IMG/VR virus record: IMGVR_UViG_3300020048_000056
Span: 1 to 64,000 of that record
Direction: 5' to 3' (one strand)
Source of the DNA: a virus
DNA: 64,000 nucleotides
This document shows positions 1 through 64,000 of the stretch, one piece after another (position 1 is the first letter of the stretch; each line of letters begins with the position of its first letter). The notes under the pieces were generated by a model that made no database searches, had not been told where the DNA came from, and saw only the letters and a program-made list of their open reading frames with translations. A program made the position numbers and the translations under genes.

Positions 1-57
1 AGGAGACTGTAAATCTCTCGCGGTATCGCATGGTAGGTTCGATTCCTACATCAGGCA
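1..57 (+). tRNA. tRNA-Tyr(GTA), 5' truncated by window edge
   Basis: Anticodon arm ggaga-ctGTAaa-tctct, long variable arm, T arm gtagg-ttcgatt-cctac, acceptor 3' half atcaggc-a. Confidence 0.88.
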
Positions 58-212
58 CAGACTAAGAACATCTTCTTATATATCAACATAGACGAAGATT
101 ATATTAGTTGTAAAAAGGAAGATACGTGGAGGGCTACTCCTATTGGGCGCGCAACGTAAGGCATTGTTGATAATGGCCTTTAACGAGTGATAGGCACAAA
201 TCTTCTGACCAC

Positions 213-241
213 TTGACACATAAATAAATAAAGCGTATACT
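213..241 (+). promoter_or_regulatory. sigma70/SigA-type promoter
   Basis: TTGACA-17 nt-TATACT. Confidence 0.75.
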
Positions 242-280
242 ATACAAACAATGCAAAATAATTCAACTGGAGATGATGAC

Positions 281-544
281 ATGGGTAACCCAATTACGGC
301 TGAACTATTTTCTGAAGAAACTTTTATTGATGAAAAGACTGATGGACTAAATGGTCATGATCGTTGTGACTCTTGCGGGGCTCAGGCTTATGTTTGGGTC
401 AATGGGGTAAATGGAGACCTTCTTTTCTGCGGTCATCACTTCCATGTAAATGAAACCAAGTTGCGTGCATATGCATTTGAAATCATAGATGAACGTCATA
501 AGTTAGAAATCAAGCGCGAATCAAGCGCAGCAAATGTAGGATAG
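281..544 (+). CDS. small Cys/His (Zn-binding) protein of the actinobacterial DRCDxCGAQAY family (DUF7455-like)
   Basis: DRCDSCGAQAYV...LLFCGHH motif; GGAG before ATG 281 (ORF track starts 251). Confidence 0.75.
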   Translation: MGNPITAELFSEETFIDEKTDGLNGHDRCDSCGAQAYVWVNGVNGDLLFCGHHFHVNETKLRAYAFEIIDERHKLEIKRESSAANVG

Positions 545-556
545 TCCCTGCACAAC

Positions 557-628
557 GCCTCCTTAACTCAGTGGTAGAGTACCGCACTTGTAATGCGGCT
601 GTCATCCGTTCAAATCGGATAGGAGGCT
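557..628 (+). tRNA. tRNA-Thr(TGT)
   Basis: Acceptor gcctcct/aggaggc, anticodon loop ctTGTaa, T loop ttcaaat. Confidence 0.92.
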
Positions 629-637
629 CGTCAATAT

Positions 638-709
638 GGCCCCATCGTCTAATGGCTAGGATACTGCCCTTTCAAGGCGGTGAAGAGGGATCGAAACCCT
701 CTGGGGCTA
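638..709 (+). tRNA. tRNA-Glu(TTC)
   Basis: Acceptor ggcccca/tggggct, loop ctTTCaa, T loop atcgaaa. Confidence 0.9.
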
Positions 710-774
710 CAAAGGTAGTAAGGCCAAACCTTAAACTTGGTACTGCTACCCTACAAATCTATAGAAAGGGAATA

Positions 775-1287
775 GTGAACGTTACTGATGAGTTCAAGGG
801 TATGATGCTTGATGATATTAAATATCAGGTAGGACTAAAAAGAGCAGACTTTACATCAGTATTTATTAATCTTAGCCACGATTTTAATAAATCAGTCGGG
901 GTACGCAATCACAATGCTTTTGCTGGTAAGGATATTTGGTTTGTTGGCAGGAAGCAATGGGATAAGCGAGGATCAGTAGGAACGTATCACTATGAGGACA
1001 TTCATTATGCCAGTAATTGGGACAACTTTATTTTGCATAAGCCAGATGGACCACTCATCTGTGTGGACAATGTGGGCGACTTACGTCAAGTTTCTCTAGG
1101 ATCGTTTGACATGCCTGCTAATTCTATCTTTGTCTATGGAGAAGAAAAGACGGGAATCCCTCAAGAGATTCTAGATCAAGCAGACTATATACTTGACGTA
1201 CCCATGTGGGGTAGTGTAAGATCATTAAATGTAAGCGTAACGTCTGGAATAATTATGTATGAGTATCGCAGACAACATAGTCTATAA
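775..1287 (+). CDS. SpoU/TrmH-family RNA 2'-O-methyltransferase
   Basis: SPOUT motifs FVYGEEKTGI and VPMWGSVRSLNVS; GTG 775 after AAAGGGA; the ORF-track extension to 571 overlaps two tRNAs. Confidence 0.88.
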   Translation: MNVTDEFKGMMLDDIKYQVGLKRADFTSVFINLSHDFNKSVGVRNHNAFAGKDIWFVGRKQWDKRGSVGTYHYEDIHYASNWDNFILHKPDGPLICVDNVGDLRQVSLGSFDMPANSIFVYGEEKTGIPQEILDQADYILDVPMWGSVRSLNVSVTSGIIMYEYRRQHSL

Positions 1288-1295
1288 TTAAATAT

Positions 1296-1369
1296 TTCCC
1301 GTTCGTCTAATGGCAGGACGGTTGGCTTTGGACCAATTAATCGTAGTTCGAATCTACGACGGGAAGCCA
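1296..1369 (+). tRNA. tRNA-Gln(TTG) with encoded CCA
   Basis: Acceptor ttcccgt/acgggaa, loop ctTTGga, 3' gCCA. Confidence 0.92.
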
Positions 1370-1370
1370 G

Positions 1371-1442
1371 TGGAGTGTGGTGAAATGGTTATCACAAACG
1401 TCTGATACGCGCTTATTCCAAGTTCGAATCTTGGCATTCCAA
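1371..1442 (+). tRNA. tRNA-Ile(GAT)
   Basis: Acceptor tggagtg/cattcca, loop ctGATac, T arm ccaag-ttcgaat-cttgg; one mismatch in anticodon stem. Confidence 0.8.
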
Positions 1443-1453
1443 CGTAATATTAA

Positions 1454-1527
1454 GCCTCATTAACTCAGTTGGTCAGAGTAGCGGACTCTTAATCCGCGAG
1501 TCGTCAGTTCGAGTCTGACATGGGGCA
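1454..1527 (+). tRNA. tRNA-Lys(CTT)
   Basis: Acceptor gcctcat/atggggc, anticodon arm gcgga-ctCTTaa-tccgc. Confidence 0.92.
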
Positions 1528-1556
1528 CGCAAGATGTAGCACGCTATAATTACACA

Positions 1557-2315
1557 GTGATCGTAAGCCATTCAAAAAAAGCAATCTTTATCCATTTTGA
1601 AAAATGTGGAGGAACATCTGTAGAGAGTGCAATTCAACCATATCTAGATTTTAAAGATATTATTATTGGTAGCACAGAATATGGGGAAGCAACTCAGGAG
1701 TTTTTATTTCAGAGGTATGGAGTAAGTAAAGTAAAAAGAGATATGTTATGGAAGCATTCAACAGCAAGGCAAATTCATAAACATGTAGGGAAGAATGACT
1801 GGGATGAATATACAAAAGTTTCAGTAGTTAGAGATCCAGTACAACTTGCAAAGTCTCTTTTTTCTTTTTCCGAAAAGGTATTGTCTTATCATGCAAAAAT
1901 AGATTATGATTACTGGAATGAGTTGGTGCGTAAGGGAAACTTTCCAAGAACTTGGCCTTACGATGAGGGGTATATAAGATCATATATAACCTCTCATGTT
2001 TATCGAACTAAATTTCATGGTTTTGTAAGTAATATGATATTCAATGACTATGATTGCTTTTCACCCTTCACTGAAAGGCTTATGCCATCATTCTTTCAAA
2101 AAGACTTTGGTACTGTAATAGACTTGTCTCAACTGAATGATAGATGGAAGGACATATCAAAAATATTTGGGGCACAGGGATCAGAAATAGGAGGGCTGAA
2201 TGCTAGCAAAAGCCCCTCTATTAATGTTAAAGACGAAACAGTCGATATAATTAAAAAGAGGTTTGCTGTTGACTATGAAGTTCTACCCCAGTATACTGGT
2301 GTTAATTGGAACTAG
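1557..2315 (+). CDS. sulfotransferase-family protein
   Basis: 5'-PSB-like motif FIHFEKCGGTSVE, KH..A and VVRDP motifs; leaderless TATAAT-N6-GTG. Confidence 0.75.
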   Translation: MIVSHSKKAIFIHFEKCGGTSVESAIQPYLDFKDIIIGSTEYGEATQEFLFQRYGVSKVKRDMLWKHSTARQIHKHVGKNDWDEYTKVSVVRDPVQLAKSLFSFSEKVLSYHAKIDYDYWNELVRKGNFPRTWPYDEGYIRSYITSHVYRTKFHGFVSNMIFNDYDCFSPFTERLMPSFFQKDFGTVIDLSQLNDRWKDISKIFGAQGSEIGGLNASKSPSINVKDETVDIIKKRFAVDYEVLPQYTGVNWN

Positions 2316-2388
2316 CGAGTGTATCCCAGTGGCTAGAGGACGGCGACTCAAAATCGTTGTGTCGTGGGTTCGAATCCCACCACTCGTA
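2315..2388 (+). tRNA. tRNA-Leu(CAA), short variable loop
   Basis: Acceptor gcgagtg/cactcgt, loop ctCAAaa, T arm gtggg-ttcgaat-cccac. Confidence 0.85.
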
Positions 2389-2457
2389 CATAAATAAATA
2401 GTGTAGAATATACGAGGAATTAGACATTAATTCTAAATATATTGGGGGGTACAACAT

Positions 2458-2850
2458 ATGAAAAGAAAGACAAGAACTATGTTAGGTTTATCGGGGGCAG
2501 CAGTATCGTTTGCTCTTATGGCAGGAGTGGGAACAGCATTTGCAATCGATGCACTCGGTGTAACTGTTCCACTATTTCCTGCTATTGGTCAGTCAGAAGC
2601 AAAGGCTTGTGACAGTTCAGGAGTAACAACAACGTATACCTATGGCAATACAAGTAGTAAGGGGATCAAGGTTGCTACAGCAACAGTTAGCGGTATTGAT
2701 TCTCAGTGCAAGACAATTGTTCTGGAGTTTATGAAGGATGAGACTATAGTTAATAACTATACAACTCCAGTTGTTAGTGGTGCAGGAACAATGACCACAA
2801 ACATATTTACAGATCAGTTCGAAGATATTCGTGTATCATTACGACCATAA
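2458..2850 (+). CDS. secreted protein with signal peptide
   Basis: Basic N-terminus, hydrophobic stretch, AFA cleavage site; two Cys; beta-rich. Confidence 0.7.
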   Translation: MKRKTRTMLGLSGAAVSFALMAGVGTAFAIDALGVTVPLFPAIGQSEAKACDSSGVTTTYTYGNTSSKGIKVATATVSGIDSQCKTIVLEFMKDETIVNNYTTPVVSGAGTMTTNIFTDQFEDIRVSLRP

Positions 2851-2887
2851 GTAATATTACCTAAGCATGTAATCAAACTGCTTGTAA

Positions 2888-2959
2888 TGATCTGTAACTC
2901 AACGGCAGAGTGAGCGACTGTTAATCGCTAGGTTGGAGGTTCGAATCCTCCCAGATCAG
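2888..2959 (+). tRNA. tRNA-Asn(GTT)
   Basis: Acceptor tgatctg/cagatca, anticodon arm agcga-ctGTTaa-tcgct. Confidence 0.92.
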
Positions 2960-2983
2960 CAAAAAGTTTGATATAATTTTTCC

Positions 2984-3250
2984 ATGGATAATATTTGGAA
3001 AGGCATGTTTGACAGTTCAACACTTGCCAAAAGAGATTTAAGCGCCGCTGCTCGTAGAAGAGCAGCCTCAAGGGGGATCGCAATGCCAGACGGAAGTTTT
3101 CCAATTGGTAATCGTGATGACTTAATGAACGCAATTCGTTCAATCGGTAGAGCAGCAGACTATGACAAGGCAAAGCGACATATCATTGGTAGGGCTAGAG
3201 CCTTAGGAGCCATCAGTATGCTTCCAGAGGAATGGAAAGTCAAGTCCTAG
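2984..3250 (+). CDS. small protein with MPDGSFPI domain (also seen fused in phage head-maturation proteins)
   Basis: AMPDGSFPIGNRDDLMNAI...LPEEW motif; leaderless TATAAT-N6-ATG. Confidence 0.7.
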   Translation: MDNIWKGMFDSSTLAKRDLSAAARRRAASRGIAMPDGSFPIGNRDDLMNAIRSIGRAADYDKAKRHIIGRARALGAISMLPEEWKVKS

Positions 3251-3323
3251 GCATTGACAAACTGATAGCCTTTCCGTTATACTGATACAACGGAAACCGG
3301 AAATCCCCTAAGTTACGGAGATA

Positions 3324-3638
3324 GTGATGGCTGGTCCTAGAAGGAAAAAGGACGAAGGATTTATTGCTACACCAGATAGACAATTAGTTTCATCGTCTGG
3401 ATTCTGTATGACCAGTCATCACCATCAATGCAAATATGTATTTCTTTCTGGTAAGTGTGGTTGTGATTGTCATTTAGATCCTAACTTTGAGAGTGTAATC
3501 AAAGAAGATGTCCAAGTGACAGTAGAAATACCAGAAGAAGTGGTAGAAGTAGTCCAAACACAAAAAACACAAATAGTAAGAGAAGAAGTTGCGTTTATTG
3601 CGAATAGCGACGACCCTAGACCTTGGAGAAAAAAATGA
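3324..3638 (+). CDS. hypothetical protein, Cys/His cluster
   Basis: SGFCMT..H..C..CGCDCH motif; GGAG RBS; TTGACA-18-TATACT promoter at 3254-3283. Confidence 0.7.
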   Translation: MMAGPRRKKDEGFIATPDRQLVSSSGFCMTSHHHQCKYVFLSGKCGCDCHLDPNFESVIKEDVQVTVEIPEEVVEVVQTQKTQIVREEVAFIANSDDPRPWRKK

Positions 3639-4009
3639 GTAATCTTTATATGACGACAACAGAGTTTGCAGCACTTATTGTAAATGCTCTTGATGAACAG
3701 CATTACTTTAAGCGTAATACCCCCGCACATCCAGCAGATATTGCTGCTGCATTCTCAACCGTTGGAGACACAATTGGGTCTACTATGGAGTGGGCAATTG
3801 GGAAGGGGAATATAGATAAGAAGAAGGAGGCTATGATGGTTCCTACTACCCTCCAGAAGGTAACACCACCACGAGGAGGGCTAACTCAAAACTTTATCCT
3901 TCCACAGGACGAGGAGATTTCCCCAGTATCTATTCAGTCAAGTGAACCAATGACACCAGAAGAGTATCTGGGGTATTCAGAGCATAAGAATAAGAAGCGG
4001 AAGGGCTAA
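3635..4009 (+). CDS. hypothetical protein
   Basis: ATGA overlap with upstream stop. Confidence 0.65.
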   Translation: MSNLYMTTTEFAALIVNALDEQHYFKRNTPAHPADIAAAFSTVGDTIGSTMEWAIGKGNIDKKKEAMMVPTTLQKVTPPRGGLTQNFILPQDEEISPVSIQSSEPMTPEEYLGYSEHKNKKRKG

Positions 4010-4014
4010 TCAGA

Positions 4015-4311
4015 ATGCTTAGAGTAACTATCGAACTTGTACCATTTGGCAATGAGGAAGACGCTCAGAAGATTGCCACAATGCTTATCGCCAATGATAA
4101 TACTGGAACCATTAAGCATGGTAACTATGCTTATGCTTATGATTACTCTGATCGACCAGACCTTCCAGAATCTGGGGTAGTCACACGATACTCCAGAGCA
4201 GATGGTGCATGGCTACTTGTTAAGAAGATTCTTAATGATAGGTTCTCTGCTAACAATGACCTTGCTGATCGTCTGGTAAGAATGCTAGAAGATTATGAGG
4301 AAGAGTATTAA
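4015..4311 (+). CDS. hypothetical protein
   Basis: Tightly packed operonic ORF. Confidence 0.7.
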   Translation: MLRVTIELVPFGNEEDAQKIATMLIANDNTGTIKHGNYAYAYDYSDRPDLPESGVVTRYSRADGAWLLVKKILNDRFSANNDLADRLVRMLEDYEEEY

Positions 4312-4490
4312 TGCCAACCTATTGCTATTCCTGTCCACAATGCGGTACATTTGATCATACACAGTCCATCCATGATGAATCAATAACCAGTTGCCCTAAA
4401 TGTAGTTCAACGGTGCAGAAAGTATTTGTTGCAGCAGGATTACAGTTTAAGGGCTCAGGGTTTTACTCAACTGATAATAAGGGGAAGTAA
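4311..4490 (+). CDS. FmdB-family zinc-ribbon protein (not in ORF track)
   Basis: MPTYCYSCPQCG...CPKCS...FKGSGFYSTD signature. Confidence 0.88.
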   Translation: MPTYCYSCPQCGTFDHTQSIHDESITSCPKCSSTVQKVFVAAGLQFKGSGFYSTDNKGK

Positions 4491-4795
4491 TGGAAAAAGT
4501 ACAGTTAGAGAATTCAGACGTTATCATTCTGGGGCATCCAGATTATGCATGTAAGGGAGAATTCTGTACCCTTCATAATCGCTCAGACCACTCTATGCGT
4601 TCTTTTCCTCAGCATTGGAGAAAAGATCGTGCAATCATGGAGCGTATATGCCCTCATGGTGTGGGTCATCCTGATCCTGATGAGTATAAACTCAGGGGGA
4701 AGGGTGGCTGGGCAGAAGCGGTACATGGATGTGACGGATGCTGTATAGTACAGACAGAAAACTTATTTGAAAGGGACAACGACTGCAATGGCTAA
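4490..4795 (+). CDS. hypothetical Cys/His-rich phage protein
   Basis: MERICPHGVGHPDP...HGCDGCC; TAATG coupling. Confidence 0.7.
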   Translation: MEKVQLENSDVIILGHPDYACKGEFCTLHNRSDHSMRSFPQHWRKDRAIMERICPHGVGHPDPDEYKLRGKGGWAEAVHGCDGCCIVQTENLFERDNDCNG

Positions 4796-5131
4796 TCCAA
4801 ATGAAGTACAGTTTGAAAGATATTGGAGAGAAACCATCTCTAAAGAAATAATGACATATCAGTATGGTCGTAATAAAGAGTTCGACCGTGATGACTTTCT
4901 ATTAATGTCAGATATTCTTAAATGTATAGAATATACAAATGATTAGTTGGACAGATATGGTTGATCCCGTATACACTCTAGCGCTTCTTGCTGGAGTAGA
5001 TCCAGAACTAAATAGCATTATTAGTATCTTTATTCAAGATAGCCGACTGATTGTTCGATATACGGATGAAAATGGTAAATCTGACTTCTCATCGGTTGAG
5101 TATAATCTAAAATAGTGATACAATATGGTCT

Positions 5132-5416
5132 ATGGCCATTAAACAGAGCATCCACACGCTTTCTAGTTCTCAATCAATTTTAATTAGCCCCAAGGGAGTA
5201 CATGCTGGGGTAGACATTACAATTCAGAATCTATCCTCAACTGGCTTTATATTCATTGGCAATACAGAGACCACCTTGACAAACTTTGGATACAGAATTA
5301 GTCCTGGTTCTGCTTGGTCAGTAGAACTAAGTGGGAAAGATTATATATACGCAACCACTGATGCAGATGGAACAGTTGCAGCAGTATTTATGCTTAACTT
5401 GGAAAGTGGAAATTAG
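5132..5416 (+). CDS. hypothetical protein, possible small virion protein
   Basis: Beta-rich; TGATACAAT 7 nt upstream of ATG. Confidence 0.65.
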   Translation: MAIKQSIHTLSSSQSILISPKGVHAGVDITIQNLSSTGFIFIGNTETTLTNFGYRISPGSAWSVELSGKDYIYATTDADGTVAAVFMLNLESGN

Positions 5417-6648
5417 TGGCAAGATTTGAAAGCGTAACTGCTTCAGAAATACTTGTAGGGGATATTGTAATTTCAGCAAGAAGTAAGGAATCTGACCCAC
5501 AATGGCTTCCTACTGATGGTGGAATTTACCTTCAAGATGACTACCCCGAATTATTCTCAATACTTGGATTACCCAACTATGCCCCCAATACTAAACTTGC
5601 CACTCCTAGTTCTATTCCCCCTGGTGCTGCTAGTGGTGGAGCAATGTCTGCCAATGGAATGTATTTTGCAGTAGGAACAGGCGCACCACCATTTGTAACT
5701 ATTTATAAGCAGTCTGGTGGAACATATCTAGCCCTTCCTGCACCAACAACGTTGCCTCCTGGGGCTGCTAGTGGATGTTCAATGACAGAAGATGGTATTT
5801 ATTTAAGCGTTACCACAGGAGCACCAAATTATGTAACTAATTACAAGAGGACAGGAGACACCTTCACGGCTCTCTCCTCTCCCGCAGTACTTCCACCAGC
5901 AGCAGGATCTGCAAGTGGGTATTCAAGAGATGGTGCATATATGGCAGTAACCTATGGCGCTCCACCATTCGTAACAATATATAACCGTATTGGAGATACA
6001 TATACTGCCATGACTACTCCAGCCTCCCCACCACCAGGAGCCGCATCAGGCGTTACTTTTAGCGGTGACGGTACATACATGATCGTTCTTTATGGTCCAC
6101 CACCATACTTTACCATTTACAAGAAGTCTGGATCTACCTATGTTGCTTTGCCCCCTGTAGCGGTTGCGCCACTCGGTGCCCCATCTGGTGCATCCTTTAC
6201 TGCTGATGGAAGGTATTTGGCTGTAAGTCATGGGGGTGCTCCATTCCTTACTCTTTACCGTAGAAGTGGAGATACGTTCAATAAGATTGATAATCCTGAT
6301 GAAATGCCATCAGCGGCAATTGCTAGTGTGCAATTCACTGCTAGTGGAGAATTCATGGGAATCATCTTTGGTGGCCCACCCTTTATCTATATATATAGAA
6401 ATATTGGTGGAGATTTCTTTAAACAGGCTCCCTTGGCTAGTCCTCCTATTGGGGCTGCTACATCTTTTGCTTTAGCAGGAGATGGAAAGTTTATGGGGCT
6501 AGTAGAGGCACCTCCACCATTCATGAGTACTTATAAATCAGTAGAGCCTTTTGATATTAATACAGAATTCATTGTTCCTAAATTGATTGAGCCAAATCAT
6601 GCAGGCTCAACAGTTCCTGCATCTACATTTATTAAGGCTATATCATGA
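5416..6648 (+). CDS. tail-collar-like N-terminus plus 7-repeat beta-propeller
   Basis: WLPTDG..Y...YPELFSILG collar motif; about seven 44-aa repeats PPGAASG.SFS.DG.YLAV..GAPPF.TIYKRSGDT. Confidence 0.7.
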   Translation: MARFESVTASEILVGDIVISARSKESDPQWLPTDGGIYLQDDYPELFSILGLPNYAPNTKLATPSSIPPGAASGGAMSANGMYFAVGTGAPPFVTIYKQSGGTYLALPAPTTLPPGAASGCSMTEDGIYLSVTTGAPNYVTNYKRTGDTFTALSSPAVLPPAAGSASGYSRDGAYMAVTYGAPPFVTIYNRIGDTYTAMTTPASPPPGAASGVTFSGDGTYMIVLYGPPPYFTIYKKSGSTYVALPPVAVAPLGAPSGASFTADGRYLAVSHGGAPFLTLYRRSGDTFNKIDNPDEMPSAAIASVQFTASGEFMGIIFGGPPFIYIYRNIGGDFFKQAPLASPPIGAATSFALAGDGKFMGLVEAPPPFMSTYKSVEPFDINTEFIVPKLIEPNHAGSTVPASTFIKAIS

Positions 6649-6935
6649 TAATTTATCACATTGGAGAAGATGGATATTGGAATGGTGAGATTCGTCATTT
6701 AGATAGTAAGGGTGGCGCTCCTAGTGGATGGACCCGTACAACACCTCCTGAATGTGCTGATGGAACTTATCCAAGGTGGCTGGGTGGATGGATATGCTCA
6801 TTAATAGATCCTGAGGTTAACATTGATGCCCACACTACTTGGTTGGCCGAGCGTTCTATTGAAAGAGAAGCGGTCTTAATAAAATTAGGAATTACAAATG
6901 ATGAAGCAGCAATCCTTTTACGAGGCCAAGAATGA
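6645..6935 (+). CDS. probable tail-fibre assembly/chaperone-like protein
   Basis: Coupled to fibre-like gene; P.GWT..PP motif and C-terminal KLGIT.DEA motif shared with 33685..33912. Confidence 0.5.
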   Translation: MIIYHIGEDGYWNGEIRHLDSKGGAPSGWTRTTPPECADGTYPRWLGGWICSLIDPEVNIDAHTTWLAERSIEREAVLIKLGITNDEAAILLRGQE

Positions 6936-6992
6936 AACAATGTATAATTAAATAGTATAGTTAGGAAATAATTTATAAGAGGGGGGTATGAT

Positions 6993-7904
6993 ATGGCAAG
7001 GTTTTATAATTTAGAAACGGGTTCAGCAGGACCAGTAGGTCCACAAGGTATTCAGGGTATACAAGGACCACAAGGGAATGATGGTCCACAAGGCGTTCAG
7101 GGTGAACAGGGCGCAGCACTAACCATACAAGGATCTTATCCAGATCATGCCTCATTTGATGCCGCCGCATTAGTCGGAAATCCAGGAGATGCTTGGATTA
7201 TTCTTTCTGATGGCTCTCTCATGGTATGGAATACAGGAACCTCTGTATGGGATGATGCTGGAGATCTTCTAGGGCCACAGGGTATTCAGGGTGAGCAGGG
7301 AATACAAGGTGAGCAAGGGCTTAAGGGTGATCAAGGAATTCAAGGTACACAGGGAATTCAAGGGGTGCAAGGAGAAAAGGGTGACAAGGGAGAACAAGGA
7401 GAGGCTGGAACAGTTCCTCCAAACGTTATCTCAACTACTCCATCAGGATATTATGGAACATTTCTTAGCACTGTTCCTCAAATTGCCGAACTTATAAATA
7501 CTGCATACCCTGTCACACTAAATGTAGTACCATCAATTTATGGGGTAACCATTGTTAATAACTCACAAATTACTATAGAACATGCTGGGGTTTATAACTT
7601 ACAGTTCTCTGCTCAGATGCATAATAATTCTGGTGGTGGACAAGGACAAACCATTACAGTGTGGTTAAATAAAAATGGTACTCCTGTTCCAGATTCTGCA
7701 ACAAGAGTTTCTATTTCAAATAGTAGTCCTTACGTTGTTGCAGCATGGAACTTCCTTGATAGAATAGAAGTTGGTGGACAGAATCTTCAGTTGATGTGGG
7801 CTACAGATAACACTCATATAACAATGCAAACATATCCTGCCAACGGAATATACCCAGCCGTACCCTCTGTTATTCTTACTCTAATTCAAGTGGCTTCACT
7901 ATAA
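6993..7904 (+). CDS. collagen-like protein with C-terminal C1q/BclA-like beta domain
   Basis: Two Gly-X-Y tracts; [10 protein letters not shown] beta-sandwich motif. Confidence 0.8.
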
Positions 7905-7911
7905 TTACCCC

Positions 7912-7940
7912 TTGACAATATGAAACCCTTTCCCTATAAT
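7912..7940 (+). promoter_or_regulatory. SigA-type promoter
   Basis: TTGACA-17-TATAAT (perfect consensus). Confidence 0.85.
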
Positions 7941-7978
7941 TGAGGTAAGGGAAAATAACACCAACATTTGGAGATAAA

Positions 7979-8182
7979 ATGGGTAAGATGAAGGATCAGA
8001 CGATTCGTGATGAGTCAGAGATGTTTGAAAGTCTTGTTAGAGCAGCACAGGAACTGCGTAGTGACACCTTTCCTGAGAATCCTGAAGAGTTTGATGTTCA
8101 TGTAGACATGGACAATCTTTTTCATATGTTTATTAAGGGTGCATGGGCAAGCACGGGTGTTAAATTTACCCCGATTGATTAA
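7979..8182 (+). CDS. hypothetical protein
   Basis: GGAG RBS, downstream of consensus promoter. Confidence 0.65.
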   Translation: MGKMKDQTIRDESEMFESLVRAAQELRSDTFPENPEEFDVHVDMDNLFHMFIKGAWASTGVKFTPID

Positions 8183-8453
8183 TAACTGTAAACAAAACTT
8201 TTAATTAAGGAGCAACATGCATATTTGCATGGACGAAATTAATCTATTTATTGCAGGAATACGGGAAATTATGTTTATGATCCCAATTGTTAGGATTAAG
8301 ATAGGACTTTAGTCCCACATTGAAATGAAATTGACCAGTCATTGTACAGATATAACTGGGTATACCCCCAAAAATAATAAAAATATATAAAAAGATTTGA
8401 TACAATTATTAATGTGTTATTCAACACAGTAATAAATCTCTGAGGGGGGACAA

Positions 8454-9311
8454 ATGAAAAAGTATAAAATAGTTGCACCTATAGTTACTGTAATTCTGGG
8501 TGCAGCATTAATGATCGGGGGATCTGTAGTTCCAGCAAGTGCAGATGGAGGAGATGACTGTAGGAATCAGTCAATTCGGGGTGAAAACTCTTGCCCAAAA
8601 CCAACACATACTCCATCATCATCTGATTTAGGTGGATCTACGCTAACTGCTGGAGATTATGAGTTTGGGTCTGCAATTAGAGTAACAAGTTCTATGTATT
8701 TTGATGCAGAAGGAGATTGTAATGCAGTCTTTGTTATTCACGGCAACGCTGCAATGAATACTACGGCTGGGATTACTATGCACCTTCTTAATGGTTCTAA
8801 GGCTAGAAATATCTATTGGAATATAGATGCAGCAATTACTGCTGGAGCCCGTTCCCATCTTGTGGGCATATTCAATTCTAATGCTGCAATAACCATTGGA
8901 GCATCATCTTATGTTGACGGCTCTCTGACTGCTAGAACTACTGTGAGTCTTGGAGATGATGTAGTGGTTGTTGCTCCCGACACAACACCTTGTCCTACAC
9001 CTACGCCCACGGGAACTCCAACACCTACTGTTAGCCCCACTGTAAGTCCAACTCCAACTATAACTCCAACAGCAAGCCCTACAGCAACACCTTCACCAAC
9101 TGTAACACCAACACCTACTGTTAGTCCAACACCAACACCAAGTCCTACATATGTATGGGTCGCTAATATGAATGGTGACTGGCTACAACAGTTTGGTAGG
9201 AAGATAGATGATAAGTGTCCTGCTGGATGGGGTCCATCTTGGGCTGAATGGCCTAATGAGCATACAGGTGGATACGTTTGTACCAGAACCATTCCAAGGT
9301 ACGGACATTAA
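8454..9311 (+). CDS. secreted ice-binding-like protein (DUF3494 beta-solenoid) with Pro/Thr linker and Trp-rich C-terminal domain
   Basis: Signal peptide; [41 protein letters not shown] matches the DUF3494 pattern; (PT)n linker. Confidence 0.8.
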
Positions 9312-9419
9312 ATAAAATGTTATCAGATGCAAATGCTGACACGCTATGTGCAGTAATGAGCATACTAATATGGACAGTTGTTGTTATAATTTTATTCAAA
9401 TAGTAAAAATATTTTGTAG

Positions 9420-9450
9420 AGGGGGTAGACTTTTAGGTCTGCCCCCTTTA
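9420..9450. terminator. stem-loop terminator
   Basis: agggggtagac-tttta-ggtctgcccccttt. Confidence 0.65.
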
Positions 9451-9476
9451 TAATAGGTATATAACAAAGGAGAAAT

Positions 9477-9671
9477 ATGAAAGGTCATGACGGTTTGTGC
9501 CCAACACCAAACCCACAGATGTTTGATCGTAAGCACTGCGCCTATTGCAATCTCATTGAGGTTGTGAAAGATCACTATAAGCATAAGAACAAGGGTGAGG
9601 ATAAGACTTATGACGATGGATACCAAGATGGAATTCAGGCTGCAATATCAAGACTACAGGAGACAGTATGA
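9477..9671 (+). CDS. HDxLC-family small Zn-binding protein
   Basis: AAGGAG RBS; HDGLC...CAYCNLI. Confidence 0.65.
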   Translation: MKGHDGLCPTPNPQMFDRKHCAYCNLIEVVKDHYKHKNKGEDKTYDDGYQDGIQAAISRLQETV

Positions 9672-9991
9672 CGCACGATAGTCTATGCCCCAACCAAGAT
9701 ACAGAGATTGCTGAGTGTGCCATTTGTATGCTGCTTAGAATGGCCCGTAGGGATGAGCAGGATAAGTACAGTGGTGATGAAGAATGGGATCGTCAGGTGG
9801 TGTCAGAAGAGGCATATGCTAAGGGGTATGCAGAGGGCATGAAGAATATTGCCTCAGTCCCCGCAATTAAATCTTCAGGCAGGCCACCACTTGAGGCTAT
9901 TAATCAGTATATTGTTAGTGGGGTAGGTACTCGAACCCTCCATCAGACTCAAACCTTATATGACCTTTACATGTATCTGGGAGGAAAATGA
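9668..9991 (+). CDS. HDxLC-family small Zn-binding protein
   Basis: HDSLC...CAICMLL; ATGA coupling. Confidence 0.7.
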   Translation: MTHDSLCPNQDTEIAECAICMLLRMARRDEQDKYSGDEEWDRQVVSEEAYAKGYAEGMKNIASVPAIKSSGRPPLEAINQYIVSGVGTRTLHQTQTLYDLYMYLGGK

Positions 9992-10209
9992 TAAAAGAGA
10001 CAGTTCTTTTTGAAGAAGTAGAGGTACAATATACTGCAAGTCAAGGTCATGCTATTAGCGGTCCTCATGGTTATCAAATATGGATATCCAGTGACGATCC
10101 TAGATATATGGACTTCCTTGCCTTTATTAAGTTTGAAGAACTTGGTTATTGGGTAAAATACTACTCTGATGACAACACTAATATACTAATTCAGGAGTTA
10201 AAGAAATGA
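9988..10209 (+). CDS. hypothetical protein
   Basis: GGAGG RBS, ATGA coupling. Confidence 0.65.
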   Translation: MIKETVLFEEVEVQYTASQGHAISGPHGYQIWISSDDPRYMDFLAFIKFEELGYWVKYYSDDNTNILIQELKK

Positions 10210-10616
10210 AGTATAAAGTAAAAAGATTCATTCGAAACATCAAAGATATTCCTTATAGGTTTATAATTTATCCATTTCAGAAGGCGCGGCATGGATTTAG
10301 TGACCAAGATGCATTTAATGGTGACTCCTATCTTGCAGGACAGATTGCAGGCATTCTGGAATGGATGGTAAAGAATGGTCATGGCGTATCTATGGCATAT
10401 CATGAGGGAGAAGACCCATTTAACCTAGATGTAGAGACAATGGTAATCAAAAGAGATGCTGATTATTTAACTCAGGCGGCAAATTTTAGGGAATATCAGA
10501 AACATGGTACTGCTTTTGATCAAGAGTGGAAGGATGGTCTAGGTGGACTACTTGACAACGAGGTAGAAGATCTACTACAATGGTTAAAGGATCACTTCCA
10601 AGAGTTGTGGGATTAA
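10206..10616 (+). CDS. hypothetical phage protein
   Basis: Operonic; C-terminal F.ELWD motif. Confidence 0.7.
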   Translation: MKYKVKRFIRNIKDIPYRFIIYPFQKARHGFSDQDAFNGDSYLAGQIAGILEWMVKNGHGVSMAYHEGEDPFNLDVETMVIKRDADYLTQAANFREYQKHGTAFDQEWKDGLGGLLDNEVEDLLQWLKDHFQELWD

Positions 10617-10632
10617 GGAATGAGAGAAGTTA

Positions 10633-10863
10633 ATGGATAGTAGCAAGATTCTTGCTCATTGGTGGAATACTTTTGATGATGAGCCAAGCAACAGTGACTA
10701 CCTAAGTTTAGTTCAAATGGGATATGAAGAGGGGTGGAAGGCAGCAGAGAAGGTATACACAAATGATTGCTTTTTCTGTGGACCTATGGGGGAGTGGTCT
10801 CTCACAGCATGTGATGAATGCTTGGCAAAAGAAGAAAATCAATGGTTTAAGGAGAAAAGATGA
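10633..10863 (+). CDS. hypothetical protein with two CxxC
   Basis: Operonic ORF. Confidence 0.65.
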   Translation: MDSSKILAHWWNTFDDEPSNSDYLSLVQMGYEEGWKAAEKVYTNDCFFCGPMGEWSLTACDECLAKEENQWFKEKR

Positions 10864-11231
10864 GTTACGATGAGCCACATGGCTTTGAAACGCGTGACGG
10901 ATGGAAAGATATCATCCTCAGTACCCACAATAAACTTAAATACATAGATAGTGGCTATAAAATTAGTCAAATAAAGCAGAAATTTGGGGGCTTGAGATAT
11001 TATTACGATATCTCTTTTAATTCTTATGATGATATTCGCCGTGAGATTATGGATGATGTCGTTGCGGCAGCAGAAGTAGATGCCTCTCATACCTGCGAAA
11101 TGTGCGGAACAGACAAGTATAATGCAGGGGTAGAGACACGAACAGACTACTACTTTTACTATACATATTGTAAAGAATGCTCTGATAAGTTTATAGAACA
11201 GAGAGATAAGATGAGGGAAAGCCATGCTTAA
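10860..11231 (+). CDS. hypothetical phage protein (QIKxKFGGLRYY family)
   Basis: QIKQKFGGLRYYY...TCEMCG...YCKEC. Confidence 0.75.
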   Translation: MSYDEPHGFETRDGWKDIILSTHNKLKYIDSGYKISQIKQKFGGLRYYYDISFNSYDDIRREIMDDVVAAAEVDASHTCEMCGTDKYNAGVETRTDYYFYYTYCKECSDKFIEQRDKMRESHA

Positions 11232-11493
11232 GGTAGAGACTGCTCATGGATCACATTACTTTATTGATCAAGATCTTAAGTGTATGATGAGAGTTAGAGG
11301 CGAGGGCAGACAATCTCTTGATGTTGATGATGAATGGGTTCCCTTTGAGACTGTTGATGCGTATGATATAGAAAGCATGAAAAGGTGTGGAGACATAACG
11401 GTTGGTAAGCCAATGCTCTTTATCTTGCGTGGTATGAGTAGTTGGATAGTATCTACCCCCGTAATTTCTATCTATCAAAGAAGGACAAGATGA
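11224..11493 (+). CDS. hypothetical protein
   Basis: Operonic ORF. Confidence 0.6.
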   Translation: MLKVETAHGSHYFIDQDLKCMMRVRGEGRQSLDVDDEWVPFETVDAYDIESMKRCGDITVGKPMLFILRGMSSWIVSTPVISIYQRRTR

Positions 11494-12557
11494 CTGAATG
11501 GATTCCGCTAAAGCGTAAGGCAGAGCCAAAGACTTCTAAAATTGGCATGGATGATCAGACTCGTAATCTTATTCGTCCATTTGACTATGACTCTGAGGGT
11601 ATTGAGAAGTTCTATCCCTATGAGATTCCTGTAGATCTACCTGTCAACTTTGGTATTGGTGTTATCGTTGGTGCGAGCGGTACAGGTAAGTCTACCCTTC
11701 TTAAAGAGTTTGGTAATGTATCTTCTCCACAATGGGACAATGATCGTTCTATTGCTTGGCATTTCGATAGTGCAGAGGATGCGTCAGAACGTCTTGCTGC
11801 TGCTGGCCTGATGAGCATCCCTGAGTGGGTAAAGCCCTATAACGTACTATCCAATGGTCAGCAATTTCGCGCTGATCTGGCAAGGAGTATTAATAACTAT
11901 GGTGTTCTTGATGAGTTTACTAGCGTGGTTGATCGTAACGTGGCTAAGGCTGCATCTACCGCTATGGCAAGATACATCAGGAAAAATAGTATTAGGAATG
12001 TGGTGGTGGCTACTTGTCATCGTGATGTTCTTGAGTTTCTAGAACCTGATTGGGTCATTGATCTTGATAAGGGCTCTTGGACTAACGGGAGGTGGCTTCA
12101 ACGACCTCAACTGGCTATCGACATTTATCCGTGCAACTACACCCTTTGGAGTTACTTCTCTCCATACCATTACCTCACAGACAGCCTCAACAAAGCCTCA
12201 CACAACTATGTGGCAGTCTGGAATGATCAGTTAGTAGGTTTTAATAGTGTTATCACAGCACCGTCAGGTTCTTACAAGAATGCTTATCGGGGTCACCGTC
12301 TTGTCGTGCATCCTGACTATCAAGGCTTTGGTTTTGGGCCTAAGATCTCAGAAGCAGTAGCACAACACTATATAGATAATGGCAAGAAGTATTTTGCTAA
12401 GACTGCCCACCCTAGATTGGGAGGGTATAGAGATAGTAGTCCTCTCTGGAAGCCTACTACTAAGAATCATATGAAACGTAAGGATGGAGCAGGCAACGTT
12501 CGATGGGATATTAATCCTGATCGTTGGTCATTCAGCCATGAGTATATGGGCTCCTAA
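11490..12557 (+). CDS. ABC-type ATPase fused to GNAT acetyltransferase
   Basis: Walker A GASGTGKST, signature LSNGQ, Walker B VLDEF, H-loop ATCH; GNAT motif RLVVHPDYQGFGFG. Confidence 0.85.
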   Translation: MTEWIPLKRKAEPKTSKIGMDDQTRNLIRPFDYDSEGIEKFYPYEIPVDLPVNFGIGVIVGASGTGKSTLLKEFGNVSSPQWDNDRSIAWHFDSAEDASERLAAAGLMSIPEWVKPYNVLSNGQQFRADLARSINNYGVLDEFTSVVDRNVAKAASTAMARYIRKNSIRNVVVATCHRDVLEFLEPDWVIDLDKGSWTNGRWLQRPQLAIDIYPCNYTLWSYFSPYHYLTDSLNKASHNYVAVWNDQLVGFNSVITAPSGSYKNAYRGHRLVVHPDYQGFGFGPKISEAVAQHYIDNGKKYFAKTAHPRLGGYRDSSPLWKPTTKNHMKRKDGAGNVRWDINPDRWSFSHEYMGS

Positions 12558-12626
12558 AGGACTAGGGTATGGTAAAGGCTAAGGAAATAGTTCTAAATAG
12601 AACTAAATAAATGCTATAATTATTAT

Positions 12627-14096
12627 ATGACCATACCCGCACAGATTCCACCTAAGAGTGGAACACACCCATCAGGCTACACAGTTGCTAAGCATAAATC
12701 TTTTGCAGATGAACCAGTTACAATTCGTAACCCATCTGGAGAAGCAGTCATTGATTATGTCAGCGAAGGGGTCCGTCTTGCAAGAGCAGGAGATCAAGGA
12801 CTCGTCAATATCCTTTTAGAGGCTGCTTGGACCGAGAACGTTAGTCCATTGAATACATCTTGGAATGCTGATGGTTGGGAAGACCTTCACCTTTTGTCAA
12901 ATAGAAATTGGACAAACTTTAATAACGTACTAGATAATAGTATTCATGAAAACATAATCAACAATGGTTATGATCTAGTCATGCGTGATGATACTACTGG
13001 AAAGTATTATAAGGTTCAGTTTCATTTCTGGCAAGCAGGAACTAATTATGGTGGAGACGCCAATAATAATTACACAACTGAAAATGATGGATTCTCATAC
13101 ACTCGTCAAGAAATATTCATGTCTGAATCAGTAGCATTTCAACACGATACTCCCAGCAGCCCAGGAGATCAGATCTCAGAATATGTAACAATTGAAAGAA
13201 AGGCTCAAGGAGGAATCTATAACTCCCTTAAAGAAGATGAGTGGAATCCAGCAGTCAGTCCAGCAGGAGTTCTATGGAATACTGAAGGATGGGATGACCT
13301 TTCAAATGTTTCAACAAGAGAGTATCACCCACTTTATGCGGTAACTGGAGCACTTGGAAACTATATTGAAGCAAAGGATTACGTCATGTATGACGTAGAA
13401 GCAGATGAATATTACCAAGTAAAGTTTTATGACTGGGGCACATCAGTAGGAACACCAGGAAAGTTTGCTTACCTTAGAACAAAACTTAATAAGTGGGCAA
13501 GTCCAGAAGGTATTCGATTCGGTGATGGATCAATTCAACTTGATGCTGCTGGAGAAGGTCTTAATAAGATCAAGGCAGAGTATTGGGGATATCCAGACAA
13601 TACCGTTCAAATTAAAAATGCTAAGGATAATGACGCCATCTCCCTTGCTTCAACATCACGATCAATTGTTCGTTGGCAAGCAAGAGAAGAAGCGCAGGGT
13701 GTTGGTATTGAAGCACTTATTGGTATTCAAGATGCAGGAGGTGGCTTCTACGATGTTGTGTTTAGTGTAAATCCAGACAGGTTTATGTTAGATAATTATC
13801 TATACACTGTTTCTGGTACTGATGATTTTAATGGATCATTTGAATCAGTTGCTGGTCAAGAAGGAACTGTCGCCCTACGTTATGATTACTTACCTGTAGG
13901 AGATCCAACAGGTGGCATTATTGGAGGACCATCTAAGTATAGCCAAGTAGAGGCAACGGAAGATGCACTATACATTAAGACTGCGGGATGGGGTGCAGAT
14001 CCAGGAGGCTCCTATCAGCACTTCTGGCAGTTCATGCATGATGGTGGACTTAGATTCCCAGACGGAACTATTCAATACACAGCATGGCTAGACTAA
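12627..14096 (+). CDS. probable virion/fibre-associated protein with duplicated domain
   Basis: Two SP...WN.EGW.DL..R...VM.D...YY.V.F..W...F.Y.R repeats; two G(I/L)RF.DG.IQ motifs; leaderless. Confidence 0.65.
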   Translation: MTIPAQIPPKSGTHPSGYTVAKHKSFADEPVTIRNPSGEAVIDYVSEGVRLARAGDQGLVNILLEAAWTENVSPLNTSWNADGWEDLHLLSNRNWTNFNNVLDNSIHENIINNGYDLVMRDDTTGKYYKVQFHFWQAGTNYGGDANNNYTTENDGFSYTRQEIFMSESVAFQHDTPSSPGDQISEYVTIERKAQGGIYNSLKEDEWNPAVSPAGVLWNTEGWDDLSNVSTREYHPLYAVTGALGNYIEAKDYVMYDVEADEYYQVKFYDWGTSVGTPGKFAYLRTKLNKWASPEGIRFGDGSIQLDAAGEGLNKIKAEYWGYPDNTVQIKNAKDNDAISLASTSRSIVRWQAREEAQGVGIEALIGIQDAGGGFYDVVFSVNPDRFMLDNYLYTVSGTDDFNGSFESVAGQEGTVALRYDYLPVGDPTGGIIGGPSKYSQVEATEDALYIKTAGWGADPGGSYQHFWQFMHDGGLRFPDGTIQYTAWLD

Positions 14097-14111
14097 TCAT
14101 TTAGTTTAGTA

Positions 14112-14150
14112 AGGAGGGGCGGTAGAAAGTTTACCGTCCCTCTTGCTTTT
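14112..14150 (+). terminator. intrinsic terminator
   Basis: aggaggggcggta...taccgtccctctt followed by gctttt. Confidence 0.7.
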
Positions 14151-14177
14151 CTCTATGAAACCCATTATACTTAAGAC

Positions 14178-14495
14178 ATGGAATACATTGAAGCAGTGAA
14201 TGGACATGACCCACTATGCCCCTGGGCTGCACCGAAGTGTGCATTTTGTAGGGACACCGACTGCACTTGTGATGACTGCCAGTGCGACCTGATTGCACGG
14301 GTCCGTGCAGATACTCCTGCCGTCACGGTGGGTGAGTGGGATGAGATGTCCTACGAGCAGGGTCAGCGTGACGCGCTTGCTGCTGCCGCGCAGCGGGTTG
14401 AGGCGCTGGAGTATTCACTGTCCACCTACCAAAACGGTTACTCAACGGGTGAACGTATCTACCGCAATGAAGCAATCGCAGCGATCAAGGGATAA
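14178..14495 (+). CDS. HDxLC-family protein
   Basis: HDPLC...CQCDLIARVRAD...YEQGQRDAL; leaderless; higher GC than neighbours. Confidence 0.75.
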   Translation: MEYIEAVNGHDPLCPWAAPKCAFCRDTDCTCDDCQCDLIARVRADTPAVTVGEWDEMSYEQGQRDALAAAAQRVEALEYSLSTYQNGYSTGERIYRNEAIAAIKG

Positions 14496-14714
14496 GAGAG
14501 TGTCGGGTTATGTAGAAGATGATCGCAAGGATTTAAGGGATCAGATAGCAAGAAAAATATGTGACAGTGAAGCATTTATGTGGCTTATTGTAGGATCAAA
14601 TCATCCAGATATGTGGTTAGAGTTACTTAGGGAACACTATGCACCCCTTTACTATAAAGTAGATGGTGGCTATGGGAAGTATAATAAACGAATGATCAAG
14701 GAAGAAGATAAGTA

Positions 14715-14921
14715 ATGATTGATCTTTGTGTTGGAGGATACTATGCTTTACAAGATCATAAAGCATATACCCCAAATAAGTGTATCCATGTATTAGGTCC
14801 ACGGCATCTAGAAGGCATTACAGAGGCGGTACGGGTAGTAGCCCTATCTGACTGTGATTGGGATCTTTTAGCATATGTAGAAGAAGAAGCACAACGAATC
14901 AATAGCGTCTGGAGTAAGTAA
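14715..14921 (+). CDS. hypothetical protein
   Basis: TAATG coupling. Confidence 0.55.
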   Translation: MIDLCVGGYYALQDHKAYTPNKCIHVLGPRHLEGITEAVRVVALSDCDWDLLAYVEEEAQRINSVWSK

Positions 14922-15332
14922 TGGAAGAAGATTATACTGATAGATGGGTAATCCGTTGTAATAACTTTGAAGAGGCTGCTAAGTATGCGGCGGTACAAGG
15001 ATGGTCGCTACGCTCTTGGTCTTGGTTGCCTGCATATACCATTCATAGAACAGTTCAAGTATTTGAGAGGGACTAATGAATCCTCCACAATACAATAACC
15101 CTGACATGCACAGCGCTTGGTGGGCGGGGTATACAGAAGGACTAAAGAAGTCAAAAGAAGTGTTGGAGGAATCAGAATGATGATGATCCTAGTAATCTTT
15201 ACAATACTATTCTTTGCGTTGTTGCTTATTAAATGAAGATTCGAATTATTTGGGTACTCGCATTCGTATGGGCTATTGACTTCTGCTATATTTTCGGTAT
15301 ACTTAAGTAGTACCCACAACATAGGAGAAGAA

Positions 15333-15527
15333 ATGTTTCCACCAGATGATGAATTTGATTTGCAGTCAATAGATTCTACAAGGAAAAAGGTATACCGCTC
15401 CTTTGATGCGGCATTGAGTGAGGCTTGGGCAGATCTTAATACTATCCTTACGGACTTTGGCAAGGATCAGTGGGAAGAAGGATATCGTGCAGGTAAGTAT
15501 TATTCACAGAAGCATCCCAATGCTTGA
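15333..15527 (+). CDS. hypothetical protein
   Basis: AGGAG RBS before ATG 15333. Confidence 0.55.
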   Translation: MFPPDDEFDLQSIDSTRKKVYRSFDAALSEAWADLNTILTDFGKDQWEEGYRAGKYYSQKHPNA

Positions 15528-15921
15528 TAGCAAATCCTTATCAAGCACTATAATGAAGGATTATGATGAAGAGTAAAAGGAAAGACTGGTATGTGGGATC
15601 ATTCCAGATCATTAGGCGATCACATGGGGCAAAGCAGTATGGAATTCTTGCATGGGGGCGTGAGTCATGTGCATCATGGACAGTAGACGTATGGATTGGT
15701 AAAACTCTTTGGACCTTTAGAAGGAATATGGTTTAGCGGCGCGAAAATAGTACAACACTATGCTTTTCCGCTCGTCGGCGGTACGAAGTTTTATACATTG
15801 GAGACATGATGAAACATGAACTTGATTGTACGGCAGAATTCATTTGTCAGTGTGATGAATGCTTGTCTTATGGCTGTATGTGTGAAGTAGTAGAAGATTA
15901 TTGGAAAAGGAAGGAAGGTTC

Positions 15922-16140
15922 ATGGCGATCTATAAAGTAGATATGACGTATAGGAAAGATGTATCTTTTCGATTTATTAAGATGATTCACCCTTGGCAAG
16001 CAGAGGTGTGGGACTCTGGAGTTGTTGTGGGAGAAGGATACAGTCTTACAAAGAAGGGTGCAGTAAGAGTTGCAAGCCGTAAGGCAAAGAAGTATATGAA
16101 AGATAATAATAAGTCTTATTCTGAAATCATAGAATTATAA
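15922..16140 (+). CDS. hypothetical protein
   Basis: GGAAGG RBS before ATG. Confidence 0.55.
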   Translation: MAIYKVDMTYRKDVSFRFIKMIHPWQAEVWDSGVVVGEGYSLTKKGAVRVASRKAKKYMKDNNKSYSEIIEL

Positions 16141-16201
16141 TCGGGGGTAGTTATTGACATATCCCCTAATCATCCCTATACTCTATATATGAGGATAAAC
16201 A

Positions 16202-16396
16202 ATGCATAATGAACTATGTTATAACAACGTAGGAGATAAAGAAGATTGTGACCTATGTACAGTTATTGAATATGTTTTAACTTGTATTACTCCTGAATGC
16301 ACATGTGGTAGCCAAGGTATGTGGAGAAGTCATCATATCTCATGTAAGTGGGCATCGTTTATGAATTCACAATTTCTCGGGGGAATCCAATCATGA
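16202..16396 (+). CDS. Cys-rich protein, HDxLC-like
   Basis: HNELC...CDLC; TTGACA-17-TATACT at 16154-16182; GAGG RBS. Confidence 0.6.
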   Translation: MHNELCYNNVGDKEDCDLCTVIEYVLTCITPECTCGSQGMWRSHHISCKWASFMNSQFLGGIQS

Positions 16397-16578
16397 CCCT
16401 CTTTATATAGTAATAACCATAATACATATAAGAGAGTGTAAGCACTTAGGATAAGAGACATATGTGGCTATCAGGATAGGTAGTATAGAGTCCCAGAATG
16501 GCTGATATTGATGTATAAAGTATGTATATATGATGTATAAAGGTATAAAGATGTTACTGTGGTTTTTGGAATGGACAG

Positions 16579-16598
16579 TTATCCACAAGTTATACACA
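16579..16598 (+). promoter_or_regulatory. two tandem DnaA boxes
   Basis: TTATCCACA (16579) and TTATACACA (16590), 11-bp period. Confidence 0.65.
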
Positions 16599-16748
16599 AT
16601 ATGCTTATTTGGGCATCCATGTTAAACTATCTTAATACTCATTATTATGCTCCATTTCCCCCTATAAATCACCTAAAACATATACATTCTGCTCCATTCT
16701 TATATAAAACATAGCCATTTATAATAATAGTCCTCCATTTATACTCCA

Positions 16749-16789
16749 TGCATAAAGCGTGCATAAACTATGCATAAACCATGCATAAA
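16749..16789 (+). repeat. four direct repeats TGCATAAA with 11-bp period (iteron-like)
   Basis: Copies start at 16749, 16760, 16771, 16782. Confidence 0.8.
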
Positions 16790-16904
16790 ATATATGCTTT
16801 CGTAATACCTATATGACCAGAGTGTTATATATACCTATGTGAAAATGGGCATTCATATAAGGGGGTTCTTAATGTCTTATATATACCTATGTATATTCCG
16901 GCCT

Positions 16905-17429
16905 TTATACGGATAAGATATCTATTGGCCCTTGACAATTAGGACTGTATGCGATAGCAGCATTAAGAGCATATTCTATTCTAAATTCTGGTGTAGCAGG
17001 GAATTCTTTAGTAGTATGTAATGATCCTAATGCAAAATCACCCCCACTGCCTATGGCAGTCTCAAGCACTTCCGCTACGCTCCAGTCCACGGGGGATAAT
17101 TCAAAGAGTCTTCCTCTTATACCTATAAGGATATCTGTATCATTAGTACCATCTATACTTATACCTTGGATATCTAGCATAGACTTAAAAGCATCTACTA
17201 GGTCTACCCTCAAAGCAAAGAAGAGATCTTCCTTATCATTAAGTATAGGAATTGTAATGATCTGTAGGATCTGTCCTACCCCCAGTGATCCAGCATAGCC
17301 AAAGATCCATTCATCTCTTATATGTACCTTGGGGGTATGGAGAGATATGATTGCTGATCCATCTGATGCTGCTCTATCTCCACCTATATATACCTTGCCA
17401 TTATCTACCATACCTACTATAACTGTCAT
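16905..17429 (-). CDS. Ntn-hydrolase, HslV/proteasome-beta-like protease
   Basis: N-terminal MT (Thr nucleophile), GGDR, K, AIGSGGDFALG motifs; leaderless TAGGAT-N6-ATG. Confidence 0.85.
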   Translation of the reverse strand: MTVIVGMVDNGKVYIGGDRAASDGSAIISLHTPKVHIRDEWIFGYAGSLGVGQILQIITIPILNDKEDLFFALRVDLVDAFKSMLDIQGISIDGTNDTDILIGIRGRLFELSPVDWSVAEVLETAIGSGGDFALGSLHTTKEFPATPEFRIEYALNAAIAYSPNCQGPIDILSV

Positions 17430-17586
17430 ACGCTCATCCTATCATATTCCCGTGATTTTTACAATGCTTTCGTAAAGGGATTTTCGGCATTTTTATAATG
17501 GGGTTCTTAATACCTTTTGTTATTTATAAAAGTATTCCCGGCCCCTGCCTCCCCCTTTTGTCAAGGGGGAAGCGGTGTGGGCTATC

Positions 17587-17895
17587 TCACTCGTCCTCTT
17601 CATCCTCATCAGCGAGTGGGGGATTGGGGGATGCCTCGAAAGCAGATTCTAGACTAGTATACAGAGCATCAGGGTCAATGCTGATCATATCGCAGAACAC
17701 CTTCCAGGTACTTTCTACAATCTCTTTACCCTCTGGCTTGGCTGTAGCATAACCCTCAGCAACGCTATAAGCCAGTGGAAGGCCAATATCTGCCCATGTA
17801 AAGAACTCAGACCATGCCTCATTATCTGTGCCCTTATGGAAGATATAGAGGGTGCTGAGAATGTCGCACTTATTAGAAAATGTTGTCTTGGACAT
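17587..17895 (-). CDS. hypothetical phage protein
   Basis: KCDILS...F...D.GLPLAY motif; AAGGA RBS. Confidence 0.7.
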   Translation of the reverse strand: MSKTTFSNKCDILSTLYIFHKGTDNEAWSEFFTWADIGLPLAYSVAEGYATAKPEGKEIVESTWKVFCDMISIDPDALYTSLESAFEASPNPPLADEDEEDE

Positions 17896-18094
17896 ATTTG
17901 TCATTCCTTCTGTCGTTGTTGATTTCCCACTTGAGTTGTTCCCCGAACTCTACCATGCGCTCAAGGATTTGGGAAGGCTGAGCCTTGATTACACAATACA
18001 TAGCGACGTACATTAGTTCTTGGTCTGTAACTCTCATATCAGCAAAGGCATCTACAAGTTTGTCTGCTACTCTCTCAAGTCTCTTGGGGTCCAT
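17873..18094 (-). CDS. hypothetical protein
   Basis: Leaderless from TTGACA-17-TAGGAT (18129-18101). Confidence 0.7.
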   Translation of the reverse strand: MDPKRLERVADKLVDAFADMRVTDQELMYVAMYCVIKAQPSQILERMVEFGEQLKWEINNDRRNDKYVQDNIF

Positions 18095-18274
18095 GCGTCT
18101 ATCCTACTCTCATTGTGAAGCATTGTCAAGGTAGGAAGGGAGGAAGGAGAGTAGCGAATTCCCCTTCCCCCCACTTTCCAACCTGCACGGCTCGGAGTAA
18201 TCAACTTTCGTTGCACCCTCACCATAGCGGTGGTTCCCATCCTAAGGAACGTATGTCCCTCCTTGGATGGGGGT

Positions 18275-18661
18275 CTATGCGTTGGCTAGATCCTTAGAGA
18301 ACTTAGCCACAAAAACATCTAGCCCCATTGTGAATTTAGGATTAACAAAGTTGGGAACGAGAGAGACACTAGAGTCATAGAGAGAGACAGTCTGTGTCCC
18401 CCAGTTCACTACAGGAACGCTATGCTCATTATCTCCCATATAGGTAGAGACACCCCAACCTGTTTCCTGAGTCCACTCATCCCCAATGATATTAGAGATA
18501 CAAATTCGTGTAGCATATGACTCGTCACACCAACGACGGCGAGCAACCTCCAATGCATTTGCGAGGGTAGCCATCATGCCATCCCCTGCCCAATGTCCAT
18601 AGAGAAAGATAATCTCTGTTCCTTCATTAGATCGGAATCCAAAGTTTGCACGATCACCCAT
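18275..18661 (-). CDS. hypothetical phage protein
   Basis: MGDRANFGF..LYGHWAG; AAGGAG RBS; promoter TTGACA-17-TAGAAT 18719-18691. Confidence 0.8.
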   Translation of the reverse strand: MGDRANFGFRSNEGTEIIFLYGHWAGDGMMATLANALEVARRRWCDESYATRICISNIIGDEWTQETGWGVSTYMGDNEHSVPVVNWGTQTVSLYDSSVSLVPNFVNPKFTMGLDVFVAKFSKDLANA

Positions 18662-18830
18662 AATTATGCTCCTTAGTAGTTGTTGGTACGATTCTATCAG
18701 ACAGAAAGGCTATTGTCAAATATCTCGCAGAGGACATGGCAGCCTGTCTCACCATTCCATTCGCTGATCTGATACCCATCATAGCCATCATCTTCTGTTC
18801 CGTTGCAGATGTCACAGGTGGGAGTCATAG

Positions 18831-19145
18831 TTATACCTTCTCAATCATAGAAAGGGGGGTAGTGATATTACGGAAGAATCGACCTGTCTTCTGATCTAGA
18901 TCTATAACTACCTTAGTACGATTGACCTTGCGAACAGTTCCAAGGGCATTGACAAGATACTTAGGAGTAGCATTGACCAACTTGATACGGTCCCCTGCTT
19001 GGAACTCCCAGATGCTAGGAGCCATGTCCTGCTTGCGTGCCCTGACTGACAAGATGATTGAGTCTAGAAACTCATCACACTCTCCACTCATGATAGGAGA
19101 TACAATCTTGCTGCGGTACTCATCTGAATTCATGTCATCCACCAA
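18831..19145 (-). CDS. hypothetical protein, SH3/KOW-like C-terminus
   Basis: F..GDRIK...GTVRKVNRTKVVIDL. Confidence 0.65.
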   Translation of the reverse strand: MVDDMNSDEYRSKIVSPIMSGECDEFLDSIILSVRARKQDMAPSIWEFQAGDRIKLVNATPKYLVNALGTVRKVNRTKVVIDLDQKTGRFFRNITTPLSMIEKV

Positions 19146-19356
19146 TCACAACGTAGGTATTGTAACCTTCTGCATTCTCGATTGCAGCCGCTTCTGAATC
19201 ATACACCATATCGTCTAATCCCACAATCCCTTTGCCAACAAAGTCTATAGTTACAGCCTCCACCTCATGCCAATAATTGTGGGTAGGTTGAGATACACAC
19301 ACAACATCATCTGGATCAAAACTAGAAAGCATACGGATTAGATCTTCGACAATCAT
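19135..19356 (-). CDS. hypothetical protein
   Basis: Operonic, TAATG coupling. Confidence 0.65.
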   Translation of the reverse strand: MIVEDLIRMLSSFDPDDVVCVSQPTHNYWHEVEAVTIDFVGKGIVGLDDMVYDSEAAAIENAEGYNTYVVIGG

Positions 19357-19625
19357 TAGACTTCCTCATCATCTAGGGAATGGTCACAGAAAAATGCTGA
19401 TCCAACATCATACCCTCTTTGCCATACACCCACAAGTTCTGGATGAATCCAACTTGGAGCAGTCTCAAAAGTCTCATCAGGGAAGGTAGATGCCAAGTCA
19501 TCAGGAATCCATCCAATATACCCAATCATGAAAGCCATAGCAAAGACTTCCTTCTCACCATTAGGAATTCTAGGACTGTGATTCATTATGCTCATTCCAT
19601 TTCTGCTCAGCGTAGTCAAAGTCAA
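19356..19625 (-). CDS. hypothetical protein (start uncertain)
   Basis: Operonic ORF. Confidence 0.55.
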   Translation of the reverse strand: MTLTTLSRNGMSIMNHSPRIPNGEKEVFAMAFMIGYIGWIPDDLASTFPDETFETAPSWIHPELVGVWQRGYDVGSAFFCDHSLDDEEV

Positions 19626-19642
19626 ATTCTAATTGCTCAAAA

Positions 19643-19834
19643 TTAGTCAATTAGAACCTCGCACTCTTCATCCTCATCGACAACCTCAATGAGGCTTACA
19701 TCAGAATCATATGGTGAAGACTGAAACAACATGTCATCGTCATAGAACATCTGCTCTGCCCCACCATGACTGATAGCCTCATAGACCTTTTCGTAGTATT
19801 CGCGGCACTCATATCTGACAGTATACTTAGGCAT
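19643..19834 (-). CDS. hypothetical acidic protein
   Basis: GGAGG RBS, TAATG coupling. Confidence 0.7.
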   Translation of the reverse strand: MPKYTVRYECREYYEKVYEAISHGGAEQMFYDDDMLFQSSPYDSDVSLIEVVDEDEECEVLID

Positions 19835-19980
19835 TAGTCCTCCACTAGGTCGATTTGCAGGGTAGACCGAAATTCATCCATGATAGTCTCAAACGCACGG
19901 TTCTCATCAGTCCAGTCCATCTCCATGGTTGCATAGAGAGGAGAGCCACTAACCTCTGCATAGATATTCCAAGTAGCCAT
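19834..19980 (-). CDS. hypothetical protein
   Basis: GGAGG RBS before ATG 19980. Confidence 0.6.
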   Translation of the reverse strand: MATWNIYAEVSGSPLYATMEMDWTDENRAFETIMDEFRSTLQIDLVED

Positions 19981-20005
19981 TATCTTCCTCCGTGTCAACT
20001 TTAGG

Positions 20006-20194
20006 TCAAATAGAAACAAGGGCATTGAGCATGTTATGACAACGACTATCTACTAACTCGTCATGGGGGCTAGTAGCCCAATACCATTCTTCTGTCTGAT
20101 TATCCCAAATGTTTCCATCAAGATACAGAGTCTCATCCTCCACAGACCATTTCTGAGTTTCAGTATTATATGAAACAACATAGGTAAGTTCCAT
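20006..20194 (-). CDS. hypothetical protein
   Basis: AGGAGG RBS, TAATG coupling. Confidence 0.65.
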   Translation of the reverse strand: MELTYVVSYNTETQKWSVEDETLYLDGNIWDNQTEEWYWATSPHDELVDSRCHNMLNALVSI

Positions 20195-20358
20195 TATGCC
20201 TCCTGAAAACTATGGTAGAAACGAGGGGAGTGATCAAACATTAGACTACCTTTCACACCGTCAGACCTACGCTTCACGACACAAAGCCCATGTCCGAATC
20301 CTAGAACCTCATACCGCTCCTGCATTTCCGCGGTAGTCATTCTGTCATAGTCAATCAT
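20194..20358 (-). CDS. hypothetical protein
   Basis: VLGF...VV.R..DGVKGSL.F.HSPRFY motif. Confidence 0.65.
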   Translation of the reverse strand: MIDYDRMTTAEMQERYEVLGFGHGLCVVKRRSDGVKGSLMFDHSPRFYHSFQEA

Positions 20359-20584
20359 CTCGCACATCCTTATACTCATTAGCGCATCGCTTGCACATCC
20401 GATTGGCACTTGCTCGTCTGCTCATTCTACCAACATATCGCAGGGAAGTCAACTGCTGATACGACCATCCCTTATGACTGTCAACATATGCCCCACATGC
20501 TGTCTGACCAAACCATGCACCAATATGGAGCATCCCAGAGGGGGAAGTGAAGACAGTTAGCGCACGCTCATCTAGGAGAGACAT
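20351..20584 (-). CDS. hypothetical Zn-binding protein
   Basis: H...ACG...CKRC. Confidence 0.6.
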   Translation of the reverse strand: MSLLDERALTVFTSPSGMLHIGAWFGQTACGAYVDSHKGWSYQQLTSLRYVGRMSRRASANRMCKRCANEYKDVRDD

Positions 20585-20586
20585 GT

Positions 20587-21072
20587 CTAGTAGATTACAG
20601 TTACTTCGATGTCATCTTCAGAGAGATCAACATCAAAGTCATCATTGTATCCGTTGGTGTCAATGGAAGCCTCAAGGTAACCATTCAGGTCCTCAAGGTC
20701 CATGCCAAGGGGGGCAGTCACAGTACCAGAGAAAGTAACATTGACTGAAACAGCATACTGCTTAGTCAAGGCAATGCCAAGTGCCTCAGCAATAGCCTCA
20801 ACACGATCCTTCTCAAAGTCATCACACTCGTATGCCTCAACGATAAGAGCCTTGGCACTTGAGATATAACTGTCCTTCTCCATGATTTGACGACGGAAGG
20901 AAGCGACGGTATTCTGAAGAATCTCAATGCTATCTTTCTGGGTCTCTAGATCACGCGCCAGATTCTGATTCTCCTTAGAGAGATTGAGAATACGCTCTTC
21001 CAAGGTAGGATTGTAGTTGGCCAACACGGTGGCATCTACCTGATCAGTAATGGTCATTTGATATTCAGTCAT
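20587..21072 (-). CDS. coiled-coil hypothetical protein
   Basis: AAGGAG RBS; TTGACA-17-TAGAAT promoter 21131-21103. Confidence 0.8.
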   Translation of the reverse strand: MTEYQMTITDQVDATVLANYNPTLEERILNLSKENQNLARDLETQKDSIEILQNTVASFRRQIMEKDSYISSAKALIVEAYECDDFEKDRVEAIAEALGIALTKQYAVSVNVTFSGTVTAPLGMDLEDLNGYLEASIDTNGYNDDFDVDLSEDDIEVTVIY

Positions 21073-21134
21073 CAGGACTCCTTATTGGTGGGTGATATCA
21101 CGATTCTAGCAGTTGTGGGGGTAGATGTCAAGAC

Positions 21135-21314
21135 CTACTCCTCTACAGACTCTACCTCCGAATAGTCAAAGGCCATAGAGAAACCCTGTCCTACAACACC
21201 AAAGGTGCGATCAAACTCTGCCAAGCCAAGAACGCTCGCCTCTTCCTCAGAGTTGGCCTCAACTTCAACGGTATCGTTATAGGATGCACTAATGTTGACG
21301 GTATAGGTACGCAT
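21135..21314 (-). CDS. small acidic protein (not in ORF track)
   Basis: MRTYTVNISASYNDTVEVEANSEEEA...; GAGGAG RBS; TTGACA-17-TAAGAT 21373-21345. Confidence 0.7.
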   Translation of the reverse strand: MRTYTVNISASYNDTVEVEANSEEEASVLGLAEFDRTFGVVGQGFSMAFDYSEVESVEE

Positions 21315-21615
21315 TATTTTCTCCTCGTCGATTGGAATAGTCTCATCTTACCCTATGCCCTTCCCAATGTCAAGCGAAAAATGGGGTTTTTGGGGATTCA
21401 TCTTAATGCATCTTAAATGTTTTATTATTCTAATATTTTTAAAAAAGATGCCCGGCCTGGCCAAAACCCCAATGATACCAACAACTTTTCAGTATTCCCA
21501 ATTCTTCAATAACCGCAATGGGTTTTCGTTGTAAGAATGGAGTGACCTAAAAGTGTTGGTACTAAAGGGATTTTGGAGAAGGCAGTTTTACATCATGCCT
21601 AGGATTGTGTAAGGA

Positions 21616-22611
21616 CTACGCGAACGCAAGTTCCTTCACGACTGAGAGGATGCGATTCTTCTCAGCGTTGGTGACTGCATCGAAACCACTAGCAGCAGCA
21701 AGAACATTCTCTGCATTGCCCCCGCGAGGATTGCGATACCAGTCAAGGCGCTCAGTGATCGTGTTGTAAGCACCCCAAGCAGTATCCTTGATACCCACGT
21801 TGGTGGGACCAGTCCAGATGTCAAAGATAGTATCAACCTTGGCAGTCCACTTAGTGAGTGCGCCCTTGACATCAGCCTCAGGCTCAGGGTAGATAGCCTT
21901 CACAATGTCAAAGAACTTGTCAGCAGTGATGGACTGCTCGAACATTGCCTGTGCTTGGATATCAAACTCATCCATATACTGATTAGCAAGGCCAAGCGCC
22001 TCACGAGCCTGAGCAACCTTACCCTCAACTGACTGAGTGTGACGCATACGGAAGGACTGCTTTGCACCCTTGCCCTTAGCGCCTACTGCCATGTTGAGCG
22101 TGTTCTGGCAGACAACACGAACGGGCGTATTGCTTGCCTGAATAGCAAGGCTGCCATCGTGCGAGGTATGCAGGAGAAGATAGGACTTGACGATATCGCG
22201 CACACCGCTAGCGTCAATAACTGACTCACGCTCCATTGCGAGGGATGCGAATACTACGGTGCCGTTCTTGATAGAACCAGCAGTCTCCCAACGAGCGCCG
22301 TCAAGGATGTTGTCCCCGAATGCCAGCAGATCCTCGTTCTGATAGGGACGATAACGCTCGCCCACGACACCAAGAACATCAGCCAAGCCGTCATAGGGGT
22401 TGGTGCGAACGGTGGCAAAGTGCTGACGATGCGAACGACCAGGAAGAACAATCTCCTCGCAACGAACATCCCAATTAGCAAGGTGAGCAAGGCGCAGCAT
22501 TTCGGCGGTAGTCACTTCCTCATCAAAGACCTCGCCAAGACCGTGCCAAGCAGGCTGACGCAAAGAAGCAAAGGAGGCCATCTCGCCATACTGTTCCAAC
22601 ATGTGAGCCAT
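21616..22611 (-). CDS. DUF932-family phage/plasmid protein (TIGR03299-like)
   Basis: PAWHGLG, GVVGERY.PYQN, WETAGS, SHDGS, TPVRVVCQNTL, RHT motifs. Confidence 0.9.
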   Translation of the reverse strand: MAHMLEQYGEMASFASLRQPAWHGLGEVFDEEVTTAEMLRLAHLANWDVRCEEIVLPGRSHRQHFATVRTNPYDGLADVLGVVGERYRPYQNEDLLAFGDNILDGARWETAGSIKNGTVVFASLAMERESVIDASGVRDIVKSYLLLHTSHDGSLAIQASNTPVRVVCQNTLNMAVGAKGKGAKQSFRMRHTQSVEGKVAQAREALGLANQYMDEFDIQAQAMFEQSITADKFFDIVKAIYPEPEADVKGALTKWTAKVDTIFDIWTGPTNVGIKDTAWGAYNTITERLDWYRNPRGGNAENVLAAASGFDAVTNAEKNRILSVVKELAFA

Positions 22612-23038
22612 GATATTTCCAATCGTTTAGGTGATTTGCTTATAGGTAAAGAATACGGGATTTGGGAGTCATTGTCAAGCCATATCTACAATTTCTTTTA
22701 TTTATTTTTAGTTGTTATTTGATCGAAAGACAACGAATTCCCCTCTTGACAAGGGAATTGGGCATCTTAAATGGCCTTCTTAAATGGGTATAAACAACGA
22801 TATCCGTTGCGCGGCCCGGCCCGATTATTTTAGATTTGTCAAGTCACAAAAAAAGCCCCCCTAGGGAGCAAAGTGGGTGGATGCTCAACCTAGAGGGACG
22901 AACATGATGGAGGGGGGACTCCAAAATATCTACCATCAGTATACAGTAACAAAAAGGAAGGGGTAGGTGGATTGAATTCAAGTTTGAATGACTTAGCCAC
23001 GTATGCATTCTCAGTATCATTCAATGTCCTACCCCTAG

Positions 23039-23112
23039 CGGTACTGACGGGATTCGAACCCGCGATCTCTTCCGTGACAGGGAAGCGCATTAAGCCGCTA
23101 TGCTACAGAACC
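23039..23112 (-). tRNA. tRNA-Asp(GTC)
   Basis: Reverse complement ggttctg...cttcc-ctGTCac-ggaag...gcggg-ttcgaat-cccgt-cagtacc-g. Confidence 0.9.
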
Positions 23113-23117
23113 AAATA

Positions 23118-23198
23118 AAATAGTCAATGGGATTCGAACCCATACCTGAGATTTTTCCCTCCCCGTCCATCCTTTTCTTTTTTAGACTATGACTATTT
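23118..23198 (-). ncRNA. tRNA-like RNA lacking a proper anticodon arm
   Basis: Acceptor-like aaatagtca/tgactattt and perfect T arm atggg-ttcgaat-cccat; purine-rich middle. Confidence 0.55.
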
Positions 23199-23201
23199 CA
23201 G

Positions 23202-23268
23202 CACCTCACCAAGGAATCGGACCTTGCCAGACGAGGTTTGGAATCTCATCCCCGCCCAGCGGGTAAGG
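23202..23268 (-). tRNA. atypical compact tRNA-Trp(CCA)
   Basis: gccttac/gtgaggt acceptor, mini D arm cgc-tgg-gcg, loop ttCCAaa, T arm caagg-tccgatt-ccttg, G73. Confidence 0.65.
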
Positions 23269-23416
23269 CTAGCGGACTAGGCTTATTCCCTTCCTTCACC
23301 TAGTCCTATTTGGTAGATGGCGATAATTATGGGAACCATCCATTGAGTCAGCCAGTCGATTTGCAGGGTGGCGTAGACTCAAGCACTCTATTTATTTATT
23401 TAGGAATTGTAACACA

Positions 23417-23554
23417 TTATGAGACGGTTGTCCAACGACCATCCTCAAAGCGGACGCGGTACGAACCATTCTGATTGTCTACGATTTCGGCAACAATGCC
23501 CTTGTGTGAAGACTTCTGAGAGATGAATTCTGAACCGACGATTGCGATACTCAT
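23417..23554 (-). CDS. small SH3-like protein (not in ORF track)
   Basis: MSIAIVGSEFISQKSSHKGIVAEIVDNQNGSYRVRFEDGRWTTVS; AAGGA RBS. Confidence 0.65.
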   Translation of the reverse strand: MSIAIVGSEFISQKSSHKGIVAEIVDNQNGSYRVRFEDGRWTTVS

Positions 23555-23629
23555 GTTATTTCCTTCTTTAGTATGGTTTATGATCTATGTGATACTAAGC
23601 CTTTTTATATCATGCTCAGGATACGAATG

Positions 23630-23794
23630 CTATCGACCAACGATAGTAACGCGAGGCCGAACGATCTTAGATGCAGGGAGAGCCTGAGTCTGGTTGGTTG
23701 CACCAAGGAATGTACCCTTGTCATTACGAACGACAGCCTTGGCGACTGGTCCCTTGCTCGTGTTCCAGATCTCAGTAGCGACAATAACCTTCAT
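23630..23794 (-). CDS. small basic protein (not in ORF track)
   Basis: MKVIVATEIW...VVRNDKGTFLGATNQT; AAAGGA RBS; promoter 23883-23855. Confidence 0.65.
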   Translation of the reverse strand: MKVIVATEIWNTSKGPVAKAVVRNDKGTFLGATNQTQALPASKIVRPRVTIVGR

Positions 23795-23956
23795 GTATTT
23801 TCCTTTGTTTGGGAGAAAGCCACGGTGAGCATTTCTCTTTGTTGTTATGTTTACATCCTACACCATCTGGGAGAGAATGTCAAGGCATTTTCTAGACTGT
23901 TATCATTTTGTTATCAACTCAATATTTCCACCCTTTGTCGTTATAACGCTATCTTA

Positions 23957-24214
23957 CTACAGATTCATCAGGTCGTCAAGGGTGTCAATGGAATTAAGTC
24001 TGTGACTTGCGTCACCCTCAAGAATGACAACGGCAACGGAACGGATACCCTCAACAAGGCCCATACCACTCATACGCATAGCCTCGTTTGTTTCATTGGC
24101 CAACTCAGCGTATAGAGTAAATGCAGCGTGCGCTAAATGTCCTGAGAGATCCATAGCATTGACGTATAGTTCCCCCTCATGTTCGACGGTACGGATATTC
24201 AATTCACTAAACAT
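23957..24214 (-). CDS. hypothetical protein
   Basis: Operonic ORF. Confidence 0.6.
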   Translation of the reverse strand: MFSELNIRTVEHEGELYVNAMDLSGHLAHAAFTLYAELANETNEAMRMSGMGLVEGIRSVAVVILEGDASHRLNSIDTLDDLMNL

Positions 24215-24407
24215 CTTCCACTACCATTCTAACTAGGTCACTATCTGACAATGCTATAGATCGTTGGAATCCCTCATCATCAACAAGCCAGAGAATACTA
24301 TGATCGTTATCAGCACCCTCAATTGCTTGTAGGTAGAATGTTTGTTCTTGAATGTATAGAACATCACCCTCTTCCAATGCCCACACTTCGATTTGTTCAG
24401 TAATCAT
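24207..24407 (-). CDS. hypothetical protein
   Basis: Likely start MITEQ; operonic. Confidence 0.55.
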   Translation of the reverse strand: MITEQIEVWALEEGDVLYIQEQTFYLQAIEGADNDHSILWLVDDEGFQRSIALSDSDLVRMVVEDV

Positions 24408-25084
24408 TCTTCCAAGCCTTCCTTTCACGCTGACGCATTGCTGATGATGAAATAAGATCTGAGCAACAGAAGCATCCACGATGCCCGTTGCGTCCTTGGT
24501 TTCTCTGACTGTTTCTCATAGGGACAACTTACCACATATTTTAGGTTCATGCAAATTTTGGGCACATATTTTGGTGTGTCTTAAACCACATCTTAAGGGG
24601 TTGACATTTGAGAAAAATGCGACCGGCCTGGCTTTTGCCCAAAAGTCGTTGGTATCAAACAACTTTTAGACATAGCCAAAACATGTTGCTACGCAGCGAA
24701 TAATGCAGCAATCAAAATAATTGCAATGACAACAAAAATAATTACACCGCAACCTACTGCAATTCCTGCACCGATCTGCTCAGCCTTTGCATTCTGCTCA
24801 GCGGCTGTCTGGTTCCACTCATTCTTATTCACTGGGATTCCTTACTGTAGATTTGATTTGAAATTTCTTTGTACATGGCGTCAATTTCTGCGGGGACAAT
24901 ATGATGAGTGTCTAGAGCGGCTAGCATGAAGAGCAGACTATCCCATGAATTCATTGACATATCAACTCTAATCATTATTTTCCTCCGAATAAGTTTAGGC
25001 ATCCACCGAGTAGAGCCATTAGTCCAAAAAAGAATACTACGTTAGTTAGCATTGCGATAATCATGCTACCACCATTACGATCAT

Positions 25085-25648
25085 TCACTTAGCCTCACCC
25101 CTTGCAACAATCCAGATGAGTGCTTGCATTGCTGCGGGAGTCAATCCGAATGACTTTGCAACCTCACGAACACAATCCGCTAACAGATTATATTCTGACT
25201 TATTGACACCCTTGGCAGCGTCAAGCCCTGCGGCACGAATCATCCATACGTCAATCGTGACCGCATTAGTATCCCCCGCAATGTTGCGAGCGAAAGCATT
25301 AGTTTTCTGACCATTGAGCGCATCGAATCCAAGAACTAGAGAATTGTTTGCCATTGTCATATTGTTGGCAAGCCCTGCGACATGATTACCCTGAGAGAAT
25401 GAAAGCGCATTGATAACGTTACGTCCCCAAGTCTGACGGGGAGAGAATGCAGCAACAATGCTCGCGCCAATTTCAAGGGTAGATCCAAGGTTGCGTGCAA
25501 CTTCCAAGGCTACATCCTTAGCATCATCATACCAAGTAGCGGCAGATGCAATATCTGACATGGTGGCATTGAGAGCAAGGCGCGTGTAGGATGACAGAAC
25601 ATCCTGACGGGCTTCGGATACGGTGTGGGTGAGATTCAATGTGATCAT
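25085..25648 (-). CDS. HhH-GPD/DNA-glycosylase-like phage protein (DUF7178-like)
   Basis: WY..A, AAFSPR..W..N, KT.AF..NI.G...VTIDVW, QA.IW motifs; leaderless TTGACA-17-TAGGAT-N6-ATG. Confidence 0.7.
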   Translation of the reverse strand: MITLNLTHTVSEARQDVLSSYTRLALNATMSDIASAATWYDDAKDVALEVARNLGSTLEIGASIVAAFSPRQTWGRNVINALSFSQGNHVAGLANNMTMANNSLVLGFDALNGQKTNAFARNIAGDTNAVTIDVWMIRAAGLDAAKGVNKSEYNLLADCVREVAKSFGLTPAAMQALIWIVARGEAK

Positions 25649-25660
25649 GGTATGATCCTA

Positions 25661-26224
25661 TCAGTTATTAGTCAGAATGTCAATAGCAGATGAGTAACTA
25701 TTTACAAATTTATTTGCTAGATCTTGTGCTACATAGTCATAGAGGAAATACTTATATTCTGAGTGCAGTTCACAAATAATGATGCCAAAATTCTCTGCTA
25801 TTTCTAGAATAGAATTATCTTTGCCTATAGCATTTTTTCCACAAATAACAATTTTTTTACAATCCAAGGTAGATGTCTGAAGAATAAATTTAGACAATCC
25901 TTGGATATCTAATACAGTCTTAGCCTCAGCAACAATAGAAATGTCTCCATCCTTGAGTGCTACACAATCAAAGGTAGAAGATCCTAACTTATATTGTGAA
26001 TGTACGCTGTCCAGATTTAACTTACTAGCAGACTCTAACACCATGCTAAAGGTTACATCCTCATAGATCTTTGCTTTCATTACCCTACGAATACGCATAG
26101 GCAGGCTATCAGCGTGATCCGAATCCCGTACAATTCTGAGAGCCATAAATGAATAAGCGGACAAGTCAATAACAGTATCGTCAATGTATACGATATGCTT
26201 GGAAGTCTTTGTATCATTTCCCAT
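25661..26224 (-). CDS. PD-(D/E)XK nuclease-like protein
   Basis: Q...FDCVAL...IVAEAKT catalytic pattern. Confidence 0.6.
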   Translation of the reverse strand: MGNDTKTSKHIVYIDDTVIDLSAYSFMALRIVRDSDHADSLPMRIRRVMKAKIYEDVTFSMVLESASKLNLDSVHSQYKLGSSTFDCVALKDGDISIVAEAKTVLDIQGLSKFILQTSTLDCKKIVICGKNAIGKDNSILEIAENFGIIICELHSEYKYFLYDYVAQDLANKFVNSYSSAIDILTNN

Positions 26225-26746
26225 GATGTTTCCTATTGTTGGAAGGATTAGAGTGAGGGTCTATCTTATTAGTTAGAAGGTCAGGGGGTAATTAATTTCG
26301 ATCCAAGTCATACAACCTAGACAATGGTATTCCCCATTAGGTTGTATTCCCCAAGGAAAGCCGTGCAGAATTGGACTAGGCATTTTCTCTATCCTTATGC
26401 TTGGTTTTACGGGTATATCTAGACTTATTTTTATGAGGCATAGCGGCATTAGATCTACGCAATTCCTCAATACGCCTCTGGTGTTCAGGATTCCTACGAT
26501 GATTCATTAGATACCTTCCGAACGCCAGCAGTTATAGCAGCAACGAATATCTTGGTCGTATCCGTTTACGGTGTTATAGAAAGAATGGAATCCACGGTCG
26601 CTGCCCTCACAGGGGTTCTCAAAGTTGCTCATGGCATTAGCCTATCAGATTTTATTTACAATGTCAAATTCTGCCATGTTTTTAGGGGTGACTTAAACCA
26701 CACCTTAAAGACTTGACAAATGAAAAAAAATCGTCCGGCCTGGTTT

Positions 26747-26944
26747 TTACACCACCTCCAAAGTCAGGAGGTAGTTGTCGAGATTTTCCTCAACCTGAGC
26801 AGCAAATGAGCCATCTTCCAAGCGCCAGACACCCGCACCGACCTTGATGCCACCACGCTCGCGCAGTTCTTTAGCAAGATCCTTCCAAGAGTCGAATCCA
26901 GAGACGCGGTAGGAGTAGAAGTTGTCGATGTAGAGGTTGTACAT
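26747..26944 (-). CDS. hypothetical protein
   Basis: AAAGG RBS, own promoter 27002-26974, bracketed by two CTTAA/CCGGCC repeats. Confidence 0.75.
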   Translation of the reverse strand: MYNLYIDNFYSYRVSGFDSWKDLAKELRERGGIKVGAGVWRLEDGSFAAQVEENLDNYLLTLEVV

Positions 26945-27058
26945 GGCTTGCCTTTCGTTAGGATGATAATATTATCCTATCCTAGATTTCATTAAATGTC
27001 AAGCGATTTCGCAGATTTCTGCCATATATTTCGGTGTGACTTAAAGCACTTCTTAACC

Positions 27059-27078
27059 TGTGGATAACTTGTGGAAAA
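27059..27078 (-). promoter_or_regulatory. two tandem DnaA boxes
   Basis: TGTGGATAA, TGTGGAAAA, 11-bp period. Confidence 0.65.
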
Positions 27079-27201
27079 CGCGACCGGCCTGGTTTTTCCA
27101 GAAAAGTCCTTTAGTACCAACACCTTTCGGCTCTCCCCAAAACCGTATCATTACGAAACGATAATGGAGGAGTCTCGAAAAGCATTGGTATTAAACAACT
27201 T

Positions 27202-27360
27202 TTAGCCCCAATCGTTTTCATCACGATGAATGACGCTAAGTGCAGCGAGCAAATTCTCCTTTGCTGCCAACGTGTTTTCAGCATTGAGCATATTCATTGC
27301 CATCTTGATTTGGAAGGAAATCTCAAAATCACGAGGGGAGAGTTCAGTGTTAGCCAGCAT
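27202..27360 (-). CDS. hypothetical protein
   Basis: Likely start MLANTELS overlapping upstream stop. Confidence 0.55.
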   Translation of the reverse strand: MLANTELSPRDFEISFQIKMAMNMLNAENTLAAKENLLAALSVIHRDENDWG

Positions 27361-27583
27361 TGTATTCCATCCAATTCTGTAGTGATTTAGTGAAATCAAG
27401 CATAGAGGTACGATTCTTTTCATGAGCGAATTCGAAACACTCAATGTTTTCTATCCATGTTGGCTCATCTGTAATTCTATACACGTTGGCGGTATGAGAT
27501 CCAACGTACCAGACTACCCACTCACCACTATCTAGATCAGCACGCATTGTATTTATTTCTGGGTAAGAGTAAATCTTCACCAC
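27350..27583 (-). CDS. hypothetical protein
   Basis: GGGG RBS, GTG start. Confidence 0.55.
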   Translation of the reverse strand: MVKIYSYPEINTMRADLDSGEWVVWYVGSHTANVYRITDEPTWIENIECFEFAHEKNRTSMLDFTKSLQNWMEYNAG

Positions 27584-27713
27584 TTGCCCCCTTCATTCTG
27601 ATAAGCGATTAGTCGATCAAGGTCAATAGTTAGAAAATGAATGTTGCAGGGGATGCACAACTCTTCCCACATTGGGGAGGGCTCTACTTCCAAGTCGCAA
27701 TGGCTACAGAAGA

Positions 27714-27857
27714 TCACTGCTCATCACTCTCATCAAGAATCTCAAAGTCTCCGTAGGAGTCACCATCGTGCTCTACTGCTATCTTGATAAACTCTAGAGC
27801 CCTATCACGATTATCGAACATAGCGCAGTATGCGCCGTAGTAGTAAACCTTATACAT
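27714..27857 (-). CDS. hypothetical protein
   Basis: AAGGA RBS before MYKVYYYG. Confidence 0.6.
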   Translation of the reverse strand: MYKVYYYGAYCAMFDNRDRALEFIKIAVEHDGDSYGDFEILDESDEQ

Positions 27858-28034
27858 ATTATTTTCCTTAGAATGGGAGTGAGTAGAAGAGGGTGCCATC
27901 GACGAGAACGGAATCCTCGCCAATTCGCATGGCCTTGCTGTAGTCGAACGCGGTATCTTCCAACATGTGGTAGATGTCTGACCAGTTGCTCTCGAATGTG
28001 TTCATGGATTTATCCTATCAGTAGGGTCTGACAT

Positions 28035-28184
28035 TTAGACGAGGGAGAGGAGGTTGCCCTCCTCACCTACAGTCTCAACATCGAGAACGTGATTATGGAA
28101 GCAAGGGTGAACGGTAGGGTCACCATCGGTGACGATACGAGTAGTGGTCCCACGAGTGAGGTCTTTGACGAGGTAGATGGTCAT
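28035..28184 (-). CDS. hypothetical protein
   Basis: AAAGGA RBS before MTIYLVKD, downstream of TGTCAG promoter. Confidence 0.65.
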   Translation of the reverse strand: MTIYLVKDLTRGTTTRIVTDGDPTVHPCFHNHVLDVETVGEEGNLLSLV

Positions 28185-28231
28185 TTTATTTCCTTTGATT
28201 GTTTCTTTGAGTCTAGCAGAGGGGTCTGACA

Positions 28232-28414
28232 TTAGGAGCAGTGGCGCTGCCATGCATTCCAAGCAGCGATTTCGCAATGGATGCAACGGTTACAGTCATC
28301 GACGTTTCCAATGGTATGCGAGTACGCATTAGCCTGACGGATATCGGCAGGGATTGCAGCAAGGGCAATCTTTTCCATAGCGTAGCGCTGAGGGTAGGTA
28401 AGGGTCTGAGTCAT
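28232..28414 (-). CDS. hypothetical protein with CxxC
   Basis: AAGGA RBS, downstream of TGTCAG promoter. Confidence 0.7.
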   Translation of the reverse strand: MTQTLTYPQRYAMEKIALAAIPADIRQANAYSHTIGNVDDCNRCIHCEIAAWNAWQRHCS

Positions 28415-28498
28415 TGTATTTCCTTCGTTTCGGTTTATATTAGAAGTCTATCAGGAGGGTCTGACATTCATGGTCTGAGAATGCATACAAAACGGACA

Positions 28499-28672
28499 TG
28501 TGGATAACTTTCTTTTTGTGGTCTATATCACATGAGTTATACACAACTTATACACAGGACAAATAGTTATACACAAGTTATCAACATGTTATGCACAACT
28601 TTTCCACAAATTGGGCATGAAAATCCGCCATCTTAAATGATTATCTTAAACCTGTGGATAACCTGTGGATAA
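28499..28672. promoter_or_regulatory. cluster of nine DnaA boxes
   Basis: TTWTNCACA matches at 28499(-), 28537, 28548, 28567, 28578 (1 mismatch), 28589, 28600, 28653(-), 28664(-). Confidence 0.8.
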
Positions 28673-28758
28673 CGCGCCGGGGCCATTTTTTTCAAATAGT
28701 TGTTTAGTACCAACACTTTTCGGGGTACATGAAATAGTTGTTTATTAGCAATAACTTT

Positions 28759-29205
28759 TCAGTATTCCCAACCCTCTACAATAGTTGTTGGTATCAAACG
28801 ACTATTCCATAGTGCAATAACACTAGGGTTATCATCTACAGCATGTATAACATTCCAAGTATGCTCAATAGCATCTAGGATATCTTTCTTTACTTCATAG
28901 TCAGGACGATTGTCATTGTCCCCTCGCATAAACATTGCATCGCTTGGAATGTTGTTTAGTGCCAACCACATTGCGGTATGCCTTGCCCATCGTTGCCTAC
29001 GGGCGGTAACTATGATTACCGCATTACCTAGAACATGGGCCAATTGTGCATGATTAACAACATGGGGATTGCTAGGAACATTAACGCTTTCATTATGAAA
29101 TGCCTCAAAGTCTTTTCTATGATTCACGGGTATAAGGTGATGGCGTATAGAGGATACATTGGCTAATGTACCGTCCATATCGAATATGACTGCATTACGC
29201 TTCAT
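28759..29205 (-). CDS. HAD-superfamily phosphatase (PNKP phosphatase-like)
   Basis: FDMDGTL, VTAR, MR..D.RPD..VK, AVDDNP motifs. Confidence 0.9.
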   Translation of the reverse strand: MKRNAVIFDMDGTLANVSSIRHHLIPVNHRKDFEAFHNESVNVPSNPHVVNHAQLAHVLGNAVIIVTARRQRWARHTAMWLALNNIPSDAMFMRGDNDNRPDYEVKKDILDAIEHTWNVIHAVDDNPSVIALWNSRLIPTTIVEGWEY

Positions 29206-29455
29206 TGCCTACCGCATACTCTACTAGGAAAGCACTAACTAAGTAATTAGGTACATAGCGGTATACAAGAGTGTAGGAAGTTGTATCAGCAAGACTTCCA
29301 TCGTTATACCCTGCAAACTCAGCAAGGATATCCAATACCCACTTATTATCTTGGAAGAATGCCAATTCCATACAACCATCCACGGCCTCTGGGATCATAC
29401 TAATCTGATTGGCTAGGGGGTGAGAGATAGTTACTCTATTGGCTAGGAAAGACAT
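29195..29455 (-). CDS. hypothetical protein
   Basis: Operonic ORF. Confidence 0.6.
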   Translation of the reverse strand: MSFLANRVTISHPLANQISMIPEAVDGCMELAFFQDNKWVLDILAEFAGYNDGSLADTTSYTLVYRYVPNYLVSAFLVEYAVGNEA

Positions 29456-29673
29456 GATGACTCCACAATGCTAGTAACGATACCCTCATGGGCAGGGGTA
29501 TTACGTGCTATTAGTTCCGCATGATACATGCTATCGCATTGCATATCACTAATAGGGGTAGGGCTTGCTTGTGTTTCTATTGCTCCTACTACTGCCATAG
29601 CAGCAATGATAGCAAGGGTAGCCAAGATGCCTACCACTATACGGCCTAGGGGGGTAAGGTCAGTGTATGTCAT
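29443..29673 (-). CDS. small membrane protein
   Basis: N-terminal transmembrane helix. Confidence 0.65.
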   Translation of the reverse strand: MTYTDLTPLGRIVVGILATLAIIAAMAVVGAIETQASPTPISDMQCDSMYHAELIARNTPAHEGIVTSIVESSCLS

Positions 29674-30096
29674 GCCATCACGACATCTACAATGGTGAAG
29701 CCTTGCTCACTGCAAAGGTCAAAGGTCAAAGAGATAATAAAGGCGGCACGGTGATGATTGTGGCACTCATAGGTGTAAGACTGGTTGATACCCATGTTAT
29801 CTAGTACGGTGATTGAGAGGCTATTCATTGTGTATCTACTTTCTAGAGTGATGAGATTGAGTAATCAACGGACATGCCATGCTCAGCAAATACCGCGCTA
29901 TGGATACCGATAGCGGTCAATGCACCTTGCTCGCTCGCATACTCTCCAACGATGAAGGTACGGTGGGCCTTGGTGTAGGTTGCCTGAAACATTTTGTGTC
30001 CTTTGTTAGTGTGTGTTTCTTTATGTCTTTATTCTATATTAGATTATGTTGATATGTCAAGGTATAAGGTGTGAGGTACACCACACCCCCTGTATT

Positions 30097-30312
30097 TCAG
30101 GCCATTACCATTTCATCATTAGATAGGACTCTAAGGCTAGTGATATGGGCGATAAGCACACTCACGGGGTATGAGTAGAGGTTATCTTTTCCATAGGGGG
30201 TTACACCCGTGAGATACAAGTAACCGTCACGATCTTCTGTATAGAAGTCTTTCATGACGATCCAAGATCCGCCGCTATTCATGATTCTGTCAGTAGTGAT
30301 TTCGATAGTCAT
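30097..30312 (-). CDS. hypothetical protein
   Basis: Own TGTCAG promoter and CA-rich leader. Confidence 0.7.
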   Translation of the reverse strand: MTIEITTDRIMNSGGSWIVMKDFYTEDRDGYLYLTGVTPYGKDNLYSYPVSVLIAHITSLRVLSNDEMVMA

Positions 30313-30407
30313 TGTGTTTCTCTTTCTTAGTGTTTGTTTGTTTTGCTTTATATCTTTATTATAGTGGAGGGGTCTGACAATCTACCCCCATTATCGAGGG
30401 TATTTGG

Positions 30408-30596
30408 TTACAGTACGGTAACGGTATGGGAGATGTCAGGGTAGGTAGAGAACAGATCCTCTAAAGCGATAAGGCAATCGCTACATACATTGTTATTCAC
30501 TACCTTGCCATTCTGGAGGGTACGGTCAACGGATGCGATTGCAACGGAGGTACGGCCAAGGCAGAGAATGTGATTGCACTTAGTGATGACGTTCAT
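30408..30596 (-). CDS. hypothetical Zn-binding protein
   Basis: Own TGTCAG promoter, AAAGGA RBS. Confidence 0.7.
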   Translation of the reverse strand: MNVITKCNHILCLGRTSVAIASVDRTLQNGKVVNNNVCSDCLIALEDLFSTYPDISHTVTVL

Positions 30597-30700
30597 TGTG
30601 TTTCCTTTGTTAGTGTTTCTTTGTTTTGCTTATGTTCTTAGTCTAGCATGGGGGTCTGACATTCTGACCCACTATGAAGGGTATTTATGTAACGATTAGG

Positions 30701-30871
30701 TTACGACTCCCATGTCTCCCCTGTATAGGCTTCCCAATCAATGATACTCATGAGCCCCTTGTATTCATTGCATGATGCGCAGTAGGGGAGGGTAGTATCT
30801 TGATCACAGAATACACATACCATTATGTCCTCATCCTCAAGGATGCTAATCGGGATAAGTAGGGTAGTCAT
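30701..30871 (-). CDS. small zinc-ribbon protein
   Basis: VCVFC...YCASCNEYKGLM; AAAGG RBS; own TGTCAG promoter. Confidence 0.75.
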   Translation of the reverse strand: MTTLLIPISILEDEDIMVCVFCDQDTTLPYCASCNEYKGLMSIIDWEAYTGETWES

Positions 30872-31045
30872 TGTAGTGCCTTTCGTTGATTGCTTATATA
30901 GATAGTCTAGCGTAGGGGTCTGACAATTCGCAACTCCAATATCCGATATGTCCGAATTGTGAAATGTGATGTACCCCACAGGTGTGCGGACTATCCTATA
31001 TGTCCGTTTTGTCATATTTTGCGTACCGTACATCTAGACAATTTA

Positions 31046-31130
31046 TTAAACTTTTGTAATATATGAACCTATAAATAAAAATATATTAAACTTTGCACGA
31101 TATAAAAATATTTTAAACTTTGTAATATAT
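31046..31130 (+). repeat. three AT-rich direct repeats TTAAACTTT(T)GYAxxAT
   Basis: Copies at 31046, 31086, 31113 at the strand-divergence point. Confidence 0.65.
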
Positions 31131-31449
31131 AACATTTGTGTAACGGGGGGTACATATCTTATTAATGTCAAGTATTCTGTACATAGGTATGGTTAGTGTA
31201 AAGGATATGCTACATATAGATTGCGTCAGCAATGCTCTATACTAGACATGTGGAATATAAATATCCAGAACGTGTAAAAATTTGCGGGGGATGTCAATTT
31301 CTCTTGGATGACGTATGCCAGAAGGCTAACTTTCCTCTGGATGAATTTGTTAATCTTCGTCTGGCATATTGTCCTATGTTCAAATGGGGATAAATTGTTG
31401 TGGATGGAATAAGGTTAATAAAAATGAACAGCGACTTGATGGAGGAAAT

Positions 31450-31641
31450 ATGCGGCCAGTAAAACCATGGGATCTTCTTAATAAGGCCAATTGGACTATG
31501 GAAGAAGTACGAGCAAAGCGTTTAGAGATATGTGGGGAATGTCCTGAATTGAGCGCTATAAGAATGTGTAAGCAGTGTCATTGTTTTGTAGATGGTAAGA
31601 CTGCATTAGAGAATGCATACTGTCCTTTGCGTAAATGGTAA
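31450..31641 (+). CDS. Cys-rich protein (DUF6171-like)
   Basis: RLEIC..C....C..C.CF...K......CP..KW; GGAGG RBS. Confidence 0.75.
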   Translation: MRPVKPWDLLNKANWTMEEVRAKRLEICGECPELSAIRMCKQCHCFVDGKTALENAYCPLRKW

Positions 31642-31816
31642 CCGCCGCAGGCGATTAATGTTCTTACCCCTTTACTTTGTGCCGCCGCGTTGCGGTGAAT
31701 TGCGGCGTGTTAGCGCCGAACGTAAAGACATTATAGGGGGGTTAGTTCTACATTTCGCGCCGCGCTTTTAAGCATACTGATACAATACACAGTATGGTAG
31801 TTGAGGATAAAACATA

Positions 31817-32524
31817 ATGGGGGGAATGCTTTTAAATCCATACTTTGCATTAAGCCCATTCGTTACTGATGGACTTGTATTAAATCTTGATGCATCCAAT
31901 CTTTCTTCATATCCAGGCACAGGTTCCACTTGGTTTGATACTAGTGGGAATGGTAAGAATTATTCAATACCTGCAAATGCAACATGGAATCCTGCTGGAT
32001 ACTTCTCTATTACGGCGGGGACTAGTTTCTCAGGTCCATCATCTAACTCTTTTGGTTTTGGAAATGAAAATTATATTGAGGTTGTGGTTTCTCCCTCTGC
32101 AAATGGAGAGACTACTTTTTTTCAATGGGCAGCGACCCCATCTGTCGGTGTTGATCCTAGATCAATAAGTTCTCACCTTCCTTGGACCGATGGAAGTCTT
32201 TTTTATGATACATATGGATGCTGTGACGTTACCCAAAGAATATCTGTTGGTGGACAAGTGCCATTAAATCAAAAGAAGCATTATTCCTTTATTACAAGAA
32301 GAGCATATACCCCAAATAGAGAGGTATATAGAAATAATTCATCGATAGTCACATCTGGTACGAATAGTACTGGAACGTCTACTTGGAACTTAACTACTCC
32401 TTCCTATCTGGCAGGATCGTGGTCTGGAACTTTTTATTGTATCAGAGCGTATAACCGAGCATTAACCGATTCAGAAAGATTAAAAAACTATACTTATGAT
32501 CAAGTAAGATTTGGTTTAGTATGA
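31817..32524 (+). CDS. LamG/concanavalin-A-like domain virion protein
   Basis: VTDGLVLNLDA...SYPGTGSTWFD.SGNG and RAYNRALT..E...NY motifs. Confidence 0.8.
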   Translation: MGGMLLNPYFALSPFVTDGLVLNLDASNLSSYPGTGSTWFDTSGNGKNYSIPANATWNPAGYFSITAGTSFSGPSSNSFGFGNENYIEVVVSPSANGETTFFQWAATPSVGVDPRSISSHLPWTDGSLFYDTYGCCDVTQRISVGGQVPLNQKKHYSFITRRAYTPNREVYRNNSSIVTSGTNSTGTSTWNLTTPSYLAGSWSGTFYCIRAYNRALTDSERLKNYTYDQVRFGLV

Positions 32525-32591
32525 CATTGATTATCTTCGTTCTTAAATAATAGTTTTATTTAAAACTACTATTCGGTGGTATACTTTTTAC

Positions 32592-33110
32592 ATGGCAATG
32601 CTTTTCCCAACTAGCCCCACGATAGGTGAATCTTTTATCAATGGGAGCAAGATATGGATTTGGGATGGGGCATCTTGGTCACAGTCTGGCAGTTATGCAA
32701 ACTATACTCACGCTACAACTCATAGCGCTGGAGGCGTAGATGCTATAACTGTTGCACAGAGCCAAGTAACTGATCTTGATACTACTTTGGCGACAAAGTT
32801 AACCTCTAGTTCATCACAGGTTATTACTTTTTGTACCTCTGCTACCCGCCCTGATACTCCTGTAGATGGGCAAATGATTTATGAAACAGATACCGATAGG
32901 TATTATGGATGGAAAACTTCTTTTTGGGCTAGCATTGGTGGAGGTGCTACTGGTGGGGGAAACGATGACGTATTTTATGAAAATAGTCAAACAGTAACTG
33001 CTAGTTATACAATTTCTACTAATAAGAACGCAATAACTGCTGGACCAGTAACGATTGCTAATGGAGTTACTTTAACAATTCCAACGGGATCTATTTGGGT
33101 TGTGGTGTAA
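32592..33110 (+). CDS. tail fibre-related protein
   Basis: FP.SP..G..W.WDG..W; TSATRP...GQMIYETDT; GGATGGG.D.VFYEN...AGPVTI motifs. Confidence 0.7.
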   Translation: MAMLFPTSPTIGESFINGSKIWIWDGASWSQSGSYANYTHATTHSAGGVDAITVAQSQVTDLDTTLATKLTSSSSQVITFCTSATRPDTPVDGQMIYETDTDRYYGWKTSFWASIGGGATGGGNDDVFYENSQTVTASYTISTNKNAITAGPVTIANGVTLTIPTGSIWVVV

Positions 33111-33670
33111 TGGGTAATATAAGACTTTATGGATCTACATCTGGATATACGGAGATTGCTCCCCCTGCCGTTGGATTAAACAATACTTTAACCTTACCTA
33201 CCGATTCTTTACAGTCAGGACTCGTGCTGATCACCACGCAGGCTTTCAGCGCGGTGTCGGCAGTGGCGATCAATTCGTGTTTCACCAGCACTTATGACAA
33301 TTACCGGATTGTTGCCCGGCTGAAGGGTTCGACAGCCTCGCAAGCACTCACTTGGAGGTTCCGTGCAGCAGGAGCGGATATTTACACCGCGTCCTACTAC
33401 TACAACCGCGGAGGCACGTACACGAATTCGGCAGGTTATGCCGTCCTAGGTGTTATTGGGGATGCGTCAAATTGGGGTGTTTGGACCGCTGACATGAACT
33501 TTGCCACACCACAAAGCCTTGTCGCTCTGTCCGGCGCATACACGAATGGGAACGTCTCCCAAGAATTGTGCAGCCTGTCATACAACGGTGCCACGCCAGA
33601 TGGTTTCGACGCCTACCCGTCCACCGGCAACATGACCGGCACCATCAGCATCTACGGCTACAGGAACTAG
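33110..33670 (+). CDS. tail fibre tip/receptor-binding-like protein
   Basis: GLVLITTQAFS...CFTSTYDNYRI...GTISIYGY; paralog of 34390..34995. Confidence 0.65.
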   Translation: MGNIRLYGSTSGYTEIAPPAVGLNNTLTLPTDSLQSGLVLITTQAFSAVSAVAINSCFTSTYDNYRIVARLKGSTASQALTWRFRAAGADIYTASYYYNRGGTYTNSAGYAVLGVIGDASNWGVWTADMNFATPQSLVALSGAYTNGNVSQELCSLSYNGATPDGFDAYPSTGNMTGTISIYGYRN

Positions 33671-33684
33671 GGTATAATAAAACT

Positions 33685-33912
33685 ATGGCAGACATAATTG
33701 AAATAGATGCTTCTACAGGAGAGGTAATTCATCGTGATTTCACTGACACTGAACTTACTCAACGCGCACTTGACTTTGAGGCCGCTACAATAGCACAGAT
33801 TGCCGCTGATGAGGCCGCTGCATTAGCAATTGCGAATCGTGAGTCTGCTGTTTCCAAGTTGGCTGCACTCGGTTTGACTGCGGACGAGATCGCTGCACTG
33901 GGCGGTCGATGA
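33685..33912 (+). CDS. fibre chaperone-like small protein
   Basis: Leaderless TATAAT-N6-ATG; KLAALGLTADEIAAL motif. Confidence 0.7.
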   Translation: MADIIEIDASTGEVIHRDFTDTELTQRALDFEAATIAQIAADEAAALAIANRESAVSKLAALGLTADEIAALGGR

Positions 33913-34352
33913 TGCCAATTATCCTTGATGGCACCGACAGTATTGGTGATCTTGGTGATGCACTAGCAGCCAAGTTCACTACCCCCACCGCTTGGACGAC
34001 ATACACGCCAGCAACGACGGGGATGGCTCTCGGGAACGCATCCGTGAGCGCAAGTTACACGCAAATTGGGAAAACGGTCCATGTGCAGGTCTTCATAAAA
34101 TTTGGATCTACAACAACGCTTGGTACTGATCCCAATATTGGTCTTCCTATTGCCGCAAGAGATATGGAGTTGACTACTGGAACTGCAATTTACGTAGACG
34201 TATCAGCAAACTCCGCGAAATACATGGGTGCGTGGCGTTACGGATACCTAACTCGTGAGGGTGGACCATGGGGTCAAGCCGGGGCGAGCAGCCCGTTCAT
34301 CTGGGCGGTTAACGACATTATCCTGCTGTCCCTGACTTACGAGGCGGCATGA
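33909..34352 (+). CDS. tail fibre tip-like protein
   Basis: WTTYTP...GNA..SASYTQIGKTV...LP...TYEAA pattern. Confidence 0.7.
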   Translation: MMPIILDGTDSIGDLGDALAAKFTTPTAWTTYTPATTGMALGNASVSASYTQIGKTVHVQVFIKFGSTTTLGTDPNIGLPIAARDMELTTGTAIYVDVSANSAKYMGAWRYGYLTREGGPWGQAGASSPFIWAVNDIILLSLTYEAA

Positions 34353-34389
34353 TGACTGAACCGATGCGCGGCACTGAGATGAGGAACGC

Positions 34390-34995
34390 ATGAGCACTTT
34401 AAAAACCACAAACTTACAACACCCATCTTCTTCCATTAATAATATTACAATGTCTTCTACAGGTGCCACGGCAATTAATGGAACAATGATTGGTGCTGGA
34501 TTAGATTTAATCACAACGCAGTCTTTCAGCACGGTGGCGGCGGTGATCCTTGACAATTGCTTTTCATATACGTATCGGAATTACAAGGTGCTCCTAACTG
34601 TTGACGGCGTTACTGCTAGCAGTTGGATGCGTGGACGTTTGCGAATTGGTGGGACTGGCCCAGCGACCAATGACTATGAGAAGGCAGGGTTCCAGATGAA
34701 TGCATCTGGGGGGTACTCGGCGTATACCACGCTGACTGGTCCGCAGATGGATCTATTTAGTTCAGACGCTGGGTATGTCCCACTCACTGCGGAGATCACG
34801 TTCTTTAACCCTCAACGGGGCGGTCAAACTCGTATGCAATGGATCGCGTCGGGAGCCCTATCAGGAACATCTGGAACCATCACATATTTGAATACAACTA
34901 GATACGCATTGGCGACTCAGTTCGATGGTTGGTCCTTCTGGCCGGACTTTGGAACGATGAGTGGCTCAGTTTCCGTCTACGGCTACAAGAAATAA
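34390..34995 (+). CDS. tail fibre tip/receptor-binding-like protein
   Basis: MSTLKTTNLQH N-terminus; GLDLITTQSFS...SVYGYKK. Confidence 0.65.
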   Translation: MSTLKTTNLQHPSSSINNITMSSTGATAINGTMIGAGLDLITTQSFSTVAAVILDNCFSYTYRNYKVLLTVDGVTASSWMRGRLRIGGTGPATNDYEKAGFQMNASGGYSAYTTLTGPQMDLFSSDAGYVPLTAEITFFNPQRGGQTRMQWIASGALSGTSGTITYLNTTRYALATQFDGWSFWPDFGTMSGSVSVYGYKK

Positions 34996-35060
34996 CATAT
35001 ACCTACATATCAAACATAAACTTTGGTATAATAGATAGGTAAGTAAAAAAGGAGATTAAT

Positions 35061-35294
35061 ATGACAACAAACTTTAAAGCAATACTTAAATCATGGACAA
35101 ACGTTTTTGTAGCAGCCGTTATTACCGCTGTTATTGTTTCAATAGGAGATGGACAACTTACTGCTAATGACCTTTGGTATGTACTTATTGCTGGTGCCGT
35201 CGCCGTTCTACCTGTAATCAAGAATTACTTTGATTCTCAAGATCCTCGTTATGGTAAAGGATCGGATGCAACAGCAGTAGACGCTTCAAAGTAA
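35061..35294 (+). CDS. probable holin
   Basis: 77 aa, two TM helices, D.RYGKG tail; AAGGAG RBS. Confidence 0.6.
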   Translation: MTTNFKAILKSWTNVFVAAVITAVIVSIGDGQLTANDLWYVLIAGAVAVLPVIKNYFDSQDPRYGKGSDATAVDASK

Positions 35295-35295
35295 C

Positions 35296-35745
35296 ATGAA
35301 TAAGATCAAAGGGGTGATTAAAACCACTACTCATGATCGTCCCTTTGATTTCTATGTTGCAGCGTTACTCTTTTTTGCGGGTCTATACGGAATAATAGAC
35401 GATTCTTGGCCAGAAAGTATTGGCGTAGACCTAGCATCAACTATAATTGTTATCATATCGTTATATTTGATGTTTTCTGGTTTAGTTATCATGCTTGCAT
35501 TAGGATGTAATCGTAAAAAGTATCCAGTTATATCCCTTATTGCTGAAATGTACGGATGGCTTTTTGTTTCTTCAGCAAGTCTTGCCATTATCATAACTGA
35601 AATTGCTGCTATGACAGTTTTTGAGCCAAGGTCATGGTGGACTTGGGCAATTATTGTAGGTGTTTGGGGTGGGTTACTTGTCTCTAGCCTATTAAGATTC
35701 ATTGATCTATTTATCATCCATAGAGGACTATACAAAAATGGATAG
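35296..35745 (+). CDS. four-TM membrane protein (lysis-cassette-like)
   Basis: Four hydrophobic helices. Confidence 0.7.
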   Translation: MNKIKGVIKTTTHDRPFDFYVAALLFFAGLYGIIDDSWPESIGVDLASTIIVIISLYLMFSGLVIMLALGCNRKKYPVISLIAEMYGWLFVSSASLAIIITEIAAMTVFEPRSWWTWAIIVGVWGGLLVSSLLRFIDLFIIHRGLYKNG

Positions 35746-36091
35746 TGCGATAGTCATTGCAATTATTGGAGTTCTAGCCGCTCCAGTAGCAGGTACACTT
35801 ACTTGGTTACTTAATCGTAAGAAACATATTTCTGATATTTATACTGCTATCAGCGATTCTTCTCAAACAGCCGTCGAAACCATGCAATTGACGATGAAGG
35901 AACTTCGTGAAGAACTTGTTCACGCTCGTGAGAAGATTGAAGAGATGATCCGCGAAAACGAACTACTTCGACAAGATTTACAGGTTCTAAAGAAGCAGAA
36001 TGAGATGTTAATGGAGCAGATTCACGATATGCGAGTTTTCTACGAGCAGTCACAACAGAATGACAGTTCGAACACCTTACCTCGCATTTAG
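35738..36091 (+). CDS. membrane-anchored coiled-coil protein
   Basis: N-terminal TM then heptad repeats; GAGG RBS before MDSAIV. Confidence 0.7.
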   Translation: MDSAIVIAIIGVLAAPVAGTLTWLLNRKKHISDIYTAISDSSQTAVETMQLTMKELREELVHAREKIEEMIRENELLRQDLQVLKKQNEMLMEQIHDMRVFYEQSQQNDSSNTLPRI

Positions 36092-36299
36092 ATATCTCTG
36101 TCATAATTGTTGACCAAGCATAATCAGAACGTATTAAATTAGACACACTAGCCTTCTTATCATCGTTTACATGGTCAAACTGTAAAGCAACTGCATGTTC
36201 ATTGTATCCACAATCGATACATCCAAGTTCCTTCTTAATTATTCCAGCAAGTCTCCACTTAGCAGCCCTCTTTCTGGCTCTAGGAGATACGAAATTCAT
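35850..36299 (-). CDS. HNH endonuclease
   Basis: GCIDCG...LQFDHV...EISKCEVRCSNCH. Confidence 0.8.
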   Translation of the reverse strand: MNFVSPRARKRAAKWRLAGIIKKELGCIDCGYNEHAVALQFDHVNDDKKASVSNLIRSDYAWSTIMTEISKCEVRCSNCHSVVTARRKLAYRESAPLTSHSASLEPVNLVEVVRFRGSSLQSSHEREQVLHEVPSSSIAWFRRLFEKNR

Positions 36300-36978
36300 T
36301 CCATGCCTTTACTGTGATTGGATAATGCTCTTTAACCATATCGTTAATCACTGTAGCATAGTCTACGATTTCACTTTGTGCCCCGTGACCTAAACGTAGG
36401 GAGCAGAAGTGAAGGAGAGCATTCAAACTAGCAGTCCATCTCCAACGCACATACATAGCGTATGCAGGAAGAAGGAGTCGTGCTTGCTCTGGTGCAATTC
36501 CATCTGCAAGCGCTTCTAAATAAAGACTGTGCCCCTCTGTAACCGTTCGGTTCATTGCTTGGTAGTACTTTGAGCCCTTGTACAGTCCAACGCTCTCACC
36601 GCTCCCCTGTTTGCGATCCTCAGGTGCTGAGCGCCATTGATCAGGACTCGGAACATAGAACTCTTCCTTCTCAGTAATGTACCTACGAGAAGACTCATTC
36701 CAACCAAGTTGATCGTCAAGATGAGTTGATGAAACTGCGTGCTTGTACCATTGCCGTGCTATCATCAGCGGGGCATAGACTTCAAAAGTCATAACACAAT
36801 GTCTCAAGGTAGAATCATGCTTATGTTTTACCAAGAAGTTGATTAACTTTTCATCTCCAAGAGATAATGAAGAGATTTCTTTATCAAAAGAAACCCTTGC
36901 ACTATTTACAACATCAAGATCAGATCCCATATTGTTAATTAGCCTTACATATCCATGATCAAGTACTGGAATTTCCAA
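36280..36978 (-). CDS. thyX: flavin-dependent thymidylate synthase
   Basis: VLDHGYVRL, VNSARVS, RQWYKH...WNESSRRY, PEQARLLLP, LRL..GAQ.EI motifs. Confidence 0.93.
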   Translation of the reverse strand: MEIPVLDHGYVRLINNMGSDLDVVNSARVSFDKEISSLSLGDEKLINFLVKHKHDSTLRHCVMTFEVYAPLMIARQWYKHAVSSTHLDDQLGWNESSRRYITEKEEFYVPSPDQWRSAPEDRKQGSGESVGLYKGSKYYQAMNRTVTEGHSLYLEALADGIAPEQARLLLPAYAMYVRWRWTASLNALLHFCSLRLGHGAQSEIVDYATVINDMVKEHYPITVKAWNEFRIS

Positions 36979-37169
36979 GGAAATAACCTTTCATCTCTAG
37001 ACCCTTCGGGTCTTTATTGGTTTAACTAGGAAGAACATTCTCTTTTTTCTTTCTTCTCTTAAAGACAAGTATAGCCATCATTTGTAGAGGTTGTCAAGTT
37101 GAGAAGATAACATTTCTATAACGCTTATAACCTGATATAATTAAATTAAAATTAAGGAGGCTTTTCTAT

Positions 37170-37520
37170 ATGATACCAGGCAAGTATAACATTCTATGCC
37201 CTCAAGGGTCAACTCTTGACGACCTTGTTTTTACTTATAGCATCGACAGTGTAATTGTTGATCTTTTTGGTTGGACTGCAAGAATGCAAGTCAGGGAGAA
37301 GTATTCCAGTTACTCAGCAATTCTTAGTTTGACTACTGAAAATGATGGCATCTTCTTGGGTGGAGTAGATGGAACAATAATCTTGAATATTTCAGCACTT
37401 CAAACATCTGCAATAGTAGCCAAAGAATATGTGTATGATATTGAATTGATTAATCCAAGTACATATCCATATAGATTTTTAGAAGGCAAATTCATAGTAA
37501 CTCCAGAGGTGACTAGGTAG
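37170..37520 (+). CDS. virion structural protein (BppU-N-like Ig fold)
   Basis: GKYNI..PQGST...TARMQVR...YVYDIEL...LEGKFIVTPEVTR. Confidence 0.75.
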   Translation: MIPGKYNILCPQGSTLDDLVFTYSIDSVIVDLFGWTARMQVREKYSSYSAILSLTTENDGIFLGGVDGTIILNISALQTSAIVAKEYVYDIELINPSTYPYRFLEGKFIVTPEVTR

Positions 37521-37990
37521 TGACAAGTGTTGCAACTGTCTATCAACCAGAAGTTAACGTATCCTCAGAAGATTCTAAGGTAAGCGTAAACGTATGTGAA
37601 ACAGTTGTACAAATTACTACTGGCAATGCTGGTCCCCAAGGACCAAGAGGAACACAGGTTCTTTCTGGAGTTGAAGATCCATCAATAGTTATTGGATTAG
37701 TAGGGGACCAATACCTTAATGTAGAATCAGGTTTTCTGTTTGGACCAAAAACAGAATTAGGTTGGGGAGATGGCATTGCATTTGGTTTAACATTAAGTCA
37801 AGTCTCATATGTTCATTATCAAACTTCAGCCGCCTCAGTTTGGACTATTGAGCATGATTTGCTTTTTGTTCCAAACATAACAGTAGTCGATTTAGATGGG
37901 AAGGTTGTTGAGGGTGATTATCAGTACAGTGGAAGTACAATAATTGCTACGTTTTCTCAATCCATTCTGGGCGCGGCTTACTTATCATGA
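37520..37990 (+). CDS. minor tail/virion protein
   Basis: GPQGPRG, HYQ..A..VWTI.H.L...P.ITVVD motif. Confidence 0.7.
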   Translation: MTSVATVYQPEVNVSSEDSKVSVNVCETVVQITTGNAGPQGPRGTQVLSGVEDPSIVIGLVGDQYLNVESGFLFGPKTELGWGDGIAFGLTLSQVSYVHYQTSAASVWTIEHDLLFVPNITVVDLDGKVVEGDYQYSGSTIIATFSQSILGAAYLS

Positions 37991-38006
37991 ATGGAGATGA
38001 ATAAAA

Positions 38007-39800
38007 ATGTCTAAAAGATTTCTTACACACATTGATTTAGCAGGAAATCAACTTATTAAGTCTTCCTTCGAAAAACTTTCTGCCGATCCAGTTGCAGATC
38101 TTTTTGAGGGAAGAATGTACTACAACACCACATCCGACACCATAAAAGTTTACACTGGTTCTGCTTGGGCTGGTATAGGTGCAGATCTTAGTGTAGTTGG
38201 AACAACCAATGAAGTTACAGTGTCTACAGTTTCAGGAGTTGCAACAGTAGGACTACCAAATACAATATATGCCGATGTTGTTGGTGCTTTAAGTGGAAAT
38301 GCTACGACAGCAACCACAGCAACCACAGCAAATGGAGTGGCCGTAAACTCCGTAGCATTGACTACCGACACAACTGGAGATTATGTTGCCACAATCGGAG
38401 GTACAGATGGAGTAAGTGTTTCTGGATCTGGAACTGAAGGAAGAGCAGCAACAATTGCCAACACAGATAAGGGTTCCTCACAGAATATTTTTAAGAATGT
38501 TGCTGTTGATGGAGTAACGCTTGTTGCAGATACCAATGATGATACTGTTACTTTTGCAGGAGGAACAGGAATAACTGTTTCTGGAAATGCAACAACGGAC
38601 ACTTTAACAATCACTAACTCTGGTGCTACATCTATCATTGGAACAGCAAATCAAATTGCTGCAAGTTCCTCTACTGGAGCAGTTACTTTATCACTTCCAA
38701 GTGCCGTTACCTTCCCAGGAACCGTAACCCTTAATGCTGATCCATTGTCTGCTCTACAAGCAGCAACAAAGCAGTATGTAGATACTGTTGCATCAGGTCT
38801 TAACCTTCATGCTCCAGTAGTTGCTGCTACCCCTGCAACATTGGCTAGCATTACAGGAGGATCAGTTACATATGCCAATGGAACTTCAGGAGTTGGAGCA
38901 ACCCTAACATTAGGAACTGCATTAACTACATTAGATTTAATTCCATTAACAAATGGTGCAAGAATCCTTGTAAAAAATGAAGCCACTCAAGCAAATAACG
39001 GTGTCTATACTTGGGCAACAGGAGGAACTGTATTAACAAGAGCAGATGATTTTGACCAAGTATCGGAAATTAAAGGTGGAGACTTTGTTTTCGTTCAAGG
39101 TGGAACAGTAAATAATAATACTGGTTGGGTTCAAGTAGAAACAGTTACTATTGTTGGCACTAGTAATGTTATCTTTGAACAATTCTCTGGTGCAGGTACT
39201 TATACCGCTGGAAATGGATTAACTCTAACTGGAACAGCATTTAGTATTAATACATCTATTACAGCAGATTTAAATACTGGACAAACATTTACAAACAAAA
39301 CTTTGACAAGTCCAGTAATCAATAATCCAACAGTTGCTGGCCTATACCTATCTGATAACAACATTGTTATTGAAGGAACAGCAGATGCATTTGAAACTAC
39401 ACTTACATTTACTGATCCAACAGCAGATAGATCAATAACATTTAAAAATGAAAGTGGAACTGTTGCATATACCGCAGACATTACTTCTGCTGTTGATGCC
39501 ATTACAACAACGGCTATTGAAGAAGGAACAAATTTATACTACACAGATACTCGTGTAAACAGCGTTCTTTCTACGGGATGGTATACCAAAAAAATATCTG
39601 CAAGCGTAGGTAATGCATCAGGTACATCTTTTGGTGTTTCTCATAATCTGGGAACAAGAGATGTTCAGGTACAAGTATATGACAATGCTACATGGGATAC
39701 TGTAGAATGTGATGTAGTTCGTACAGACACAAATACAGTGACAGTATCATTTGCAATTGCTCCAACGCTCAATGCTTATAGAGTGGTAGTCGTTGGATAA
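38007..39800 (+). CDS. tail fibre/minor tail protein
   Basis: AATKQYVD, RILVKNE...NGVY, TRADDFD motifs; C-terminal HNLGTRDV domain. Confidence 0.8.
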   Translation: MSKRFLTHIDLAGNQLIKSSFEKLSADPVADLFEGRMYYNTTSDTIKVYTGSAWAGIGADLSVVGTTNEVTVSTVSGVATVGLPNTIYADVVGALSGNATTATTATTANGVAVNSVALTTDTTGDYVATIGGTDGVSVSGSGTEGRAATIANTDKGSSQNIFKNVAVDGVTLVADTNDDTVTFAGGTGITVSGNATTDTLTITNSGATSIIGTANQIAASSSTGAVTLSLPSAVTFPGTVTLNADPLSALQAATKQYVDTVASGLNLHAPVVAATPATLASITGGSVTYANGTSGVGATLTLGTALTTLDLIPLTNGARILVKNEATQANNGVYTWATGGTVLTRADDFDQVSEIKGGDFVFVQGGTVNNNTGWVQVETVTIVGTSNVIFEQFSGAGTYTAGNGLTLTGTAFSINTSITADLNTGQTFTNKTLTSPVINNPTVAGLYLSDNNIVIEGTADAFETTLTFTDPTADRSITFKNESGTVAYTADITSAVDAITTTAIEEGTNLYYTDTRVNSVLSTGWYTKKISASVGNASGTSFGVSHNLGTRDVQVQVYDNATWDTVECDVVRTDTNTVTVSFAIAPTLNAYRVVVVG

Positions 39801-39807
39801 TCTTGAT

Positions 39808-39840
39808 GAGAGGGGAGGATACTACTCTGTTCTCCCCTCC
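39808..39840. terminator. stem-loop terminator
   Basis: gaggggagga...ttctcccctc. Confidence 0.55.
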
Positions 39841-39864
39841 ACAAGAGAAAGGTATAATTAACTT

Positions 39865-41517
39865 ATGACAAAGAGATTACTTAGTACTCAGAAGACGGTA
39901 AACCTATCTACTGATCCAGCAACTGGCGTATCTGGAGAAACATATTTTAATACTACTAATAAAATATTCAGATACCATAATGGAACATCTTGGTTATCAA
40001 GTAGTGGAACAATAATATCCGATACTGCTCCATCTTCACCAGCAGAAGGAATGCTTTGGTTTGATAGTACAAATGGTAAAACCTATATTTATTATAGTTC
40101 TGCTTGGGTAGAAATTGGAAATACTACAGCCATTCCAGATCAAACAGGTAATGATGGATCACTGCTTATAACTAATGGATCATCAACTTCTTGGTCTAAA
40201 GCATTCTATGACCATACAGATCCAGACATTCCTTCAGAAATATTTATAGGAAGTGGTTATGCAACCATACAAGCAGCCAACATGATAACGGGATCTTTCC
40301 AATCAGTTGAACTCACTGCGGGCCGAATTAAAAATAGCGTTGATAGTTTAGATGCAATGGGAAATGGATATACTCATCTTCTAGCAAATGAATCTACAGT
40401 TGATTATGGAATATATTTATCAGAAGGAGGAATTGCAACTATATCTGCTGCAAATATAAATCTTGTAGGAATAGCAAGTTCTGCAACAGCAGCAGTAGAT
40501 ACAAATACAACTCAAGTAGCGACTACTGCTTATGTAGTAGGCCAAGGGTACTTAAAGTCTGCAACTGCTACTTCTACATATGCTCCCATTGCCTCTCCAG
40601 CAATTACTGGAAATGCCACAATATTGGATAATAGTTCAAGTCCTGCTTTAAAAATTACGCAAACTGGGGCAGGAGTTGCTTTATTAGTTGAAGATATTGC
40701 TAGTGTGGATTCTAGTCCATTTATTATTGATAAAGATGGAAAAGTTGGTATTGGAACAACATCCCCATCTACGCTTAAATCAGGAACGGTCCACCTCTCC
40801 TCAACAACTTCAGAAATTCGTATTGAATCATCAGATAGTACAACGGGTATTCCAAACTCATTATTAAATATTAAAAGAGCGGCTACTCGTTCAGGTGGTA
40901 TATCCTTTACTGACCTATCTGATACAGAGGTAGCCTTTATGGGAATACCATATAATGCTGGATCAACTTCTGATTCTATTATTATTCGTACTGCAACAGT
41001 TGAACGTATGCGTATTACAAGTACTGGCAATGTTGGTATTGGGACGGCTAATCCTCAAGCACAACTACATGTCCAAGGTACAAGTAATTACCGGCAATGG
41101 CTTCAATCCCATGCCACTAGCGTTAAAAGCCTATTCGTTCGGGCTAATGGGACTGCGGTTGCGCCTACTACCGTCTTGGCTGGTGAAGCAATTGGGTCAT
41201 TAGAGTTCTTTGGGTATGACGGAGCGGCTAATCAACCGGCGGCACAGATTGTTGCGGCGATTGATGGATCTCCCGGTGCTGGGGACATGCCGGGTCGTAT
41301 GGTGTTTAACACGACTCCTGATGGCTCGGCTACCCCTGCTGAACGAATGCGTATCACTGCCGCTGGCAATGTCGGTATTGGCATGACCCCTGTTTATAAA
41401 CTTGATGTAAATGGTACAATAAATGCGACAGAGATTCTTGTGAATGGCGCAGCAATAACTGCTGTTGTTAGTTATGAAACTGATCAAGCAGTTTTGTCAC
41501 AAAGAATATTTACATAG
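39865..41517 (+). CDS. tail fibre protein
   Basis: ERMRIT..GNVGIGT repeats, TNTTQVATTAYV motif; leaderless. Confidence 0.8.
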   Translation: MTKRLLSTQKTVNLSTDPATGVSGETYFNTTNKIFRYHNGTSWLSSSGTIISDTAPSSPAEGMLWFDSTNGKTYIYYSSAWVEIGNTTAIPDQTGNDGSLLITNGSSTSWSKAFYDHTDPDIPSEIFIGSGYATIQAANMITGSFQSVELTAGRIKNSVDSLDAMGNGYTHLLANESTVDYGIYLSEGGIATISAANINLVGIASSATAAVDTNTTQVATTAYVVGQGYLKSATATSTYAPIASPAITGNATILDNSSSPALKITQTGAGVALLVEDIASVDSSPFIIDKDGKVGIGTTSPSTLKSGTVHLSSTTSEIRIESSDSTTGIPNSLLNIKRAATRSGGISFTDLSDTEVAFMGIPYNAGSTSDSIIIRTATVERMRITSTGNVGIGTANPQAQLHVQGTSNYRQWLQSHATSVKSLFVRANGTAVAPTTVLAGEAIGSLEFFGYDGAANQPAAQIVAAIDGSPGAGDMPGRMVFNTTPDGSATPAERMRITAAGNVGIGMTPVYKLDVNGTINATEILVNGAAITAVVSYETDQAVLSQRIFT

Positions 41518-41525
41518 GAGGAATA

Positions 41526-41885
41526 ATGGCTGTATTTAGTAAAACGATTCTTTCTGGTTCAACGGATGGTCGTGCCGTTAAGGTTGTTGCTACAGCAACT
41601 GCGGGTACAACAATTCATACTGGATCAGCGACTGCTGCAACGTTGCATGAGGTTTGGCTATATGCTCAAAACACTAGTACTGCTGCCGTTAAATTAACGG
41701 TTCAATGGGGTGGTACTACTTCGCCTGATGATGATATTGAGTTGACTGTGCAAGCGGAATCAGGACTTGTATTGGTTGCTCCAGGACTTCTAATTAAGGG
41801 AAATGCCACTCCGCTTGTGATTCGTGCATTTGCGGCAACGGCTAACGTTATTACTATTCATGGTTTTGTGAATGTTATTGCGTAA
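41526..41885 (+). CDS. fibre-associated small virion protein
   Basis: LSGSTDGR...HEVWLYA...GFVN; AGGAGG RBS. Confidence 0.7.
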   Translation: MAVFSKTILSGSTDGRAVKVVATATAGTTIHTGSATAATLHEVWLYAQNTSTAAVKLTVQWGGTTSPDDDIELTVQAESGLVLVAPGLLIKGNATPLVIRAFAATANVITIHGFVNVIA

Positions 41886-42880
41886 TGAGATATCCACGCA
41901 CACCATCGTTACCAGTTAGTGCTACGTCTTATGGGCGTGGAGTACAGCCAGCGTATGTTTCTATACCTTTAGTTGTTCAGTATTTGGTAATTGGTGGCGG
42001 GGCTTCTGGTGGTTTTGGAAATATCCAAGTTTCTGGAGGCGGGGGCGGTGCTGGTGGATATCGCTGTAGTTTTAATGGGGACAACTCTGGCACAAATGTT
42101 GGTGCTGAAATTGCTTTAGTTCTTTCCACAGGCTCATTTTTTCCAGTAAAAGTTGGAACTGGTGGGGCAACTGTTGGTCCAGCCACTGTACTTGCTGGCA
42201 ATATTGTTGCTGGCCTTAATGGAAATCCTTCTTCTTTCGGTCCCATTGAAAGCATCGGAGGTGGTGGCGGTGGAGCCGCTGCTAACGTAGCAACTCCTGC
42301 CTCAAACGGCGGTTCTGGTGGCGGCGGTGGTGCTGCTGCAACATCGGGTGTAGTTGGAAATGGGACCGTAGGCCAAGGGAAAATGGGCGGTACTGGATTT
42401 CCAAGCGCGACTGTAACTGTTAGATCGGCTGGTGGTGGTGGAGGAGCAGGCTTTGTTGGAGTTAATGGGGCAAGCACCGTTGGTGGAAATGGTGGCGCTG
42501 GAATAGCCTCATCTATTACTGGCACTTCTATAACCCGTGGCGGCGGTGGGGGCGGGTCTACCACGTTAAACGGTGGCGGTACTCAAGGAACTGGTGGCTC
42601 TGGCGGTGGTGGTGCTGCTTCGGTTGGTAACGTTTTGCCAGGTAACGGTTCCGCTAATACTGGTGGTGGTGGTGGTGGTATTTCTAATAATAATACCGTT
42701 GGTGGAGGAACGGTGGGAAGTGGATCGGGTGGATCAGGGGTAGTTATTATCAGGTATCCAGATGTTTATACTGCGATATTTTCTGCTGGTGTTACTCAGA
42801 CAACAGCAACTAGTGGACGTTTTAAAGTATCTACAATTACAGCGACTTCTACAATAAATGAAACGGTGACATTTAAATGA
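41885..42880 (+). CDS. glycine-rich adhesin/tail tip protein
   Basis: YLVIGGG.SGG...GGGGAGG, GGSGVVIIRY motifs. Confidence 0.8.
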   Translation: MRYPRTPSLPVSATSYGRGVQPAYVSIPLVVQYLVIGGGASGGFGNIQVSGGGGGAGGYRCSFNGDNSGTNVGAEIALVLSTGSFFPVKVGTGGATVGPATVLAGNIVAGLNGNPSSFGPIESIGGGGGGAAANVATPASNGGSGGGGGAAATSGVVGNGTVGQGKMGGTGFPSATVTVRSAGGGGGAGFVGVNGASTVGGNGGAGIASSITGTSITRGGGGGGSTTLNGGGTQGTGGSGGGGAASVGNVLPGNGSANTGGGGGGISNNNTVGGGTVGSGSGGSGVVIIRYPDVYTAIFSAGVTQTTATSGRFKVSTITATSTINETVTFK

Positions 42881-42998
42881 GAGTATCAGTATATGCCATT
42901 GCTAAGAATAAGTAGTAAAGAAGTTATCAGGCTTTATCTATTAAATCCATATGTGAGGGTAATATAAAAATATGAAATTCTATATGAGAATGGTATAA
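42877..42998 (+). pseudogene. possible remnant of a glycosyltransferase gene
   Basis: ATGA-coupled MRVSVYAIAKNK* resembling a GT2 N-terminus, then fragments in two frames. Confidence 0.35.
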
Positions 42999-43005
42999 TT
43001 TATTT

Positions 43006-44568
43006 ATGTCAGTTAGAATTCAAATGCGTAGGGATACCGCTGCCAATTGGACGGCAAATAATCCCATCCTTGCAGCAGGGGAAATGGGCCTAGATACCAC
43101 AAACAATACTTGGAAAATTGGTGATGGTGCTAAAACATGGTCATTGTTGACATACTCAAATGCCACATTTGGACCTTCATCATTAACTGGTAATACTACA
43201 ATTCCTGTTCTTTCAATTAGTCAAGTAGGTTCTGGTCCTGCCCTTCTTGTAGAAGATTCTACTTCTGTAGATACTGATCCTTTCATTATTACTTCATCAG
43301 GGGATGTTGGTATGGGTACACTAACTCCCTCAGCCAAACTAGATGTAGTTGGTAATGCAAGATTCTCAGGACAAATTACATCTCTAGTCGCTACAAGTTC
43401 TCCACCACTCATTGTTGCATCAACGACGGTAGTTACTAATCTTAATGCTGATCTATTAGATGGACAACATGGAAGTTATTATGCTCCCCTTGCTTCTCCA
43501 GCACTTACTGGAAGTCCAACAATCTTAGCAAACACAAGTACTCCAGCATTAACTATTACTCAGACTGGGGCAGGCGCAGCACTTTTGGTGGAAGATTCTG
43601 CATCTATTGATAGCACTCCTGTTGTTATTGATACAAATGGCAGGCTTGGTATTGGGACAACGACTCCCGCTTCTCTCCTGCATATTGAATCGGATGCGGC
43701 ACATCATGTTAGATTTATTAAGAACTCTACAGACGCACAACCTGTTTACCTGATGTTTAGGAAGCGTAGGGGCACGGCTGCCGCCCCAACAATTGTTGCT
43801 GCTAACGACTACTTGGGGATCACCCAATATCTTGCATATGACGGTGCATCTGATCAGGCTGTGGCATCAATTTCTGTGCAGGTTGATGGGACTCCTGCTG
43901 CTGGTGATGTACCTACTCGTATGTGGTTTGCTACGACTCCCGCTGGTTCTTCTACTCCAGTATCACGAATGAATATTGCTAGTACTGGAATAGTGACCAT
44001 TACTGGTACTGTTCCTGCTGTAGACACAAATACTACTCAGGTAGCGACTACTGCATTTGTGGTTGGTCAAGGGTACTTAAAGTCGGCCACGGCTTCTTCA
44101 ACCTATGCCCCACTTGCTTCTCCCACATTGACTGGTACTCCATTATCTACCACTGCTGCTATAGGTACAAATACAACACAGATAGCCACTACTGCATTTG
44201 TAAATCAACGTGAAGAATTTCTTGAGATTGCTCTTTCTGATGAAATTACCGCTATTACTACGGGGGTAGCCAAAGTAACATTACGTGCTCCATATGCTAT
44301 GACTCTTACCCAAATTCCAAGGTCAAACGTAAATACTGCTTCTTCTTCTGGTATTCCTACAGTAGACATTAAGGTTACTGGAACCACAATTCTAGGTGCC
44401 GCCAAATTAACTATCGATGCTACTGAAAAGACTTCTACTACAGCAGCAACTCCAACAACATTAGTCACATCAACTATTGCTGATGATGCTGAAATCACCT
44501 TTGATGTTACTGTCGCGGGTACAGGAACCAAGGGACTTAAAGTAATTATATATTACAGAAGGACATAA
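43006..44568 (+). CDS. tail fibre with Mtd-N-like N-terminal domain
   Basis: RIQMRRDTAANW...NPILAAGEMG.DT...KIGDG..W; NADLLDGQHGSYY; leaderless. Confidence 0.85.
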   Translation: MSVRIQMRRDTAANWTANNPILAAGEMGLDTTNNTWKIGDGAKTWSLLTYSNATFGPSSLTGNTTIPVLSISQVGSGPALLVEDSTSVDTDPFIITSSGDVGMGTLTPSAKLDVVGNARFSGQITSLVATSSPPLIVASTTVVTNLNADLLDGQHGSYYAPLASPALTGSPTILANTSTPALTITQTGAGAALLVEDSASIDSTPVVIDTNGRLGIGTTTPASLLHIESDAAHHVRFIKNSTDAQPVYLMFRKRRGTAAAPTIVAANDYLGITQYLAYDGASDQAVASISVQVDGTPAAGDVPTRMWFATTPAGSSTPVSRMNIASTGIVTITGTVPAVDTNTTQVATTAFVVGQGYLKSATASSTYAPLASPTLTGTPLSTTAAIGTNTTQIATTAFVNQREEFLEIALSDEITAITTGVAKVTLRAPYAMTLTQIPRSNVNTASSSGIPTVDIKVTGTTILGAAKLTIDATEKTSTTAATPTTLVTSTIADDAEITFDVTVAGTGTKGLKVIIYYRRT

Positions 44569-44570
44569 TT

Positions 44571-45404
44571 ATGGGTGGAATTCTAATGAATCCTTATAGA
44601 CATAAATCTCCTTGGAATTTAGCAACTGGTGGTAATACAGTTAACACTGTGACTAATTACAATGGTACTGGACAAACTTGGAATGTTCATAGTTTTACCG
44701 ATACTGGCATTGGATCTTTTAATATTATTAATGGTCCAAATCCATTTACATATTTACTTATTGCTGGAGGCGGTGGGGCTCTTGGTAGTGGAACTTACGG
44801 TGGTGGAGGAGGAGCAGGAGGATACTTGACTGGATCAACATCATTAACTAATGGATCTATATCTTTGTCTGTTGGAATTGGAGGAGGTGGAAGCACACAA
44901 GGAGGTGGTAGCACTTTTGGATCTATCGTTACAATTGGAGGTGGATCTCAAGGAGGAGTCGGAGGCTCTGGAGGTGGGGGACAAGGATACTGGCCTTATG
45001 CTCCTGGCGTGGGTACTGCGGGGCAAGGTAATACAGGAGGAACAGGTGCCAGTGGAATTAAATCATCAGGTGGTGGTGGAGGAGCAGGGGCAGTAGGAGG
45101 TGCCGCCGCTTCTAGGGCAGGAAATGGAGGATCAGGTCTTTCTAGTTCAATAACTGGAATATCCGTAGTACGCGCAGGAGGAGGTGGAGGCGGATCAGAT
45201 GCAGAATCAGGAGCAGGAGGTACTGGTGCAGGATCTGGAGGATCTGGTGGCGGGGGTAACGGAGGATTTAATACTTTTCCGGCTGCCTCCAATGGTGGCA
45301 GCGGCGCTGCAAACACTGGTTCTGGTGGTGGAGGAGGAAGTCAGGCAGGATCAGGAGGTGTAGGAGGATCAGGAATAATTATAATTGCTTATCAGATAGC
45401 ATAA
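44571..45404 (+). CDS. glycine-rich adhesin/tail tip protein
   Basis: ATGG..VHSFT, YLLIAGGGG, GGSGIIIIAY. Confidence 0.8.
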   Translation: MGGILMNPYRHKSPWNLATGGNTVNTVTNYNGTGQTWNVHSFTDTGIGSFNIINGPNPFTYLLIAGGGGALGSGTYGGGGGAGGYLTGSTSLTNGSISLSVGIGGGGSTQGGGSTFGSIVTIGGGSQGGVGGSGGGGQGYWPYAPGVGTAGQGNTGGTGASGIKSSGGGGGAGAVGGAAASRAGNGGSGLSSSITGISVVRAGGGGGGSDAESGAGGTGAGSGGSGGGGNGGFNTFPAASNGGSGAANTGSGGGGGSQAGSGGVGGSGIIIIAYQIA

Positions 45405-45435
45405 ACATAAGTGATATAATCTTATTAGGTAAATT

Positions 45436-46266
45436 ATGACTCAATCTATAGGAACAACCTATCTATCAACAATCGCTACTCTAAGCGATAAAGCAACCAT
45501 TGTTGAAGCATTTCAATATTATCATTTAGGTGGTCTTACAGGATCTGTAGAAGAGAACAGTATAGAGAAGCGACTTGTAGATATAAATGCCCGTGCAGGC
45601 ACAATAGAGACAAATTTGGGGTACGGAGAACTACCTTTGCCCTCTCCAGTAAACACAAGACTTACTGCTCTTGAAGTTGCAACTGGAGGAGGAACATTAT
45701 CCTCTACTTATCTTAAAATGATCCCCACTAGCATTAATCCAAACCTAGTCACTCCAGCAACAAGTTCAGTAGTTCCTATGACAATTCAAGGGGTAGTTGG
45801 TCAATCAGCAAACCTTCAAGAATGGAAAACTAGTGCTACCTCAGTAGCCTATGTAGATCCAATTGGAAAAATTTATTCAAGCAATGGGGGGGCAGTAGCA
45901 GAAGTAGCCACTATTTCTGGAACACAAACACTAACTGATAAAAGATATGTTGTTGGAATAAATCCAAGAACTGCATCCTATCTTTTACAACTAACAGATC
46001 AAAGTAAAGTTGTTGAAGTTAATTCATCATCAACAACATATGTTTCAATTCCTGGAAATGCAAACGTGGCTTTTCCAGTTGGAACATACATTGTTGTTTT
46101 GCAAACTGGTACAGGACAAGTAATAATAGATGGACAAATAAATGTTGGGTGGACGGTAGTTATTAATGCAACCCCAGGTCTTAAGGCCAGAACTCAATGG
46201 TCAATGATAACTTTAATTAAAAGAGCAACAAATACGTGGGTCGTTGCTGGAGATCTAGTAGCATAA
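45436..46266 (+). CDS. minor tail protein
   Basis: Y.L.LTD..K...FPVGT.I...QTGTGQV...QWS..TLIKRATNTWVVAGDL domain. Confidence 0.75.
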   Translation: MTQSIGTTYLSTIATLSDKATIVEAFQYYHLGGLTGSVEENSIEKRLVDINARAGTIETNLGYGELPLPSPVNTRLTALEVATGGGTLSSTYLKMIPTSINPNLVTPATSSVVPMTIQGVVGQSANLQEWKTSATSVAYVDPIGKIYSSNGGAVAEVATISGTQTLTDKRYVVGINPRTASYLLQLTDQSKVVEVNSSSTTYVSIPGNANVAFPVGTYIVVLQTGTGQVIIDGQINVGWTVVINATPGLKARTQWSMITLIKRATNTWVVAGDLVA

Positions 46267-46281
46267 TGGTATAATTTTACT

Positions 46282-47142
46282 ATGCTTTATACAGACCCAT
46301 ATCTCCTACCTTCCCCAGAGCAAACAGATCCAGTAGATGTATCCCTACACATTAATCTATTGGCTGAGGCGGTAGACCTAGAACTTGGTAAAAAGGCTGA
46401 CTTGACATCTCCAGAATTTACTGGAACACCTACATCAACTACTCCAAGTCCTGGAAATAATACAACATATATAGCCACAACAGCGTTTGTTAAAACAGCA
46501 ATTGATAATGATGTTATTGCAACTGGGGAAGTTGTAAATTCAATGCTTGCATCAGATTCAGTAACTAATATAAAGGTCAGTGCTTCAGCAGCCATAGCAC
46601 AATCAAAAATTAGTGGATTAACGACTGATTTAGGGTTAAAGGCTCCACTGGCTTCTCCAACTTTCACAGGGACAGTAGTTCTTCCAAGTACAACATCTAT
46701 AGGAACTGTTACAAGCACACATATTGGATATCTGTTTGCAGCAGCATCTAATATTCAAGATCAGATAAATGCTAAAGCAGAAAGAGTCAGAGAGCCATCT
46801 ACTGATTTAATAATTACTTCTAACATAACAACACTAGATGTTTCAAAATGGAGCATTGGTGTAGTTGCCCCATCTCCACCAGCAGCAAACTTTACGTTAA
46901 ACTTAACAAATGTATTAGTAACTGACAATACAACAATAACTATAACTCTAATGGTTACTCAAGGATCTACTGGGTATATTCCATCAGCATTGCAGATTGA
47001 TGGGGTAGGGCAGACTATTAAGTGGCAAGGGGGTGTAGCGCCAGTTCCAACATCAGGTGCAGGGAAAATTGATATATTCTCATTCACTATTGCCCGTCGT
47101 ACAACTTGGTCAGCATATGGATCTGCGTTACTAAACTTCTAA
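46282..47142 (+). CDS. tail fibre-like protein
   Basis: SPEFTGTP..IATTAFV, LKAPLASPTFTGT, IKWQGG.AP...DIFSF motifs; leaderless. Confidence 0.75.
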   Translation: MLYTDPYLLPSPEQTDPVDVSLHINLLAEAVDLELGKKADLTSPEFTGTPTSTTPSPGNNTTYIATTAFVKTAIDNDVIATGEVVNSMLASDSVTNIKVSASAAIAQSKISGLTTDLGLKAPLASPTFTGTVVLPSTTSIGTVTSTHIGYLFAAASNIQDQINAKAERVREPSTDLIITSNITTLDVSKWSIGVVAPSPPAANFTLNLTNVLVTDNTTITITLMVTQGSTGYIPSALQIDGVGQTIKWQGGVAPVPTSGAGKIDIFSFTIARRTTWSAYGSALLNF

Positions 47143-47933
47143 TGCCAAGATTATCTAGCATGGGTGGCATATATGGACCAATATCTGGTAAAGCCAGAAG
47201 AATGTTTAATTTAGCAACTGGTGGATCAATTGCTGAAGTTCCAAACTACAATGGAACTATAGAAACTTGGAATGTTCACACAATTACTGCTAATAGTAAT
47301 TTTACAATTCTAAGATCAATAGATGCGTTCTCAATTCTTGCTGTTGCTGGTGGTGGGGCTGGTGGAGCGCAGATTGATGGGAATACTCGTTGCGGAACTG
47401 GTGGTGGTGGTGGGGTAATCCTTACTTCTGCTTCCATAAATCTTGGCACTTATCCAGTTGTTGTTGGTCTTGCTGGTCCTGGAATTTATCCGACACTCGC
47501 CAATAACGGTGGAAATACTACGTTCAATGGGCTTACTGCTATCGGAGGCGGCGGTGGTGGGAGAGCAGCAAATACAGGAAATTACAACGGCGCTAACGGT
47601 GGATCTGGAGGTGGAGGCGCTAATGATCCTGGTGGAAGTTATGGCAGCGGAGGAACTAATACTGCTGGCCAAGGCTACGCGGGTGGTAGTGGATGGAATA
47701 CAACGAATACTTGCAATGGTGGTGGTGGCGCTACAAGTGCTGGGGCGCAGAATTATGCTGGTAGAGCCAGAACGGTTACGATTACGGGGTCATCTTTGAA
47801 AGTCGGGGCAGGAGGCGCAGGAGACGGTGTTAACGCCGACACCTCAACATACGGACAAGGTGGGTACGGTGGTGTTGGATATCAGGGCATAGGGCAAAAT
47901 GGCGTTTTAATAGTTGCCTATAGAATAAGATAG
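47142..47933 (+). CDS. glycine-rich adhesin/tail tip protein
   Basis: TAATG coupling; NLATGG..NYNGT..TWNVH; GVLIVAY. Confidence 0.75.
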   Translation: MPRLSSMGGIYGPISGKARRMFNLATGGSIAEVPNYNGTIETWNVHTITANSNFTILRSIDAFSILAVAGGGAGGAQIDGNTRCGTGGGGGVILTSASINLGTYPVVVGLAGPGIYPTLANNGGNTTFNGLTAIGGGGGGRAANTGNYNGANGGSGGGGANDPGGSYGSGGTNTAGQGYAGGSGWNTTNTCNGGGGATSAGAQNYAGRARTVTITGSSLKVGAGGAGDGVNADTSTYGQGGYGGVGYQGIGQNGVLIVAYRIR

Positions 47934-47966
47934 TATTTTTATTAAAATAATATGGAGGGTAAATAG

Positions 47967-48443
47967 ATGTTTGTAGCAGCAAGTAGTTCCTCTGGAGGTA
48001 GATTTATACCTATAAAACCAGTATTGGTCTTTATAGGTAATGGTCAATTTTCTATAGATCCATATGATTCATCATTAGACTATAGGGTGTCTTCAGGTAC
48101 AAGATCTGGATCAACTATTGTTCCAGTTGGAACATCAAGCCCAGTAACTTTAATAGCCTATGCTCCAAAAGGAATTATGCAATCAACATCTTCCATATGT
48201 GAGTGGAGAAACATTACTACAAGCCAAGTACCCTATTATGGATATGGACAAACTGGGTGGACATATACTTGGTGTACTGGAACTTGTCCAAATGGAGCAG
48301 GTTGTCGTTATTGGGCAAATGGAGATCCATTTTGCCAAAATGCAACTTATGGAAATGATGCACTTTTAGGATACAATGCGGTAGAGGATACACCCCCTAT
48401 GGGATTTGCTAAGGCTTATGGCCAATGGTGGTCTACTTCATGA
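47967..48443 (+). CDS. hypothetical Cys-containing virion-associated protein
   Basis: GGAGG RBS. Confidence 0.65.
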   Translation: MFVAASSSSGGRFIPIKPVLVFIGNGQFSIDPYDSSLDYRVSSGTRSGSTIVPVGTSSPVTLIAYAPKGIMQSTSSICEWRNITTSQVPYYGYGQTGWTYTWCTGTCPNGAGCRYWANGDPFCQNATYGNDALLGYNAVEDTPPMGFAKAYGQWWSTS

Positions 48444-48787
48444 ACATTAAAGTTAGTCGGGGAAATCAACTTTTTATGGAATGGGAAATGAAGAACAGAA
48501 AATTTGAAAATATTAATGGTGAGGTGCTAGAATTTTCACTTAAAGATAATATATTAAGATCATTTAGCAGAACAATCTGGGATAATGATAAGAGAACTAC
48601 AGGACTATCAAAAGATATAGTTCTAATAAATAAGGATGAAGGAGTATCTATGGTTTTTATGACTTGGGATACATCATTCCTTCCAGTAGGAATAAGCAAT
48701 TATGAAATATTAATTGTGGGTAAGAATGAAGATGAAGTTCCTACGATGTTTTTAGAAGATTGTGGAACGGTAGAGATAGTTGAATAA
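48440..48787 (+). CDS. hypothetical protein
   Basis: ATGA coupling; Ig-like pattern. Confidence 0.6.
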   Translation: MNIKVSRGNQLFMEWEMKNRKFENINGEVLEFSLKDNILRSFSRTIWDNDKRTTGLSKDIVLINKDEGVSMVFMTWDTSFLPVGISNYEILIVGKNEDEVPTMFLEDCGTVEIVE

Positions 48788-48968
48788 TTCACCTTTGCAG
48801 TTACTAAAAGACGCCATTAAACTAGCAGATACAGAACTATCCGATAAAAGAATGTCTATCTGTCAAGAATGTCCATTTTTTACTGGAGTTTTATGCACAT
48901 CTTGTGGCTGCATAATGAAAATTAAAACAAGATTGCTGAATATGAAATGTCCATTAGATAAATGGTAA
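48780..48968 (+). CDS. Cys-rich protein (DUF6171-like), paralog of 31450..31641
   Basis: RMSICQECP...C..CGCIM..K......CPLDKW. Confidence 0.7.
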   Translation: MNNSPLQLLKDAIKLADTELSDKRMSICQECPFFTGVLCTSCGCIMKIKTRLLNMKCPLDKW

Positions 48969-49082
48969 CCGTAATCAAACTGTTACATTAATCACCTAAG
49001 TCTTTCCTCATAGCCACCTTGTTAAATATACAAAAAGTTGCTACAATAGAAGTTCACAAAAATTCAAAGAAGGTGGTGTTTT

Positions 49083-51047
49083 ATGTCATTTATTGACGAA
49101 AATGGATCGATTTCTGATCCCTATAGAAACTTTATCCATGTAAGTAGATACTCACGATGGATAGAGGAAAAAGGAAGACGAGAGACTTGGGTGGAGACTG
49201 TAGATCGATACATGTCATTTATGAAAAACCACCTTGTAAAGAATTATAATTACGATGAAAACGATATCAAATTTGATGAAGTGCGAGAGGCAATCCTCAA
49301 CCATAAGGTAATGGGCAGCATGAGAGCCCTAATGACCGCAGGGCCAGCATTAGACAGAGATCATATCGCAGCATACAATTGCTCTTTTATCGCGGTAGAC
49401 AGTCTGAGAGCCTTTGATGAGGCTATGTATATTCTAATGAATGGTACTGGTGTTGGATTCTCAGTAGAACAGAAATATGTTGCTCAACTACCCGTAATTG
49501 CAGAAGAACTATTTAAGACTCATACAACTATTATGGTTGAGGATTCCAAGTTGGGATGGGCTAAAGCATATAAGGAACTCGTTGGTTTACTTGTTACTGG
49601 TCAAATTCCAGAATGGGATATGTCAAAGATTCGTCCCGCAGGCGCACGACTAAAGACGTTCGGTGGCCGTGCATCAGGACCAGAGCCATTGAACGATCTT
49701 TTCAAGTTTACTGTTGAGCAATTCAAGATTGCTAAGGGACGTAGACTCAAATCAATTGAGGCACATGATCTTATGTGTAAGATTGGTGAGGTTGTTGTTG
49801 TCGGAGGCGTTCGTCGTTCTGCTCTCATTTCACTATCTAATCTGGATGACTTTGAAATGGCTAAGGCTAAGTCTGGTCAATGGTGGGAAACAGAAGGTCA
49901 ACGTGCGCTAGCCAATAACTCAGCGGTATATAATATGAAGCCTAATACTGCTCAGTTCCTCCGTGAATGGAGAAATCTATATGAGTCAAAGTCAGGTGAG
50001 CGTGGTATCTATAATATGGATTCCGTTCGTAAGCATATTGATAAATTCGGTCGCAGAGATTCATCTCTGGTCGCTGGCACTAATCCCTGCGGAGAAATCC
50101 TTCTACGGGCAAATCAGTTCTGTAACCTTACCGAAGTAGTTATCAGTGCTGATGACGATGCTAAGAGTCTTTCAGAGAAAGTTCGTATAGCAACAATCTT
50201 GGGTACTTGGCAAGCAACGCTAAGCAACTTTAAGTATATTCGTAAGTCTTGGAAAACTAATACAGAAGAAGAAAGACTATTGGGGGTGTCCTTAACAGGT
50301 ATCTTTGGCAATACTCTTACTGGAACAATTCATGATGGATTAGAAAAACTTCTCACGGATATGCGTGAAGTCGCTGTAGCAGTCAATGTTGATGAGGCAG
50401 ATATCCTAGGAATTCAGCATTCTGTAGCAATCACCACGGTGAAACCGTCAGGAACTGTTTCTCAACTCACGGGGGTATCTAGCGGTATTCACCCTTGGTA
50501 TTCAGAATACTATATTCGATCTGTTCGTGCTGACAATAAAGATCCTATGACAGTATTCCTAAAGGACTTTGGAGTACCAAGTGAGCCAGACGTTATGAAG
50601 CCTGATGCTACTACAGTATTTTACTTCCCAATCAAGGCTCCAGAAGGGGCAACGGTAACTTCAGATCTATCAGCAATTGATCACCTTGAGATCTGGAAGA
50701 TGTACAGAACTCATTGGACAGAGCATAATCCTTCAGTAACAATTAATATTGCAGAAGATGAATGGCTAGATGTAGGCGCTTGGGTTTATAAGAACTTTGA
50801 TCATATTGGTGGGGTATCATTCCTACCAGCATCTGAGCATTCTTACAAGCAGGCTCCATATCAAAAGATTAGCAAAGAAGAGTATGAAGAGGCTGTGGCA
50901 AAGATGCCAAAGCGTATTCCTTGGGAATCACTTCCTCTCTATGAATTAGAGGATTCAACAACTGGAAGTCAAGAATTGGCTTGTAGTGGATCTACTGGTT
51001 GTGAAGTTGTAGATATAACATATTCAGAACCAATTTTAGTTAAATAA
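49083..51047 (+). CDS. nrdJ: class II (adenosylcobalamin-dependent) ribonucleotide reductase
   Basis: RRETWVETVDRY, YNCSF, GGVRRSA, GTNPCGEI, TTVKPSGTVS, C-terminal LACSG..GCEV. Confidence 0.92.
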   Translation: MSFIDENGSISDPYRNFIHVSRYSRWIEEKGRRETWVETVDRYMSFMKNHLVKNYNYDENDIKFDEVREAILNHKVMGSMRALMTAGPALDRDHIAAYNCSFIAVDSLRAFDEAMYILMNGTGVGFSVEQKYVAQLPVIAEELFKTHTTIMVEDSKLGWAKAYKELVGLLVTGQIPEWDMSKIRPAGARLKTFGGRASGPEPLNDLFKFTVEQFKIAKGRRLKSIEAHDLMCKIGEVVVVGGVRRSALISLSNLDDFEMAKAKSGQWWETEGQRALANNSAVYNMKPNTAQFLREWRNLYESKSGERGIYNMDSVRKHIDKFGRRDSSLVAGTNPCGEILLRANQFCNLTEVVISADDDAKSLSEKVRIATILGTWQATLSNFKYIRKSWKTNTEEERLLGVSLTGIFGNTLTGTIHDGLEKLLTDMREVAVAVNVDEADILGIQHSVAITTVKPSGTVSQLTGVSSGIHPWYSEYYIRSVRADNKDPMTVFLKDFGVPSEPDVMKPDATTVFYFPIKAPEGATVTSDLSAIDHLEIWKMYRTHWTEHNPSVTINIAEDEWLDVGAWVYKNFDHIGGVSFLPASEHSYKQAPYQKISKEEYEEAVAKMPKRIPWESLPLYELEDSTTGSQELACSGSTGCEVVDITYSEPILVK

Positions 51048-51066
51048 ATAGATTAAGTATGGCATT

Positions 51067-51097
51067 GAGGGGAGGTAGTTTTTACTACCTCCCTTCT
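51067..51097. terminator. stem-loop terminator
   Basis: gaggggaggtag-ttttta-ctacctcccttc. Confidence 0.65.
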
Positions 51098-51112
51098 TGC
51101 TATAATTAGACT

Positions 51113-54100
51113 ATGACCACCACAATAAACCAATATGCCGAAAGGGTATATGCGGAGCATCCAATTGCCCTGTGGTCACTAGATGAAACTGCATACTATC
51201 TTGCTCTTGCCAATGACAACTCTAGACTCTTTTCAAATTGGTCATTAACTGAATGTACTTCTGACGATTCTCCAGATCTCACAGGAATCCCAGTATCCCC
51301 ATTTAAAAATAGTGCAATATATTCATCTATAACTAAAACAACATCATCAGCAGGATCGATAAGGGCTTTATCTCCAATGCTTTTTGGACCATCGGATATT
51401 AACACCTCTGTTAAAACATTTTGCGTAAATTTCTTTTTATATCAAAAACCAACATATATTAACTACTTTCAAATTGGCATCACTTATTGGAATTCTCTTG
51501 GCATTCAGAAAGAGGTATGGTTTGATGAAACCCCTCCACCAATTAATGAATCTTGGGCTAACTTTAATCAAATATTTGATATTCCTTTTAGTTGGTCAGG
51601 GGATTTACAACTAATGATCAAGGTAGACTTTAAGGATGGTGCAGATGTTTCAGCAAGGACTCTTATCCTGAATGGACTATCAATAGGTCAAGGATCAGAA
51701 ACAACATGTTACGAAAATCTTGGTAGTGAAGCAATAACTTTACCAAGTTCTACAAATATTGTGGGTCTTTCTGGTATACCTGCTGATCAGTATGGAATTC
51801 TATCGGATAACGCTTATTACCTTGTTAGAGAAAATAATCTTTTAGCCTATAATGATGGATTCCCCATAATTTTTGGTACAGGAAGTTCTACTAAGTTATA
51901 TCCTTCTGGAGTGAATCTTCCATCATTAATTTTTCCTGGTAAAGGAATGCTAAACGAAGCAGGTAGAAATAAAAAATATACCCTAGAGGCTTGGATTCAA
52001 ATTGATCCAAAAACAACATCTGCCATAAAGATCTTAGGACCATTATCAGGAACAGATGGAATCTATGTAAAAGAAGGTTTTATTACTTTAGTGGTTGGGG
52101 ACAACATATCCTCTCATTGTGTTTCTGAATGGTACAGGCCAATGCTTATTCATATTCAAATAAAAGACAACAATGTTGTTCTTCTTATTAATGGTGAAGA
52201 GGTTGCAAATGTTTTAATTGATAAGAAAACTATAAACCTACCAAATGATACAGATTGGTGGGGGGTATATTCTTATCCATCAATAAATATGTTTAAGATT
52301 GATGCTATATCTATCTATCCATACATAGTCTCAGCAATTGCTGCAAAAAGAAGGTTCGTTTATGGTCAAGGAACTCCTGCAATTCAATCGATAAATAATG
52401 GATTTTCTGGAACAGCCGTAACCATAGACTTCTCTACAGCAGAGTATAGTTCAAACATAATTTATCCAGACATTGCTCGTTGGGATGCAGGGTATTTCAA
52501 TAACCTAAATGCTACAAAGGACTATATATCAGTTCCAGATTATACACTTCCAGAAATAAATATTAACGGTAGAGATATTCAGGAATGGTATAGAGATAAT
52601 CGTGTCGTTTATGGACTAGAATATCCATTAAATAATAGTCCAAACTTTATTACATTCAGACCAAATATCACTTACGATATAGACGGAAATCCTATATCAT
52701 GGAGTACCGAAGGAATAAATTATACTTCTGACGAGCAATCCTATTTAAATTTTCCAAGTTTAAATGTTTTAAATGATCCAGTTTCAACAATATATGGAAT
52801 ATTTGAAGCAGAGCAAAACTTAACCATTGGAAGAACTTTAATGAGTTTTGTAAATATCACAAATGGAGAAACGTTTGAGATAACAATTACTTTCGATCCA
52901 GATACTGAATTAAACTTAATTAAATACTTTATAAATAACACTGAGTTAGAGTCAGCAAGGCAGTCAGTTACCACTGGAATAGAATGTCTTGTTGGAATTA
53001 ATATTGAAGCACTTGGTATAGAGTTTGGGTATGAAGTTTCTAAATTCTTTTCTTCTCCAACATCAATACAGTTGTTTGTTGGTGGTAATGGCAATAATAC
53101 CTTTGAAGGAAAGATATATTTGGTTGGATTTTCAAATCAAACGAATTACAATGAAATATCTACAAACTTTTTATCAAACGGTACAGCAATAAACGATAGG
53201 TATGAATTACTGTTCGATCATATTGCAAGTTACACATTAATACCAGAACTAGAGTATGGTCATCTGTTCCTAGACATATCGGTATCATCTTCTTGGGAAG
53301 AATATTTTCCCTTAACTTATTTTGCAAGTTACGTTAAAGATGAAAATGGAAACCCATATTATGACTTAGACATGTTGCAAATAAATTTGGGATATGTGTC
53401 CGTTGAGTCAAATGTTGTTTGGACATATCAAGAACTTAGAGATGCTTATGTGGGGCAAACCTACCAAGATCTAAAAGATTCAATCTATTCAAATTACTTT
53501 AATCTTAGTAAAAACAATACAACGGGGAACTCAGTAAACATCTCTAACTCATCCCTTCAATCATACATGACATTCCAATCACTTTCTGATGGAGCCAATT
53601 CACCAATATCTGATTTTCCATATACAAAAGAACTTATAAGCAGCAAGGTTATTGATCCAGATTTAGAGAATACAGAACTGTTTCCTCAAAGAGCATATGA
53701 AACAAAGTTTTCATTTAACGACAATGTAATTGTTTATCCACCTAAAACAAATAATTTTGAAGACTATGCCCTAGTCGTACATTTTCAGATAAATCAAAGA
53801 TCTATTCTGAAGAATCCATTAAAGGTTAAGAGTTTTGAAATAACATCTAAGAATCTTAATTATGCAAGCATAACTAATCCAAAAACCCAAAGGAATTATG
53901 TTGGAACAAAGTTTGGAACAAAGATAAATCCAGAAATAGATATATTTGGAGTGCTAGATGGAAAGAGCAAGAATCCATATCTAATATACAAGACAGCGAC
54001 TCCCTACATATATAAAACTGGAAAGTCTGGAATTAGAGTTATAAACCAGTCATCAATATCTCTTGAAACTTTAGATCAATATCAAGTAAGTATTCCAGTA

Positions 54101-54919
54101 AACTCTAATAGTTCATACGACTTTAAAGTAGCAGCATTAACGTTTTTCCTTATGGGGAATATTGCAGATGGATCAGATCAAATACCCCTTATTGAAATAA
54201 AACATAAAGATGGAATAATCACCTTAGTATTAAATAAAACAGAAACTGAGACTAACATAAAGGTATATAGTAGAGCGATTAATACATTTGTTAATGGAGG
54301 TTACTCAGATACTGTTTTATGGACAGACTATTGGGATTGTGGAACATCTAGTACTCTTCCAAATGTATTTATAGATGTATCAGTAGGATCTCTAGATCAA
54401 ACCAACATTCCAGATAATTACGTTGAAATTGATGGAGTCAGTTTCTATCAAAATGGAAGGTATGTCAAGAATCCTTCAATAAAAAATGATGAATGGAATT
54501 CTATAGGTCTTTCCTTTGCAGAGGAACTTAATTTTGATGGGTATCCCGATGGGAACATTAAGATATTCGGAGGGTTCACCTTTAATGACATATCATATTA
54601 CCTATCAGAAGGAATGGGCATTCAAAGAGATATTAATGCTCGTACATGGCAAAAGGTACTTGATAGTGATTATGCAGGAGATCCCATCATCCCTGACAAC
54701 CTTTGGTCATACTGGTCAGCAGAAGACAGAAAATGGCAAAGTGTGTATGAACTTAGTAAGTCATCTTCATACCTAAGTACCCCAGCAAATATTTATCAAG
54801 CATATACTGGTACGAATAGGTACATTATTGATGACAACTCAGGTATTGAGTTAAATCAAACACAAACTTCCGTATTGACAGACGTATCTTGGTCTGCATA
54901 TACTGGTAAACCCGTATAA
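51113..54919 (+). CDS. large virion structural protein (LamG-like domain)
   Basis: 1268 aa; EHPIALWSLDE, YTLEAWI, LLINGEEV motifs; adjacent to head module; leaderless. Confidence 0.75.
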   Translation: MTTTINQYAERVYAEHPIALWSLDETAYYLALANDNSRLFSNWSLTECTSDDSPDLTGIPVSPFKNSAIYSSITKTTSSAGSIRALSPMLFGPSDINTSVKTFCVNFFLYQKPTYINYFQIGITYWNSLGIQKEVWFDETPPPINESWANFNQIFDIPFSWSGDLQLMIKVDFKDGADVSARTLILNGLSIGQGSETTCYENLGSEAITLPSSTNIVGLSGIPADQYGILSDNAYYLVRENNLLAYNDGFPIIFGTGSSTKLYPSGVNLPSLIFPGKGMLNEAGRNKKYTLEAWIQIDPKTTSAIKILGPLSGTDGIYVKEGFITLVVGDNISSHCVSEWYRPMLIHIQIKDNNVVLLINGEEVANVLIDKKTINLPNDTDWWGVYSYPSINMFKIDAISIYPYIVSAIAAKRRFVYGQGTPAIQSINNGFSGTAVTIDFSTAEYSSNIIYPDIARWDAGYFNNLNATKDYISVPDYTLPEININGRDIQEWYRDNRVVYGLEYPLNNSPNFITFRPNITYDIDGNPISWSTEGINYTSDEQSYLNFPSLNVLNDPVSTIYGIFEAEQNLTIGRTLMSFVNITNGETFEITITFDPDTELNLIKYFINNTELESARQSVTTGIECLVGINIEALGIEFGYEVSKFFSSPTSIQLFVGGNGNNTFEGKIYLVGFSNQTNYNEISTNFLSNGTAINDRYELLFDHIASYTLIPELEYGHLFLDISVSSSWEEYFPLTYFASYVKDENGNPYYDLDMLQINLGYVSVESNVVWTYQELRDAYVGQTYQDLKDSIYSNYFNLSKNNTTGNSVNISNSSLQSYMTFQSLSDGANSPISDFPYTKELISSKVIDPDLENTELFPQRAYETKFSFNDNVIVYPPKTNNFEDYALVVHFQINQRSILKNPLKVKSFEITSKNLNYASITNPKTQRNYVGTKFGTKINPEIDIFGVLDGKSKNPYLIYKTATPYIYKTGKSGIRVINQSSISLETLDQYQVSIPVNSNSSYDFKVAALTFFLMGNIADGSDQIPLIEIKHKDGIITLVLNKTETETNIKVYSRAINTFVNGGYSDTVLWTDYWDCGTSSTLPNVFIDVSVGSLDQTNIPDNYVEIDGVSFYQNGRYVKNPSIKNDEWNSIGLSFAEELNFDGYPDGNIKIFGGFTFNDISYYLSEGMGIQRDINARTWQKVLDSDYAGDPIIPDNLWSYWSAEDRKWQSVYELSKSSSYLSTPANIYQAYTGTNRYIIDDNSGIELNQTQTSVLTDVSWSAYTGKPV

Positions 54920-54937
54920 TCTGGTACAATTGTGGTT

Positions 54938-55330
54938 ATGAGTAATGAAAAAAGAGAAAAAGTTGGTAAGTCCAAGGTAACTGTAATGAATGTGGGAGAT
55001 GCCCAAAAGAAGCACTTTGGATATGAGTGGGGTATGTATTTTTGGAAACTACCAGATGGTCACTTATTTGGTGATGGAGAAGGAAGACTCCTTAATATTC
55101 CATCAGTTAAGGGAGACATTGGACAGATGGCAAAGATTAGATCAGAAGCAGCAATTAATGGTCAGCCAGATGGAGAAGCATGGTTCTATGCAGGGGCAGG
55201 AAGAGCAACTGATGAAGAATATAGCGAACAGTTAAATAGACTTGAGGAAGGACTCATCCCATCTCTTAATGATTTTGGGGCAGTCGCAGCAGCAAAGAGA
55301 TCCTTAGAAGTATATGGAGAGGTTGACTAA
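54938..55330 (+). CDS. hypothetical protein upstream of portal
   Basis: WGMYFWKLPDG...D.EG..LNIPS; coupled to portal. Confidence 0.7.
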   Translation: MSNEKREKVGKSKVTVMNVGDAQKKHFGYEWGMYFWKLPDGHLFGDGEGRLLNIPSVKGDIGQMAKIRSEAAINGQPDGEAWFYAGAGRATDEEYSEQLNRLEEGLIPSLNDFGAVAAAKRSLEVYGEVD

Positions 55331-56958
55331 TGGCTGACTTCCTAATTGATGCAAAACTAGCAGACCAAATAATCCAGAACGAGTTTGCAGATTCAGATCC
55401 ATTTAATAAAACTGTAGATGATCTTCTTGGTCTTAGAGGAATAAATAAAAACTTTAAGAGAAGAATGACTAGAGTTGAAAAAGCAAATACCACAATTAAT
55501 AACGTCCCCCGTCAAGCAGATGGACAAATTTCTGAACGATATTTAAGTGACTCAAAGGCTGTAGGGCAGAATACAGATCATACTGTAGGGTCAAAGAAGA
55601 TTAATCCTGGCCAAGTGTATCGAAATGGATATGGAATCTTTGACCTTATTACTCCCCCATACAATCTTTATGAACTTTCAGCATATTACGATACATCATT
55701 TGCAAACCATGCGGCGGTAGATGCTAAGGTATCAAATACTGTTGGCCTTGGATATGACTTTGAAATGACAACCAACACTCTTATGAGAATTGAAGATACT
55801 AAAGATGATGCTAAAAAGTTAGGTGCTAAAAGAAAAATTGAAAGACTTAAGATTCAGATGGGTGATTGGGTTGAAAGTCTAAATGATGATGATAGTTTAA
55901 CTAAGACTCTTGAAAAAGTTGTAACAGATATGCAGGCTACAGGAAATGGCTTTATTGAAGTAGGCCGCACAGTAACAGGAGAGATTGGATATGTTGGACA
56001 TATCCCAGCAACCACAATGCGCGTTCGTCGTCTGCATGATGGATATATTCAGATCATTGCTGGAACCATCACATACTTCCGTAACTTTGGTGCAACCAAT
56101 CCTAATCCCGTTACAGATGACAATCGTCCAAATGAAGTTCTTCATCTTAAAGAATATTCACCACTTAATACATTCTATGGTGTTCCAGACATTATTGCCG
56201 CAATGACTTCCCTGCAAGGCGACCAGATGGCTGCACGATACAATATCGACTACTTTGAGAACAAAGCAGTACCACGTTACATCATTACAGTCAAGGGTGC
56301 AAAACTAACCCCAGAAGCAGAAGATAAGTTATTTAGATTCTTCCAAACGGGTTTAAAGGGGCAGTCACATAGAACTCTATACATTCCACTTCCTGGTGAT
56401 AGTGAAGGAAGTAAGATTGAGTTTGAAATGCATCCAGTAGAGAATGGTGTACAAGAAGCATCATTTAATGAATACCGTTTGCGTAATCGTGATGACATCC
56501 TTATGGCTCATCAAGTACCTCTTTCAAAACTAGGCGGGGTAGATACAGGATCTCTTGCATCAGCAATGACACAAGATAGAACCTTCCGTGATCAAGTAGC
56601 AAAGCCACTACAAGAATATGTTGAGAAGGCTGTAAATAAACTTATTAAAGAAAAGACAGACATCATTAGACTTAGATTTAAGCAAGTAAGTCTTACTGAC
56701 GAAATTGCTGAATCTCAGATTCTTGAGCGTTATGTTAAGAACAAGATTCTTGTTCCAAATGAGGCACGCGAAAAGATTGGTATGCCACAGATTGAGGGTG
56801 GAGATATTCCTTTAGAGTTAACTCCTCGTCAAGCAACTGATACTCGTGCGAACATGGCACAGAACAGAACAAGAGATACTGAGCGTTCTAACAATCAATC
56901 CGATGGAGCAGGAGCCGTTAGTGGAAGGAACCCTAAGGGTGCTGGACCAAAGGTTTAA
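55330..56958 (+). CDS. portal protein (PBSX/HK97-like)
   Basis: TGNGFIEV.R, H.PATTMR, NEVLHLK, FYGVP, YFENKAVP, HQVP, PNEARE motifs. Confidence 0.92.
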   Translation: MADFLIDAKLADQIIQNEFADSDPFNKTVDDLLGLRGINKNFKRRMTRVEKANTTINNVPRQADGQISERYLSDSKAVGQNTDHTVGSKKINPGQVYRNGYGIFDLITPPYNLYELSAYYDTSFANHAAVDAKVSNTVGLGYDFEMTTNTLMRIEDTKDDAKKLGAKRKIERLKIQMGDWVESLNDDDSLTKTLEKVVTDMQATGNGFIEVGRTVTGEIGYVGHIPATTMRVRRLHDGYIQIIAGTITYFRNFGATNPNPVTDDNRPNEVLHLKEYSPLNTFYGVPDIIAAMTSLQGDQMAARYNIDYFENKAVPRYIITVKGAKLTPEAEDKLFRFFQTGLKGQSHRTLYIPLPGDSEGSKIEFEMHPVENGVQEASFNEYRLRNRDDILMAHQVPLSKLGGVDTGSLASAMTQDRTFRDQVAKPLQEYVEKAVNKLIKEKTDIIRLRFKQVSLTDEIAESQILERYVKNKILVPNEAREKIGMPQIEGGDIPLELTPRQATDTRANMAQNRTRDTERSNNQSDGAGAVSGRNPKGAGPKV

Positions 56959-56996
56959 TAACAATTGTATAAACATGATGTATAATAGAAAGTAAT

Positions 56997-58541
56997 ATGG
57001 ACATTAATAAGGCAAGTTGGTCTACAAATGACAATCATATTCGTCTTTCTATGCCAATTAATAAGATAGATAAGGAACGCAGAATCGTTACTGGTTTCGC
57101 TACTCTTGATAACCTTGATCGTCAAGGAGATGTTGTTCCAAAGGAAGCAAGCCTTAAGGCTTTTGAATCCTTTCGTGGAAACATTCGTGAGATGCATCAG
57201 CCTATCGCTGTTGGCAAGGTAGTTTCTTTTAAGGAAGACACTTATTTTGATCCAGAATCAAAGAGTTTCTATAATGGCATTGTTGTTTCTGCATACGTTA
57301 GTAAAGGGGCACAGGATACTTGGGAAAAGGTTCTTGATGGAACTCTTACAGGATTCTCTATTGGTGGAGAGATTCATGACTCAGAAAATGTATTTGATGA
57401 AGATATGGGTAAGACTTATCAAGTAATCAAAGAATATTCACTTAGTGAATTATCCTTGGTAGATAATCCAGCAAATCAATTTGCTAATGTATTTAGTATC
57501 GAAAAGGGTATTGCTACTGGATACCTTTCAAAGACAGCAACTGAAAATGTTTATTGGTGCAGGAAGTGTGACATTGTAAAAATGTCTTCTGCATCATCTT
57601 GCGTTTGCCCACAATGTGATGCATCAATGAATAGCATTGGTTTTGTTGAGAGCAATGACGCTGAAAAAGCAATGGTTGTTAAAACAATGGTTTCTGAAAT
57701 AAAGAAAAGTGAAATTCAAAAGGGAATAGAAGTTGGTTCGTATGTCAAATCAAGTGACGGATATGCTCGTGTATCTGAGATAATCTTCCATGGTGGAGCA
57801 AGACTATCATCCCAAGAAGTAGCAATAATGGCGAAGTCAAGTGATCCAGTTGTTGTGCTTAAGGTATATTCACAAAATGACGGTACAATAGTACCTACCA
57901 ATCGTCGTATTGTTAAAAATATTTCTTCATTAGAAAAGATTAATACGATTAGTAAATCAGAGGAGGTAAGTAATATGAACTCAGACATTATCATTGTAGA
58001 TGAGATTGAAAAGAGCATGAGTGAAGAGCAGGTTAATCCTCCAGAGGAGACTGCTATTCCCGTAACTGTAACAGATCACACAAATTCTGAAGCAGCAAAA
58101 GCAATCGAAGTCGAAATTGAAGAAGATGATTCAGAAGATTCTGCTGATGAAGCAGAGGACATGACTGAAGAAGATTCTATGGGAGAAGATATGAAAGAAG
58201 AGGTTGCCGTTAAAATGGATACACCTAGTGATGAAACTACCATGAAAATGGTTGGTGAAATTGCTGAGACTCTTTCAGCAACTCTCTCTACCCTTGCAGA
58301 AACAGTAAAGGCTCTTGATGCCAAGATTGAAGGCATTCATAAGTCAATTACTGGACTAAGTGGCGAGGTAGATGAAGTAAAAAATAGTTTTGGTAAGCGT
58401 GTCGATGCAGTCGAAAAAGACACCGCTTTCCGTAAATCTGCTGATCTTGGCGAGATCTTGCAGGAAGAACCAGTTATGGAGAAGTCAATGACTTCCACAT
58501 GGAACGGTCGTTTCCTCACAAATGCCGATCTATTTAACTAA
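56997..58541 (+). CDS. prohead protease fused to scaffold-like C-terminus
   Basis: RIVTGFAT..D.QGD, IREMH, GFSIGG, ELSLVDNPANQ; acidic coiled-coil tail. Confidence 0.9.
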   Translation: MDINKASWSTNDNHIRLSMPINKIDKERRIVTGFATLDNLDRQGDVVPKEASLKAFESFRGNIREMHQPIAVGKVVSFKEDTYFDPESKSFYNGIVVSAYVSKGAQDTWEKVLDGTLTGFSIGGEIHDSENVFDEDMGKTYQVIKEYSLSELSLVDNPANQFANVFSIEKGIATGYLSKTATENVYWCRKCDIVKMSSASSCVCPQCDASMNSIGFVESNDAEKAMVVKTMVSEIKKSEIQKGIEVGSYVKSSDGYARVSEIIFHGGARLSSQEVAIMAKSSDPVVVLKVYSQNDGTIVPTNRRIVKNISSLEKINTISKSEEVSNMNSDIIIVDEIEKSMSEEQVNPPEETAIPVTVTDHTNSEAAKAIEVEIEEDDSEDSADEAEDMTEEDSMGEDMKEEVAVKMDTPSDETTMKMVGEIAETLSATLSTLAETVKALDAKIEGIHKSITGLSGEVDEVKNSFGKRVDAVEKDTAFRKSADLGEILQEEPVMEKSMTSTWNGRFLTNADLFN

Positions 58542-58575
58542 AATAACAGAAAGAAATTCAGGAGGTGAAAGTCAA

Positions 58576-59712
58576 ATGACAGAAATTATTAAGAATCAGC
58601 CATCCGATACTGGTGAATACGGCGATCCAAGTCCAGGTTTATACCAAGGACAGGGCGCAGTTGCCAACCTCGGAATTGGTGGAACAGAAGGCGTCATGGG
58701 AGGCGATGCTTGGGGAACCCCAGGTAACATTCCTAACGCAAACTATGGAGATCTATCAGGACCAAACGCAGTTAATCCAACTGGCGTTCCTGGCGGTATC
58801 CTCAACCCAGAGCAGGCTCGTCGTTTTATCGACTACGTTTGGGATGCAACAGTTCTCGCACAAGATGGTCGTAGAGTTACAATGCGTGCAAACACGATTG
58901 AACTTGAGAAGGTCAATGTTGGAGAGCGCGTAATTCGTGCTGCAAATCAGGCACTTGGCGATTATGTCAATGCTGGTGCAACATTCACAAAGGTTGAGTT
59001 GACAACAAAGAAGATCCGTTTGGATTGGGAAGTTGCAACAGAGGCTCTTGAAGATAACATCGAAGGCTCAGCATTAGAGGATCACTTGGTCCGCTTGATG
59101 ACAAACGCATTCGGTAACGATCTTGAGGATCTTGCTATCAATGGCGATGGAGGTATTGATCCATTCCTAGGTATCATGAACGGCTTTGTTAATCAGGTCC
59201 AGTTCTCTGGCGATGCTCACGAAGCAGTTGTTGATGTTACAGGTGGATGGACCCCAGAGGTCATGCAAGAAATCATCTATGCACTTCCACGCAAGTACCG
59301 TGCAATCAAGACTGGCCTAAAGTTCTATGCAGGTACAGATGTATTCGCAAACATCGTTAGAAATAACGGTACACTTGCAGATGCTATCTCTGAGGCACTT
59401 ATGCCACGAGTCAGCGGTACTCCAGGCCGTCGTGAGGATTACCTTTCAGGTGGTGCTCAGACATTTGGTGGCGCTCGCACAACTCGCGTTCTTGGTATCG
59501 ATGTTCAGGAAGTTCCTTACTACCCTGCGGACTTTGTAGATCTTACATTCCCACAGAACCGTGTATGGGGATTCCAACGCGATATCACAGTTAATCGTGA
59601 GTACAAGCCAAAGAAGGACACAATTGAGTACACAGTATTCGTCCGTTTTGGTCTTACTTGGGAAGAACTAGACGCAGTTGCTTATGCAGATACAAACCCA
59701 TTCACATCCTAA
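58576..59712 (+). CDS. major capsid protein (HK97 fold)
   Basis: GGILNPEQA.RFI, ELTTKKIRL, EALEDNIEG, NDLEDLAINGD; AGGAGG RBS. Confidence 0.92.
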   Translation: MTEIIKNQPSDTGEYGDPSPGLYQGQGAVANLGIGGTEGVMGGDAWGTPGNIPNANYGDLSGPNAVNPTGVPGGILNPEQARRFIDYVWDATVLAQDGRRVTMRANTIELEKVNVGERVIRAANQALGDYVNAGATFTKVELTTKKIRLDWEVATEALEDNIEGSALEDHLVRLMTNAFGNDLEDLAINGDGGIDPFLGIMNGFVNQVQFSGDAHEAVVDVTGGWTPEVMQEIIYALPRKYRAIKTGLKFYAGTDVFANIVRNNGTLADAISEALMPRVSGTPGRREDYLSGGAQTFGGARTTRVLGIDVQEVPYYPADFVDLTFPQNRVWGFQRDITVNREYKPKKDTIEYTVFVRFGLTWEELDAVAYADTNPFTS

Positions 59713-59733
59713 TCAAGTGATGTGACTGTTTTT

Positions 59734-59762
59734 GGGGAGTAGCCTTTCGAGGTTGCTCCCCT
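59734..59762 (+). terminator. terminator after capsid gene
   Basis: ggggagtagcct-ttcg-aggttgctcccc. Confidence 0.8.
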
Positions 59763-59805
59763 TAAGCATATAATGATATAATTACAATAAGAAAAGGAGT
59801 TGCAC

Positions 59806-60240
59806 ATGTCTGAAGAAATTTTAGAAGAATCACTGGAAGTACCAAAAGCCGATAAGGTAATGGAACCAGTTGAAGTCGTAGTTGGTAAACTTGTAGAAGT
59901 TAAAGAAGATGCTCCAGAACTGGTAACTCAAAAAGTTATCTCTGGTCCAAAAAAGACAAGAGCGCCAAAGAAGTCAAACGTTCAGGCAAAGAGCAATAAC
60001 GCTATTGGTTCAGGAGCAGCAGATAGAGCATTGGCAAGAAAGGTAGATACAACAAAGCCAAAGCGAGATGAATCTGAGATGATAGCGCTTTGGTCAGACA
60101 AGAATATTAGATGGTCAGATGTTGGAACTATCTGTAAGGGTTATAATATTGTATCTAAGGAGGCAGCCGTAAAGTGGACTTCAAAGGCTGGTATCCGCGA
60201 GGCTACCCCAGAAGAAGTTGCAACATACTACGGCGCATAA
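59806..60240 (+). CDS. hypothetical head-module protein
   Basis: AAGGAG RBS; KGYNIV..EAA.KW...REATPEEVA motif. Confidence 0.7.
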   Translation: MSEEILEESLEVPKADKVMEPVEVVVGKLVEVKEDAPELVTQKVISGPKKTRAPKKSNVQAKSNNAIGSGAADRALARKVDTTKPKRDESEMIALWSDKNIRWSDVGTICKGYNIVSKEAAVKWTSKAGIREATPEEVATYYGA

Positions 60241-60243
60241 TAT

Positions 60244-61233
60244 ATGGAGATTACCAGATTACAACCATTCCCATTAGTATTTAATCATTCAGGGTTTGAG
60301 CCAGAAACTGATTATGTTCTGGCCATCCTTGATGATCATGCAACTGATCTTGTAGAGATCGCTACGGCTAGTGATATAGATGGAAATATCATCACTCCTT
60401 TACCTGCTTATTTTTCTAGATATGATGATGAGTATCGTGGAGAAGTTTATTATAGTTTGGGGGTAGATCCAGTAACTGGACTAAATATTCGTGGAGATCT
60501 TCTTTGGATAGATACTATTACCATCATGCGACCATATGTTGACCCAGACGTATTGGCTGATACTCCAGATGATACTGCTGATGCAAAGATGTATGAAGCA
60601 ATTGCTCGTGCGATTATCAATTCAATTACTGGTGGATTCATGTATAAGCGTGAAGTTATTGAAACAGTTGGTTTAGGCGCTGATTATCTATCTGTACCAT
60701 TTAGACTTAATAAGATTATTAGAGTATACGAAAATGATGTTGTAGTTTATGATACAGAGCCTCTAGATCCCACAACTTGGGTTAATAGAAGAGAGTACTA
60801 CATCTCACCAGATAAGGCCACCATAAGCGTTGTAATGCCTAATACGACAGGATACAATCGTATGCAGTCCAAAGCGGTACAGCCACAAATGCCTGCATCA
60901 GATTCTTTTACCTTGTATAACACAAATGATTCACCAAATATTATTCAGAATATTACTGGAAGCCCCATGTTCCCTTCTGGCTGGGACTATACTGTAATAG
61001 TTGATGCTGGATGGCCAATCATTCCTCAAGATATTAAGCAAGCAACACTGTTGATTGTTAATGATCTCAAGTGTAATAATATTCCATACATCAACTCCTA
61101 CATTAAAAGTTACAAGAGTGATCAATTCACCCTACAATTCGCTGACGATGTTTTCACAGATACGGGAAATCGTATTGCAGATAAGATTCTTTCTGCATAC
61201 GTCCGACCAATCTATCGCCTAGGTGTACTGTAA
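60244..61233 (+). CDS. head-to-tail adaptor
   Basis: Position; GW..IP.DIKQAT, TGN.IADKIL..Y motifs. Confidence 0.75.
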   Translation: MEITRLQPFPLVFNHSGFEPETDYVLAILDDHATDLVEIATASDIDGNIITPLPAYFSRYDDEYRGEVYYSLGVDPVTGLNIRGDLLWIDTITIMRPYVDPDVLADTPDDTADAKMYEAIARAIINSITGGFMYKREVIETVGLGADYLSVPFRLNKIIRVYENDVVVYDTEPLDPTTWVNRREYYISPDKATISVVMPNTTGYNRMQSKAVQPQMPASDSFTLYNTNDSPNIIQNITGSPMFPSGWDYTVIVDAGWPIIPQDIKQATLLIVNDLKCNNIPYINSYIKSYKSDQFTLQFADDVFTDTGNRIADKILSAYVRPIYRLGVL

Positions 61234-61721
61234 TGGCTGGATTATTTGGAACAAATGTATGCGATAGTCTATTTTTTCAAATGCAATCAGATATATATTA
61301 TGCAACTGAGTCACAGGATAAGTATGGAAAGATAGATAAGGATTGGTCCTTTGATATGGTTGAACCTTGCTCATTCTATACATTAGGAGATAAGAGCAAT
61401 GATGATAACTTTAATTTTGAGGATAAAAGATTCTATAAGTTAGAGACAATGCTTTATGGTAGATTTGCTACCGATCCCCGCAAAGATTCATCAGGCTTGT
61501 ATCATCCACTATCTCACATCCTTGTATCTAATATTCGTGGGGCAACCTGTAATGAAGAAACATTCTTTATTGAAAGTAATGGAGACTATGCAGGCAAGCC
61601 AACAATCTTTGAAATTAAGACCTGTCAGCCCTTTGTTGGACCCTTCAACACTGTTGAGTACTACAAGATCCAATTAGAAAGATCAGATACTCAGGAGTTG
61701 AATCCCATTGTTAACTGCTAA
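61233..61721 (+). CDS. head-to-tail stopper-like protein
   Basis: Synteny after adaptor. Confidence 0.6.
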   Translation: MAGLFGTNVCDSLFFQMQSDIYYATESQDKYGKIDKDWSFDMVEPCSFYTLGDKSNDDNFNFEDKRFYKLETMLYGRFATDPRKDSSGLYHPLSHILVSNIRGATCNEETFFIESNGDYAGKPTIFEIKTCQPFVGPFNTVEYYKIQLERSDTQELNPIVNC

Positions 61722-62382
61722 GATAGATACCATTAACTTTAATAAAACAATGAAAAATGTTGTCAACTATTCAGAAGGATTTTTAAGCGGAGTAGAGTTA
61801 GAAAGAGCAAACTTCAACAAGTTTCTAGGTGGATTTACAGCAGAAGCATTAGGAAAGTATATTGATTCTAAAGCCAGAATGAATAGCGGGGAGTTACATC
61901 ATGTGTACGAACCTGGGGAAACTGGGAATATTGGTGGAAGACTTTTTTCATTTAATGTAATTGCAACAAAAAGCCTAATCAATATTAATGGAAAGTTTTT
62001 ATTGTCAAAAAAGACTCCTACTAATGGTGGAGATCCTTTTATAAATAGAGCAGAAATAATGGAAAATGGAATTGCAATTACCATTGTTCCTAAAAATGGA
62101 GGAATGCTTGCTTTTGAGGACGGTGGAGAGATGGTCTTTACTAGAAAGTCAATCGTTATAGAGCATCCTGGTGGAGATGGAGTGGCTGGGAGTTTCGGAG
62201 CAGTTGTTGATGACTTCTTTCAGAATTTCTTTACTGGAGCAATGCTTAATCCAATACTTAATAAACTAAGCACTCCAAATGACTTTACTAGAAACTTAGC
62301 AGCGGGAGCAGTATCAGGAAAACCCATAGGAGTTAGAGCGGGAAGACAGTATCTTAATATGGTAGGATTGACAGTAGAATGA
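61708..62382 (+). CDS. neck/tail completion protein
   Basis: Synteny; LHHVYE...RLF motif. Confidence 0.6.
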   Translation: MLTAKIDTINFNKTMKNVVNYSEGFLSGVELERANFNKFLGGFTAEALGKYIDSKARMNSGELHHVYEPGETGNIGGRLFSFNVIATKSLININGKFLLSKKTPTNGGDPFINRAEIMENGIAITIVPKNGGMLAFEDGGEMVFTRKSIVIEHPGGDGVAGSFGAVVDDFFQNFFTGAMLNPILNKLSTPNDFTRNLAAGAVSGKPIGVRAGRQYLNMVGLTVE

Positions 62383-62891
62383 CATTTGCCAATTTCACCT
62401 TACCCGTAATTACTGTTAATAACTACCTCTGGTCTGTTATGAAGCAGATAGAGCCAACCTTTGTTAAGAAATATGGAACAGTCCTTCCATTCTTTCCAAT
62501 AAGTGATTCAGCATCTGGAACAAAGTCTTGGGAAACAAAAACTTATGTAATTTACGATAGAATGTTTCAATCAACATCAAGTCCCTTTTATCCAATTAAA
62601 AAGGAGCATATCTTATATGCTGTAAAGGGTAAAGAAGAAGAGACATTAGAGTGGGGAATGGCAATTCAATATATCCTAGATCGTATGGATGATGCAGCAC
62701 AAGATATTAACTCTTGGAATAGATTGCAAGACAATCCTTCAAATGTTTATTTTCATAATATGAGAGTTTTCCAGACAAGAAGCATGAATTCTCAAAGTAG
62801 AGATTTCAGCAATAGACCATTTTACATTACTGAGTTTATAGTTGAGGCAGAATATCACCTCACAGATTCCCTAGAATCATATTTGACATAA
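62379..62891 (+). CDS. tail terminator-like protein
   Basis: Immediately upstream of major tail gene. Confidence 0.6.
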   Translation: MTFANFTLPVITVNNYLWSVMKQIEPTFVKKYGTVLPFFPISDSASGTKSWETKTYVIYDRMFQSTSSPFYPIKKEHILYAVKGKEEETLEWGMAIQYILDRMDDAAQDINSWNRLQDNPSNVYFHNMRVFQTRSMNSQSRDFSNRPFYITEFIVEAEYHLTDSLESYLT

Positions 62892-62960
62892 ACTTAGAGT
62901 ATAATTGTATTTGAGGAAACACACGTTCAAAAATTCTAAAGAAAATAGAGGTGAAAAAAT

Positions 62961-63641
62961 ATGGCTTATACCCGTGGTGATTCAAAGCAGATTATTGTTG
63001 GTGCAGCATCCTTGTTTGTATCCAAAACTGCCGAATTTGATCCAACAAACGTTAGTCCAACACTACCAGATTTCGTAGCAGGTACTTCCTACCGCGAAAC
63101 ATTAACTGATGCTGTTGCTACCCCAGTAAGAAATGTTGGTTACACATCAAATGGTCTAGAAATTCAGTTCCAACCAGATTTTGGTGAGGTTCAGGTTGAC
63201 CAGTTGCTTGACGTTGCAAAACTATACAAGCAAGGAATGAAGGTTAACCTTAATACATCTTTCGCAGAGGCTACCCTTGAGAATCTTCTCATGGCAATTG
63301 CTGCACAAAGTGCAGATCTTACAAGAGATCTTAAGATGGACAACCCCCTTGAGGCAGGATCAGTCAACTATGCTGACGTTCTAGAACTCAAGTCAGGTGA
63401 ACTTGGCTCTTGCCCAGTTGAGCGAGGAATTATCGCAATTGGTCCAGGTACAGGTGACTGTGCAGCAGGTACTTCAATCGAACGTATCTATGTTGCATAC
63501 CGTGCCCTCTCAATTGAGAATGTAACAGTTTCCGCAAAGCGTGACGCTGCTTCAATGTTCGACGTATCCTTCCGTTTGCTTCCTGCAAACAACGGTTCAT
63601 ATGGAAAGATCGTTGATCGTCTAGTTGCAACTTCAACCTGA
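62961..63641 (+). CDS. major tail (tube) protein
   Basis: IIVGAA, NVGYTSNGLE..QPD.GEV.VDQLLD, EATLENL motifs. Confidence 0.85.
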   Translation: MAYTRGDSKQIIVGAASLFVSKTAEFDPTNVSPTLPDFVAGTSYRETLTDAVATPVRNVGYTSNGLEIQFQPDFGEVQVDQLLDVAKLYKQGMKVNLNTSFAEATLENLLMAIAAQSADLTRDLKMDNPLEAGSVNYADVLELKSGELGSCPVERGIIAIGPGTGDCAAGTSIERIYVAYRALSIENVTVSAKRDAASMFDVSFRLLPANNGSYGKIVDRLVATST

Positions 63642-63665
63642 TAATTAAATAATAACTTAATAGAT

Positions 63666-63694
63666 GATTGCCCTCCTATTTTAGGGGGGCAATT
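63666..63694. terminator. stem-loop terminator
   Basis: attgccctcct-attt-taggggggcaat. Confidence 0.65.
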
Positions 63695-63754
63695 GTCATT
63701 GTAAAGGTAGGCACTTAATGATACAATTATCATCTAACAGGAAGAGGATTAAAT

Positions 63755-64000
63755 ATGGCAACAACAGTTTATGAGACAGTAGAATTAGAACTGATGAATG
63801 GTGATAAGATTACCATGCGTCCATTAAAGATCTCACTACTTAGAGCATTTATGACTAAGTTTGATAGCATCGTGGACTCTTCAGGAAGTAACGTAGATTC
63901 AATGGATATTCTTGTTGAATGCGCCATGATTGCTATGAAGCAGTACGCTCCAGAACTATCAGAAGATAAAGATAAGTTTGAGGATGTTGCAGATATCAAG
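63755..64000 (+). CDS. tail assembly chaperone (3' truncated)
   Basis: MATTVYETVELELMNGDKITMRPLKISLLRAFM; follows major tail gene; GAGG RBS. Confidence 0.75.
   Translation, partial: MATTVYETVELELMNGDKITMRPLKISLLRAFMTKFDSIVDSSGSNVDSMDILVECAMIAMKQYAPELSEDKDKFEDVADIK

Follow-up and report, generated by a model that had tools for sequence, protein, structure and literature searches.

Six short elements in front of small genes in the genome of an uncultured, lytic-type phage raise the question of which protein reads them, a protein of the host or one of the phage. The elements lie in a 64,000-nucleotide stretch of the 105,797-bp genome (the window; positions 1 to 64,000 of IMG/VR record IMGVR_UViG_3300020048_000056), and the original prediction was that they bring the outermost early genes of the phage into the host regulon of PafBC. 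The DNA-damage response of actinobacteria, Mycobacterium tuberculosis among them, has PafBC as its master activator. A 55-bp overlap between the ends of the record marks it as a circular assembly whose ends are arbitrary, and there is no basis for calling these genes "outermost". The six sites instead occupy the promoter-proximal end of the leftward arm, 16 kb of small genes, which is arranged as follows.

30950..31800, no strand: AT-rich divergent intergenic region between the leftward and the rightward arm
30904..30925, minus strand: putative promoter 1, TGTCAGACCCCTACGC-TAGACT (-26 element, N10 and -10)
30701..30871, minus strand: gene of a 56-aa CxxC...CxxC protein behind promoter 1, 32-nt leader with GAAAGG; homologues on related contigs are ~46% identical
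30640..30661, minus strand: putative promoter 2, TGTCAGACCCCCATGC-TAGACT, with TGn
30408..30596, minus strand: gene of a 62-aa protein behind promoter 2
30358..30379, minus strand: putative promoter 3, TGTCAGACCCCTCCAC-TATAAT
30097..30312, minus strand: gene of a 71-aa protein behind promoter 3
30031..30060, minus strand: sigmaA-type promoter TTGACA-18-TAGAAT, interleaved between the two triplets of putative PafBC-type promoters
28445..28466, minus strand: putative promoter 4, TGTCAGACCCTCCTGA-TAGACT, with TGn
28232..28414, minus strand: gene of a 60-aa Cys-rich protein behind promoter 4; a homologue in the relative G125 is 59% identical
28210..28231, minus strand: putative promoter 5, TGTCAGACCCCTCTGC-TAGACT, with TGn, beginning 1 nt past the stop codon of the preceding gene
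28035..28184, minus strand: gene of a 49-aa protein behind promoter 5; homologues in three relatives are 61-63% identical
28012..28033, minus strand: putative promoter 6, TGTCAGACCCTACTGA-TAGGAT, with TGn, beginning 1 nt past the stop codon of the preceding gene
27868..28005, minus strand: gene of a 45-aa protein behind promoter 6, predicted leaderless mRNA

All six predicted minus-strand elements were recovered, and the gap between TGTCAG and the -10 hexamer is exactly 10 nt in 6/6 sites, as had been described. The pattern TGTCAG-N10-TANNNT was seen six times against 0.76 expected matches, a number that none of 100 shuffles reached. The rest of the 105,797-bp genome holds one more match, on the plus strand at 105695, which was rejected as a chance match, its position being within a tRNA gene. 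The motif common to the six sites, A/T-TGTCAGACCC followed by N6 and TA(G/T)(A/G)(A/C)T, is longer than the TGTCAG noted at the outset; the corresponding pattern TGTCAGACCC-N6-TAnnnT is present in six minus-strand copies. All six -26 hexamers read TGTCAG and contain the GTC that is invariant in the PafBC consensus. The reported lack of a -35 TTGACA was likewise borne out, no site having that hexamer at a distance of 16-18 nt from its -10; site 30925 has a weak TTGCGA 18 nt from its -10.

Each site is directly followed by a short gene (ORFs of 45-71 aa, 6/6), one of them leaderless, in agreement with the original prediction. Five of the six genes have a leader of 25-45 nt with an AAGG/GGAAA Shine-Dalgarno sequence, and at site 28033 the mRNA is predicted to be leaderless because the ATG (28005) starts 6 nt past the -10. 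A PHROGs search with the six small proteins and four neighbours returned no family, and megablast of the region 27-32 kb against 50,697 phage records gave no match. Other leftward promoters are mostly ordinary, as had been stated: from 18.1 to 30.1 kb we found twelve of the form TTGACA/TTGACT-17-TAnnnT, all on the strand of the six sites. The sigmaA-type promoter between the two triplets precedes a six-gene run, the last gene of which is polynucleotide kinase/phosphatase-like (28759-29205).

The claimed identity with the RecA-NDp motif holds: the geometry, including the -26 element, equals the published consensus tGTCgg(N10)tA(N3)T, in which GTC is strictly conserved and the hexamer is located at -23 to -28 (PMC8635444). 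PafBC acts by an uncommon mechanism, "sigma adaptation", on RecA-NDp (recA P1-type) promoters in Mycobacterium and other Actinobacteria (PMC8635444, PMC11804915). With those promoters the phage sites share TGTCRG at -28 to -23, the invariant GTC, 10 nt to TAnnnT and the missing -35. They differ in that they occur in arrays of 6-26 and would drive tiny ORFans, whereas host PafBC promoters drive repair genes, and in that they add conserved ACCCc, TGn and TAGACT; their dependence on PafBC is predicted from sequence. Because the phage promoters are built like host PafBC promoters, the phage probably borrows the PafBC switch. We assign a probability of roughly 0.6 to the reading that the six elements are phage promoters on the PafBC-dependent (RecA-NDp) architecture, with host PafBC as their most likely reader.

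We infer PafBC binding at the sites, gating by ssDNA and the time of firing as follows. The host PafBC heterodimer, present constitutively, would read the six phage promoters; together with ssDNA it would insert between sigmaA region 4 and the -26 element, transcription would start 6-7 nt past the -10, and each promoter would express one tiny ORFan gene. The appearance of ssDNA, from host DNA damage, from incoming or replicating phage DNA or from the breakdown of host DNA, would turn on or boost the six genes, and the interleaved TTGACA-type promoters would require the plain sigmaA holoenzyme only. The TGn may render the ACC-flavour sites partly activator-independent. Since PafBC needs ssDNA, this scheme sits uneasily with genes that are meant to be expressed before all others.

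Several lines of sequence evidence point to a host that is very probably actinobacterial. The phage genome has a WhiB gene, its closest cultured relatives are the Streptomyces phages Wakanda and Coruscant (Stanwilliamsviridae; portal 44-45% and DnaE 52% identical), and a sister-phage contig was binned in an Aquiluna MAG. The link to Aquiluna is this binned contig; searching with WhiB for the host led to nothing but a MAG-binned phage contig. The MAG that holds the sister-phage contig encodes a tandem PafB/PafC, and R47 and R51 of its PafB align to R46 and R50 of 7p5x_AY, the DNA-reading arginines. WYL proteins, often in tandem pairs, were found in 121/121 genomes of the probable host class.

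Genomes of this class also use the motif. We identified 134 matches to TGTCAGACCC-N6-TANNNT in 79 of 301 genomes, whereas the reversed control gave a single match; the same 22-mers turn up in different genomes. The genes downstream of the composite motif include rmuC, the NAD-ligase gene ligA and an SNF2 helicase gene. The shorter form TGTCRG-N10-TANNNT is found upstream of recA, exactly once and on the recA strand, in 5/5 small actinobacterial genomes. Because host genomes use the identical composite (134 vs 1), a host reader certainly exists. As a common promoter type of the host the motif was rejected in the case of the Aquiluna MAG, where 9 genome-wide matches compare with 14 in the control.

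Conservation among related phages was followed in the syntenic relatives G123 (101.7 kb) and G125 (99.6 kb), which carry 18 and 10 sites, respectively, co-oriented and at the same end of the same arm; reversed-pattern controls gave 0-2. Fragments of the ~110-kb lineage contain 5-26 copies each; fourteen fragments examined beyond G123 and G125 contain 5-18. An origin of the motif contigs in many unrelated phage groups is unsupported, since 14/14 contigs checked were fragments (26-75% complete) of ~105-120-kb genomes. Nucleotide similarity among the relatives is mostly confined to promoter-plus-leader segments.

The 10-nt spacing is strictly kept: related phage loci totalling 916 kb contain 599 sites with N10, about 109 of which were selected by the search itself, against 4-28 sites at each other spacing from N6 to N14. 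The sites behave as promoters: the -10-to-ATG distances of 478 unique phage sites are bimodal, peaking at exactly 6 nt (50 leaderless sites) and at 25-36 nt (leader with Shine-Dalgarno sequence). The leaderless ATGs, that at 28005 included, agree indirectly with a predicted transcript start 6-7 nt past the -10. In some relatives nearly every promoter found in the arm is of the PafBC type. Two flavours of the motif, TGTCAGACCC and TGTC(A/G)GTGG, occur together in single phage contigs and both are also present in host genomes; their coexistence fits a reader that needs only TGTCRG.

In the cultured actinophages examined the arrays were not encountered. Wakanda and Coruscant resemble the phage studied here in their large siphovirus-type genomes, tRNAs and DnaE replicase but have only 1-3 chance-level matches in place of a six-site array, so the motif was rejected as a Stanwilliamsviridae-like family trait. 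Ten classic cultured actinophages (Bxz1, D29, TM4, phiC31, Barnyard, Omega, Corndog, Rosebush, Giles and Che9c) gave 4 hits in total vs 3 in the control, and for this sample a motif general to actinophages was rejected as well. The arrays are lineage-specific, confined to one ~110-kb environmental phage lineage and missing from the 12 cultured actinophages.

That Wakanda, Coruscant and the ten classic phages lack the arrays although their hosts have PafBC counts against PafBC as the reader; with a phage factor specific to the lineage one would expect the same pattern. The PafBC consensus, moreover, would allow more variation than the phage sites show, with their ACCCc, TGn and TAGACT. In its extended form the phage 22-mer, TGTCAGACCCCNNTGCTAGACT, had 0 hits in 185,579 species genomes, so it occurs in no host or prophage genome scanned. 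Both observations favour a sigmaA holoenzyme assisted by a phage-encoded or virion-delivered adaptor without detectable PafBC similarity, which we nevertheless consider unlikely. Such an adaptor might be some small protein made early, or else WhiB of the phage, which would engage sigmaA region 4 much as MotA/AsiA do in T4. The promoters would then form a phage "middle" class whose -26 geometry either arose by convergence on that of the host or was copied from it. In favour of an adaptor, WhiB and many ORFans are encoded by every member of the lineage that was checked, and the sigmaA-type promoters of the same arm could express it first.

The search for an adaptor yielded no candidate. WYL domains are absent from the phage genome and from five relatives, sigma70_r2 is absent from the phage genome, and phmmer with host PafB and PafC against all ORFs of >=40 aa in three phage genomes gave no hit at E<=10. 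A phage WYL activator or sigma factor, which the original prediction had named among the things to look for, was accordingly not found, nor was a PafB/C-like protein. For single-subunit RNAP the phage gave no match, with an uninformative control, and ORFs of 2630 and 1795 aa were rejected as virion RNA polymerases, being the tape measure and a minor tail protein. The adaptor is further disfavoured by the hosts' use of the identical composite, ACCC flavour included, before DNA-repair genes, by the coexistence of two flavours in one phage, and by those relatives whose arm promoters are nearly all of the PafBC type, leaving little to express a factor first. An unrecognisable small phage factor could still read the box, given the 12 cultured actinophages without arrays.

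Slightly less probable again is that the elements are self-sufficient extended -10 (TGn) sigmaA promoters, on which the TGTCAGACCC block serves as operator for a repressor or shut-off factor of phage or host. Many actinobacterial promoters function without a -35, TGn is present in 4/6 sites (30661, 28466, 28231 and 28033) and in 88% of the ACC-flavour phage sites, and the block overlaps the spacer, a common position for a repressor. Sites 30379 and 30925, however, have no TGn, and the block has the fixed position and sequence that PafB reads. Host sites of the same form precede repair genes that are known to be activated, not repressed, via the PafBC motif (PMC8635444). It is highly improbable that the elements are a non-promoter repeat where gene cassettes join (a recombination or homing site) or a signal read at the RNA level, as two sites that begin 1 nt past a stop codon and similarity shared between relatives as if by moving modules might suggest, because the N10 link to the TAnnnT box is fixed, the ATG of 50 leaderless sites lies exactly 6 nt past that box, the sites are strictly co-oriented with the genes, and the same composite is used before host genes.

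Host PafBC stays our preferred reader, and the original assignment to its regulon is partly supported, by the very probably actinobacterial host, the motif match, the host usage and the failure to find a phage reader. The description "outermost" had to be given up; "first-expressed", with sigmaA-type promoters interleaved in the same arm, is a prediction, as are PafBC dependence and inducibility by DNA damage.

Known phage strategies are own activators (T4 MotA/AsiA) or listening to LexA/RecA. The early genes in the terminal redundancy of SPO1 are very short and each has its own strong plain sigmaA promoter. The present locus shares with this host-takeover module the runs of short genes that have promoters of their own and occupy one end of a small-ORFan arm. 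It differs from it in that a subset of the promoters is of a conditional, activator type, interleaved with plain sigmaA promoters. The middle promoters of T4 (MotA box at -30 plus sigma70 -10) are similar in that a box at a fixed distance replaces the -35, and they have been compared with PafBC promoters because the activator is placed between DNA and sigma region 4 (PMC8635444). T4, however, supplies its own activator and co-activator (MotA/AsiA) and remodels sigma region 4, whereas here no such factor was found and the box is that of the host. A literature search found no published description of PafBC-type promoter arrays in phages, in keeping with the original prediction, whose author was aware of none.

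Tentatively, and at a little below even odds, we propose that a lake phage lineage of ~110 kb has handed a switch to the ssDNA sensor of its host. PafBC would serve as a conditional or delayed-early activator, the mixture of plain sigmaA and PafBC-type promoters in the arm would set up two expression classes without a phage regulator, and the host's alarm for DNA damage or foreign DNA would trigger genes for takeover or counter-defence. If this is true, the control of lytic-type phage genes by an ssDNA-sensing activator of the host would be a new form of host-regulon capture, and infection itself would activate PafBC. The phage sites would also offer hundreds of natural variants (ACCC and GTGG flavours, combination with TGn) for dissecting how PafBC reads DNA. 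A reported link between pafBC and mycobacteriophage resistance is cited in PMC12848934, and capture of the PafBC switch by phages could explain it.

The pattern (A/T)TGTCAGACCC-N6-TA(G/T)(A/G)(A/C)T occurs six times in the window, always on the minus strand:

30904-30925, minus strand, promoter 1, pattern match
30640-30661, minus strand, promoter 2, pattern match
30358-30379, minus strand, promoter 3, pattern match
28445-28466, minus strand, promoter 4, pattern match
28210-28231, minus strand, promoter 5, pattern match
28012-28033, minus strand, promoter 6, pattern match

For the looser form TGTCAG-N10-TANNNT, 0.76 matches were expected and six observed, a number reached in 0 of 100 shuffles, which bears out the original observation of six such elements; the single extra match in the whole 105,797-bp genome lies within a tRNA gene. 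The short genes noted directly behind them are also present, with an ORF of 45-71 aa downstream of every site. At five sites the ORF has a 25-45-nt leader and a Shine-Dalgarno sequence, and at the remaining one a leaderless mRNA is predicted, its ATG (28005) lying 6 nt past the -10 element. An extended -10 (TGn) is found in four of the six sites, and none of the six small proteins matched a PHROG family. Grouped in two triplets, the sites occupy the promoter-proximal end of a leftward arm that is 16 kb long and made up of small genes; an AT-rich gap (30.95-31.8 kb) parts it from the long, divergently oriented rightward arm. Twelve plain TTGACA/TTGACT-17-TAnnnT promoters serve the rest of this arm and the inter-triplet stretch, in line with the claim that most other leftward promoters are ordinary. 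Immediately upstream of promoter 4, the gap at 28470-28760 contains tandem TTATCCACAGG and TGTGTATAAC-type repeats that are DnaA-box-like.

The in vivo consensus of the actinobacterial activator PafBC is tGTCgg(N10)tA(N3)T, with the hexamer at -23 to -28 and GTC strictly conserved; R46 and R50 of PafB read GTC, and PafC touches region 4 of sigmaA, replacing the -35 box (PMC8635444). The six phage sites agree with this promoter in sequence, in spacing and in the absence of a -35 element. Judged by sequence, they are very probably promoters, and the best explanation, to which we give a probability of about 60%, is that they would be read by the host's sigmaA RNA polymerase together with its PafBC. 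The Weber-Ban group mentions only the analogy to T4 MotA/AsiA (PMC8635444). In the literature that we searched, PafBC-type promoters are nowhere described for a phage genome, as originally supposed. In one paper, pafBC is reportedly linked to mycobacteriophage resistance.

Because the ends of the source record (105,797 bp, 40.5% G+C, the window being its first 64 kb) share a 55-bp overlap, the assembly is circular with arbitrary ends, and calling the genes served "outermost" is without basis. The genome encodes WhiB (51 bits, above the Pfam cut-off), DnaE, RecA, ribonucleotide reductase, an HK97-type head module and a tape measure protein of 2630 aa, with eight tRNAs in the window. By this gene content, and by its identity to Streptomyces phages, Wakanda and Coruscant among them, in the portal (44-45%) and in DnaE (52%), it is an actinophage. 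When 185,579 species genomes were scanned on the basis of WhiB, one locus came up, on a 57-kb contig of an "uncultured Aquiluna sp." MAG (G001:C2, L124-L126; 57,119 bp, 40.4% G+C). This contig is a syntenic sister-phage fragment whose proteins, between the pre-portal gene and the tRNA region, share 60-85% of their amino acids with those of our phage. It either contaminates the MAG or hints at a host association, and points weakly to freshwater, Microbacteriaceae-like hosts. A 1268-aa ORF (51113-54919, plus strand) without Pfam or PHROG match adjoins the portal gene upstream and is kept in this contig and in the syntenic relatives G123 and G125 at 34-51% identity.

In the taxonomic class of the Aquiluna MAG, all 121 genomes sampled have WYL-domain proteins, those of 1.4-1.5 Mb included (the unpublished genomes G007, G022, G027, G030 and G036 affect at most 5/121), frequently in tandem pairs with a separation of about 1 kb. 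The MAG itself carries PafB-like and PafC-like genes in tandem, and its PafB-like protein, which keeps both DNA-reading arginines, matches Arthrobacter PafBC (6sj9, E 7e-30) and M. smegmatis PafB in the RNA polymerase complex (7p5x_AY). At the recA locus of five small genomes, exactly one TGTC(A/G)G-N10-TAnnnT site each lies upstream of recA on its strand. The form TGTCAGACCC-N6-TAnnnT was matched 134 times, in 79 of 301 genomes, and its reversed control once (unpublished genome G131 affects at most 1/134); identical 22-mers recur across several genomes, as expected of orthologous promoters. None of the loci described, and no specific conclusion, depends on the unpublished genomes. Three of the ten downstream genes examined belong to DNA repair (rmuC, in the Aquiluna MAG, a NAD-dependent ligase and a SNF2 helicase), the others encoding a phosphatase, a DUF6227 protein and unassigned proteins. 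With 9 matches to 14 for the control, the general motif shows no genome-wide enrichment in the MAG; it would therefore mark a small regulon in the host, and we rejected it as a general host promoter type.

Further sites were observed in bacterial genomes. Three actinobacterial genomes of 1.2-1.5 Mb (L132:512-775, L134:2228-2491 and L143:254-517) encode a Cys-rich protein of 88 aa (CHGC...CGDC) that is conserved but belongs to no Pfam family; it begins 30 nt past a conserved TGTCAGACCCCCCA(T/A)TTACC(G/T)T site and is a candidate unrecognised PafBC-regulon member of streamlined actinobacteria. Genome G180 holds four near-identical copies of TGTCAGACCCGGTCC(C/A)TAGTCT (L144, which is G180:C23, and three other contigs); in the copy examined, a 558-aa ORF without Pfam family begins 6 nt after the site, suggesting a multicopy element that carries a leaderless gene driven from a PafBC-type promoter.

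Scanning IMG/VR for TGTCAGACCC-N6-TAGACT returned 109 contigs, mostly of 34-52% G+C, and on most of them further co-oriented TGTC(A/G)G-N10-TAnnnT sites are numerous (up to 26 in 13 kb). The clustering to be looked for in related phages was found in the nearly complete G123 (101.7 kb, 18 sites) and G125 (99.6 kb, 10 sites), where the sites occupy the corresponding end of this arm and the reversed control gives 0-2. Fourteen more contigs, all 26-75% complete pieces of genomes of about 105-120 kb, carry 5-18 sites each, mostly within one stretch of about 10-12 kb. Among 478 unique sites, those of the ACC form share the consensus aaaTGTCAGACCCc..TGcTAgacT, and 88% of these ACC-form sites have TGn. 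Spacing is strictly N10, with 599 sites, about 109 of them chosen by the search itself, against 4-28 at other spacings; the distances from -10 to first ATG in the 478 sites cluster tightly at 6 nt (50 leaderless starts) and more loosely at 25-36 nt. Both features argue for promoter behaviour and not for a mere repeat.

Who reads these promoters is where the alternatives enter. The arrays are confined to one phage lineage: in Wakanda and Coruscant, matches are at chance level only, and ten classic cultured actinophages have four in total against three in the control, although the hosts of all of these possess PafBC. This, and the lack of the extended phage consensus in all scanned bacterial genomes, weakens the PafBC reading. 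That an unrecognised phage factor reads the promoters is nevertheless unlikely: the search proposed for such a reader found neither a WYL domain nor a sigma70 region 2 here, WYL was also missing from five relatives rich in the motif, and phmmer with host PafB/PafC against all ORFs of at least 40 aa in three phage genomes gave no match even at E≤10. No single-subunit RNA polymerase was found in the phage, with an uninformative control, and the giant ORFs were rejected as readers because they are tail proteins. TGn may confer basal activity independent of PafBC, which also weakens the PafBC reading, but self-sufficient TGn promoters with the upstream block as an operator are about as unlikely as a phage factor, TGn being present in only four of the six sites. 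Reading by PafBC, which requires ssDNA (PMC11804915), is further weakened by its uneasy fit with genes described as first-expressed.

When the relatives are compared here at the nucleotide level, mostly promoter-plus-leader segments are similar, and some small proteins are 40-63% identical. Between 30864-30925 and the contigs L023, L103 and L028, the promoter and the leader's initial 30-40 nt (ATATAAGCAA..CAAAG) are 85-89% identical, and the coding sequences of the phages sharing this block are barely alignable. Such comparisons suggest that promoter-leader modules spread, or are kept, as units. A second form, TGTC(A/G)GTGG, is the classical RecA-NDp form tTGTCRgtg; it predominates in some relatives and shares single contigs with the ACCC form. 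Three relatives carry 15-18 co-oriented TGTCRG-type sites over about 10-12 kb, mostly of the GTGG form:

G317 (L024 record), 26966-38647, minus strand, dense co-oriented TGTCRG-type sites
G320 (L040 record), 16919-27187, plus strand, dense co-oriented TGTCRG-type sites
G311, 25952-36267, plus strand, dense co-oriented TGTCRG-type sites

In this genome the TGTCRG type makes up six of about 18 arm promoters, and the two promoter classes seem interchangeable over evolutionary time.

Single matches also occur in Mycobacterium phages Che9c (AY129333, 34210-34231, minus strand; TGTCGGTGACATCCCCTACCGT, a good fit to the classical RecA-NDp form) and Giles (EU203571, 36682-36703, minus strand), both temperate. 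Five IMG/VR contigs of 68-69% G+C (L052:9000-9360, L092:4690-5050, L045, L111 and L116) share a conserved arrangement of two convergent PafBC-type sites, separated by about 300 bp. A near-leaderless ORF of about 60-70 aa, its ATG 7 nt past the -10, follows one of them; the other heads a short non-coding stretch that ends at a shared GC-rich hairpin and is possibly a small RNA. PafBC-type promoters may also be present on temperate elements of high-GC actinobacteria.
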